A stretch of DNA of 64,000 nt from Lingula anatina. Its lineage: Eukaryota; Animalia; Brachiopoda. Under the pieces are notes generated by a model. The model was not told where the DNA came from, searched no databases, and saw only the letters and a list, made by a program, of their open reading frames with translations. A program made the position numbers and the translations under genes. Location: NCBI GenBank assembly GCA_051362555.1, contig CM120647.1, positions 6,138,001 through 6,202,000 on the forward strand. Direction: 5' to 3'. Positions 1-64,000 of the stretch are shown here, piece by piece. Every line of letters starts with the position of its first letter. Position 1 is the stretch's first letter.

Positions 1-1300
1 AGGCTTGATTATAAATACCCCTTTGGGCTTAAAATCAAGAATTCAGACTAAGGCTATTTTGGACAGAAAATGGGTCTTAATCGTGTCAGCAGATGGCATC
101 CAAATTATGTTGTAAATATTGAATGGTTCATGTATTGGGACCGTTTTTGTGTCTAAAATGGCCCTAGTCGGAAGGCTGCTTTGTGTCCTGTGAAAACCAA
201 ACTCGCTAGAAACTAGTGCTGCTGAAAATAATGACAGATGGAGCCACCCCTCAAGAAACCCTGCAAAATCTGAACACAACATCCTTGTTCTTTGCTTATG
301 AAATGAAAAATACCTGCAGGTCATGGTTTATGGACACCAGCGAGTGTTACAATCTTTGATGTTGTTATTTTTGCAGTTTTTGGTGTTCATTTTTTATTAT
401 TGCTTATACTTTTCATTTTTCAAATGTTATAACTATCAGTGCTATTCAATTTATTTTTGTTTGTTTATTATTTAGTAATTTATTTTTCTAAAGCAGTTGA
501 ACAAATTCTGTTGTTATTTCACACCCTAAAGTGCAATCTCGCTCTTGCTTTTTCTTATCCGCCGTTTTATAATGAATATGTGTAGCTTTCTGTTATAAAT
601 TAATTTCTGTTAGCTTATTAAATTTTTTGATCAATACACATGTCTGCATCAAACAAATGCATCCAGGCCTTTGCTGCCATATTTTAATCAGGATTACTTT
701 GTTATGTAACTTGCAAATGAAAATCAAAGGTTTGAACAAAATTGTAAAAAAAAAAATTAAAAAAAAACTTAGATATAAAGAATCTGACCCATGTTTTTTT
801 AGCCACACTCTAAATGGAGGCTAAATATGGTTGAAAAAAAAAAAAAGAAATTAAGAGCTTGAAAATGATATTGTTCACCAATTTGGATAGGGTATATATA
901 TTCCATAAATAAGGGGAAATAACTGCAACTTAAAGAATTAAAAGAAAAATCGGAGGGTGGAGTGGTGTTGTTTTAAGGTTAAATGAGTGTTGTTAGTGCA
1001 ATTTTAGAGGTGTCAGGGAGGCAGCCTTAGATTTTTTACGAAAGTTTTATTCATTATTGACTTATATTTCCTTTTGTTTGCATAATTTTTATGAAGCTTG
1101 TATGTTTTTGACATGTGCACTTAGCAATTTTTAGAACTGTTACAGCGCCTTTGGCGACCCTAGAATGGAATTGGTCCCAACTGAACTATTGCTATTATGT
1201 TAATGCTTAAAAATACATTGAGAATGTGCTTATTTGTGCAGTGTTGTCATTGAAAAAGTTTGACATAGATTGTTAACGATAGAATACTGTCTCATTCCAG

Positions 1301-1381
1301 GCTATTTACATCTCTAGAATAACAGAAGGTGGCGCTGCTGACAGGGACGGGCAGTTGATGGTAGGGGACAGGATTCTCTCG
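1301..1381 (+). CDS. scrib: scrib exon, PDZ2 part (AIYISRITEGGAADRDGQLMVGDRILS)
   Basis: cattccag| ... |gtgagt, 81 nt, phase 0-0, PDZ GD(R)IL motif. Confidence 0.9.
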
Positions 1382-4300
1382 GTGAGTGGTATATTTTTTT
1401 CTAACCACAAGGTACTGAAGAGTTATGTGTTGAGACTTATTTGGGCATGAAGGAAGTTTTAATTTTTTTTTTTTTTTACAATTGAGTCTCATTGATGTTG
1501 CATCTCCCTCTCAGCAACTTCAGCAAATCCACTATTTAATTTTTTTTAAACTTTGGTTATGTCAAATGCTGCTGGATGACTAAGATATATACATGTAATA
1601 TCACTTCTTTAGGTATTTTTTACCTATAATTTGTACTGAATAAGATGATGCCTGCGTTGGTCAAGTTTTAGAACTGGTTTTTGAAAACCATTCCATCATT
1701 TCATTGTCATTTGAGAATGAGGCTATTGGTGTTTAAGTATTCTCGACCTTGAGACACTGAAATATTGCAGTGGTAAGAAGATTTATCAGTTGTTTGAAGA
1801 AACTATTATTGTATCTTTTAACAAAACGCAGGTGACAAAATTCTTTCTTGAAACAGTCTACTTTTTTATTACAGATCAACAATGTGGATGTGTCTGATGC
1901 CCGCCATGACCAGGTTGTATCCATGCTTACCACCATGCCCGATCACATCACCCTGGTGGTGTATAGAGAACAACTCATCGTCAAAGAACCAGACCTTGAG
2001 AAGTTCAAACGTGAACAACAGGAACAGAATAAAGTTGTCAATGCCGAACCACCTCTCACTCCACAGGAAGCAATTACAGTGCAGACGACAGTTGAAGCGA
2101 CTAATAAAATCTCACCGCCATCGCCGAATAGAGTGCAGCAGCCGCCATCGCCGGCTAAAGTTTCACCCACAGCGCCGAAAGTGCAGCCGCCATCTCCAGT
2201 TCATATCGCTCCACCAGTAGCACAGCCGAGACAAAAGAATTTTGCTTCAACGCCTGTTAGACCAGAATCACCACCGGCGCTGCAGGTGAATGTGGTCCAG
2301 ACTGTTAACGTGTCACCGGTGGCATCCCCCAAGTCTCCTTCAGCAGTTGTGAATCATGCGCCTTCAAAACGTCCAAATGAACTTGTGCCTTACTCTAGAG
2401 AGGTAGGAAGAACTACTCCTTCTGTTTTAAATTAATGACTTAATGTTTTTTCAAAGGTTTATATTTGTCCTTTAGTTTCTCATCTTCTTTAGACACTTAG
2501 TCGAAGATCTGAAGTTAATAGAATTTAACTTGACTCTTAAGGAGGATGAAGTGAATGGCTTTGAAAATAACATCAATTTTATTCTTGGAGAATTGGGTTG
2601 AATGAAACATAAATTTTGTTCTTAAAAAGTTAAGTTGAATGGTGCAGACTAAAAAGCATAAGAAAAAATAATTTGCCTAATTTTTTTAATATTTTATATT
2701 CAGGATGTACACATTCAGAAAGCAGGGGGTCCGTTAGGTCTCAGTATTGTCGGGGGCTCTGACCACTCTAGTCACCCCTTTGATGTGGAGAAACCAGGGG
2801 TCTTTGTTTCAAAGGTGAGAAAAATATGTTGATTTGATGCCTTTCTGTGCAAAAAATTTATGAATTAATTTGGCAAGTTTGTATCAGAGGTGAACAAAAA
2901 TTGATGTTAATGATGGGATAAAGATGATTTGATACGGCCTTGTATAATTAATTACGACCAAACTTGATTTGTGCGCACTGTTTCAGCCATTTCCATCACT
3001 GCTTTCATTTAAGTGCAGACCAGACTTAAACTGATACATCTATTTTTCTCGAAATGTACATCATGACAATCATATTGGTTCCAATGATTGGGATTACTTC
3101 TAAATTCACGATTTGTGTTGTTTATCTCAAATGATGTTGAGAGATGCTCAGTAGTTACTTGTAATATTTATGTGTGTGTTTCTGATGAAACAGGAAAAAA
3201 AAATAACTCAAACTATTCTTTCACACTTGCAGATTGTCCCTGAGGGTGCCGCAGCAAAAACAGGAAAGCTAAGAATAGGGGATCGCATTATAGCTGTAAG
3301 TTGGTTATTACCATGGTGAGGCTCTTTAGTGGAAAGTAACAATCACTTGCAGTATGTTGTGAAATAGGTTTTTCATTCCCTCTGGCTGAAATCAGAACAG
3401 TGGACCAACTAACCTGCGGTTCAAATCTGGTGACCCACTAAAAAGCTTGCTGTCTAATCCCCCAGTAGACACTGAATAGATTCAATGTGGGGAAGAATTC
3501 AAGAAGGTCGGCCATACTTGACCCTCAGACTAGTTAGTCCACTGTTCTGCATGCAGCTTCTGATGTAAAGATGGTCAAAAAAATATTTTGTTTCTGAAAA
3601 GATAAAATTCATCTTCCACCTTGAAAAAACCAACATTATTCAGGACATATGGCTATATTGTTAGCCTATTCTTGAACCAAGTACTCAGTTGATAATTTTT
3701 TAGAGATATTTTTCTCAGAGAGCCTATTTATTGTGAGTGTATATTTCAGGTGAATGGTAAAGACATACAGTCCGCCAGCCACCAGGAGGCAGTAATGAGC
3801 CTGATAGCGCCTGTACAAGAAATAGTTCTCACTGTGCAGCACGATCCTCCACCGCCTGGCCTACAGGTAATAGACTGATATATAGAATTTCGGGAGATGT
3901 TTTGGTTTTGATATGAAGTTATCAATTTTTTGTCTAAATTAAAAAATAATTTATAATCTACTGATCATTTTGAATGGATTTCAGACTTTAAAATAATTAC
4001 CATTGTTACTTGATATTGCTCCTTTAAGATATTATGTAATTATTTTTTATAATTTGATAAAATTTATTTCAATATTTACTTTTATTATCATTATTATTAT
4101 AATTTTAGGAACTCCATATAGACAAGGGTCCTGGTGAGAAGTTAGGAATGAGTATAAAAGGTGGCGCCAGGAGTCACCCTGGGAATCCACTTGACAAAAC
4201 GGACGAGGGAATATTTATTTCTAAGGTAAGGCAGCCATGGTGTGAATGGGATATATGGTAAACAGTATCAGCTGTTTTATTTTTGTTCATTGCCCAAATA

Positions 4301-4417
4301 AGAATTTAATCAACATTTGACATGTGAAATTAAAGAAATCCTTAGGATTGTAGTTTTCCCTTCACAAGAAAAAAATTGTAATGATTAAAAGTCTTTTTAA
4401 CTTTGACCGTAAGCCAT

Positions 4418-4464
<47 letters not shown>

Positions 4465-5661
4465 TTGCCAGATAAATAACAATGGTGCCATTGGAAGAGA
4501 TGGAAGGCTGAAGTTAGGACAGAGGTTACTGGAGGTAGGTGACCAGTGGTCAGTTATCATGGCTAGGCAAAAGGTTATCAAAAAGGAGGAAATAAATTTT
4601 AATAATGGAAGAGAAAATGGTAGTTGCACACTGTGCATAAGTGCCCCTTACTGGCACAGGGTTGAAAATTAGAACATAAATATAAGAACTTACTTTGACG
4701 TGACTAAACAAAAAAGTTGGTATCAGTAAAAGAATAAGTAAAAGAATAAGAGGCATATCTATAGACATCCATTTTGAAAAATGTATAGAATACACATTAT
4801 AGTGAAGAAAATGCAAACAATGCCTCTTTTGGTACATATTTGTTTTTTCGTAAGTTTAATATGTCAAAACTTCATGGTTACTACTGCCACCTATAGGTCA
4901 ATGGACAGAGTCTACTGGGAGTATCGCATGTGGAAGCCGTGCGTGCCTTACGTAGTGTTGGAGACCACCTGACAGTCCTAATTTGCGATGGTTACGATCC
5001 TGTGCTGGTAGAACAGATGATGCCTGCTGCCGGAATGACGCCAAACTCGCTCAGCAGTTCAGTTTCAAGTTTAGATAGAGATGATGAAGAAAGTGCTCTT
5101 ATAAGACAGGTAAGTGGGTCAAATGTTAAATACCAGGATGTTAGGGTCAAAGGTTAAAGGTTAAGTACCATGATGTTAGGCTCATAGGTTAAAGGGTAAA
5201 AGAGCAGGCAACTTAAGTATTGGGGTTTTAAAGACATTTTATAGCAACAAACTTTTTCATTGAACTGACTAGATTTTGAGCTGCAAATTTGGAGAAATTC
5301 AATTTAAACAGTAAAACTTGTTTGTCTACCTAACAATCATCTATCAAGTGTAGATATGAAAAATCAGTAGTGCTGTTTGTTTTTTCTTGTTCACTGTGTT
5401 TGCTGCCTTAAAGTTTATATGTTTTTGCCTAATATATATTTAGCGTTAATGAACCAGTGCTGTCACAGTGCTTTGTGGCTGGTATTGTTCTTCACTGCAG
5501 TATGGGATAGATTGCCTCTGATTGGTTCACTTTATCTTGTGTTGCATGAGTACAGTGTGTTTATTATCCTGTGCCCAAAGCATTGTTTGTAAATGGTGGT
5601 CTTTATTCGCTATCTCACCCTTGCACTGAATTCTACAAATGAAAAAAATTCCTTCTCACTT

Positions 5662-5736
<75 letters not shown>

Positions 5737-5762
5737 CTCCCTTTCTTGCTCACATGCTGTTG

Positions 5763-5840
<78 letters not shown>

Positions 5841-8787
5841 CACACACACACTTACAGAGGCACCTCCTTTGTGACCTGATGTTAAGAAAAAAGTGTCAAC
5901 ACCTCTGAACTTTGCCTCACTGTGAGCGTTGCTTTTCATTCGTGTTTGCTCCAAACAGGAACAGGAAGTTGTCAAGGAGACAGAAGAGTGGGAAAAGGAA
6001 GAATTGGACAAATTGGTAAAAGCAAAGAACTTTAAAGAAAAAAGAACTTTTTTCTTTCCATACAGCTTTTTCACCCCTTTGCTGCCTTTTTGTGTTGCTT
6101 TGAACATTTTCCTTATAACACGTTTAACTCTTGCTCTCGTCTTTTCCATTTGATAAAATTTGCCAACTAGACAAAGTTGTCAACAAAATTGTTCCAGTCT
6201 CATTTAGTATAGTCACTTTGTACCACCAGTGAAGTCTTGCAGTTTTTGGGTTTTATTCTCTGAACCATTACACTTTGTGATTCGATGAAATGAAATCTTC
6301 AACAAAAGTATTTTATTGTTATTTAGGAAAAGTGAATTTTACCACAGCAAATAGCTCAAAAGACCTACTCAAGGGGTTAACTCTGCTGTATTGGAGAACT
6401 CGGTTTTTGCCTTCTTGTTTACCGCAAATTATAACAAATTACAGATTTGCTGTTGGTCATTCAAAAAAATAAAATAAATAAAATTAAGTAATGATAATCT
6501 GTGTAACGTTAGACATCAATAATTTCAACCCAGCTGGTGGTATATATGAAGAAATTGCCCCCCCCCTCCCCTTTCTGATCCACTAGTTTTTCACTGGTAG
6601 TAATTGACTTCATAATGACCATGATTCTGTATAATATTTTCAGAAACTGAGGAAAAGAATTGCAATTTGCTTTCTGATTGTAGGATAGCCTGTGTGTCCC
6701 CTTAGTGTAGCTCCTTTGTGCTTCTGTGTGTGTTTTTTAGTAGGCTGTAGATTAGTTACTACTACATAGTTCTGTGTCTTTGTAATAGATGCCTAAATGC
6801 AAGTCGGCCCTTATTTGGGAATTAACATTAACATTGTACTTTACTAAGATGTTTAAGCCTCTGTTTAATATTTCCAAAAGATAGGTTTGAATATTTTTAA
6901 CGGTCTTTTAAAGGTCTAATCTGAGTTTTTGATCCTCTGAGGGATAATAACATTTGTATATATATTTTTGTAGCACAATATTATATATATTAACTGAAAT
7001 TTTTGGCTTCAGAAAAAAAAAATTTTTTTTAAAGTATTTATACAAAGCACAAAATTGTATTATATTAATAATTTGAAAAAATTTGATCAGTAGATTTGAT
7101 AAAAATCATGATATTCTGATTAAAAAAAGACCAGTTTTGTAACAGGTAATAGAACAGAAAAAAATGTCAAAAAATATTGTAATAAGCAGTGTACTTTTTA
7201 TGTAGTGAAAAGAGGAATAGGTTTTAACTGAAGAAATCCATTGAAGTTCAACTTTTTGGAAGTGGCAAAATGATTTCTTTCTGGTTGAGGTACAGGTTAA
7301 CCAGTTCATCAGTTACAAAAACTAAAATTTTCAACTTAATTTTCATTTCAGGAGAGGATGAGGAGAGAAAGAGAAGAACAGACACGGCGCATGGAGAAAG
7401 AAACGAAAGCCACATCACCACGATCGACATCCACCAGTGGTATCCCACAGTTCAGACCCGCACTCAAAGTACACGAACAGTCCAAATCCCCTTCACCACC
7501 AGAGCGCAGCACCTCCCTCTCTTCCACAGGGATACCCAAGCTGGTGTCGCCACCTGGTGATACATCAGCACAAGGTCAAAGGTCAGGTCTTCCAAGGCCT
7601 GCTGTGGTGAGTCCATCTCAGAATGTTGGGGCACCACAAAAGACTAATATTCCGAAGCCACAGGAATATGGAGGCGGAAGGCAGCCGACATCTGCTGCAA
7701 ACCAGGGACCAATAGAAATTGTGTTCAGTGGGAAGTCTAGTATTCCAAGATTAAGTGCTGGCGGATCGCTGCCATCACGACCGCAAGGTCAAAGCTCAGT
7801 TGAGGTGGTCACGATTCCAACACCAAAGACTTCTGGGATTGCGACACCTGTAAGTGCTGCTTCTTCAGTGCCCACAAGCAATGTGACTGTTACGACGTCT
7901 ACCACGACGTCATTTTCTACCAGGCCCCCAACAGCGGTAAAACCTCCTGTGTTTCGCAAGCCAGAAGTTGGCGCAAAACCAGTTGTGCATCAGAAACCCT
8001 CCGTGCCAAAAGTCGTTGCTAAGGTGCCGGCATCAAATGCGACCAATGATCGATGGGGAGACATCAAATTCGCTGAGGAGGATGACGAGGATGAGGATCG
8101 TAAAATGGTGATATCAGCACCAGTGGTGCCACAGCAGACACAAAATTCCTTTGCCACGGTAACGGTGTCTTCTCCAGGTGCCACATCCCCTAAGGTAAGA
8201 CTGAAATGAGGGTGTCTTGTATTAAACTCCATCTTTAGTTGAGTTTCTATGAGTTATGTTAGATTGGCTTGTTTTCAACGCCATCCATCTTTTGATTCTT
8301 CTAAATGATGTTTGAATATAGGAGAACACAGAAACAAACGTTTTTTTGAAATTGATGAACTGCCTGGTGTATTAACCTTTTTGTGTGAATTTTATTTTAT
8401 GTGAAAAATGGAAAATTTTGTAGAAATTTATTTGTTATGCTGCTTTTGTCAGTAGATCATGAATATTTTGTTCCTTTGTCTTCTGGTCTTCTGGAAGTTG
8501 TCTTCTGGTTTTATTATTTTATGAAAAACCTTACATTAGAATTAGTACTTGAAAATTATATTTTTGTCCACTCGTCTGTCTGTCTTTCATTTTCCAGATT
8601 TGTAACATACTTTTTTAAAGCATGACAACATTGTGGTATTTAACCACCCAAAACAGCATGTTTTTACCCATATTATATACCCTGTACCCTTCAAACAACT
8701 AAATGTTTTAGACTTTCTACACTTTTAGCAAAAAAGGTCAAATATATACCAGGCAGTACAGTAGTTGCCTAATTATCTGAACAACAC

Positions 8788-8818
<31 letters not shown>

Positions 8819-11800
8819 AAAAAAATTGGATTTCAAAATGTGGATTCAAGAGTTTTGAAAAACTACCTAGCTCTGCATAAGAAAGTGCCTTACCTGGTTG
8901 TAAGAGCTGAAAATGAGCAATGTTTTTTTGTTTCTTTTTTAATTATTATTTAAAAGTGAGGCCTTTGAAATTTTTATTGTAGTAATAACTGTAGCGATAT
9001 TTTCCAAATTATATTTCAAACATTGAGTATCCTTTTAGAGAATCCTTGTTTCTGTTTGTAGATAGTGTGTGGCAAAATCTGTTTTATGCTTGTGTCCTAA
9101 GTAAACCTAGTAGATGTAGTTATTGTAGTTCATTTTCATTTTGTGTGAATTTTCACTTCATTTTGCTTTACAGAGTAGAATCCCCTCTCTGAGTTCATTT
9201 CAACCTATTTCGCCTAAATCACCAACAGCTCCACCTGTTGGGCAACAGACAGGACTGCCATCATCGGTTCAAAACTCAAACAACAACAATTTGGCCACCC
9301 CAACAAAGATAGCGCCACCTAGGGGTGCATTTGTGGCCAACCGTGCCTCTCCATCAGCTCCGTCTCAAATTCCAGCGCCTAGGTCTCAAATTGCGCCACG
9401 ATTTACGAGACCGAGGCCTTTTCAACCTCCTCCCACAGCCCCAAAGGTAGAAAACAATATGGAAGCCAAAACCAAAATGGCTGCACTTTTTAGTTGGGAG
9501 TAGATAGGGCTTTATGATTAACACAAACCTTGGGATATTGGGACAATTATTATAGCTATTTAGCTTCTTAACCTTAGTGCTTTCAGTTGAGCTTCATCTT
9601 AAAAGCCCCTCCCCCTATCTGAAACTCCTTGACTTAAGGATTCCTTCTTTTAAATGGGATATATAAGCCTGCACTCTGAAATATTAATATGTCCTGATAC
9701 AAATTTTTTTTTTTTGTCTTTTTTTATTTATAAATTTTATATATTTTATCAAAGTTGCAGCATTTCTTTTATACAAGGCCCTCCTTTCTTTCTATTTCTA
9801 TGCTCTCCCTACCCTAGATATGCCTAATATATGCCTAATATAATTTATTATTGCCTATGTCTTATAATAATGGCTGTTCTCTTAGTCAGATAATAATAAA
9901 TGACGCTATATTGAATAGGCCTTCTTATGTACATATACATACACATAAGCTGCAGGTGATAGACTGACAAGCTAGCCAGTGCTAGTGTTCATCAATGCTT
10001 AACAGTGGCAAGACCTTAAACACGTCATGACCTAGACTGGAAATGTGGCATTTCTCTTTCATCTTGGCCTTGGCAAAATCCTTACATTAGGAGGTTTTTA
10101 ATCTCCTGGTGAACCAACTAATAATTGCAGGGCTGAGTATTAAAAGAAGAAATTGCTCACAATGGCTTACAAATGACCTAATTGGTGTGGTGAAAGGATG
10201 GTTGCTACGGTTATAACTGAAATAGACAAGTATTGTGTGTAATACATGTGTAATAATAATAATGACAGATTAATGAAGAAAAAGGGAAAATCCTAAAATG
10301 TATATTTTTCTGTTTCAAACTTGCTTTATATAGTTGGGATGGTAGTAATTGGAAGTGGGGTCCAACTTACACAATTTAACTCAAAATGTCTTACATACAT
10401 AATATAACAGGGTCAAGTAGTGACCTCACTAATCAGTTTATTTATAGGTTAGTGTTGGCAGAAGTTTAACCAATGAGCTTCATGCTTACATGTTGCCTTG
10501 CAGTATCAGGCTTTTGATTTAAATTTATAATGAACACCATACAAATCTAGCTTATGCACCCTTAAAAATGCAAAGCAAATAAATTATTTTAAAATGTAGC
10601 ATATTATCAGTTTTTGAAATTTCTTGAAAATGTTGATTTAGTCATCAGCAAAGTAGTAAGCCAATATGCATCTGTAAATTTTTTGCAGTATAAGTTTTAT
10701 TATAAAATCAAAAGAAGAAAATAAATGATAGCATTGAATTAATGAACTTCATAAGTCGAATTCACAAGAAAATTTTACGGATAATATGTTATATTTTCAG
10801 AGTAAGATACCAACCTTTGCCAGTAAGGGAGAACTTCAACAAACAAGCAATAAGGCAACAACAGTAACTACGACGGCCAGTACCATTGGGTCAACCTCAA
10901 CTTTCTTGTCCTATCAAGGAAGGCCGCCGCGCACAGCATACACGGGCATCCCAACGCGATCGTCATACCAACAGTCAACAACTGTCGAAACCTCAGCAGT
11001 AAAAGCAGACAAACCTGCTGTGGTGAGTAACTCTTGAAATATCCAGGTCGACATGACCTAGTTACTGAGTTGCTTATCTAGCTCATTGTGACCTCATTTT
11101 GAATCACTTATGTAGGTCATTCTGACCCAGTTTCTGCTTATCTCACCATTCATGAATCAGAAATACAGGAAATACCCACTGCATTGCTGCTTATCTAGAT
11201 CAGGGAGGCCCATTTTATTGTGTTCTTTAGTTCAGGATGAACAAACTATTGAACTTATTGCCCTGGCCTATGTTCTTAATGACCTTGTTACTGCTGAGGT
11301 GACCTAGTTTTGGTTGACCTAGTTATTGCTTATGTGACCTAGTTTTTGGTGAACAAGTTATTGCTGAGTTGCTTGCCATGTTTTTTTCGTACTAGGACTA
11401 TTTGAAATTGTGTGTTGATGATTACAAAAGTGAAATATTATAAACTATGTCACTCTGCTGCTACCACAAAAATGAGAGCTGGTTGGGTCTTTTTTATTTT
11501 CAAGGACAGAATATGGTTTGAAATTGCCTTATTACGAGAGAACACGATATTCATAAGCCCTTCAATGGTTTCTTTAAACAAATTAAATTGCCTTTATTCG
11601 AGACAACTTATTGTCCATAAAACCCTTATTGTCCATAAAGAGATCTTCGCATGATACCGATTGGATTTTTTTTTCTTTTTTTTTTTTTTTTCACAATGAC
11701 GGAAGGGTAGTAATACTTGTTTTTTAGATAAAAGAAGTTTTCTCTTTTGGGTTATTTAATTTAAATGAAAGTATTTTTGTACTGTATGTAAAAAAGTTTT

Positions 11801-14256
11801 TTCAAACAGTTTTTTTAGAAAACGAAATAAAAGTTGAGCACTTTAATGCTTAGTTTTGCCACTTGCGCTTCTTAGCTCACAGATATTTAAAATAGTGATC
11901 ACACTTTATTTAAAAGAATTTATTTTAACTATTATATATATATATATATTGTCCCTCGTATTTTTTAAATAGTTTTATATGGTTTTAATTAATTTGAACC
12001 TTTCAGAGTTGACACTGTATGATGGGCTGTTTTTACGAGTTGTGAAGTTTATTTCCTTTACGTTATATAATATCTCCGACTATGCTCCTAAATGATTAGA
12101 TTTATTTTACAACAAGACAAAATACTTATTATTATAATTATTATTATTATACATTTATATATGCTGACATTTAAAGAAAATCAGTTTTATTGATTTTATG
12201 CATACAGTGCAGTTCTGAGATTAGAAAGAAAAATATGTGGAAAAAGATTCTCACAAAATTTTAACTAAGTTAGGCATATTGGTCAAATGGTTATTGTAGT
12301 AACCTATGCTTAAAGAAAAATCAGTTTTAACAAAATATGTCAGTTTAATATTTTAGTACTAAACAAGATGTTTTACCTTTTTTTTTTTACTTAGAACTTT
12401 TTTAAAGGAACATATCTTAAGGAAATTGATATTGAATTAATCTCATCTTTTCTCAAATCTGCGCTGTATTTCTCCTGCAATGTGAATTTATGCTTTTGTA
12501 TGTCTGTTGTTTGTGCTTTGTAACCTTCTCAAACTTGTATATAAGTTATTTACATATGACTGGAGGGTCATTCTGTTACTGAAGTAGAAATTGAAGATTG
12601 ACTGTAAATGACGCAACTGAAAATGACTGCACGGATGTGAATATGGTATAATTTCACTTTCACTTTGTACTTAAATATGCATACGTTTTAAGAACTTTCT
12701 CGTCTGCACATTGTTTTGTCAGTAACTGTTGTTTTTGTAAAGTAACCTCTGTCCATCTTTTAAACTCTTTCATTTAAAAATATATACATAATTCTGTAAT
12801 AGGTGAAATTGGCACGAAAAAATCTGGCATTAAATAGGTCAATATTACCTTTTTAATAAATAGGTCAGTGTGACCCATTTATGTTGTACATATAGAACTA
12901 GGTCAAGGGAATTTTTTCACGTTAAAGGATTAGATAGAATCATTGTGGTTGAGATTGCGCCCTCTCAGCCATTTTTATGGGTATGGCAGCATATGTATAG
13001 TGTATTCAGTAGTACTAGAATAGAATTCTGGTGACCTTTTTGTGCAATTAATAGCAGGATCTCTCACCATATAGATCATATTGAACACCTTAATGTCCTT
13101 AACAAGAAAATATTGATATCCATATGGTATTCCAGTTGGACACTCACTGATGTCAGTATTTATTATTTCAAAATTGAACATATTGAAAATCAGTGTAGAC
13201 TTGAAATTGAACAAATTCATGAATAAAATTATATAATGTATGTGACAGTCATTAATTCAATTTTGTAATGAAAAATTTATGGTCAATATTTAAAGTCCAT
13301 TTGAAATATGTAAGTGGTTATTATTGCTTTCCATATGGTCCAATATTATTCACTGTTGATGTTTATGTAAAGCCTGGCTACAAGCTAAAAAAAAAAGGGA
13401 TGTAATATCAAAATGAAACTCTTTTTAGCAGTAAGGGCATTGTAAAATAGGTGATAATTTTAATTGACCAATGTGTATATCTAAACTACTGCAGATGTAT
13501 GTTGCGCTGTATTTAATAAACTTAACAAACATTTCAAATATCCATAAAGACATGGAATTATTTATACATACAAGCATTCAGGTGAAAAAATTTGTTTTTA
13601 AGTGAAGAATTTGAATACTAAGCAGATAAACCAATGAAATGAAGTGGACTTCTTTTGTTTCAGAACATTGATGTACTGTATATTTATAATTTTTCTAAGT
13701 CAACTTTTACTATAGAAAATTTGACATTCAAGCCATATTTGTTCTGTTGATTAAAGGTTCATATTTTAACAAACACCCAGATTTTAACAGCAAGGTTTTA
13801 CATGTGATTTATTAAAAAAAATTAGTGATTTTAAAGATCATTTATTGATTAGCATGTTAAGCGAACAAATTGTTGAAAACATTTCTTATCAAACTCTATG
13901 TAAAATATGATGTACAAAGTTATAATTCCAGTAAAATAACTGATCCTTTGGGAGAACCAGAAACGTGTTTATTGTCACTTTTAAAGGATGAATTAATATT
14001 TTGAATAAGTAAATCAGTAAATGTGGAACCAAATTTGTAGGGTACATGTACGACACGAAGATAACAGTGGCAAATCTTTATGTAATTTGTGATTTGAGAA
14101 AAGGATATACTTTTTGCTTGAAAGAAAAACAAGAAATATATTTTTAAAATGAAATGAATCTATCTATCTATTTACAGGGATAACAACTCTTCATTTTGGC
14201 AAGAAAAGTGACATAAAGTAGTATTTTTGGAGCAAATGGCAATTCTCATACTGACC

Positions 14257-14302
<46 letters not shown>

Positions 14303-17300
14303 GTAGCCATATATGAAGGTCAATGTAATCCAGTGGCAAGCAAATATTTCAGAATAATTACGATAACTGCTGTTTTGATGGTTAAATTGAATTGAATGTA
14401 TTTCTGTCTATTGTTTTCAATGTATTGCAGATTTCTTAAATCTTATATGAAGAGTTGTTATTCCTTTAGGCAACAAAAATTTGAAAACCATTTGAAAAGC
14501 TTAAACTTAATTTAAGAAATATATATTGTATTTTGATCAGCACATGAACTTCAGAAGTAAATGCGAAATTTACAAAAAAAAAAAAACTAATAATATAAAA
14601 TATCCACAATGAGGAAAATTTGCACAAGTGTTACATTGAGACTGACTTAGAAATTAGTCTAAATTAGACACATATAATTATGCACAAGTAATAAGAAGAT
14701 GTATTTAACACTGTATTTATTTATGTAGACTATATACAGGATAATTGAGACAGTGTCTTTAACCCTTTGATTTACATGAACTGATGAAAAACTTCCTATT
14801 AAAAAGATTGACCCAAACCCAGAGAAGGATCCAGAGATATTATCTGATAGTCTTGCAAATTATCTTTGTTGATCCATCCTCCATTTTTGATTGCCTTCCG
14901 ACAGAAAAATCAGATATCCATCAATGTAAACAAAAATGTGACCATCTTTCGGAAGACCCAGAATATGGTTTTAATACGCCCCTGAAACCAGTTACTCCCA
15001 AAAAATGAAGAAAAAAATATGAATTAAAAGTAACTGTGCAGGGCACTCAGTGCCACAGCTTGATAAAGCAGGGGCGGATTGAGGCCGTCTTCTGGGTACT
15101 CCCGAAGTCGGTCAGATTTTTAAATTAACGTTGACAGGTATCAAATTGTTTGTGTCAGAAGACAGTAAGGGAGGATGGATCAACAAAGATAATTTGGAAG
15201 ACTGTCATGAAATTTCTCTGGAAATATCTCTGTAAAGGATCATACCTCTGTGGGTCTGCCTTTGCGTCGGAATATTTTCATAAATAATACAAATTTTGCT
15301 CAGACATTTTGTGTTGGAAAGCACTCTTCAGTTTTGAAATCAAACTTTATGGTGCTCCATGCCTGATGACCCCCCCCCCCCCAAAACCCCCCAACCCCAT
15401 CCCCACCCCCACCAACCCCCAATTGCAAATTACCAATTTTTCATAACATTCCACCGTCCATACATTCCAACTATGATAGCAGAAGAACAACATTTCTAAC
15501 CAGCCAGAAACGTTTTATTAATCATAGTACAAACAAAGGATTGACGCTTACAGATTGGCATTGAGGCATATTTTACATGTTATTAAGGATAGACTAACAC
15601 TGTTTATGACCATTGGTAGTAGAACTTAAAACAGTGGAGCGTCACCGCGTCTTTAGCATTTGTAGCTAGGACAGAAATTGAACAGCTAATTTAGTAGAAA
15701 TAGTTTGTCATCATGTTTTATGTTGTGATCAGTACAGTGTATGTACATATATTAAATGTTATAGATAAATTCATTTGGAATTTTTTTTTGCCCTAGTAGT
15801 CTAATAATTATAATCTTACATATAATACCGAAAATATTTGAAAATTCAAATTGTGACCAAATCTAGAGCATTTGTGATCGGACAGTTACAGAATGGCTTC
15901 TAATATGTGTTTAGAAAGTGCTTTGACAGGACCTCTTAACATCTAAAAATTATAGTTTCATTGGACCTGAAAACTTATATTGAACAAATATTCATGTAAA
16001 TTAGATTAGTAAAGAACACAAGAAGTTTTTTTTTTTTTTTAATTATGAGGGGAGGGGAGGTATCTTGGTTTACATCAGTAGATTTAAATTTAAAGTCTAT
16101 CATGATAAAAGTAAAGCCATTTCACATCGTGTGGTATTCTTTACTTGACCAGTTCACACTCAGAGGTCCCACTTGGTCTCTTACATTATAACATAAAATT
16201 AACAGGGATTGTGAACAAAAACCTTCAACAGGACGGGATGAAAAAGCAAATCTAATTTACTTGAATATTTTTCAACTTAAATGTTTGATAGTGCAAGTCG
16301 GACCCGTTTTCAGGTTAAACAGTTCTGTCTGTACCCAAACTTAGGGCATGCTTGTTGGTCCAATTCTGATGGGCCCCTTAAGATATATTAATTGGTGATG
16401 GAGCATGGTGGTTATCTTGAACTCTGCTGACGATTTTTCTCCCTTGTTGTTTTGAGTGCATGCACAGTTTGATCAACATTTAGACTGCATTTTAACCCTG
16501 AGTGAGATGCGGTGCTAATGTTACTAATTTAACAATTGGTTTACAATGGGATATTTTTTCTAGAGGTTATGATTTTGCTCATTGTAAAGTATAAGAGTTA
16601 CTTGTCTACAAATAAAATCGATTTTTATTTCTGAACTTTGTCATTTGGGTGGAGATGTGTGAAAAATGAGAAGATTTTAATTTTATCTGTTTTGCTGTGA
16701 TATATTATTTTTTAAAACTCCACAAATGACGGGGCTTCTGAAGCTACTTTTACCGATTTTGTTTTTGAAAAAAAGAAAATGAAATATTCAGTTGAAAATT
16801 TTCAGTTGAAAATTTACTCAAAAAGAAAAAATATCCCTGGGGTTTTAACTTCTTATTATTTTATAGTATTATTTGGATTGATCTCTATGCATGCTGCTGC
16901 TTCACAGGAAAGAACCCCATAGCAACCATCTCCATGGTGACACTTAACAATCAATGTTTGGCAGTTGTCTCAATAGTTACAATTCCAAATGATCAAATAT
17001 ACAATTTTTCCTTTCACTTGAAAGTGATCTGATTGTGTGAGATATTTGCAACTTGCTACAAATCTAAAATTTGAAAATTTATTTTTGTCAACATGGACAG
17101 AAAACAAATCAGATTAAAATCAAACCACTGATCAAAAAAAGAAGAAAAAGAAAAGAAATGGAAGACCAAGTAAAAAAAAACCTTGGAGATTGTTTTTAAA
17201 AAACCTGCACACATAGTAGCAGCATGTTTGTGTGCCATATGAGCTCTAACTCTACTAACTTTCTCTCTCTCCTAACTGTCTGGGCTGCACCCTATAGATC

Positions 17301-19307
17301 TCCTCCAACACATCATCAACTGTCACATCTACCACACTCATAACAACAACCAATCAGGAGCAAGGTCAAGGCCAGGAAGTGCCACCCAAGAAGATCCCAC
17401 CCCCAGTTCCTGAGAAAAAATGGAAACGTTCTTCAGTTGCTTCATCGTGTGACTCCATGCAGAGCTCAGTTTTGTCCATAGAGGGCGATGATAGCAATGA
17501 TGAGATGGTGGACCCTGTCAAGCAATCCCGCGTACCGAGTGGAATGACCAGCAAAAGGAGATCTCTGGCAGATGCCGAGGAGGTAAAATAAGTTCTGTTC
17601 TGTGATTGGTCGCGTCCTCATAAAGGTAATTTTCTGAATAATTGAAAGCAGTGCGATAATTCTAACATCTGTGTAATCATGGTAAAAAACTAGTCAGTTT
17701 TCTTAGGAGATAAAATGTGTTTTCAGGCTATGGGACAGGATGTTTCAACCCTTCTTCACCAAAGGGCCTTGATCACTGGCCTGACTCATCCAGAAAACAC
17801 CTTTAGTCTTTTCAGAAACAATTTACTTTTTTACCATCATTATACTTGATAAAAAGAAAAACTTAGTTCACTGCATCTGTGTTATCTTTCGAAGTTTGAA
17901 CATTAATATCTGACATTTTACTTGCCATGATGTCTTCAGCTACTAGAATTTTTCATGACATTAACTGGTAATGTTAACTATATGGTGATATCACAGCCAA
18001 CTAATAGTGAACCCCATAAAACTTTGCTAGTGATGATGTCACTGTCTTATATCCCTGAGCACTTTCAATGACACTTTCAATGGCATCGGACTTGATGACA
18101 TCACCACACAACTTGATGACATCACCACACAACTTGATGACATCATCACTTTTGATAACAATTTCATGTCCTCACATCTGACTGAAATGTGAAATGTTTA
18201 TTTCTACACAAATCTGGAATGCCACTCACATAATTTTCATTTTGGTCCTTTGGGTATGCATGGTGAATTGTTCCTAATTGCACAAGCCCGCCATCACTGG
18301 GGCAAGGTGGGGTGAGGAATTTTGCCTTTGGGTCTGTGCAGGCAAGGATATATTTAATCTGGAAATGGGAAAACTTGTGCTATTTGTCACAAACAGCAGG
18401 GGGATTCCATTTCTTTTGAAGATTTTTCTAAGAGCATGTTTATCATATTTACTTACATTTTCTGTTAAGTATATATCATAATATGAAACATTTAAATATA
18501 TATAAAGAAGTCATAACTAAAATGGGCAAAAAAGATGCCCTCAAACAAAACATTAAATCCCTTGATAGATCCTGCTGATTTGCAGATAATACAAGTTTAC
18601 CTCATTTTCGGTCTGAATTTATCCTTGTCTGAACAGACCTTTAGCTACAACCCATTGCACAAGGTTTCTGGTCCTGTCCAAAGGTGGCACCAACTGTTGC
18701 ATTTTATGCAAGGTCCAGAACATTGAATTGCAATCAAGTGGGTGCCTATGCAGCTTAATTACATTGTTTTGTGGAGAGAAATGCTCAATGTTTATGTTGT
18801 TATGCTGAGCAGGCTTTGGTTAGATTACAATTAATGTTTTTTTAATCATACTGATCAAATTGAATTCAATTTTTTTGATGATTGTTGAAAATTTTAGGAA
18901 AAGAGCCTGTGTGACATATTCATATCAGTATATTTTTGAGGGGTACATTTTAGATTGTTCATTATGTTTTGATACTGTGGATATGATAGAAATGTATATA
19001 TTTATGATAATAGTGTATTATGGCACTAGTGCATTTTACAGTGTCCAAACATATTTACATTATGAATTATTTCCATTGACTTGTAGCTTATACCAGAAAA
19101 ATTTTTCACACTACATATAGCAATAAAGTTGTTTTTTGCTAAGTTAAAAGGTTGTGTTAGGTCAAGAAGCCATTACGTAAATTATTTGTCTTCTGCTGAA
19201 ATAACCATAACCATCCCGAAAAGATAACCCCAAAGTTATCACTGAATTTGTTTTGGTAGATACCATTTCTTTTCTGTTTTGTTTCTACAAAGATAAAAAT
19301 TGGGTAT

Positions 19308-19359
<52 letters not shown>

Positions 19360-22300
19360 TTCCTTGTGATTAGGGAATATACAGTTGCTGTACTTTGTCA
19401 GGAACAAATTAGAATTAAAAGGATAAATTTAAGCATAACAATGGTGTTTGCTATATTGATAAAAATCAATAAAATTACAGAATCCAAAACTATTTCTATG
19501 CCACAATCCCTAGGGATCTATCCCATAATCCTGTGAGATTCCGCCATCTGCAGCAGAACGTAACATCTGGGCTGTGAAGAATCATTGGCAACTTTCCTCA
19601 CAGCCTGGGAAAAAAAGCACTCATTGTTATTCACTAATTAAGTCTCTCATTAAGCCCTGAATGAAGAGTGTTTTACGACTAAAGGTTGGAAAAAGAAAAA
19701 TTACAACACTACAGTCATTAGCATTTATATGGTCTTTTTGTGAGGTAACATGATCTTGAATTGCATAGTATAATTATACGTTTTAAGGGGCTAATTTGGT
19801 GTTTTATCAGAATATTTATATTTTTATTCTTCATTAGTTTTTGAGCCAAATGACCCATCAGTAACACAGATATTCAGCAATTGGTAAATACACAGAAAAA
19901 CAAGACAGATTAAACAAATAGAAATGGATAGTAGACATTAGTTCCTTTTAGCTTAAATGATTTTAAAAGCAGAGTTGTCTTTAAATTGTAAGAATGGGTG
20001 TGTATTTAGTTTGTGAAGAAATGTGAGAAAGCAGCGATATGGTTCAAAAAGAGAATCACAAACAGTGACATCAAAAACTTAACACAGTTTGATTGCAGTA
20101 TTGTGGAATGCAGAATGTTACACCATACTCCTTCACTTTTTCTAATAATTTTTGCTTGAATAATGAAACTTTATTTGATGTGCAGCTTTTTCAAAAAGGC
20201 TTTTTGGCCAACTAATGCGTTATGTGTGGCTGCTTTAAATATACCAGCACCAAGGACTTTTAACGTGCAAGGGTTTTTGTATTTCTGTCGGGCTTGGCAG
20301 CCATTTTTTGGCTACGTATTTCCAGTTGCCCTAAGTCTTCACATTGGCGAGTTAACAAAGTGGATTCTGAGGCCCTATTGAACCTGAGAGAGAAAAACTG
20401 ATAAAAGGGATGATTTCAAGGTTCTAAAAATTTTGCCTGTACTGTTTGTTAGGATATATTTCATGTTAGGAAATGAGAAGACGACTAGAGCTGAATGTTC
20501 TCTCATTTCATCTTGAAAAGTCTCATTGCCCCAAGTCTCATTCCCTCATGACTTCAATTAGTCTGATTCCCTATCTAAGTTAGTTTTGATGTGAATGTAT
20601 CCAGTTACTGTAATGATAAAAGAAATTGATGAGAAATTGATTTATGTCATGAGCTCTTAAAATTGCTGCATGTTAATGATGAAGGTTTATGTACAGTAAA
20701 TCACCAATAAAGGTTAAATTGTGAATAAGAATTAAAATTTCGAACCATTGACAGAATAGAACTCCTTAAAAATTATAGGATGTCTACTTTAGGAATTCGC
20801 GTACAAAACACCATCTGAATACGTACTGCATTTGTATTCCACAGGAACACATGGATTTTGCTGATGTAAATGCTAAAATGTGTACTCAAAATGGGTCAAT
20901 ATCAAAATGTGACCAAAAGATCTCTCTCTCTCTCTCCCCCCCCCCCCCCCCCCAACACACACACACACACACACACACAAACGATTTTGATATGTCTGTG
21001 GAAGACAATAGAGAGTGACAGTATTTAAAAAAAAACTTAGAAAAGCCTGCTGTGTGGGATGATGATTCATGCTACTGTAATTACTCTATATTTTCAAACA
21101 TCTTACTTTCACTACCATTACATTTTCTCAAGATTTATCATTTTCATTTACTCACAAATATACAACTTTCTACAAAAAACCAGCTAATTTTTAAAAAAAT
21201 TATTAACCAAATCTAAGAGTAGTATTTATAAAGCAGTGGTTTGTATGAAATTATGAAATTATTTTGTTCAAATTTATTGAGTAACTATGGTAGTAAGATA
21301 GCACAATGATCAATAACAAAGTCTGCTGACTGTTAGAAGTGAACTCGGACGTTACCATTAGAGGATAGACAGTGCAAGTGAGACGTTGGATGATAAGGTG
21401 GGACAGAATATATGTTATATAATATACAGACACAGAAAATATTAGAATATACAAAAAAAAAAGGTGTGGATATTGTCTGCTATTATATGCTAACAAAAAT
21501 GATAGAATATGTGAAAAAATATGGGGGTATTATTTTACAAAATAATGCAGACAAAAATATTAAAACTTTAAAAAAAGATGAGATATTATGTTATATTATG
21601 GGGATATTATTTTATGTAATATGCAGATAAAAAGTTTCATGCAACAGCAAAAATTTTCATGTTACAACAAAGATAGATATTATATAATGCAGACAAGATA
21701 TTAGAAGTTGAATTGTACCCTTGTGCTTAAAAATTGGATAGTTATGGCACATTTATTTGAAAGATTTAACTTGGTGATCTGATAATATGTTTTAATGTTC
21801 AGAAAATTGTTTACCATCTACTTATTTCGGTTTGTGCTATAAACTTGAAAATGTGCTGTACTGGCTGTTGTTATACTTGTATATTATACGTTTAATTAAT
21901 GTCCAGGCCTACCCAACTACCAGACTCGGCACCGAATGATCCTGAATTCACCAGTAGATCAGACAACACTACTCGTTTTCAAGGTGTGAGTCAGTACACA
22001 CTTCGAAGTATCAGACGCAATACCGCTCTTGCCTAGTACACTCTGTAATAGGGATGATTCTGGGTGGGGTTGGAAAGTAGTGCATCTCATCTCAAAGTTT
22101 TTTCCATGGTATGATACTGTGAAATGCGTACTGATGCACACCTTGAAAACAGGTAGTGTGGTCCGATTTACCGGTGAATTCGGGCTCATTCGGTGCTGAG
22201 TCTGGTAGTTGGGTAGGCCTGAATGTTGAAAAACCTCAGTAGCATAGAGCACATGTAAATGTAAAGTGCTCTATTTATTATTATCATTAAAAGACACCAA

Positions 22301-25300
22301 CATCCTTGTTATGAAACATGTTGTTGGGCTACTCCTGTTTAACTTGGGTCAAAGAAGACATAGTAAATCTTCGCTTCTAAGTTAAGACCAATTTCTGAAC
22401 TAGAGTTCTCTGGTGATACAGGTTCCAGATCTAAGAATATTTTAGTCTTATTTTAAGAAAAAGGGAATATTTATAACCTAAGTCTTTAAATAGCTCAATG
22501 TATCAGCCAAAGAGTTGAAGAAATATTTAGTGTGATTATTGATCTCCCCTTAGGCAATGTGGTCTGTAATTAAATTACAGGGTATTCAAAGTCAGCGTGA
22601 TGTTGATTAGCATCTGTCAGAGAGGTTTGATACTATATGGGCTAGATGAATGTATTCATTTAGTATAGATTTCTTTAGAAGTATCCTCTGACTTTGTATA
22701 TTGTGTCACTCGAAGATTGTTCAATAGTATGTGTCATTGTGCGTCAAGCTGAATTATTTTACCAGTGGTATCTGTACAGTGCGTAAGTCATAGGTGCCAT
22801 TCACAATAGAGGACTGACTAGTCCGAGGGTCAAATATGGCGTCCCACTTGAATACTTCCCCATAGGATATCTATTCAGTGTGTATTAGCAGATTAGATTG
22901 CAAGCTTTGTAGTGGGTCGCCATGTTTGACCCTGGGGCTGGTTAGTTTCCTGTTTTGAATGGGGCTATAGATACTGCAAGATGTCTGGAGTTTATATGAA
23001 AATAATACATGATGAAGTTGTTGTTGTGGCATTTCATTTATATTTTTAGTGAAGATTCTGCTATGCATTTGTAGTTTGTAATTTGCAGACATAAGGACTA
23101 CCTATTCAAGAAGTATGAAGGACAAAAATCCATTTTTCTTGGCATTTTTAGACCAATCACAAGAATAAGAAATGGAAAGAAAAACAAAGGTCTATTTTTC
23201 TTAGCATTTATCCTACAAGTCCCCACCAAAAACCAAAATCAACAATCTTTTCTAGACCTAGAACAGGAAAAAAGGACCAAAATTTTTCCCCAACATTTAA
23301 GCCCATGACCACCCTTCAGAAAACCAGCCTCAAAAATCATTTCAGGAGAAGAAATAGGAAGAAAGGCAAGTCAATTTTTTTTTCAACATTTTCAGCCGAC
23401 AAGTCCCCACCGCAAATCTGAAGTATCAAATATGGAGAAGCTGCCCTTCAGTGCCAAGAAAAAATATTTTGAGGAGGAAATTGAGCATCAGGGACAGACT
23501 CAACCGGCAGAAGGTTAGTAGCACAGGGAGTTGGGATATATCTGGTGTGAGACTAATTGACTTGAGTTGAAGAAGTCAACTTTTTGTGTCAAAATGAATA
23601 AAGATGATATTTGACGAAGGTCTCTGACAGAAAAAGTGTCACAGTTGTATCCAAGTTGTGTTTTAGGAAGCATTTATTTAATAAAAATTTAACACACTGG
23701 TTTGATTTGTACAATAGTGGATTTAAACTAGCAGTTCAGAAGATGTTTGAGGATTAGGAAAATCTCAAGTTATCCACAAAAAATTGTAAGCCACTTGGGT
23801 AAAATAAGTTAAAAACAAGTTCCGTTTTATATGTTTTAGAAAAGAAATTCAGTTTCTTGACTCCTGATGAGATACAGAAAATAAAGCTGGAAGAAGGTAA
23901 GAAGTAAATTAAATTAAACTGCAAGCATCAGATTTAGCTGTTTATAAATTTTATTCATCTATTTATTTAAAAAAAAACATGGAATTTAACTTACAATAGC
24001 TATGAACACAATTCTTGGCTTGTAAATGATTTGCATAATTTTATCCAAATTCACTTCAAATGATTGCTTTATTAAATCATAACTAAAAAGCATCTGCTCA
24101 TATAATATCAGTTTTCTTCATCTTAAGGTGCTTTCCCAGAGATTTAGATCGATCTAAAGATAAAGTTTTAGATCGACCTAACGTACTCCCTGGGGGTTCA
24201 CGCTAAATTGCAGTCAGCCAAGCGGGTACCATAGTTAATTACCCCCTTACAGCTTTTAGTGGGCGGGACAGACGCTTAAGCTGGCCAAGCTGACAGTAAT
24301 CTAGTGAGACTCCCCACAAGGATAGATCGATCTAAAAATCTATGGAAATGGGGTGTTAAATTATCAGATACAAGATATTGCTGTATGTCTCAAAAAGAAC
24401 ATGTATCTTGAAATTTCATTTAACATTTAGTAACTTATAAGATGAAAATAATTTAATTATGAATTTAATTATATTCAAATTTAAACAATCAACCCTCAAA
24501 TGAAAAAAGACATTGAAATTTGAGACAATAAATCAGTGTTAGCCGTTGTTTAAGGAATCTATTCAGGGGCGGATTCAGAGATATTTTCTGACAGTCTTCC
24601 AAATTATCTTTGTTGATCCATTCTTCATTTTTGACTGTCTTCCTACAGAAAAATTAGATACCCGTCAATGTAAACTTGAAAATCTGACCGTCTTCCGGAA
24701 GACCCAGAAGACGACCTAAATCCGCTGCCCTGCTATTATCATAACCCTGATAGCATATCACAGTTAAAAGAAAAAATCCTCTGCTGGGTATTCAAATGTA
24801 GTTTTCCTTCCTCCATCAGAGAAGAAGATGCTGTCCATGTCCCAAGAGGAGCTGATCTCTTACATGAAGGACCAAGGGCAGACCACTCCAGAGCAGAAAG
24901 ACATGAACCAGGTGCTTTCTAGGTAGGTTGGTTGAAGGCTTGAGTCTTTTTACACATCCAAGCTCCAGTTTGTGAGATTGGCAACTTATTTATCTGGTAT
25001 TATGTAAGAGAGTCGCCTAGACAGCGCTTGACACAGGCAGTTAGCAACAAGTCTAAAAAACCTTTTCATGTTTAGCATTTCTGTTTTCTATACTGCTCCA
25101 GATAAACAACTTAATATTACATGATAAAGTCACCTAAATGGATTCCCCCCCCCCCTCCACCGTACTCGACACAGCCATTTAACCAGTTTAACTTTGTGAA
25201 AGGGAGTAAAAACCTTCGTAGCAGAATGACATGTTCAAACCAGTCAAATTGTTGCTGATCAGAAAACTGTAGCGCTCAAGAAATAACCATATCTGTTTCA

Positions 25301-28300
25301 AGCTGACTTGATCCATTGTGAATTCTAAGGGTCGTGCATCCTTACCATAATTACCCATTTTTTAGAAATGTTGATTTGATGAAAGTGTTTATATGAGTGA
25401 TAAACACTTTGGAAACATTACTAATTCTTGATTCTCTTTTCCTTTGATTTAGCTTCAAATTCAGGTACTTACATTTCTGCATGTAGTGGGAAGTTTTCAT
25501 AATATGTGAATGAACAATTTTTGTAAGGTGTAGGAATAAGTTTTCATTTTTGTATCATTGGTTGTTGTGTGTTCTTGTAAAAGTGTATATGAAATCATTG
25601 TATGGAGTGGGAATGCAAGTTTACTTTCAGTTTGGACTTGAATGCAAATATTACTTGGTGCCTGATCTTCACACAAAGTTGCCTGTTTATTGACTATTCA
25701 TGACTGAAAGTTCTGATTTAGCTGATGAAAATTCTGAAATTTGAATAAATTTGACATTAAGATTAAATTATGATGACATGAGATTTTACAAATTATAGAC
25801 AGAATTACAATGTTTAGCTCTCATGTTGAGGAAATGTTTGTGCTCATACTATTTGTACATTAGCGTTCAGTATTGTGTGAATTTATTTTGAAGTTCATTC
25901 TTTGTTTCGAAACTTTTATGTTTATTTTAGTAATATTGCATGGTATCTGGATGTTTGTAACAGTGTTGTAAGAATAATCATTGTATAAACTGCTTGGAAT
26001 TCAAAATGTCATATTGAGCTTGGTCAAAATGCCAAGCAAAATCCATCAAAAAGTCTTGACTTAAAGTAAAAACCAACCTCATTTGATACTTATCAGAACT
26101 ATATTTTTATGTACAGACACAGATGTGTCTGTACATATTGCCATCACCTGCGTCTGTCGTCGCCGTTCATGTCGCCGTCGATGTCGCCGTCGCCGTCGCC
26201 GTGCACTTTCAGCGTTAACACCATAAGTGGAAGACAGTTTTACTTTTTGGCTTTATATTTACAGAGCTGATGAATATTCATAAAACGCAGGTCAAGTTCG
26301 AAAATCAGCATGATCGGGCCATTATTGTAGAATTTATGCTGTTTTTTCACTTTTCAGCATATATACAACACTGTTAACACATTTCAAAGAAAACCGATAG
26401 GCCTGTTGTCATGAAACTCACAGGAGTAATCAATCTTACTAAAACGCAGGTCAAGTTCAAAAATCGGCATGATCGGGCCACCATTTTAGTGGTTATGCTG
26501 TTTTTTCACTTTTCAGCATATATGCAACACTGTTAACACATTTTAAGGAAAACCCATAGGCCTGTTGTCATGAAACTCACAGGAGTAATCAATCTTACTT
26601 AAACGCAAGTCAAGTTCGAAAATCAGCATAATCTGGCCATTATTTTATAAGTTATGCTGTTTTTTCACATTTCTTCAGATTCAATTCTTAGGCATGTTAA
26701 CAGTCTCATTATTTAATTAATAAGATACGTAAAAGTGTTTGTTTGACATTTCCTGCATCTTTACAACATTGTTAGTTGATTATGTAAAAATGATGGTAAA
26801 CTTGTTATCGTATATTGTGTAATAAAGTGTCAAAAATGGAAATAAACTCATATCATTGCAGTTTGTAAGATTCAATCATTCATTATGATCAGAAACTCAG
26901 AATGGAGGAAATTGGACATTTGACACTGTTCTATTGATATTTTCCCCATCTCATTAATTTTCTTAGTTGATCATATAAAAATGGCATTAAACTGTTAATT
27001 ATTGTACCACCAGCGTTAGCGCTGGCGGTACACATGGTTTCGGTCCCGTCCGGATCGTTCCGCCGGCTCCGTTGGCTCCGCCGGCTCCGCCGGACGGCTA
27101 CCGTTACCGCTTCTCCTCCTAGATGGTAAGGGCCCCCGTACCCATCTCATGGATTTAGGTCACCTATAATCTCAACTCGTTCCACGTAAAATTTGGGCTT
27201 TGTCGGTATTGGGGTCTGGGTGTGGCACTCATTGCAATGCACCCTTGTCTAAAAATGGCAAAATTAAATGCTAATTATCTACCCTACGGAAGGAGTTATG
27301 GGAAAAATTTCTATAGACGGCTTTCCAAAAGTCATATGTGTAGATTTCAAATATACCCTTGGATTTGACCTTTGACCTCTACTTCAAGGTCAAATGGGCC
27401 AAAATTTTCAAAAAAATGAAATTTTTTACGAAAAAATTTTTTTTTTCCCTGTTATTCAGACACCACACAGACTTAACCAATAATATTATTGGAAAGTGTT
27501 ACCCTTCAGGTCATCTTTCATCTCCATGAATTTGGGGTCAATCGGTGCATTTTCACGGGAGTAGCGGCCATAAGATACCGAAACTGAAAACTGTCTCTAA
27601 TTCGGGAACCGTTAATGCTAGAGACCCATTCTTTTTTGCATTTTGTAGAGCATGTAAAGCCCAACACTGGAGGTGGTCTCGGTTTTTTTGTATTCCATAC
27701 GGTTTTCGAGTTACGCTGTATCAAAAAGTACATATTGGTGGTAAAAGCAAAATGTGCAGTACGGTAATGGATAAAAAATTTTGAACTCTGGAAAAATAAA
27801 ACATAAGGCTTGGCAAAGCAGACAACTTGTGTTCAAAAATGACATTATTTCATCAAATTTGAACTTCTGAAACTTCAGAGCACCTCCTATTTCAAGAATT
27901 TTGACCAAAATGACATTTTCTTTATTTTAATTAATTTTTTCTGTACGAAATTTAAGGCACATTATGGTAACTCCAAAATTATAACATCTAGTCCCTTATA
28001 TCTCCTGGCAGAGATAGGTCCATAGTTACTATTGAAGTTGAATATGAAGTCATATACTGGCAATCTTACTATGACCTTGAAATTGACCTTTGACCTACTT
28101 TTCACCATGAACTGAACTTTGCAAATTTTTCTTCCCTTTTATCTCCAAAACTGGCAGAGATAGGTCCATAGTTACTATTGAACTTGAATAGGAAGTCATA
28201 TACTGGCAATCTAAATGTGACCTTAAAATTGACCTTTGACCTACTTTACACCATGAACTGAACTTTGCAAATTTTGCTTTCCTTTTATCTCCAAAACTGG

Positions 28301-31300
28301 CAGAGATAGGTCCGTAGTTACTATTGAACTTGAATAGGAAGTCATATACTGGCAATCTATATGTGACATTAAAATTGACCTTTGACCTACTTTTCACCAT
28401 GAACTGAATTTTGCAAATTTTGCTTTCCTTTTATCTCCAAAACTGGCTGAGATAGGTCCGTAGTTACTATTGAACTTGAATAGGAAGTCATATACTGGCA
28501 ATCTAAATGTGACCTTAAAATTGACCTTTGACCTACTTTTCACCATAAACTGAACTTTGCAAAATTCGCTTCCCTTTTATCTCCAAAACTGGCAGAGATA
28601 GGTCCATAGTTACTATTGAACTTGAATAGAAAGTCATATACTGGCAATCTAAATGTGACCTTAAAATTGACCTTTGACCTACTTTATACCATGAACAGAA
28701 TTTTGCAAATTTTGCTTTCCTTTTATCTCCAAAACTGGCTGAGATAGGTCCATAGTTACTATAGAACTTGAATAGGAAGTCATATACTGGCAATCTAAAT
28801 GTGACCTTAAAATTGACCTTTGACCTACTTTACACCATAAACTGAATTTTGCAAATTTTGCTTTCCTTTTATCTCCAAAACTGGCTGAGATAGGTCCGTA
28901 GTTACTATTGAACTTGAATAGGAAGTCATATACTGGCAATCTAAATGTGACCTTAAAATTGACCTTTGACCTACTTTACACCATGAACTGAACTTTGCAA
29001 ATTTTGCTTTCCTTTTATCTCCAAAACTGGCAGAGATAGGTCCGTAGTTACTATTGAACTTGAATAGGAAGTCATATACTGGCAATCTATATGTGACATT
29101 AAAATTGACCTTTGACCTACTTTTCACCATGAACTGAATTTTGCAAATTTTGCTTTCCTTTTATCTCCAAAACTGGCTGAGATAGGTCCGTAGTTACTAT
29201 TGAACTTGAATAGGAAGTCATATACTGGCAATCTAAATGTGACCTTAAAATTGACCTTTGACCTACTTTTCACCATAAACTGAACTTTGCAAAATTCGCT
29301 TCCCTTTTATCTCCAAAACTGGCAGAGATAGGTCCATAGTTACTATTGAACTTGAATAGAAAGTCATATACTGGCAATCTAAATGTGACCTTAAAATTGA
29401 CCTTTGACCTACTTTACACCATGAACAGAATTTTGCAAATTTTGCTTTCCTTTTATCTCCAAAACTGGCTGAGATAGGTCCATAGTTACTATAGAACTTG
29501 AATAGGAAGTCATATACTGGCAATCTAAATGTGACCTTAAAATTGACCTTTGACCTACTTTACACCATAAACTGAACTTTGCAAATTTTGCTTCCCTTTT
29601 ATCTCCAAAACTGGCAGAGATAGGTCCATAGTTACTATTGAACTTGAATAGGAAGTCATATATTGGCAATCTAAATGTGACCTTGAAATTGACCTTTGAC
29701 CTACTTTTCACCATGAACTGAACTTTGCAAACTTTTCTTCCCTTTTATCTCCAAAACTGGCAGAGATAGGTCCATAGTTACTATTGAACTTGAAAAGGAA
29801 GTCATATACTGGCAATCTAAATGTGACCTTAAAATTGACCTTTGACCTACTTTACACCATGAACTGAATTTTGCAAATTTTGCTTCCCTTTTATCTCCAA
29901 AACTGGCTGAGATAGGTCCATAGTTACTATTGAACTTGAAAAGGAAGTCATATACTGGCAATCTAAATGTGACCTTAAAATTGACCTTTGACCTACTTTA
30001 CACCATGAACTGAATTTTGCAAATTTTGCTTTCCTTTTATCTCCAAAACTGGCTGAGATAGGTCCGTAGTTACTATTGAACTTGAATAGGAAGTCATATA
30101 CTGGCAATCTAAATGTGACATTAAAATTGACCTTTGTCCTACTTTTCACCATAAACTGAACTTTGCAAATTTTGCTTCCCTTTTATCTCCAAAACTGGCA
30201 GAGATAGGTCCATAGTTACTATTGAACTTGAATAGAAAGTCATATACTGGCAATCTAAATGTGACCTTGAAATTGACCTTTGACCTACTTTTCACCATGA
30301 ACTGAATTTTGCAAATTTTGCTTCCCTTTTATCTCCAAAACTGGCTGAGATAGGTCCATAGTTACTATTGAAGTTGAATAGGAAGTCCTATACTGGCAAT
30401 CTAAGTGTGACCTTGAAATTGACCTTTGACCTACTTTTTATCATGAACTGAACTCTGCTAATTTCTTTCTCTTTTAACTTCAAACTTGACAGAGATAGGT
30501 CCATAGTTACTCTTGAACTTGAATAGGAAGTCATATACTGGCAATTTACTGTGACCTTGAAATTGACCCTTGACCTACCTTACGAAGAACTTAAATTTGA
30601 TTGTACCATATATATTTTTTGCAATAGTTAAAAAATTCTTGTTGATTGCATTTTTACAGCTTGTCAAGCACAAAACTGGTGGCTGTGTCCCTTATTTTGT
30701 GTATGTGGGGGTCTATACGAATGCGTTTGCTCCAGCTGGTGGTACAATATTTGGAGGCGGTATCGCCTCTCTGATCCTCTAGTTTTGTTTCATGTTAAAA
30801 AATTGTTAAAAATGAAAAAAAAAAAAAAAAACATTTCAGAACAGTGCTGTCTTGTTTACTTTTTGGCATTTTCAAGATGTGACTTTGAAGTTCCATGGTC
30901 CTGAAGACCTTTGCTAGTCACATTTTCTGAATATCCATGATACTAATATTTTATTATTAAAAATTGATGGTCATTATGCTGTTAAACATTATGTAACGTT
31001 GCATCAAAATTTGAAGAAACCCCTATTTTGGACACTGCTCCCATGTCACTTACTGTTCTCAAACTTAGGGAAAGAAACATGGGACTTAAATAAAGCTTCA
31101 GTGGGCAATGCAGTCTATTTTGTAAATTTTTCTGGCAGTAAAACAGTTTTTTGTGAAAATTTAATTTTTTCACATTTTGGCATTTTCAAGGTGTGACTTA
31201 GAACCTCTACGGGCTTGAAGACCCATGCTAGTCACATTTTCTGAAAATCCATGATACGTGTATTTTATTATTAAAAACTGATGGTCTTTATGCTGTTAAG

Positions 31301-34300
31301 CATTATGTAATATTGCATCAAAATAGAAGAAAACACAATTTTGGGTGCTGCTGCCATGATGACCATTATGGGTAAACCATGTTACTTATGATTGTCAAAC
31401 TTTCAAAAAAGAAACACAGGACTAAATTGCAGCCAAGTTGGAAAAGCAGTCTAATTTGCTTCTTTTTTATTGTAGTAATACATTTTAGTGAAATATTCAT
31501 ATTTATCGTGTTGCCATTCATTGTGGGACTCAGAGCTCCCATGGACATAAAGCCGAATGGTAACCAAATTTTCTACATGTCCATGCTATTTATAGTCAAT
31601 AATCAAAAATTGGTGATAATTATTCTGTAATTTATTATGTAATGTTACATCAAAATTGACAAAAATGCACTGCTACGATAAACATTATGAAAAGAAACTG
31701 TGTTACTTATTATTATTATTTTTAACTTACAAGTTTGATTTTTAGGATTGGCATGCAGTTCAAATTAGAAAGCCAGCTCAATTGGGTTATCATTTATAAT
31801 TGAATTTATGCAATTTTGTGTAAAATTTTCATTTTTCTCATTCTGGCACTTTCAAAGTGTGAACTCTCATGGGCCTGAAGCCTTATGCTTGTTTCATATT
31901 TTATTTACATTGGTGTTACTTGTTGAGCATAATTAAATTTTGATGTTGAATTTGCAGTTAAGCATAATGTACTTTTGTATCAGAATTGACAGTAGCCTAT
32001 TTTGTGCATTGTTATTTTCAGCTTTTTGTCTGTACATTTGACAGCTTTGCTGCCTTGTTAATTATTACAGTAAAATGTTAGTAATGTGACATTTTTATTT
32101 GACATAACAAATGCCATACTGCATGAACAGTGAAATTTTATCACAACATATACAAAAAAAGTATGCATCTGAGCTTCATGAATATTTTCAATGTCATAAC
32201 TGCTCACAGATCCAGTGAAACTGTTTTCTCAACTCTTCCATTTCAGCTCCCCAACAGAAGGTTGTGTTCGCACTGCCAAGGCAGAGAAGCGCCTTCAAGA
32301 AAAACTGAAGAGAGATGGTGTCGAGAGCCCATCAGAACGAGCGCTCTCTCCAGCAGAACTCAGGTTACAGGAGGCCGAGAAGAGGGCAGCATGGCGGAAG
32401 GCTAGGTGAGATCAATTTGATTGGTTGGTTGGTCAGAAGATTGATTGCCCAATTGATTTAAACTGATTGATTGATTTGTTGGTTGTTTTTATTGATCGAT
32501 TTGATTGATGGCTGGTTGGTTACCCTTTATTGCCCTCCTCCGTCCATCTTCTCTGTTATCTGGGAATAGAATCACATCATACATTCTAACCTTTAAATGA
32601 CTGAGCATTTTTAAGTTGCATCATGTAAGTATTGGTATTTAAAATGAATTGGGAGTACATTATTTGTTTACTGGTTGATTGTTTGGTTGCTTGATATATT
32701 GACTGAATGGTTATTGATTGATTGGTTGGTTGAGTTATTGATTGATTGATTGATTTATGATGGAGTGATTCATTGATTGGGTAATAGAGTAGCTGATGGA
32801 ATGGTAGGTAAGTTGATATATCAATTGACATATATTGATCAACTGTTTATCCTTTCCAGGATGAAGTCTCTGGAGGAAGACGCAATGAGAGCACAAGCTG
32901 TGATAGGAAAGATGAAGGAGATGTCTGAGCAAGACGCCAAGGCCGAGGCCTCCAAACTTGTGGCTGTAGATATCAATGTGGAAGGTAAGACTGGGTTCCC
33001 ATAAACCTATCGTACTAGCAGGATTGATCCAGCTCCGAGGGGATTCTCACTAAATTGCTTTCAGTTTAAGCGGCTGAAATCTGTCACGCCCACTAAAGCT
33101 GCTTGAGGGGTAATTAACTTTTGTGCATGCTTAAACTAAATGCAATTTAGGGAGAAACCTGTCAGTGATAGATCAATCCTGCTAATATGATAGAGTGTGG
33201 AAATGGTCCCTTAGTCATCTCAGTGCACAGTCTCTGATGTAAATACTGATCCCCGTGCCTAATGACAATAATATTGAAGCTGGACCATATTAAGATAATA
33301 TTGTATAGTTTTTGTTTACTATTTCTGCTTTAGGCCAGTACATTTGGTGTTTCCTGAATAGTCAATACACAGAAAAAAAAAATTCAGGAAACAACAACCA
33401 TCCTTTCTGTTATCTGGGAATAGAATTAAATTATTCATTCTAACCTTGAAGTGACTGCATTTTAAGCTGCATCATAATGTCTCAATTTGTACAAAAATTT
33501 AACCTTGAAATTGCCTTATTTTTGTGTTGTTTTGTTAATTTCTAGAAAATGGCGAGGCCAATGGACACAATGAGGTAAGGTGATTGTGTTAGAGAAGACA
33601 ACTGGATTGTGTTATTGTCAGACCTGTCACAATGCCACATCACCACCATGATGTTACTCAAGATAGACTATCAGGGTCCCCTAACTGTCCACATATTTTA
33701 CCAATAATCTCATTATTTTATAGGAATGTAGTATGGGTCATTCCATAATAAAAAGTACAGATTGAATCACAACATTAACACATTCTGCGAATTTTTGTAG
33801 CCCAAGTGCTCACTTTTTTGTGGAATGACCCAAGGAAGTTCTTTTGTCCCTAGCTTGAGAAATAAACTGATACTTTTCAGGTCATATTTCATATGGCAAA
33901 ATCTGACTGTAAATATATGACATATTAGCTGGTAAAGTATCAACGAGTTTGTTTCTCAAGTTGTTGGCAAAAGAAGTTTGACATTTCTATTGAAATTGCA
34001 TAACTAATGAAACTTTTCAACAATTCCACTTTTTTTTTCTGATCAGTTCCTCAGTCCCCTTTCCCTCTCTGTTGTAATTCTTTCAATGATGATGCAATAC
34101 AAACTTTGTGTCACAAGCCATTCCAAGGACTTCATTGTGGACTCACCTGACAGTTGCACCATACCATCTCACTTTGGGGCATGTTTCACAACTTGACTTT
34201 AGACCAAAAGTCCAGTCTAAAACTTTTAGAGCACGTTCAGAACAGCAGACTAACAGATCCAGTGATCAGATATGATGACCCACTTAAAGCTTGCCACTTA

Positions 34301-36132
34301 ATTCCTGATTAGGCTCTGAATAGATTCCTTGCGGTGATTATGCAACGAGCATTCAAGTGGGTCAGCCATATTTGATCCATGGATCTGTTAGTCTGCTGTT
34401 CTGAATGCGCTCTTAGACCAAAATTTTGATCTACTTCAAAACATAAGGTTAAAACCCAAATTGTCCAATGAAGTAGAGTAACCATTGTCTAAAATAGTAT
34501 CTGTTTCTTCTTTGTTATACAATATTTAGTATCATGCAGGGCTTTTCCCAGGATTGGGGGTACAGGCCGTCCAAAATTATCACCTGTAATTTCCTACAAA
34601 ACTTCAGGGACTCCAAGTATGCCTAAAGCCATCATGTTTCCAAAAAATCCATAAGCCATCCAGCCGTCTTTGAAAGGCTTTCCACTGATGCTGGCGGCCA
34701 TCCAAATGACGGCTGGAGGGTTTACTGGGAAAACCCTCGATATCATGGGAATTAGGTCAATTTTCAGCCTTGAGTTCTTTCATGAAACAGAACGTATCAT
34801 TTGAACACACTTGTTGCAAATGTGCATGTGGAATTTATTTAGTTTCACACCAAAGTAACCCCACTGAATCCTTGCTTTTGTCATGGCATTTTGTCAACTG
34901 TGTCCACTCAACACCATGAAGTTTTTTTTTCTTTTTTTTTAGATGATGAACATGAAACATTTCAGTTTTCATCACATTTTGACTGCATGAATGATATATT
35001 TCACCTGTTAACAAGATGTATTAATCCAAAGTAGTGGTGGAGGTTTTTCTTTGTTAGACATATTTTCTGAATGTTCCGGTGAAAGTTGGTAATGGTTTAT
35101 TGGTTCTCTTTAACATATATATCCTTCTTTCTTCATTAGCATGCTAGTCACGTAGCTTCTAATATGGGTACTAACACCAGTGTATCCAACGAAAGTCTAC
35201 CCACTTCGGCCAATCAAAAAACACTTGTCATTGTCCAGCATGAGGCAGACAAGAAAGTGAAAGAAACCTCCCGTGTGATTGGTGAAAATGTCAGGAGGAA
35301 AACTGAGGAGTATTTTGATGAAGAAACTGGCAAAGTGCAGTTTCGAACCGTTGAATATGTCGAGAAAACTATCGAGCATGAGGTATGACCTTCACAGTGT
35401 GGCTTGGTTTGACCTTCACCTTGACCTTTTCATTTGTGCCATTTGGCATACATTCTTATCAAGGTTTTTTAATAATTATTATTTTGGGATTATTTTTTCC
35501 TCCTGATTTCTGCTTGGCATGATGTAAACGCTTGTGTAGGTCCTATTTAATTTACTTGGTGGTGGTTTTACTTCATGGACAGCATAGGCAATGCCTTTCT
35601 AAGCTTCAGTTAAATATAGTTACACAATATCCATTAAATATGATGCAATGAGTTTCTGTTGTTACTAAAAGAGAGACTAGAAGCAGATTTCTCAATTCTG
35701 GATGTACTACATGTTTTGGTGAAAGCACAAATATGCAAATAAGTGCAGCAAGTACATAAACTTGAATGAAGAGAGAAATAACACACTTGTACCTCAGATT
35801 GCTAATAGTTTCATTGATAAATCCTGGTGCAGACATTTTTTCACACACACGCACACACGCACGCGCGCACGCGCAAACATGAAGTTTTGCTGATCAGAAA
35901 TTTAAAGATAAATAATGGAAAAAGAAAAAAAAGTACCAGTACATGAAGTTTACTTTTTTAACTGAAAAATGTCTGAATGCCAGCAAAAGAATGTCTCTCT
36001 GCACATCATAAATAGCAGCAATAGTAAATCATGTACTACTTTTCTACTGTAACATTAGTATTTCATTCTTCTTTGTTTCAGGTTGAGACTAGAACGCAGC
36101 AAATCTGTCAACTAGAACTGCAGGACAAATAG
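1301..36132 (+). CDS. scrib: Scribble/LAP4 cell-polarity scaffold, 5'-partial (LRR and PDZ1 lie upstream of the window); about 22 coding exons
   Basis: Spliced translation gives PDZ3 GGPLGLSIVGGSDHSSHPF and PDZ4 GEKLGMSIKGGARSHPGNPLDKTDEGIFISK, both Scribble-diagnostic, plus C-terminal VRTAKAEKR..ALSPAELR..EAEKRAAWRKARMKSLEEDA. All exons have AG/GT boundaries and compatible phases up to TAG at 36130-36132. Confidence 0.95.
1875..2402 (+). CDS. scrib: scrib exon, end of PDZ2 plus Pro/Ser-rich linker
   Basis: ttacag|ATC ... GAG|gtagga, 528 nt; INNVDVSDARHDQVVSML; lies within ORF 1848..2435. Confidence 0.9.
2704..2814 (+). CDS. scrib: scrib exon, PDZ3 start
   Basis: DVHIQKAGGPLGLSIVGGSDHSSHPFDVEKPGVFVSK, 111 nt, cag|..|gtgaga. 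Confidence 0.95.
3233..3295 (+). CDS. scrib: scrib exon, PDZ3 middle
   Basis: IVPEGAAAKTGKLRIGDRIIA, 63 nt, ttgcag|..|gtaagt. Confidence 0.92.
3393..3549. mobile_element. decayed MITE related to 34229-34412
   Basis: cagaacagtggac.aacta / tagttagtccactgttctg inverted ends; shared tgacccact..aaagcttgc..ctgaatagattc core. Confidence 0.6.
3750..3866 (+). CDS. scrib: scrib exon, PDZ3 end
   Basis: VNGKDIQSASHQEAVMSLIAPVQEIVLTVQHDPPPPGLQ, 117 nt. Confidence 0.92.
4109..4225 (+). CDS. scrib: scrib exon, PDZ4 start
   Basis: ELHIDKGPGEKLGMSIKGGARSHPGNPLDKTDEGIFISK, 117 nt. Confidence 0.95.
4472..4534 (+). CDS. scrib: scrib exon, PDZ4 middle
   Basis: INNNGAIGRDGRLKLGQRLLE, 63 nt. Confidence 0.92.
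4897..5109 (+). CDS. scrib: scrib exon, PDZ4 end
   Basis: VNGQSLLGVSHVEAVRALRSVGDHLTVLICDGYD...SSVSSLDRDDEE, 213 nt. Confidence 0.92.
5665..5850. repeat. compound (CA)n / (CT)n microsatellite
   Basis: Directly visible. Confidence 0.95.
5959..6015 (+). CDS. scrib: scrib exon (EQEVVKETEEWEKEELDKL)
   Basis: aaacag|..|gtaaaa, 57 nt, phase 0-0; resembles the post-PDZ4 acidic helix of Scribble. Confidence 0.8.
7352..8194 (+). CDS. scrib: scrib large disordered exon (281 aa, S/T/P/K/R-rich, several SxIP-type motifs)
   Basis: ttttcatttcag|GAG ... AAG|gtaaga, 843 nt open, phase 0-0. Confidence 0.85.
9174..9446 (+). CDS. scrib: scrib disordered exon starting SRIP (91 aa)
   Basis: ctttacag|AGT ... 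AAG|gtagaa, 273 nt, phase 0-0, GC higher than the flanking intron. Confidence 0.78.
10801..11022 (+). CDS. scrib: scrib disordered exon starting SKIP (74 aa)
   Basis: ttttcag|AGT ... GTG|gtgagt, 222 nt, phase 0-0. Confidence 0.78.
14176..14465. mobile_element. Kolobok-like MITE
   Basis: agggataacaactcttcat / atgaagagttgttattcct inverted ends; homologous to 40777-41142. Confidence 0.65.
14820..14984 (+). mobile_element. ~165-bp MITE family M1, copy 1
   Basis: CAG..CTG ends, TSD aaacc; homologous to the copies at 15069, 24564 and 61166. Confidence 0.8.
15069..15232 (-). mobile_element. MITE family M1, copy 2 (inverted relative to copy 1)
   Basis: Reverse complement of the M1 body; TSD taaag. 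Confidence 0.8.
17298..17582 (+). CDS. scrib: scrib exon (ISSNT...PPKKIPPPVPEKKWKRSS...DAEE)
   Basis: ctaac branch site, cctatag|ATC ... GAG|gtaaaa, 285 nt, phase 0-0. Confidence 0.75.
18090..18149. repeat. 21-bp tandem repeat x3
   Basis: acttgatgacatcaccacaca units. Confidence 0.85.
21904..22221. mobile_element. palindromic MITE family M2, copy 1
   Basis: ~110-bp imperfect TIRs caggcctacccaactaccagactcggcac.../...gtgctgagtctggtagttgggtaggcctg; aatgt present on both flanks. Confidence 0.85.
23396..23513 (+). CDS. scrib: scrib exon (PTSPHRKSEVSNMEKLPFSAKKKYFEEEI...)
   Basis: Scribble-like LxFxxKxKYFE motif; 118 nt, phase 0-1. Confidence 0.88.
23840..23896 (+). CDS. scrib: scrib exon (KKFSFLTPDEIQKIKLEE)
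   Basis: 57 nt, phase 1-1, conserved FSFLxxDExxKxKxEE motif. Confidence 0.88.
24127..24356. mobile_element. MITE family M3 (related copies at 32989-33210 and about 38360-38596)
   Basis: Imperfect inverted ends with TAA flanks; shared core cgcccact.aaagctg..aggggtaattaac, here in reverse orientation. Confidence 0.55.
24564..24732 (+). mobile_element. MITE family M1, copy 3
   Basis: caggggcggatt...aatccgctgccctg; TSD ctatt. Confidence 0.8.
24820..24922 (+). CDS. scrib: scrib exon (KKMLSMSQEELISYMKDQ...)
   Basis: ccatcag|..|gtaggt, 103 nt, phase 1-2. Confidence 0.82.
25453..25464 (+). CDS. scrib: candidate 12-nt scrib microexon (adds FKFS)
   Basis: tactaat branch site, pyrimidine tract, tttag|CTTCAAATTCAG|gtactt; phase 2-2 matches the flanking exons. 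Confidence 0.5.
27001..30784 (+). mobile_element. non-autonomous Helentron/HINE-type element (inner) carrying a satellite array
   Basis: 5' inverted repeat tgtaccaccagcg/cgctggcggtaca, (ccggctccg)-like microrepeat, 3' subTIR gctggtggtacaat at 30735-30748, stem-loop gaggcgg-ta-tcgcctc, terminal ctagtt, inserted in a T-rich site. Confidence 0.8.
27990..30580. repeat. 146-bp tandem satellite, about 18 copies
   Basis: Marker gataggtc recurs every 146 bp from 28013 to about 30494; copies are near-identical and the edge copies more diverged. Confidence 0.97.
30855..31990. repeat. four diverged ~320-335-bp tandem units inside the outer HINE
   Basis: ttggcattttcaag.tgtgact..gaa...c.atgg.c.tgaagacc recurs near 30862, 31177, 31511 and 31843. 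Confidence 0.6.
32247..32405 (+). CDS. scrib: scrib exon, conserved C-terminal block
   Basis: SPTEGCVRTAKAEKRLQEKLKRDGVESPSERALSPAELRLQEAEKRAAWRKAR, 159 nt, phase 2-2. Confidence 0.95.
   Translation, partial: LPNRRLCSHCQGREAPSRKTEERWCREPIRTSALSSRTQVTGGREEGSMAEG
32860..32984 (+). CDS. scrib: scrib exon (MKSLEEDAMRAQAVIGKMKEMS...)
   Basis: 125 nt, phase 2-1, conserved RMKSLExDAxxAQ. Confidence 0.92.
32989..33210. mobile_element. MITE family M3 copy directly after a scrib donor site
   Basis: ctatcgtactagcaggattgatc / gatcaatcctgctaatatgatag inverted repeats. Confidence 0.6.
33546..33574 (+). CDS. scrib: scrib small exon (ENGEANGHNE)
   Basis: ttctag|..|gtaagg, 29 nt; phase 1-0 is needed to link the neighbouring exons. 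Confidence 0.75.
33735..33831. mobile_element. ~97-bp MITE
   Basis: gggtcattccataataaaaagt / acttttttgtggaatgaccc inverted ends. Confidence 0.5.
34229..34412. mobile_element. PIF/Harbinger-type MITE
   Basis: TIR gagcacgttcagaacagcagactaacagatcc / ggatctgttagtctgctgttctgaatgcgctc with TTA TSD; related decayed copies at 3393-3549 and about 45110-45272. Confidence 0.75.
34537..34739. mobile_element. hAT-like MITE
   Basis: cagggcttttcccag / ctgggaaaaccctcg ends; near 8-bp TSD gtatcatg/atatcatg. Confidence 0.5.
35140..35382 (+). CDS. scrib: scrib exon (...RKTEEYFDEETGKVQFRTVEYVEKTIEHE)
   Basis: cattag|CAT ... GAG|gtatga, 243 nt, phase 0-0; RTVEYVEK resembles invertebrate Scribble tails. Confidence 0.82.
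36082..36132 (+). CDS. scrib: scrib last coding exon (VETRTQQICQLELQDK*)
   Basis: ttgtttcag|GTT ... TAG, followed by a long AT-rich UTR-like region. Confidence 0.82.
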   Translation, partial: VETRTQQICQLELQDK

Positions 36133-38138
36133 ACTTTTATCTCAGAAGATCTGGTTGTGAAATGGTGGGGAAAAAACATGGACATGTATAGGGAAAAATG
36201 AAGATGGCAAAAATGATGAAGATCTGGTTGTGATTTTTTCCGTATTAGGTTAAAGATAAAAATGGTTACCATATATGGAAATAACCATGTACATATGCCC
36301 ATAGATGATGATTGCAAAGGCCATATATGGCATACAGACTATGAAACAATGACCATGTATGGCAAACATAAGTTACATGCACGGGACAAAAATGACATGG
36401 TGGCATGAAATAAAAACTGCTAACTGATATAGCCAGCCAAGAAACCTCAAGTTCATATTTCATCAAAATAATGATGTAAAGAAGACGCATTTAAAGACTT
36501 GCAGTTCTTCACAGATGAAAGATTCAAAGGTGTTTTGTTTTCTGTGCTTCTGCAAAATGCCTTGTTAAATACATATTTTCTCATCAGGTTGACCTATTTA
36601 TATATTATCCAAAGGTTATCGTTTATGGTATTTGTGAATTTCAAAAATCCACATGTACTAGTTCTTGGGTTTTAAAGGCAAGTGGCATTAAACTTCATGG
36701 CAGTTTATAGTTAGTATGTACAGTTAAAACATTAAATTTTATGAAGTATTTTTAACAAGGAGACATTTTGTACAGTGTACATAGTTTATGGTGGCAGGAA
36801 GGGACTTGTTTTATGAATAACCACATTTTTGCTCCCAATTTTAGTTTTTTTGCCAAGTCAAGTAATATGTAGGCTTAGCAAAGGTATCTATAGATAGGGA
36901 AAAAAAGTCCATTCTTCATTGTGTAGTTTTGGACGAGCGCTGAGAACAGCAGTTAAATCCATTCCTAATTTTATGATTGCTCATTATACTTATTGAGAGT
37001 GTCAGTGTGTTTTAGTCCTTGTTTTATGTGCTCCTTTTCCTTTACCACTCCAAACTACTGGAATTGTGTGTATATTTATTGCAATTTTTTGTATTATCTC
37101 CTATATATGGAGCAGCACATTCATTTCAATGTGTGAATTGTTTTCAGTTTGGTTATACCTGCTCTACTGACTGTTCAGAAGCTTTTAAAGATCAGTTTAA
37201 TTTGACTGAAATAGGAATTCTTTGTCACAACTTTCAACCTGTGGAGAAAGAAATGAGCAGATACAATATTTATTTTACATTTTAGTAAAACTTCTTTCGA
37301 GAAGGTTTTAGCTTGTTATTCAGGGCACATGTGCAGTACATCTTATCCAAAAGGTGATTTTGGAAATTATTCTTATTCATAAAACATAAAGCATTGTTCA
37401 ACGAGTACTTTCACTATTATTCTCCAGTGGGGAAAAGGCTGTTGCTGCAGTATAGATATTATGTGCATTTTTGTTGAGTCACAAGCATTTATTTTGATAT
37501 ACAATAATGAATGACAATTTTTATGTGAAGTTTTGCATGGAAGTGACCTTGAAATGCCTTGCCATAATTTTTGGGTTTTCTTTCTTTTTTTCTTTTATTT
37601 TGCTCTGTTGAAATAGTGTTCATAAGATGCATTGTGCAGCCTTTTCTTTTATGTATTTAATTATCATCATTTATTTATACATTTATTTCAACCACTATTA
37701 CCATTTTACCTGTATTAGAAAATAGTTGGAAAGAGAATGGCAATTACTTCTTTCATGAAATGCTTATTGATTGTTTTTATAAGCTTTACCCATGTGGATT
37801 AAGAACAGCTTGCCACTTTTTGTGCTGTTTTAGTGTTTTAACTTAATCAAACCAGTATTTATGTGAAGCTAATGTTGAACACGTTTTCTATTTTTAACTT
37901 AAATTTGTACATTATAACACATATAACAAAAATATATGAATATAAAATGTCACACGCTAGAGTAGTTTGTTTCTGGTCGTCAGCATGGGACAAATGTTTA
38001 AAAAATCTGCAGAACATAGCAGTTAAAGTCATTGTGCCATAAGATGACAGCAAAAACACCAAGAAAATGTGATGAAAGCATTCAGACAGAGCACCAGTTT
38101 CTCTACTATGGGGTCATATCATGAAAATGCAAGGCTTA

Positions 38139-38347
38139 GACTCCGTTCACATGAAAAATCTATTTTCTATTCACGGTATCTTGTGATCACTCATAGCGCA
38201 GCCGAGAATTAATTACAGCTTTGGAAGTAACTGGCTTGCGCTGCCAGTAATAACGCCGAGGGGTATTCAGGGCACAGACCGTGATCACAAGATACGGCGC
38301 ATAGAAAATAGATTTTTAGGAAATAGAAAATAAAAGTGAACGGGGCC
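38139..38347. mobile_element. PIF/Harbinger-type MITE
   Basis: gactccgttcac / gtgaacggggcc ends, TTA TSD, inner inverted repeat aaaaatctattttctat..gtatcttgtgatcac. Confidence 0.75.
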
Positions 38348-40776
38348 TTAGTGATACTGGATTTACACCCCATTCTGATTCACGCATCATGCTATCTGGT
38401 TTGGTCCAACCGTTTGGTCCTAAAGTGCAATTAGTGGAATCAGTTTAGTTGTCTGATATACGTCCTCAAGAAGCAAGAGGGTAATTAACCACTGTGTGCT
38501 GATTAAGCTGATTCTACTGAAAACACTTAAGTGAGAACCCCCGAGCAGAGGTGGACCAACCCAGCTAGTATGATCTGTGAGTTTGAATGTGCCCTTATAC
38601 TATGGTTGATGTTGAGAAAAATGACCTAAGTGTGGTGGAACTACCTGGTTACTGTCACACGTATTGTGTTTTTTTTTTTTTTGTTTGTTTTTTTTTTTTT
38701 TTTTTGGGGGGGGGGGCAGTATAACTTTTGCATGTGAGATTGATAATGAAATGAATTAAGCTTTTTTTTTTTTTTTTTTTTTTTTTTGGGGGGGGGGGAG
38801 GGTACAACTTTTGCATGTGACAGACACCTGACCTTCCCCTGAGACACTGACCCTTTTGATAATGCCCCACTGACTAAAAATATAGTTTGTATGTACATAG
38901 AGAAGTAAAATGATATTGGTAGTTGTATTTACGTACAGATTAAGACTTATCTGACTTTAGCAAAGTAATGTACAGAATAATTAAGAACCTGAAGGATGGA
39001 TAGCAGTGTAAGGTGCAAGTACCCCGAGTTCCTAAGGTCATTGGAGACTTGCCTGTCTATCATCAGCATATGACTGGGTTTTCAGTGTCCTTTGAAACAC
39101 GGGGTGATGGAAATACCTGGTGTATATTAAGTAGTCATTGTCAAAATGTACAGTTTAAAATGTGAACATTCTCTAGCTTGTACAGCTTGTATTTTAATAC
39201 AGAATGAAATATAATTATGGCTATTCTAAGTGGTGTTGTTATACATAGAAATTTATGTTGGAGTTGCCTGTAGTTTGTCATCACTAATTTTAAAGAAAAA
39301 TTTAACATGAAATTTTCTCTAGTGAGATGTCACTATTTGAACAAAAACATAATATTGTCTTTTGTGTGAAATCACAAATTTTCTGCTGTTGGTCTACATG
39401 GCATCAGGCTATATGCAATGTTTCATCCATAATCACCAAGAAACAACAAATGCAGTATACGCACCACATAACAGTATTTTATTTTTCAAGCGACCCCAGA
39501 AATATACCATCTATCACAGAAACAGACCCTTCACAGATCAATATATATTTAAAGCAAAAATTGTTTTATATTTCATGATCAAGCTCAGTAAACGGTGGCA
39601 TAATGAAGCAAAACAAATTGAAAACCTAAATATTTTTTAGGCTTCTTTTTTCCTATATAATGAAAATAATAAAGCTTTACTACATGCAGTTATTATAACA
39701 CATCAGTCTAAAATAATATTGCCAATAAAAAGTGGACCAAAAAAATGAAGAACCATTGATCTGTGCACTAAAAAACATAGCTTAAAAACTGGAAAACAAC
39801 TGAGTACTTTTTAACATAAAAGTCAGCTTAAAATAACTGTAAAGCTTTAACTTTATAATTTGGAGAAAGCCTTTTAAAATGGATGTGAAAAACAAAATGT
39901 GCTGGGTGTGAAAATCACTAAATTGCTAATTGTGCTTGTTGTGACCATTAAAGCTGATACAGCATTTATCAATACAGAGTGCACATACGCAGTTATGTAA
40001 AAAGGCAAGAAAACGCAAAGAAAATGCTTTGAAAACAGTGCTTTGGTAATTATGCAATCTTTTCAATGGGCAAAAATGATCAAACTTTCAGATACATAAA
40101 TTTTATAATCACAGAAATTAAATTTGTATGGCATTTTTGGTGTCTTTACTGCATAGAATAGTACTATATAGTGGCCTGCTTTTTAATTTTGTTGCAACCA
40201 CTCAATAGGAATGTTCTAAGTTTAACAAATGAAGACTTAAAAAATACAGTGACTTAAAAAATATAGTATCTGTAAAATTTACAATTTTCCCACCCATTGA
40301 AAAGACCCGAGTCATTACCATTCTTCAGTTATAAAAACTAATAAATGGTTTAAAAATATACTAAATATTTGGCTCACAAGGTACCGATTCCATATCCAAC
40401 TCTAGTTTCTGGCAATCTGGCCAAAAATGAACAACAGATCAATTGTTTGCATTATTACATTATAGATTGAAAACATTCCGACCCTTCACCAAAGAACCCT
40501 GATCACACAGTGTAATGAGTGATGCTGTTCTTAATTGCGATATCCAGACCACACCTGATGTCATGTGACAAAGCGCTCCAACACAACTACTTGTCAGTTA
40601 TCAGGTTTCATGAGCAAAACAGAAGAAAATGTTTACCCTCTTTAGAAAATAGTTTTCACTTGTTATAACCACAATAATACAATGAAAATCCTATTTCACC
40701 CTATGTCAAATCAACACAAGCTTTCCAAATATAATCAGTAAGTTTTCCTTTTTGATGTAAGCGAACATTCTTTAAA

Positions 40777-41142
40777 AGGGATAATAACTCTTCGTTTTGG
40801 CCAAAAAATGAATTTTCCTTGAGTAAACAACAATTTTCCCGTACTTACCAATGGTTAATGAATCCATTTTTACATTCAAAGTGAGTCCCTGTTTTTTTTT
40901 TTTTTTTTGTTTTGTTTTTCTAAAATGTTTGTTTTTATGTTAAAATCTCTTAAGAGATTATAACAGAGTATAGCCATCAATGGAGGTCACGTGGTCTAAA
41001 GACAAGCTCAGATATCAGAATAATAGCTATATTTGCCGTTTTTGTGGTAAAACAAATATATTATATTTCTATGAGTTCACAATGTTTTTATTGTGAAATA
41101 TAGATCTCATACGTAGATCTCATACGAAGAGTTATTATCCCT
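40777..41142. mobile_element. Kolobok-like MITE (second copy at 14176-14465)
   Basis: TIR agggataataactcttcgt / acgaagagttattatccct with TTAA-like flanks; body homologous to 14176-14465. Confidence 0.7.
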
Positions 41143-42200
41143 TTAAATAAACTTCTAAAATAGCACTTAAAGCAATGACAGTGATTTAAATTGAATATCA
41201 TTTCACCAACAAACTCCTCTAAAGCTCCAAAACTCATACTTTATCTTTTACTTAAAGCTTTATCATAATCCACTTAACAAAATTTGATCCTTTGTATTAA
41301 ATAATAAAAAAAAATTGCTGTTACCTTTTTTGTTTGTGACTACCATGAACAAAACGTAAAAGTAATTCAGAAATGAGAAATGTAAAGAGCCACTCAAAAA
41401 AGCAACTGGCTCATAATAATATTCTTACTTTTTAAGTAAATAAAAATTATACACGTTAATCTAAAAATTGAAGGTTTGACTATTTACCTATAATAAAGTT
41501 ATTTTACTCTAGGTTAGTACATAAGCAAAATCTAAAGCAATTTGATCTATAATTGTATCTATGCTAGAACAAATACATATACTAATAAAAGTATGCAGGA
41601 CTGTGTCATTTTTTCAAATGGCTGTAAAACATAAAAGGTGTTTTGATGAAGTGGCTTCTAGCCATTTTGTGCCCATAAGAACCAACCCTGAACGCAGGGT
41701 GGCTACATGGTCCTCATCATTTCTAAAGGTCAACCAAGGACATCTCACCATACTTGCAAAACGGCTGCCCATCCCTCATATTGCAAATAGTTCATTTTTC
41801 TGCAAATTTTAACCTTTTAATCTTCATTGCCAAGGTGTACCATATTCAAATCCATTGAAGAAAATGACATTTTTAGCTTATTTTTTTGTTCTACATTTCT
41901 CATTTTGGGTCATTCCCATATGTGGGACAGATTGATGTTTTTTACTTGCAATGATTAGTTGCATTAGAAAGTAAGAGCAGGAAAACTTGTACATTACAAA
42001 TTTGTTTTTGGATGGATGGATAAAAAGAAAAATTAATTCAATTTCCATATTTTTCATTTTTATCTACTTATCTACTTTATCTATTTATTTTTTTCATTCC
42101 ATTCTTTTCTTTTTTTTTTTTTTAATGTTTGAAGATCTGCACTATCCCACATTGTACGTCTGCAATGAGTACAATGCTTGATCCATATGTGTGAAACTCA

Positions 42201-44591
42201 CTAAGGTACCCCAACTTTTTCCCTGTGGTTCTTCATCGCCTGGGCGTGCCAGTCCAGCTGTGCCAACAGCCGCAGTGCCCCCTTACGCATGTGTTCATTC
42301 TGTGGTTCTCCCTCTGGGCTGATGGCTTCCATGACTTGGGGGATACCGAAGATATTCGAGACACTCAAGCAGCCAAGCTCTCCCAGAAAACTACGTAGTT
42401 GCATGGCAGCTCTCATTCCACCGTACTGACCTAGTTATTAAAAATAATATATATTAATAAATAAAGGAATAAATATTTTCAATTCATATCATAATGCTAT
42501 TAAATCATTTCTGTCTTGCACTGGTCCATTACTCACATTTAGAGTAATAACTTAATACAGTCAAACATGACATGGTAAATTTACCCATGAAAAATTATGG
42601 ATAAGTAACAACCAAATTTGTTGATTCAAAAGTTCTGAACAAGCACAATCACATCTGGTACAGTTCTCAACTGACACAATCACATCTGGCTCAGTTCTCA
42701 ACTGACACAATCACATCTGGTACAGTTCTAAACCAGCACAATCATAACCAGTACAGTTCTCAACTAACACAATAACCTCTTACCTGGTGAATAACACACA
42801 ATTCCACTAGGCTTATAAGAGTACCCTGATGACCCAAAATGGTCCATCATATTGGACAAAGCTGGCGGGATGCTGTGGTTGTATTCGGCTGTTACAACTA
42901 CAAAGGCATCAGCAGCTTGGATCTTAGCGTTGCAGTCCTGTAAAAACTGGGGCGCCTTTGACTTGTCTTGGTAATGGTGGAGCGGCTTCTTCAACATTGG
43001 AAACTCCGTTTTCATTGGATCTGGGAGGCAGAGGAAATTTGATATTATTTTTTAATTGTAAAAAAAAAAAAAAAACAGAAGAAAATTAAAATTCTTTAGC
43101 ATTGGAAACTCTGCCTTGGCTGGATTTAGGAAGGAAAGATTAATGTTGATGAGGTATGCATACAGCATACTTTCCATGCAGTTACAGAAAAAATGTATAT
43201 CAATTTCTTCACCATTCAAAACCATGTCTTTACTGGATTTCTGGAAAAAAACAATGTTACAGAAACAGGCATACTGTATCACTATTTTTCCATTGCACAA
43301 AACAAAAAAATACAGAAAAAAATTATGGAAGAAAATTAATGTCACTGAGGAACCATTATTACACAGGATGTGAGGCATCTTTAATCATATTGTTACAAAG
43401 AAAGAGGTTATATTTTATCTGCATTAGCCTGTATGTGGAAAATATTACAGACAGACAGTTTTGCTGGGAAAAGATGAATTATTACAGTAATTATTTCTCC
43501 TATTATTTCATTGTACCAGAGATTTATTGCGTCATTATATGCAGATAACAATTTTTATATAAAAACAACAAAACCATGGTAACAGAAACAGACTCATAAC
43601 AAATGCCTTTAAGCATTGATATGTTCTAACACTTTTATCACATGATTGAAAGCATATATATTTAGTTTCTTCATAAAGCTTTGGCTAAATAAATCTTATC
43701 TTCTGACCATGTGTACTTAGAGTTGCCACTGTTAGCCAACTTATCATTTCTGTCAGATCTAATGCATTATTTTAGTCATTTTGCAAGTCTGCTCACTAGG
43801 TATGAGTGAGTCAGCATTTGTTGTTTTGTTACATGATTGATGTGTTGCAGCACTTGCCGTCTGGCTGAAAACATAAATTGCATGGCCTAATTCTTGACTA
43901 TATATAAAATTAACAATAGTAACCATTCTGTTATATCTATAATTTTTATTAAGCCTTTGCAATAGAATGTCTGTGTTTTGGTTGAGGTGCAGTAACATAG
44001 CTAGGTGTATTATGACTTTTTGTTTACTAATTTAAAAAAGGCAATATCTATTATATCTATGCAATTTTAAATTCACTGATGCAAAAAGATATTTATCCTT
44101 ATGGCAGGAGCTGTTTTCTTAAAATGAAAACCTTACAGCAATCCTGAAGAATGTATATGAACATTAACATGTGTAATGGTTTAGAGTGCATACCCTGACA
44201 ACTGAAGTAATCAATTGAATAAATCAATTGTGCAAGTCATGACTCAAGGTGAAACGTGCACTTCAAATTACCGTACCTGCACACATAATTTACCTTAGCT
44301 GTTTTCTAGCAATCAAAATTAATGATTTAACTCATGCCGATGCAGTGAATATTTCCCAAATTTATAATATTTTTAAATTCAATCTAAAAATCTTACAAAA
44401 AAAAACACCGAAAAAATTAACACTGACAATGATGTGCGCGCAAAGGTAAACAAAGACATTTTACCCATAATTTCGACCTCATGGTTAGTTTCCACAAGTA
44501 TATTCTTCATGAACGTTGCGACCCGTTCCCCCAGACGGTTGTCACGGACGCTTCCGAGGAAAAGCACCACTTTTAACTTGTTGCCAGCCAT
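42201..44591 (-). CDS. NAD(P)H-dependent FMN reductase / quinone reductase (flavodoxin-like FMN_red family), paralog A, 197 aa
   Basis: Exons 44591-44465 ([24 protein letters not shown]), 43020-42784 ([25 protein letters not shown]...[11 protein letters not shown]) and 42430-42201 ([13 protein letters not shown]); phase-1 GT-AG introns; GSxR and EYNxSxPPALxN family motifs. Confidence 0.93.
42643..42773. repeat. 31-bp minisatellite x4 in reductase A intron 2
   Basis: acacaatcacatctggtacagttctcaactg units. Confidence 0.85.
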
Positions 44592-45415
44592 CAGACAGGT
44601 CAGAGAATGCGGTGCGGCAGCCGATAAACACGATGTTTTCACTCACCTCGTCAATACTAGGTCAAGCAAGACGAGACGAATCGGTCACCTAGTCAGCACC
44701 AATCGGCAATCCTCGGCTGACTCCGCCAGGCTCCACACCAATCGAGTGAGTCAGTCCTGAAGAAGATTATTTTTCTTTTGTTCCGACTGGACGTTACAAA
44801 TATGGTCTATGGCCCTTTTCACATAAAGTGGTATACTTTAGTGGCACAGTTCGTACCGGTATACTTCTTGAAAGGATTATTTGAAGGCAGGGTCCGCGGA
44901 TGCGAAGCCGACAAACCCCCCCCCCCACCCGTGCTGTATTTGTACTATTATATAATTAAAAAATACAAAACAAAACGTACCAAGTGAACACCAAAATTCC
45001 TTTTGTTTAATCTCTCTTGTCCTTTTTTCTTCTTTTTTATCATAACCGTAAAATAATAAATTTGTTCCATTAATGTCCAACATTACAGAAACATTTTGTC
45101 TTACTATGGCCCCATTCAGAATAGGGGACTAACTAGCTCCGAGGATTATCCTGCAGCGATGGCGCATGTGGAGGCGGGAAGACCAATAGGGAATTTCAGC
45201 ATCGCTTTTTTAAAAGTGGGGTTGGCCATATTTAGTCGACGGATCGATCGATCATATGTTCTGAATGCGCTCACAGAGGCAAGCTTACGATATTCTGGAG
45301 CTCACGTTTAATACAGTTAACCCCGAGTTTCAAAGTTTGGAAGAAAACTTGAAACCCCACAGGCATCCTGATAATAGAAGAGTTTTGACCGACCTGTGTT
45401 TCTCAGGGTGTTACT

Positions 45416-46365
45416 CATGGGCGTAACTAGGCATACGCACGGATGCACTGTGCGTACAATTTTTTGGCCAACCATGATATTATTTTATATAAATTTAGTA
45501 TATTTTTCACGGAATATAAAAGAAAATCCTCTGCTTATTAAAGTCACCTGTATGTACAAATCCTCTGTATCAATTGTATAAGCACAATTAATTGTTCTGA
45601 CTCCCCCTCCCGTCTTGCAAACTGAGGTAAACAATGCCTGTAACCTTAACAAGTCCTATCGTAATCGTCCATCTAACTGAAACTTCCTTTACCTCTTAAT
45701 TGGAGGGTTCAGTGGCCCTCAACTCTTCTGTACCCTCTTTCTTAAGAATATCTGGCGATATTTATCTCAGGTAAAAATCTGCCCGAGTGTTATTTTCAAA
45801 GAGCAGCTCCCGCAACCCTGGGGGCACTAGATAAAATCTGGACACCACCAGGTTTAAGAAGGAGCTAGAGAAACAAAGGAAGAATTTTTCCTGCAAAGCT
45901 TCAAAGAATTTTGACACGGACTTGACCCAGCTTACCCCTCCAAACTAACAGGGTGACATGGGCAATTTTTACAAACAAATAATTAAACTTAGATGTATCA
46001 GAGCTCTGTCGTGTCGTACAATTGGTTGTTTTTGGGAGCCATGCATCCACATGTAAGGTGAATGAAACCGTATGTTAGTTCAACTCAGAGGTGGATCCAG
46101 GATTATTCAAAGGGGGTTCCACATATGCGAAGCTAGCCTCCTTTTAAATAAATATACCGTTCTGGGTAATAAGAATATTGAAACTTTTGTAATTGCGAGA
46201 ATATTTCTGACTAAATGACGATTTTATTATTAATGGAAATTAAGCTGCGATGTGTGGTACATATGCTGTAATTACGCTGTCCTTCATCTCTTGCGTTAGT
46301 CTACATTTTGCTGGGAATTTTAAAAATCTGTGCGTACAATTTTTAAAGGTCTGGTTACGCCCCTG
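45416..46365. mobile_element. 950-bp non-autonomous DNA transposon
   Basis: catgggcgtaac.../...gttacgcccctg ends, subterminal ctgtgcgtacaatttt at both ends, TSD ttact; nested in an older element (cagttaaccccgagtttca / tgaaactctgggtgattg). Confidence 0.7.
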
Positions 46366-46537
46366 TTACTTAAACTTATACAGAATAAAAGTCTCTAGTT
46401 GTCTGTGAAACTCTGGGTGATTGAAATGCACTTCTCATGTTCAATGCCCATAACATTATTACTCTTCATTGTTAACATTTCATTAATTTCTTAACAAACC
46501 CTGTAAAATATATACAGCTATAACTATCGGTAATCTC

Positions 46538-46736
46538 TTATTACCTCCGCCAAGGAGGTCAATTATGTTTTTGGTTCCGTTAGTTTGTCTGTCTGTCTGT
46601 CTGTCATAAACATAACTCAAAAAGATATATGGGCCGATTTTGAATATATTTTATGGAACTGTCAAAAGTGGGTCAAGGAACAAATGATTAGTTTTTGGTG
46701 GTGATCCGGATCATTAATCAATCAATAATCAAAAAT

Positions 46737-46783
<47 letters not shown>

Positions 46784-46880
46784 AAATCATTATAAAATGA
46801 AAATTTAGAGGTGAAACGGCATTGGGTGGAAACTTTGCTGCCTTGGCGGAGGTCTGCGCTCTCGGAGTGCTTTTCTAGTT
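46538..46880 (+). mobile_element. short HINE/DINE-like element
   Basis: ttattacctccgccaaggagg start, (gtct)n, subTIR ccttggcggaggt at 46841-46853, hairpin gcgctc-tcg-gagtgc, ctagtt end. Confidence 0.8.
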
Positions 46881-47148
46881 AGGCTACTGTAGGCCCAAGT
46901 CATATCATTGTCTAGAGGTACTTTTATTACTTATTTCTTTATTTGGGATATCTATAAACATGGACGCTCGAGTATCGCAGATCATCTTTTTCACTTGAAA
47001 AAAAAAATTTTCTCTAGATTATTCTTGGTGAATTTTTTTAATGTTAAATGGACCTATAATCCGAGAAACAGTGGGTGTTCTCGTGGCAGGCGAAGCAAAT
47101 CCCCGAGCTCGATTTTCAAGCAGGGTCGAGTCAAAGACCACCTCACTG

Positions 47149-47187
<39 letters not shown>

Positions 47188-47271
47188 TGGAGCTGTTGTG
47201 TGCCTGGCCATGAAAACATTGATAATAAGCAATTGACTTTTTAACATGTAAGCTCTAGTGTTCGACAACTT

Positions 47272-47547
47272 CAGGCCTACCCAACTACCAGACTCGGCAC
47301 ATAAGGATCCTGAATTAACCGGTATACCGGACCACAATACCCCTTTTCAAGGTGTGTGTCAGTTCGCATTTCGGAGTATCAGTCAGAACACCGACAAGAT
47401 GAGCCCGCGGTCGTCCTGCAAAATTTATTCTGGGGTACGATACTCCGAAATGCGATCTGACACATACCTTGAAAACGGGTAGTGTGGTCCGAAATACCGG
47501 TTAATTCAGGATCCTTATGTGCCGAGTCTTGTAGTTGGGTAGGCCTG
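47272..47547. mobile_element. palindromic MITE family M2, copy 2
   Basis: Same TIRs as the 21904 copy; TSD aactt. Confidence 0.85.
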
Positions 47548-47757
47548 AACTTAGGTAGTGTGATCGCCAGGGAGATGTGAAAGATGCCAGTAACCACTCA
47601 GACTTATAACAATGTTAAAACGTGTATTAGTGCAGTTTTCAACTGAGATTTAAGGGGATAAAGTAAACGTATAAATGAAAAATATTTAATTTTAATTTTT
47701 ATATTAATGTCTTTTTTTCGTCTTTTCCTCTAGCCATGCTACTGACATCATAGTACT

Positions 47758-48037
47758 CAGGGCCGGATCCAGGATTATTTGAAGGAGGGGGCGGGGTCCG
47801 CTGATGCAAAGCCGACCCCCCCCCCCCCCCTTCCCCGTTGGCGTGGGGCTCAAGGCCCCGAAAATTTTTGAGATTTTAGAGGGCGAACGGTGCCATTTGG
47901 TACGGTTTAGTAGGCCTACTATAAAAGAGAAGAATATTAGTGTGTGTGTGTGTGTGTGTGTGTTTTTTTTTTCAGAAGCCGAAATGGGAGGGGGGGAGGA
48001 TCAGGACCCCCCTGACCCCCCTCTAAGTCTGCCACTG
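47758..48037. mobile_element. MITE with CAG..CTG ends
   Basis: cagggccggatccagg...taagtctgccactg; TSD gtact. Confidence 0.7.
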
Positions 48038-48724
48038 GTACTTATAACCCTAAAGTCGTGAAGGGAGCTCGAGGCGTCTGTTGTTAATTATTACCTATAT
48101 CAATAGACGCTCTATATGTAAAAAATATTCATTGTTGCTACTGCCTGGCCTGGAATGCATATAAGTAAATGAAGTTTCGTAAAATCACAATAACTTGTTT
48201 TTCATTTCTCAGAATAACAACTCAGTTGATTACAAATGCATTTCAGAGTACTGAGGTGGCTGTACATGCAAAGTCCAGCAGTGTACTTACAATTCACTAC
48301 AATCAAAACAATCATGTTCCCTCAGGCTGCCTCGAAAATGCAGTCACCCTACGCCCAATTATATTATCCACATGGATCAACTTTGAATACGCACGTACTA
48401 TAATGGCCTGCGAGAAGTTCACGTCTACCTGTACCAGTTCAACGGACATCGTGGACACTATAATTTTAGGGAGAAGGTATGTTGTTTAAAAATTGTCATC
48501 AAATTTGCCTGTACATTTCGAAGTCACTACTAAGTGCCTATTACTCTTATTATAAAATAAAATGATCAAAAGAATAATCAAAATAAAAAATAGTTAATAA
48601 AATGTATATGTTAATAAAATATTATAATGAATTATGTACATCACTATCAAATGCCACCCCCTATGAACAAGTTGACCATTGGTGACAACTGGAACGGCAC
48701 CATGTGACTATATATCACTGAAGG

Positions 48725-48760
48725 TATAAAGGCGCGGAATTTTGAAATTTCGTTCATTCA
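48725..48760 (+). promoter_or_regulatory. TATA box plus initiator core promoter
   Basis: TATAAAGG at 48725 and Inr TCATTC with A at 48756, i.e. canonical -31 spacing. Confidence 0.6.
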
Positions 48761-49099
48761 ACGCACACAGATCAGGAAGAACAAGAAGGATGCCATGGAC
48801 TGCGCCCCGTATCACGCACAAAGGACACAGGATTCTACTCACATTTCTCCGAATCTTTTCCTCATCCCAAGTCAACGCATCGTTCATCGACGTATTGTTT
48901 CTTGCACACGCAGTCGTCTGGACGGTGGATTCGACGTTTCTCTAAGCTGGCCAGCTAAAACCTTCGCTTCTCTCCACGAGGAATCGTCGCTCAGGAATCT
49001 TCGCAGGATACATCATCGGCTTTCTGCTGTTGTGGGTTGTATTATTGTAGTGTCATTGCATATATTTTCATGGTTTCTTCTATTACAGGTCCAGGAGGC

Positions 49100-51320
49100 A
49101 GACTGCTGAGTGCTGACATAGGTAGGAAAAGTCATTAATCCGTTTTTCTTTCTTTTAACAGAACTCCATTATGGCGATTCTCGATAGAGTTCCCACTGAC
49201 AACTGCAAGGAGAAAAGGGCCCACATCTACACTTCAGCTATTTCGACCAATCCTTGATGCCGGCGAGTCCCGCCATGGTCTGTCTACGAGGTGGCTGCAT
49301 TGGGGAAGCGTCCAGCAAGTCCTGTCATGGTCTGTCTACGAGGTGGCTGCACTGAGGAAGCGTCCAGGGCATATGGTTTTTCAATGAGATGGAAACCCCT
49401 TAAAGGTAAGCCTGTCTACAGAGTGCTGACATAGGTAAAAAAAGTCATTAATCTGTTTTTCTTTCTTTTAACAGAAATCCATTATGGCGATTCTCCAAAG
49501 AGCTCCCACTGACAACTGCAAGGAGAAGAGGGCCACATCTACACTTAGCTACTTCGACCAATCCTTAGTGCCAGCGAGTCCCACCATGGTCTGTCTACGG
49601 GGTGGCTGCAGTGGAGAAGCGTCCAAGGCATATGGTTTTTCAATGAGATGGAAACTCCTTAAAGGTAAGCCCGACTGCAGAGTGCTGACATACTTATAAA
49701 AAGTCATTAATCTCCTTTTCTTTCTTTTAACAGAACTCCATTATGGCGATTCTCCAAAGAGCTCCCACTGACAACTGCAAGGAGAAGAGGGCCACATCTA
49801 CACTTAGCTACTTCGACCAACCCTTGGTGCCATCGAGTCCTGTCATGGTCTGTCTACGAGATGGCTGCATTGGAGAAGCGTCCAGTGAGTCCCATCATGG
49901 TCTGTCTACAAGGTGGCTGCATTGAGGAAGCATCCAGGGAGTCCTGCCATGGTCTGTCTACGAGGTGGCTGCATTGGGGAATCGTCCAGCGAGTCCCATT
50001 ACGGTCTGTCTACAAGATGACTGCAGTGGAGAAGTGTCCAAGGCATATGGTGTTTCAATGAGGTTGAAACCCCTTAAAGGTAAGCCTGACTGCAGAGTGC
50101 TGACATACTTATAAAAAGTCATTAATCTCCTTTTCTTTCTTTTGACAGAACTCCATTATGGCGATTCTCCAAAGAACTCCCACTGACAACTGCAAGGAGA
50201 AGAGGGCCACATCTACACTTAGCTACTTCAACCAATCCTTGGTGCCAGCAAGTCCTGCCATGGTCTGTCTACAAGATGGCTGCAGTGAAGAAGCGTCCAA
50301 GGCGTATGGTGCTTCAATGAGGTGGAAACCCCTTAAAGGTAAGCCTGACTGCAGAGTGCTGACATACTTATAAAAAGTCATTAATCTCCTTTTCATTCTT
50401 TTGACAGAACTCCATTATGGCGATTCTCCAAAGAACTCCCACTGACAACTGCAAGGAGAAGAGGGCCACATCTACACTTAGCTACTTCAACCAATCGTTG
50501 GTGCCAGTGAGTCCTGCCATGGTCTGTCTAGGAGAAGCGTCCAAGGCATATGGTGTTTCAATGAGGTTGAAACCCCTTAAAGGTAAGCCTGACTGCAGAG
50601 TGTAGGCATAGGTAGAAAAAGTCATTAATCTCCTTTTCTTTCTTTTAACAGAACTCCATTATGGCGATTCTCCAAAGAGCTCCCACTGACAACTGCAAGG
50701 AGAAGAGGGCCACATCGACACTTAGCTACTTTGACCAATCCTTGGTGCGTGCCAGCGAGTCCTGCCATGGTCTGTCTACGAGGTGGCTGCAGTGGAGAAG
50801 CGTTCAAGGCATATGGTGTTTCAATGAGGTTGAAACCCCTTAAAGGTAAGCCTGACCGCGGAGTGCTGACATACTTATAAAAAGTCATTAATCTCCTTTT
50901 CTTTCTTTTAACAGAACTCCATTATGGCGATTCTCCAAAGAGCTCCCACTGACAACTGCAAGGAAAAGAGGGCCACATCTACATTTAGCTACTTCGACCA
51001 ACCCTTGGTGCCATCGAGTCCTGTCATGGTCTGTCTACGAGATGGCTGCATTGGAGAAGCTTCCAGTGAGTCCCATCATGGTCTGTCTACAAGGTGGCGG
51101 CATTGAGGAAGCGTCCAGCGAGTCCTGTCATGGTCCGTCTACGAGGTGGCGTCATTGGGGAATCGTCCAGCGAGTCCTGCCATGGTCTGTCTACGAGGTG
51201 GCGTCATTTGGGCAGCGTCCAGCGAGTCCTGCCATGGTCTGTCTACGAGTCGGCTGCAGTGGAGAAGTGTCCAAGGCATATGGAGTTTCCCTGAGATGGA
51301 AAACGTTTAAAGGTAACCCG
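49100..51320 (+). repeat. tandem array of 7 exon+intron units (basic unit 259 bp = 190-nt exon + 69-nt intron) with an internal 52-bp subrepeat in 1-5 copies
   Basis: Exon-like parts at 49162-49405, 49475-49664, 49734-50079, 50149-50338, 50408-50582, 50652-50845 and 50915-51312, each flanked by a pyrimidine tract + acag| and AAAG|gtaa. Confidence 0.9.
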
Positions 51321-51692
51321 TGTTACTGGGGAGAGAAATGCACTAAATGATTTTTTTTTCAGTTGCATTCTTTGCCATACCTTACTGGCCATTCGGATCT
51401 CAACCTTCTTAAAATTTATTGCTTTGATTCAGGATTCACCGATCTGAATAAAAAATTCAATACAACTTGACTGGATTGCTTTAAAACATTATTATTAACA
51501 AGACCTTGACATTTTTAGAATCATGATGTAACAGTAACATTAAAAATTAAATCATATCAAAAGCGTTTTTGAAAACCAAATAATAATTAGTATGTCAGTC
51601 ATTTATTACACAGAAAATATTAGAAATATTGATACAACAAAGGATTGGTAATTCAAACAGTCTAAAATAATTGGGAAATGTTACCGTTTTAG

Positions 51693-51839
51693 TGATGAGA
51701 CCCTGGAAATCGCAACGTGAAAACAAATCTGCTGGACAGCGAGAACTGCAGTGACCTGATAGTGCCGGGTTTGCCTGGGAAGAGCACTGACGATGATTTG
51801 AAGGCTTACTTCTCAGTTTGGGAAGTCAACATGGCACAG
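51693..51839 (+). pseudogene. decayed TDP-43 (TARDBP)-like exon: NLS linker plus first half of RRM1
   Basis: DETLE[-1 nt]NRNVKTNLLDSENCSDLIVPGLPGKSTDDDLKAYFSVWEVNMAQ|gt versus TDP-43 [32 protein letters not shown]|; frameshift and L>P, W>G changes; no other TDP-43 exon recognised. Confidence 0.75.
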
Positions 51840-54800
51840 GTACTCATTGCTACTCATTAAGATCACTGATATGGGTTTCTTCAAAAAACAAATTTTAAGT
51901 GAGTCTTTAATTTTAGACGAAAAGGATTCAAATGGAGCAATCCAGTTATTACTGGTATCGAATGATAGCAATTTCATTCTTCTAAAAAAATAATTACTAT
52001 TTTTTGTGTACAGCTAACGCCGCAGGCTGCTTTCGATACACAATTAATGAAAATTAAACAAACTAGACGACAATTCACTTTTGTTCATACTTGAAAATGT
52101 TGAAGTGTATCCCGATTTATAGAAAGCAGCATCTAATCATAATTCTTAACCATGCACCGTTATGAAACAATTCTGTCATCGCAAAAATGATGTCCCTCGG
52201 CCATTATCCACACTTTTAGGGATAATTCACTTTTCAATGTTAGTACATTTGGGGAGGGAGGTAAAAGGAAAACTAATGCTATTTTTCCTTTCTATCTACA
52301 GAATTCGATTATGGCAAGTCCTGATAGAGCCATGGTCTGTTTATAAGGTGGCTGCATGGGGGGACATCAGAAGCATATGGTGTTTCACTGAAATGGAAAC
52401 CTTTCAAGCCATAAAAGGTAACTCATATTATTGCGAAGAATAGTACACTAAAGTCATTTTCGTATCTTTCAAATATTTTTAGATAAAGCCCTAAGCCACA
52501 TTAATTTTACAGCTTACTTTCACAATTAAGGTAGTGTATCTTCACCTTGACCCACTTCTGGAATGAAAAATATTAGTGGGTTGGGTGGGAGGAAGCGGTA
52601 AATGGGGAAACTAATGTCTTCTAAATTTCTGCTTTGAAGTTGAGGCAGATAGCATTGGCGAGCGCCTAATGGTCCACTTTTGCGATGTTAAAATGGAGAA
52701 AGCTATATCAGCATATGGGATTTCAAAAGCCCTTGTCTAGTTGTGATACCATTGGGATATAGGACCCTTTAAGGTAAGTTATGGGCGAGGGTAGAGGGTG
52801 AATCATTAACTTAATTTGTCATTCATTCTGTAGATATTACGAATCATATGTCAAAGCAAATTCAACAAACTGGACATTTTGTGCAAGGTCTTACACACAA
52901 TTGTTTTAAATTAGACTGTTTGGAAACTGTTGTCTAGTCACTAAATATAGACATTTGTTTTCTATTTACAATTTACTCAACGAAATCCATATAGCAGACA
53001 TTTTAGAATCCAAAAACTCTTTTAATTTGTCACAAACTTGAAAAAAAAAAACTCGTGCAAAAAAAGAGAACAAACTCATTTTAGTAGTCAACGCCCTTTT
53101 CATTTGTCACAAACTTGCAAAAAAATCACTCATGCAAAATATTTTGACATCCAGCTTTCAGATTTTCATCAGTCTCAATGTGACACATGTGGCGTTGTCA
53201 CTGGTCTAGAATACTAGGGGCTACTACCCCCCAACCTCGCCCTCAGTGCTGCGGTTGTGGTACTAAGAGGCCATTGTACAAGTGAGCGTGTTTTTTCATC
53301 TCTTTATGTTGTTCAGATCGTCAAGCGTTTTCGTGATTCATATGCCTACCTTTATCCCTCTTATTCTCTAGTCACTTTCTTTTTGTACAATGTTAACACT
53401 CTTCTAAATCATAATGTGGATTTCTTGTGTTGTGTTCTAGAAGTGGGATGAATGAAATAAGAAAATTAATTAATCGCGTAAAGGACCAAAACCTTGTGAA
53501 ACATCAAAATGATTACTAGTTTTAATTGTGTGTAAATACCAGTGACATACATGTTCAAAGTTGAAAGTTTTCAATCGCTTTTCATACTTTTTTGTAAACA
53601 AGTTGCATTCTATTTGTAGGCTACATGTACGAAAGGGCAGTTTTCCAGAAATAATGCCCAAACTCGGATGCCATCAATCCTAGCCTAAAGTCCAAGACGT
53701 GAAACACTTAATGGCGTTATCAACTATCCCCTGGGGTCACTTTCATTGATGATCGGACGTCCTAGTTGTCTTGGTTTTTAAGGACACAGCTTGTCTGCAA
53801 ATAAATTTAGAGAATGTGGAATGGTTATGAAGAGCGATATACTGAATGTAAGAGGAATGCAAACTAATAATGTACTCGAGTCTTTTGGATATTGATGATA
53901 TTTGCAATTCAAGGGTCACGGATGAGTCGGCTGTGATTGCATATAGTACGTTTTATATTTTCACTTTTATTGCAATAGCTTACGAGAAAGCTGAATTTCA
54001 AGATGATCATTCATAATTCTATTAATGTTCAATTGAATAAGATGAATTGTGGTTCTGTATTAAAATTTTAAGTCTTCCTCCACAGGTATTATAATTATTT
54101 TAAAAATTAAATTGAATATGCAGATGCGTTATCCACATTCTAAGTGCAGATAGGTTTTCGCTCACAAAACATTGGTATCACCACCACTTATGGTCATCTG
54201 TGTTTTATTTCAATCTTAGTGATGTAGTCAATTTTCAAATTTGTGCTGTTGATGATGTGGAGTTGTTCGTCAGTATAGCGTTTGAGAAGATCATAATCCG
54301 CACACTAATCTCAACTAACCCTCACATCTTTGTAAAATCTGACTTCATGTAAATGCTTTTACATGAAGAGGTTTTACATTGATAGATTGTGCAAAACATA
54401 TAATGAAATATTTTAGTTTGAGAAAATATTTCATTATATTTTTTGTACACAGTCTGCTCCTCGTGGGGGATGGCTGGATGCATTCAGGCATCTCTCAAGA
54501 TAGAGGATCGCACATTACTAATATCACTAATATTATGATTTTCTCAAGTGTTATAGTTGACAAATATATCCAATTCATCACATATGCACCTTTTTTCTGG
54601 ATCGAAAAATTCTTTTTGAAATTTACATGGACGGCCATTAAGTGTAATGTGAGATCTGAAATATTTCAAAGCAAGCTTGCTTTAATCTTTACTTGTATTA
54701 TAAAAGTACAATGTAGTTGCGATTGCAGGGTAAAATTACATTTGAGAAACTTATTTTAAACCGAGTTTTATGTCCAAGTTTAGTTTAAATCATAGGTGTT

Positions 54801-57099
54801 TGGGTAATGATCATATTACCTGAACTTTTTATTTTTTATCATTAAAAAGAACTATATTCAAGTTTTGATGGATGCTTTTAGTTGTAAAAGGGTTTAGTCA
54901 CTATTTATGACTTCATCTCCCTAGATATAGTTTAAATTAGGCTGTTTAATTGTGTTAAGATCCTAGTAAATGTTTTAAATGGCGTCAGTACCTCTTTCTG
55001 TGGAAATTACTTTAGCAAATTCTTGTGCTTCATCTTGTGTACCAGTATAGTGTATATAGAGAAAAGTTTGTAGTCATGAGAGTTTTTTCAGCTGCACCAT
55101 GCTGTCTAAAACGGGGCGATATTCTTGAACTGTAAGGCGCCGTCCCAATAAAAAACTGAAGTTATCATGTTATAAAAATTGAAGTATCCGGGCGTGGGCA
55201 CTTTCCCGGCATTCCCCACGAAGGGTTTAGACGGGTTTTTCCCCACGGCCCGCAAGCATCGGGTACCAGCTTACTACCACAAGAGCAGCATTATAGGACT
55301 GTATGCGGTCTGATGTTACATGATAAAGACAGGAATGGAAATCTTATACTTTAAATAATACTAACATTTATTGATTTATTTCGTTTACATGATTCATAAA
55401 TGATTGCTAAAGCACTTTTGAAATTGAATGTTACTGTATATAATAGATTAATAAAAAATATATTCTGTAATTTTTTTTTCTTTTTGTTCAATAAAAAAAA
55501 CCGGAAGGCCTGTACAGATGGCAAAATAATCACCAGATTTGTGAATTAATGTTAGTGGAGTTGCCTGCATGTGCACGCGATTCGTTTAATTGTCAGTCGA
55601 AATTGTCTTCTATTCAATTGCCCCTTATTTCGTTTAAACTTTTTTTAACTTTGGCGCTTTCTGTCACTCCGGTTTCTTCCATAAAACCGGCAATGTCCAG
55701 ATAATAAATTGATTTTTTTTTTGGTTCTAAAAATAAAACTGCGGCGTTGAGGAACTTTTTTCTCCGGAAATAACTCGAGCCGATACCTAGACTTTCCTGA
55801 GTCGGATTACAGCCCCTAGAATTAACTATCCTAAATGAATAAGAACTCAAATCCTCTTGATGTTAGTGAAGGGGTACATTATATATAGGAGCGGATTCAG
55901 GATTTTCTAGAGAAGGGGTTCGTTTTTATTGATCCCCTCACCCCACCAAAAAAAAGCACTTTTTAAAATTCAATGTATTGACGGAACGATTCAAGTTAAG
56001 CATTAAACAACTTAATTAAAGATTAATATATTAAGATTAAGCTCATTAAATTCACGATGAAGGACTCGGATATTTTCGTATCCGTGGCTAAATGAAAATG
56101 AGGTCCGTTGCCTGTAACAAGAATGGGTATGGGTTCCTATTGAAAATGTGGACTTGGAGCAGACAAAATCGATAATTGCTGAAAGAACGGCGACTCTCTA
56201 GTTTTATACAGGAATCTTCATGAACTTCTTCATTTCTCCACTAAGAATTCTCAAATTTATTTATTTATCTATTTTTTATTTTGCTCTGTTTTGTTTAAAG
56301 AGAGAAAGGAATAGCTGAAACTACAGCGTGGGTGATTTTGCGGTTTTCTTTTTGTAAATTTATCAGCTTTACCAATGTATTATTTTCCACTGAAAAAATG
56401 GCGCCAAAAATGTGATTTTCTAAAAATGAGACTCTATCGCGTGCATAAAGCATATTATCAATTTTTGTCTGTCTTTATCAATATCACATATCCGTTTGCC
56501 TACAGAGGCTGAAAAGTAGAATGGGGCGTACGAGGCCCGCTGAAACTGGGGTGAAGAATTATACGCAGTATGTCGGCGAATTTTGTCAGCGTTATTTGAT
56601 CGGAGAGATGGTGTCGACAGTGACTGCGATGAACAAACAACGACAACGTGATTTGTTTATGCCAACGCAATAGTAAATACAACTTTATTTATTTGTCTAA
56701 CACAATTACAAAACGAAATCATGCCGAATGAAGCAAACTAAATTTACAAATGATGATCAATGCAATTGATTAACTTGTGAGGTGGCCTTTCCGGAGCAAT
56801 AATACAACTAGAACCCTGTATGCAACGTAGAGGAACACAAGATGGACATTTACTTCTTTCATCAAAGGGTAATTACGTCACCCGATACACGATACTGACA
56901 GAGAAGTGAGAGGGGGCGGTGAAAGAATCCACGTTGCTTGTCACCCATGGCCATCTCAATGTCACCCTTGCCTTTGGTCTCTGTTGCTTGGGCTCTATTT
57001 TGCGTGTGCTGGGAGTAGCCCATGTTAATTCATTGCCAGCTGGAACTTTGATTTTCTGTGACCTTTGCCGTCTGAAGCCTTTAATTTAAATTGCCTCCC

Positions 57100-57420
57100 G
57101 CCTTAACTTCCTGGTTTCTTTATTTCCTGGTGCCTTAATTGCCTGGATTCTTTATTTCCTGGTGCCTTAACTTCCTGGTTTCGTTATTTCCTGGTGCCTT
57201 CATTGCCTGGGTCCATCATTTCCTGACTTTTATCTTTACCCTTTGATGTTTGTGCTTTCCGGTGCCTGGTGCCTTTATTTTCTGAAGTCTTTCTGTCTGG
57301 AGCCTTCATTTTCATAGGAATTTATTTCCCGGAACTTGCACTTCCTGCTTTATTTATTTCCTGCATGGTGCCTTAACTGCTTGGTGCCTGAATTGCCTAG
57401 GCCCTTTATTTCCTGGGACC
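57100..57420. repeat. degenerate 32-bp minisatellite
   Basis: ctttatttcctggtgccttaattgcctggatt units. Confidence 0.7.
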
Positions 57421-58236
57421 GCCACTGCCTGGGGACTGATTTAATTTGGGATCTTAACTGCCACACGATAGAGTCTATAACTTGGCCAGTATTACCAATG
57501 GAGGCGAGGGTGGTAAGCTCCTTATAGAACTTCATGCAAAAGTAATTTATGGAAAATATCAAAGAATCTCCAAACATTTATTTGTGACCATATAAAGTTT
57601 TCAAATAAATATTCATATAAAGTATTATGTGAGCGGTAATGTAGTGCGTTTTACAAACAGTGCCGATTTAGAATAAATGATTGCCTACGCATATCTGTCC
57701 TTAAGTCAGAAAATAATATGTAGGCTGTTTCAGGTACACAAATACCAACAAAATCGAGTGCTCATGGGAGAACAGAAGGGTATTTCTTACTGTCAAATCA
57801 AACAAAATTAAATAGTAATAAATTCCATGAGGTATTTCCAAAAAGATTCATGGGATAAATTGTAAAAAAAGTGGCACTTAAACTGTAACCTTTTTTGTAT
57901 AACTTAACATTATTAATACTGTTACAGTTAAATGTCTCCATGTACATACAAAATGTTTGGTGTTTGGCATTATGGAGCATAATTAGCCTAAAACAGCTGT
58001 TTAGACAACACAATCTATTTCATTAAAAAGCTAAGCTTTAACTAGTGAGTCCCCATCGTCTTTCTGATAATTCGGGTAGCTGATGACCCTAAATTTTCAG
58101 TCTAAAACACCACCCGTGTGAACGCAATTACATTGCTTAAGAAAAAGAAAAGACATTAAAAACAAACAAAAATACTATAACTTAATAAGCACAAAAAACA
58201 AAACAAAACAAAGTAATAAGTCCAAAAATGTTGCAT

Positions 58237-59410
58237 TTACTGGGTAGGGACGCCCACTTTCATCCTATGATTCCTCATCGCGTGGGCGTGCCAGTCCAGC
58301 TCTTGCACCATCTCCAGCGCACTCTCCCGCATGCGCTTGTTCAGCGGTTCGCCGTCCGCGTCGATGGCCTCGTGCACTTGCGGGATGCCGAAGATACTGG
58401 GGACGCTCATGCAGCCGAGAACTCCGAGAAAACTGCGCAGCTGCATGGCGGCTCTGACCCCAGCTGTCTGACCTAGACACGAATGAAAATAAGATATAAA
58501 AAATTTGACCATTTTTAACAATTCTTCAATGTTACTGAGAGAGAGAGAGAGAGAGAGAGAGAATGTGTGTGTGTGGGGGGGGGGGGGAGGGGTTAAACAT
58601 TCAGATATCAAATAGCGGCCGGGCGATCTACCATACCCGCCCACCCACCCACCCCCAACCCAATTACTGTGCTTGAGATGTGGTGAGAAAAAATGTGTGT
58701 TGGGGTAGATGGACGGCAAAACCCAAGCCGCTAAAACCCATCCCCACCTCCCGCTCTTGGTTGAGATTTTCAACATCATGTTAACATTGTGTTAAGTGAG
58801 CCTTTCAACTATTGCAATCACCACTCCAAAACAAATTGCATGTCATTTTTTTCGACTCTCTTACACTATGTTTATTCTGTTGTTTCTTCCGCAAGAATGC
58901 TCATTGAAATCGTTTTAATGCAGCAAGACTATGGTAATGATTTGGGAGTGGTGTTATACATTTGTACTTAAAACAACCCCCCCCCCCCTCCCACACACAC
59001 ACACAGAAGAATCGCAAAAATGACCACTCACCCGGAGAATAACTGACAATCCCGCTCGGCTTATAGGCGTACACTGACGGGCTAAAATGGTCCATCATAT
59101 TGGACAACGCTGGCGGGATGCTATGGTTATATTCGGCAGAGACGACCACAAAGGCATCAGCCTCCTGTATCTTGGCGTTACAGTCCTGTAGAAACTGGGG
59201 CGCGTCTGACGGATCATCATAATGGTGAAAGGCCTTCTTTAGCAATGGGAAGTCGATCTCTTTTGGATCTGGAGGAGAAGGGGGGATGGTACTATTAGAA
59301 AGAGGCGATATCAAATGAAAATTGACCTCGTCTGCTCATAAAAGTGTATTGTAATTAATTAAAATGGTCCGCTTCTGTTTTATATTTACCAAGATAGTGA
59401 GTCAAAATTT

Positions 59411-59443
<33 letters not shown>

Positions 59444-59806
59444 TGAACATTTATAATAGGCGTAAGATGCAAACATTTGAACTTATTTAGAAAAAAAATT
59501 AATTTTAGTTTTTCTTATAACCAGTGATCGTTGAGTAATTGTTTAAGAAATGCAATGAGAACTAAAAATTTAAACTGGTAGAATAATTCTGGAAAAAAAT
59601 AATAATAACACTTATATTCTTAATTTAATTGGCAAATATGACATTTAAAAAAAATACATCTATAATTTTAATCATTTACCCATGACTTCCACTTCGTGGT
59701 CCGTTTCCTCCAAGATTTTTTTCATGAAGATCCCGACACGTTCCCCAATACGGTTTTCCCGCACGGTCCCTAGGAACATGATAACTTTAAGCTTGTTGAC
59801 GGCCAT
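58237..59806 (-). CDS. NAD(P)H-dependent FMN reductase / quinone reductase, paralog B, 199 aa
   Basis: Exons 59806-59680, 59268-59032 and 58472-58237; exon 1 and 2 lengths (127, 237 nt) and intron phases identical to paralog A; [32 protein letters not shown]. Confidence 0.93.
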
Positions 59807-60870
59807 CTTAGATCCCCTATATCCGCAGAATTCTGACTGAATTGGAATAAAAAAGAAACCAGTAATGAAAATGACGGCGATCGGGATAGTCCTACTTAAC
59901 TCATTTCGGTTTGCTCCTGGGCATAAGAGTATTTGCATAGTTGGCTTTTTTGGTATTCGGCTTCCGTCGACCTCTTTCTTAAAGCTTCCACTGGCGTATG
60001 TAGCTGTAATTAAACATATCATTTCATAACGGATCTCATTAATATCAGAACAGATCAACGGTAAATATATCGTTATCCAAATTTGACCGTATTTGGACAA
60101 GTGCTATTCTTCAATACCCTCTACCAGATTGATTTTTCACTAGATATTCGCAGATATGTCTCTGGCTAATTCGTGACACACGGAGAAATGTGCACATAAT
60201 TAATCTACGGACCTGGTGGAGAGCAATTTTTTTAACATGAAGCCACCTGTACACACTTTTGTGGGCCCTATCTTTTAATTCTCTGTGAAAAATTAAAAAA
60301 AAACTTCGCTTGGGAATACAGACAATGTGGAGAAACCGTTTCATTGCTTTAAGAGAAGTTATAGAAACTATAGTACGTTGGTAGTTTTGTGCAATATATA
60401 AGAACAAATAAAAATTACGCATGACCAAAAACTGTTTTTTTATATTTTTGTAAGTTTATTTTTCATATCCAAATTCCCTAAAGTTACCCCATGAGTTTCA
60501 GGGTTACTGTTACCTAGATTTACAACTACTGGCTGATAGTAAATAGATGAGTTTCCAAGAAGGGAGCTTTTAAACTAGGGGTGAGCGATAACTGATAATG
60601 CCTTTTCAGTTTTTTAATCGTTTGTATCAATTAAGATTCTAAGATTTACCGGAGTGACAGGAATGCTAGCCCGCTTGGGACCGTAGTTCGTTTTTCGTTG
60701 CTTCGTACAGGTGACGTTCGTTCCATATTCTGACCTTCTGACTCCGATACTTCCGACTTATCCTAACCTGTACAGATCATATATAACGGGAACCCGGACT
60801 TCCATACCTGTCAGCATTTACGATTGCCAGAAAGGGAGATTCCCTCGCACGCCCTATGTTCCCCACCCCT

Positions 60871-60907
60871 ACACACACACACACACACACACACACCCAC
60901 ACACACA

Positions 60908-60942
<35 letters not shown>

Positions 60943-61081
60943 AAAAAACGTGACTAAAGTCACCTCAGCAGAGAGAAATGTCTGGCAGATCGGGAAATTT
61001 TTAGTCTGAATCGGGAGACTTCCTACTTGATCGTTATATTCTGGTTGTTTCCTTTATTTCAAAGGTACTTTAAGGTACTTT

Positions 61082-61124
<43 letters not shown>

Positions 61125-61146
61125 AGAGAGCACGAGGGGGGGGGGG
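60871..61146. repeat. (CA)n, poly-A, (GA)n and poly-G tracts
   Basis: Directly visible; similar tracts at 4418-4465 (TTTA), 19306-19358 (TTTA) and 47151-47185 (CA). Confidence 0.9.
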
Positions 61147-61165
61147 TGTCACCGTATGCAAATAT

Positions 61166-61337
61166 CAGGGGCGGATCCAGAAATATTTTCTGACAGTCTT
61201 TCAAATTATCTTTGTTGTTCCATCCTCAATTTTTGACCGTCTTCCGACAGAAAATATTACGTACCCATCAATGTAAACTTGAAAATCTAACCGTCTTCTA
61301 GAAGACCCAGAAGACGGCCTCAATTAATCCGCCCCTT
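61166..61337 (+). mobile_element. MITE family M1, copy 4
   Basis: caggggcggatcc...aatccgcccctt; TSD aatat. Confidence 0.8.
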
Positions 61338-62399
61338 AATATATAGCCAGGTTTAGAAAAGCGATGCAATCTACATGTATTATACTGCTTCAGATCTGAG
61401 GCGTCTCACGGTTTAGTTATCGTGATAGATCTCCACTCCTCATGTTCATTGATATCCCAGCTGTACTGTTAGCAGGCCTAATGTTATCATATTATTATCA
61501 TTCGATCCTTAATTGACATTGATCTTGATCTCTGTATCAATGATAACCTATTAAATCTTGTGTAATTATACTTTATAACCTTAACCTTGTTTTTGATTTG
61601 AGTTCGGTGACTTGTACTTGTAGGTTCACGGGGCCTGGTGATTTATATATTCACGTACATGACACGTTAAAAGATAAATAAAAACTGTACTATAGTAGGG
61701 GTGTACCGGGTATATATATTATAATGTCACTAGAAATTATTTATAATGTAAAATATTTACTCTTATTCATGAAATGGTTGCGCAATATAATAATAATTAT
61801 TATTATTATTATTAGTCAAATATGTTTTAAATGTTAATTTTGGCGAAAGGTCCACCTGTCCTCATGAGTTCCAATTCAACTGCGAATTTAGACAGTTTCT
61901 ATTTCTTTTATTGAAAAACATGTTTAAATTAATCGGAACCAATGGGTTCACGGTTGTTGTTTTAACTTTGTTTGGGTTCATTATAAACTGGAGCGTGCAT
62001 CGACCTTGCATTGTTATAGCAACAGAATAAAATTGTAAACACCGCCACCAAAAACTAGGTCAAAGAAGACGAGCCCAAACCGAATTGCCTTAAAATCCAT
62101 TAACACAAAAATCAATTAACGTTTTAGTAACACAAGAGAAACATCTATTCAACCAGTAGATTGTCTTCGTAATGCAGTTAACCTAGAAAGTCAGTGGGAA
62201 AGTCAACATCGCATAAATTTATTACAAGTCAATGGTTCATAAAAAACCTATCAGTTCATTTTCTGTGACATTAGTCAAGTCGTGGTTTGTGATAATGACA
62301 GGTGCACTATAATGACCTTTCAATTTCCCCCGTCAAAACAGACCCAGGCAGTCGCCATTCCGCATTCTATTTCAAACCATTAGTTTCCCATTTAGAGCC

Positions 62400-62625
62400 A
62401 GATCTGTTCTAATGCCCGCGGGACGAGGAAATTGTTCATTTTGGCCGTTAGATCGAAGGGAATTATTATCACCCGGGATAATTAGCGCAGGCGCATCGAG
62501 TTGTTTACGACTCTGAACCTAGATCACGTGATGCGAATATGGCTGCTGCCTTTCAGTAAAGAGAACAACACAGCCGCTGCAAGATTAATATAGATTTTTC
62601 TCCGGTTCAGGAATCGCGAGACCTT
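62400..62625 (+). promoter_or_regulatory. CpG-rich promoter of the IRS-like gene
   Basis: NRF1-like GCGCAGGCGCA at 62485, FoxO element TTGTTTAC at 62501-62508, E-box TCACGTGA at 62524, YY1-like AATATGGC at 62536. Confidence 0.55.
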
Positions 62626-62866
62626 GTGTGCTTCAAGTCTGACCAGCCTCCCCTTAATCTTTTCATCCAGGGGCGCTGAGGATTTTTCCTTTCGCTGGAA
62701 CATTTTGATCGGGCGTTTGTTATTGAGAGGGCAAGCTCTCTGGTGCGCCGACTCTCATTCATAAATTCCCGTGTGTAACATGTTTATCGGCGCCAGAAGG
62801 TACAAGGAAGAAGTTGTGTAATAAACAGACTCACGGAGGAGAAGGTGAAGGTGATTCAAAGGCAGG

Positions 62867-62923
62867 ATGGCGTCCACGGACTCGGGGGATATCCGAAAGC
62901 AGGGATATTTGAGGAAATTAAAG
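62867..62923 (+). CDS. first coding exon of a probable insulin receptor substrate (IRS/chico-like) gene, start of the PH domain; 3'-partial
   Basis: MASTDSGDIRKQGYLRKLK|gtgaga matches the IRS PH beta1 motif (DVRKxGYLRKxK); good Kozak context aggATGG; CpG-rich promoter upstream. Only 19 aa are visible. Confidence 0.72.
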
Positions 62924-64000
62924 GTGAGACTCGAGAAAAACAAGGGCCGTACGATACACATATGTAATGGAGTGAATGGCAGGTTCAAATTGCACCCTGT
63001 GTGTCATAGCGTAGAAATGTTCCTTTAACCTCCAAATCACAGGGTGACATAGTTTTACCGTGTAGATTGTACCGAGTAACCCAGAAAAACATATATAACG
63101 ATAAAAACAGATTGAATCAAAATTCCAGGTACTACTACTAGTACTCGAGTACTGATGGAGACGTTTCATTCATCCTTTATTGCCAGCACGTCCCTCTGTC
63201 TGTCATCCCGTCTATCTGTCTGTCTAGCTATCTATGGACATGTATATACACATACAGCACTGGAGTATAAGCCCATTGATAAAAAGTGAATTGTTCCTAA
63301 AGAAAAAAGCCTAAACCTGTTTTTTGCTAAGTACTCATGATTATGTGAGACATGGCATTGAGCCAATCATCAAAGAGCCGTTTTTTTTTTATCCTTCATT
63401 ATAAAGAGACAGTGAATGTTTTATCATGTAAGCCGATTGTCCTCTCGGTGTATTAAGTACTCTGTAGTTTTTTTCCCTCCAAGTCTGATGGAAATGGCAA
63501 ATCCCCTCCCCCCCCCCTGCATTCTGGTATTTACATATATGTTAAGTACATGTGATTTGCATATATGTGTTTAAGGTATATTAATTAATCACCATTATTA
63601 TAATTATTATTGAATAATTGATACTGTTAGTATTTTTGATTGATTGATTGGTCTGAAGAAACTGTGGTTCACCTAAATTAATATGTTTGTTCACATGTTC
63701 ACTTTTCTGGAAGCTTAATACAGTGTCATCAGAAAAAAAAAAGTTTTTTTATTGGGGATATTTTTTTAACTGCAGATGTTTTTAGATCTTCCTTGAAAAA
63801 TATCTGCCAAATTGGAAAATGACTTACTCTCTCTCTCTCAGTTAAATATCATATAGCAGTTGCAGGTACCATGTACATAAAATAGAAATCATCAAATCAT
63901 CATTCCCCTTTGTCATACGAGACTAGAAAACATGACAAAAACCCGTGTGAGGCTTAACTTTTTATTGATTTTGCCCAGAAAGGCATCTTAGAAAACAAAA

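Follow-up and report, generated by a model that had tools for sequence, protein, structure and literature searches.

The window analysed here, 64,000 nucleotides of Lingula anatina DNA (GenBank assembly GCA_051362555.1, contig CM120647.1, positions 6,138,001-6,202,000 of the forward strand), carries the gene scribble (LAP4). This identity, which the earlier note had already claimed, follows from the 73.6% identity over 193 aa between the PDZ3-4 exons and Elysia lap4/Scribble, from the best matches of the homolog search, which were Scribble/lap4, and from the WRAAR-box exon (32247-32405), which retrieved Scribble proteins when used as a query. Membership of Scribble was judged by PDZ domains orthologous to Scribble PDZ2-4 and by the WRAAR box, and both were found; the N-terminal LRR region and PDZ1 would lie upstream of the window. 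The last PDZ exon (ending at 5109) gave a weak Pfam PDZ match under the cut-off, and in the homolog tree the window sequence fell in no supported clade.

Three consecutive exons after PDZ4, named A, B and C, were open, flanked by AG/GT and of phase 0-0 as previously described, and B and C do begin exactly at the motifs SRIP and SKIP (Table 1). The 5′ end of exon A encodes the start of a conserved helix (ERMRRERE), and the same stretch was matched in frog and amphioxus Scribble. Beyond this helix start, no homolog of exons A-C was found: exon A as the query gave none among longer proteins, no usable match in the ESM Atlas and no relative in metagenome contigs. Exons A-C had no Pfam match and exon C had no PDB match.

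Table 1 Features of the scribble locus in the window
Feature	Position	Strand	Evidence
End of PDZ2, PDZ2-3 linker, PDZ3, PDZ4	1301-1381, 1875-2402, 2704-2814, 3233-3295, 3750-3866, 4109-4225, 4472-4534, 4897-5109	+	AG/GT, phase 0; identity to Elysia PDZ3-4
Micro-exon, 57 nt, alternative; conserved acidic helix after PDZ4	5959-6015	+	RNA reads
Exon A, 281 aa	7352-8194	+	Open, AG/GT, phase 0-0; RNA depth and joints
Exon A motifs (5)	SGIP 7436-7447, TGIP 7526-7537, SGLP 7583-7594, TNIP 7643-7654, SSIP 7736-7747	+	
Exon B, 91 aa, cassette	9174-9446	+	Open, AG/GT, phase 0-0; RNA joints
Exon B motifs (3)	SRIP 9174-9185, TGLP 9249-9260, SQIP 9363-9374	+	
Exon C, 74 aa, composite internal/terminal	10801-11022	+	Open, AG/GT, phase 0-0; RNA joints, loose-end reads
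Exon C motifs (2)	SKIP 10801-10812, TGIP 10942-10953	+	
Exon C donor read-through: 4 extra codons, stop 11035-11037, ~2.6 kb 3′ UTR	11023-13660 (end approximate)	+	RNA depth, translation
AATAAA signals in read-through 3′ UTR	13222 and 13515	+	Sequence
Exon D: Pro-rich block and one SRVP, an SxIP-like motif common to molluscs	17298-17582	+	Donor by RNA joints; acceptors only candidate
Exons E, F, G: conserved C-terminal	23396-23513, 23840-23896, 24820-24922	+	RNA joints into E and F to G; boundaries
WRAAR-box exon (SHROOM-binding in human SCRIB)	32247-32405	+	Sequence; retrieves Scribble proteins

The SxIP motif in a basic, Ser-rich disordered context is the EB1/MAPRE-binding microtubule tip-localisation signal of proteins such as APC, MACF, CLASP and STIM1. 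Exons A-C contain ten [ST]x[IL]P motifs (5+3+2), the same ten that had been listed before, against 1.06 expected; none of 20,000 composition shuffles reached this count, and the shuffle maximum was 6. Ser or Thr stands at position -2 of 10 of the 12 [IL]P dipeptides (binomial P = 5e-5). Recurrence is confined to [ST]-x-[IL]-P, the residue at x being variable (in order G, G, G, N, S, R, G, Q, K, G). Among single-letter patterns of the form X.YZ in these exons, S.IP scored best; some equally good pattern appeared in 29 of 1000 shuffles. The region is also as basic and Ser/Pro/Thr-rich as had been stated, with 40% of these residues and a net charge of +28 over 446 aa. It is presumably disordered; FoldIndex, the sole disorder score, was marginally negative (-0.03, versus +0.20 for PDZ3-4), and was negative in six of the ten motif windows.

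When the SxIP-9AA rule was applied (a basic residue within X1-X4 and no acidic residue within X1-X6, as quoted in PMC3649978 and PMC9877351), six of the ten motifs passed versus 0.31 expected, a number reached in 0 of 20,000 shuffles. The other four all lack the basic residue, and none of them has an acidic one. Acidic residues made up 1 of the 110 flanking positions (P = 0.011), while basic residues near the motifs were in no excess over the regional background (P = 0.17). Among the 34 listed allelic variants 14 were non-synonymous and none changed a motif residue, which says little because only ~1.3 such changes were expected. An origin of the ten motifs by recent tandem duplication was rejected: exon-exon similarity was not above shuffles, no DNA repeat family covered the motifs, and outside the four-residue cores neither the exon comparison nor the DNA repeat search found a duplication trace.

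RNA reads were taken from eight of the nine runs under the species label (X1-X5 and X7-X9, X6 being left out) and mapped to two stretches; the PDZ4 donor at 5109 lies beyond both, and dispersed-repeat reads were abundant in the downstream tables, with a further 36 joints and 580 loose ends beyond the rows listed. Exons A, B and C are joined into scribble in these runs. Joints from A to C that skip B numbered 60, 6, 6 and 6 in X1, X4, X7 and X9, and in the same runs there were 0, 0, 10 and 14 joints from A to B and 3, 7, 8 and 9 from B to C. Exon B is a true cassette, both included and skipped, and the motif number is 7 or 10 by its skipping. The array of cassette exons proposed in the earlier note is thus borne out for B alone; neither A nor C was seen skipped singly among the joints listed for the eight runs. 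In run X1, loose read ends joined 5109 directly to exon A in 26 reads and the micro-exon to A in 3.

The companion proposal, that exon skipping sets the motif number, holds for the change from 10 to 7, but the larger switch is read-through of the exon C donor. Sense-strand depth continued past exon C to ~13660, the flanking introns had no depth, and exon C had loose-end reads (9 in X1 and 3 in X9). Onward joints from C to E, among the joints listed, numbered 11, 7, 2 and 1 in X2, X3, X5 and X8, and read-through to the stop was commoner than onward splicing; it gives a short Scribble that ends at the array, without E-G and the WRAAR box. Joints from D to E numbered 17, 7, 0 and 2 in the same four runs, again among those listed, and the F to G joint and joints into E were present. 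Via exon D, an array-free long isoform would be produced.

The homolog comparison comprised 58 rows, 41 of them mollusc and 17 other. Arrays at the same position as the window's were found in six (2 Elysia, 3 Mytilus and 1 mytilid-like), with 8-16 core motifs, each reached by 0 of 400 shuffles, so the array is not restricted to this lineage. It was absent in 35 of the 41 mollusc rows and in 17 of 17 others, including the insects, frogs and amphioxus sampled. The equally Ser/Pro-rich PDZ2-3 linker, used as a control (11,184 aa), had no array and 5 SxIP-9AA motifs versus 6.45 expected. Some annotated Mytilus isoforms carry the array (8-10 motifs) and some do not (1-2), and none of the 15 listed cluster members was a read-through form that stops at the array. 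The Mytilus array is made of copies of a [KR]x[SA]R[ILVM]P[SAT][AG]-type motif that exon D of the window keeps once, and seems to be a mollusc-wide SxIP-like motif in amplified form. The repeat-like character of the Mytilus and Elysia arrays means that the copies within them cannot be counted as independent. In the homologs retrieved, no close relative being among them, there was no position-by-position motif conservation; the motifs recur as separate arrays that do not align site by site.

We propose, and consider probable with some reserve, that exons A-C of L. anatina Scribble form a basic Ser/Pro/Thr-rich tail whose 7 or 10 SxIP-type motifs make it a putative multivalent EB binder, with cortex-bound Scribble catching plus ends. 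The exons are predicted to bind EB at several sites at once; anchoring at the cortex would come from the LRR region, which lies upstream of the window and is assumed from orthology, and the anchored protein would capture growing microtubule plus ends. The short isoform, with the array at its end and no WRAAR box, would serve this capture, one long isoform would carry both array and WRAAR box and another would be array-free, so that the gene would switch among three forms. The earlier note's proposal of a multivalent EB-binding linker between cortex and microtubules is supported in part. Efficient comet recruitment is described as requiring multivalent ligands (PMC12695022), and the WRAAR box as binding SHROOM (PMC10626209). 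In favour of the EB-binding tail we count the excess of motifs and of SxIP-9AA contexts, the varied x, the RNA joints and read-through, and the arrays at the same position; against it stand the four motifs that fail SxIP-9AA, the basic flanks without excess, the marginal FoldIndex and the many Scribbles without an array. Also against it, three proteins of Theileria are reported not to track plus ends although their SxIP motifs look good (PMC3649978).

It is unlikely, in our view, that the motifs bind EB or microtubules with no cortical tip anchoring, Scribble riding comets, joining +TIP condensates or binding the lattice by basic charge. The net charge would suit lattice binding, but a pattern as specific as [ST]x[IL]P favours the EBH pocket over charge alone. 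Multivalency is described as bringing SxIP ligands into EB1 condensates (PMC12695022), and the short isoform is without the known C-terminal actomyosin link; it nevertheless retains its PDZ domains and, presumably, also the LRR region, through which Scribble is brought to the membrane (PMC4350421).

The motifs might also serve another partner, either the ligand of an older spiralian motif, [KR]x[SA]R[ILVM]P[SAT][AG], or a kinase acting on it. With Ala frequent at its first place and Val or Met at its third, that motif is not canonical SxIP. Exon D and 32 of the 41 mollusc rows contain such a pattern, derived from these same sequences, mostly in non-canonical form, and the Mytilus array is built from it. 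We regard this as improbable, given that Arg is absent from that place in the window's ten motifs, which have only [ST]x[IL]P in common, and that the amplified Mytilus and Elysia copies are canonical S[RK][IL]P. We hold it very improbable that the array is neutral sequence of low complexity in which old internal duplications raised the number of motifs, with no selection on binding. The region is indeed low-complexity, polymorphic and without an alignable homolog, and most sampled Scribbles have no array; but the shuffles never reach the motif count, no duplication trace lies outside the cores, and the same motif class recurs at the same place in separate lineages and is missing from the control linker.

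Returning to the EB-binding tail, similar arrays in mussels and Elysia make it likely that these Scribbles, too, connect microtubule ends with the cell cortex, and such a multivalent tail, EB-binding by prediction, was likely built several times in spiralians. A wider reading, which we offer tentatively and hold to be doubtful, is that an old spiralian EB-type motif followed PDZ4, that SxIP arrays were gained independently at least three times (L. anatina, mussels and Elysia), and that splicing and intronic polyadenylation toggle Scribble between short microtubule-tip-catching and long SHROOM/actomyosin forms. If so, Scribble would be a direct cortical microtubule capture site in these animals, with spindle positioning and neurites as possible settings. 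The Scribble tail is a site of lineage difference, and repeated gain at one spot together with isoform control would make it a clean test case of short linear motifs rewiring an old scaffold. If the array binds EB, a basolateral polarity scaffold could grip microtubule plus ends directly; in the literature searched, we found no earlier report of a plus-end link for any Scribble.

The Mytilus and Elysia gene models (for example XP_076084778.1 and GFS11251.1) resemble the window's gene in having the array after PDZ4 and ahead of the conserved C-terminal blocks, and no EB-binding annotation was among the names shown. Their arrays differ in being repeat-like, with S[RK]IP cores that do not align with exons A-C, and in Mytilus the motif that has expanded is of the exon D type. 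Like the SxIP-class +TIPs (MACF, APC, CLASP, STIM1, MCAK, Navigators and Theileria p104), the gene places [ST]x[IL]P in low-complexity sequence that is basic and rich in Ser/Pro. Navigators are credited with 1-4 qualifying motifs (PMC9877351), whereas here 5-6 of the 7-10 putative EB-binding motifs qualify, and their carrier is a LAP polarity scaffold. The order PDZ2-PDZ4, the post-PDZ4 helix, the conserved C-terminal blocks and the WRAAR box are as in human SCRIB and Drosophila Scribble, and as in known Scribbles the C-terminus is alternatively spliced and bears short cytoskeletal motifs; in the fly, the WRAAR exon is given for 8 of 18 transcripts, and isoforms without it are known (PMC10626209). 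The spectrin-binding SADH motif (Y-[KR]-x-[FL]-A-A-[ILV]-P), described as vertebrate-specific (PMC4350421), had no match in exons A-E and was present in six of six amphibian or amphibian-like rows; exon E had been a candidate carrier and was dropped after this consensus check. The window's array of 7-10 SxIP copies follows the helix, at the place taken in amphibian Scribble by the first SADH motif. Known SCRIB tail motifs lead to actin/spectrin and SHROOM-ROCK and not to microtubule tips.

Judged by its sequence, the gene in the window is a Scribble. The exons upstream of exon A code for the last part of PDZ2 and for PDZ3 and PDZ4, with 73.6% identity to Elysia Scribble over 193 aa, and exon 32247-32405, with which Scribble proteins were retrieved, carries the SHROOM-binding WRAAR box; the window does not reach the LRR region. 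In a PDZ3-4 tree of 52 rows, whose panel included no named annelid, the window joined none of the supported clades and was placed, weakly, outside the molluscs (identity at most 65%). Since an exon D motif is shared with molluscs alone, the source is probably a spiralian other than a mollusc.

After PDZ4, exons A, B and C carry ten [ST]-x-[IL]-P core motifs, just as the earlier note had claimed, compared with a mean of 1.06 in composition-shuffled sequence; none of 20,000 shuffles got to ten.

Scribble exons carrying the motif array (window coordinates)
Exon	Position	Strand	Length	Splice sites	Phase	Core motifs
A	7352-8194	+	281 aa	AG..GT	0-0	5
B	9174-9446	+	91 aa	AG..GT	0-0	3
C	10801-11022	+	74 aa	AG..GT	0-0	2

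The enrichment was also found exon by exon (3, 82 and 97 per 20,000 shuffles for A, B and C), and the Pro-rich PDZ2-3 linker exon of the window contains zero core motifs. Within A-C, S or T stands at -2 of 10 of the 12 [IL]P dipeptides (P 5e-5), and S.IP is the top-enriched single-letter X.YZ pattern, an equally strong pattern arising in 29 of 1000 shuffles. Under the stricter SxIP-9AA context rule for EB-binding motifs, applied as quoted in excerpts of PMC3649978 and PMC9877351, six of the ten motifs pass (0.31 expected; 0/20,000 shuffles reach six). Acidic residues adjoining the motifs are depleted (1/110, P 0.011), and basic ones are not enriched over the A-C background (17/110, P 0.17). 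The region is 40% S/P/T with a net charge of +28 and an only slightly negative FoldIndex, and no Pfam domain was found in it. A recent repeat as the source of the motifs was ruled out, since alignments between exon pairs did not outscore those of shuffles (162, 119 and 93 of 500) and no DNA repeat family lay over the motifs among the 20 of 28 families listed.

At least 34 allelic variants fall in A-C; those listed comprise 20 synonymous and 14 nonsynonymous changes. The three in motif codons are all synonymous, too few for a test, and both indels listed for exon A preserve the frame. Exon A also contains an in-frame donor-like site (7606/7607) whose 15 nt (7598-7612) are identical to the exon C donor, and which an allele at 7609 in the RNA animals turns into GTAAGT. 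If used, it would cost exon A two motifs; no joint from it occurs among those listed in the RNA runs.

RNA evidence came from eight of nine listed runs, 6-30% of each being read. Joints from the PDZ4 exon to A, and A>C, A>B, B>C and C>E, confirm that the array exons are spliced into scrib; in run X1 the PDZ4 exon joins A directly in 26 reads and via a 57-nt micro-exon in 3. The proposal that splicing sets motif number held for exon B, which is a cassette; exon C is instead spliced to the conserved C-terminal exon E or read through. In X1/X4/X7/X9 we counted 60/6/6/6 reads for A>C, 0/0/10/14 for A>B and 3/7/8/9 for B>C, placing inclusion of B at roughly 2% to 65%, on small counts from which allelic differences may have removed some reads. 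In X2/X3/X5/X8, A>C has 82/71/4/5 reads, with no B joints among the 15 of 51 joint rows listed. For the latter runs, exon C splices to 23396, the start of E, in 11/7/2/1 reads, and read-through depth is 20/19/4/14 at 11050 and 41/47/17/12 at 11119. Sense-strand coverage in stranded libraries extends beyond exon C to about 13660, the A-B and B-C introns being essentially empty; read-through adds four codons before a stop at 11035-11037, with AATAAA at 13222 and 13515. Given this depth and coverage relative to the C>E joints, and the early stop, array-bearing transcripts appear to yield, more often than not, a short Scribble ending at the array. This form lacks exon E onward, WRAAR box included.

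Exon D, which holds one SRVP copy, is spliced from its donor (17582) to 23396 in 17/7/0/2 reads (X2/X3/X5/X8). No joint to D from the donor of A, B or C was observed, and every loose end following C (9 reads in X1, 3 in X9) belonged to exon E. D is therefore probably entered from an exon 5' of A, which would yield an array-free isoform, as pieced together across different runs. The 5' part of D has zero depth in X2, X3 and X5 and its acceptor positions are candidates only; D may instead follow an internal start. Annotated short isoforms of Pomacea, Littorina and Babylonia (P0185, P0198, P0212, P0215, P0218) stop 85-149 aa past PDZ4 in a few unique residues, resembling the read-through isoform in their early end but without an array. 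Early termination after PDZ4 may be older than the arrays.

Given that no exon A homolog was detectable in protein, ESM Atlas and metagenome-contig searches, post-PDZ4 tails were compared instead. From 129 Scribble proteins we took the longest tail per species name (58 rows), leaving out three multi-PDZ non-Scribble matches, library fragments lacking PDZ4 and, for two arthropods, six extra isoforms. Six rows have arrays, each 0/400 shuffles (core/SxIP-9AA motifs): Elysia crispata (16/9) and Elysia marginata (11/7), both known from single gene predictions, Mytilus galloprovincialis (9/9), Mytilus trossulus (9/8), Mytilus coruscus (8/8) and the mytilid-like protein P0153 (10/10). The remaining 52, among them 35 molluscs, seven arthropods, six amphibian-type and two sponge-type rows, and amphioxus and hemichordate with one short isoform each, have at most four core and one SxIP-9AA motif. 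The PDZ2-3 linker control (51 of 58 rows) gave 5 SxIP-9AA motifs against 6.45 expected. No motif occurs in the further isoforms listed for Pomacea (15), Littorina (15), Babylonia (14), Patella (15) and Mercenaria (13), and at most one in Haliotis, Biomphalaria, Mya and Dreissena (15 listed each). Among 15 Mytilus isoforms listed, 13 have 8-10 motifs and two have 1-2; M. trossulus isoforms X8/X9 have nine and X10-X13 two, and oysters have a single S[KR]IP on a segment absent from shorter isoforms.

A looser pattern, [KR]x[SA][RK][ILVMHQK]P[SATM][AG], derived post hoc from the same sequences, is present in 32 of the 41 mollusc rows and in 0 of the 17 non-mollusc rows, and exon D has one copy. 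Repeats of this pattern in canonical S-R-[IL]-P form make up the Mytilus array; the Elysia array lies upstream of its single copy, much as A-C lie upstream of D. Apart from their cores the three arrays share no likeness, and they are found on separate PDZ3-4 branches amid array-less taxa; independent gain would be the simplest reading.

Elsewhere in the window, a scribble intron holds a 146-bp tandem array (28005-30583; 17.7 copies, 94% matches), and dispersed repeats in scribble introns (about 14800-15150, 21900-22250 and 24150-24750) draw numerous RNA reads from both strands; one of these repeats has an inverted arrangement near 24185-24337 and is possibly a MITE. Downstream of scribble is a repeated degenerate block with recurring open frames (about 49100-51350). 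The minus strand carries two intron-containing NADPH-dependent FMN reductase paralogues (42204-44591 and 58237-60103; PF03358, E 1e-16; protein identity 62-73%).

The SxIP array in Scribble is real, expressed and alternatively processed, and is repeated in two mollusc lineages. Beyond what is directly observed (motifs, splicing, cassette B, read-through), we consider it fairly likely that the array is a multivalent EB-binding tail on cortex-bound Scribble that catches plus ends. Excerpts of the literature state that SxIP docks in the EBH pocket of EB, that among the peptides only dimerised ones reached nearly all comets (both PMC12695022), that Scribble reaches the membrane via its LRR region (PMC4350421), and that the WRAAR box binds SHROOM2/4 and in flies belongs to an alternative exon (PMC10626209). 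A Scribble bound at the cortex and offering 7-10 weak sites across 355-446 residues would engage several EB dimers and hold an arriving plus end, and isoform choice would set the site number and the presence of the SHROOM link.

Against EB binding stand the four motifs without basic context, the many Scribbles without an array, and three Theileria SxIP candidates that, in the part of PMC3649978 available, did not track plus ends. Binding to EB away from the cortex, or to the lattice, seems unlikely, and we give similarly little weight to the motifs serving another partner; drift would be a very improbable source of the array. Among the papers listed on Scribble with SxIP, EB1/MAPRE1 or plus ends, most subscription journals lying outside coverage, no suggestion of Scribble as an EB ligand was found, though supplements of Jiang et al. 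2012 could list SCRIB; passages of one review mention Scribble and SxIP separately, and a preprint on axonal actin rings was the one further paper listed.

In four frog species (P0148, P0152, P0174, P0182), an SGLP that passes SxIP-9AA stands immediately after the first SADH, a spectrin-binding motif; the SGLP segment is missing from one Pelobates isoform, the motif is absent in salamander, and one motif is within chance. SADH motifs are described as vertebrate-specific in excerpts of PMC4350421, and none was matched in the window. The start of exon A matches the amphibian Scribble stretch leading into the first SADH motif. Only by prediction would this Scribble act like an SxIP +TIP.
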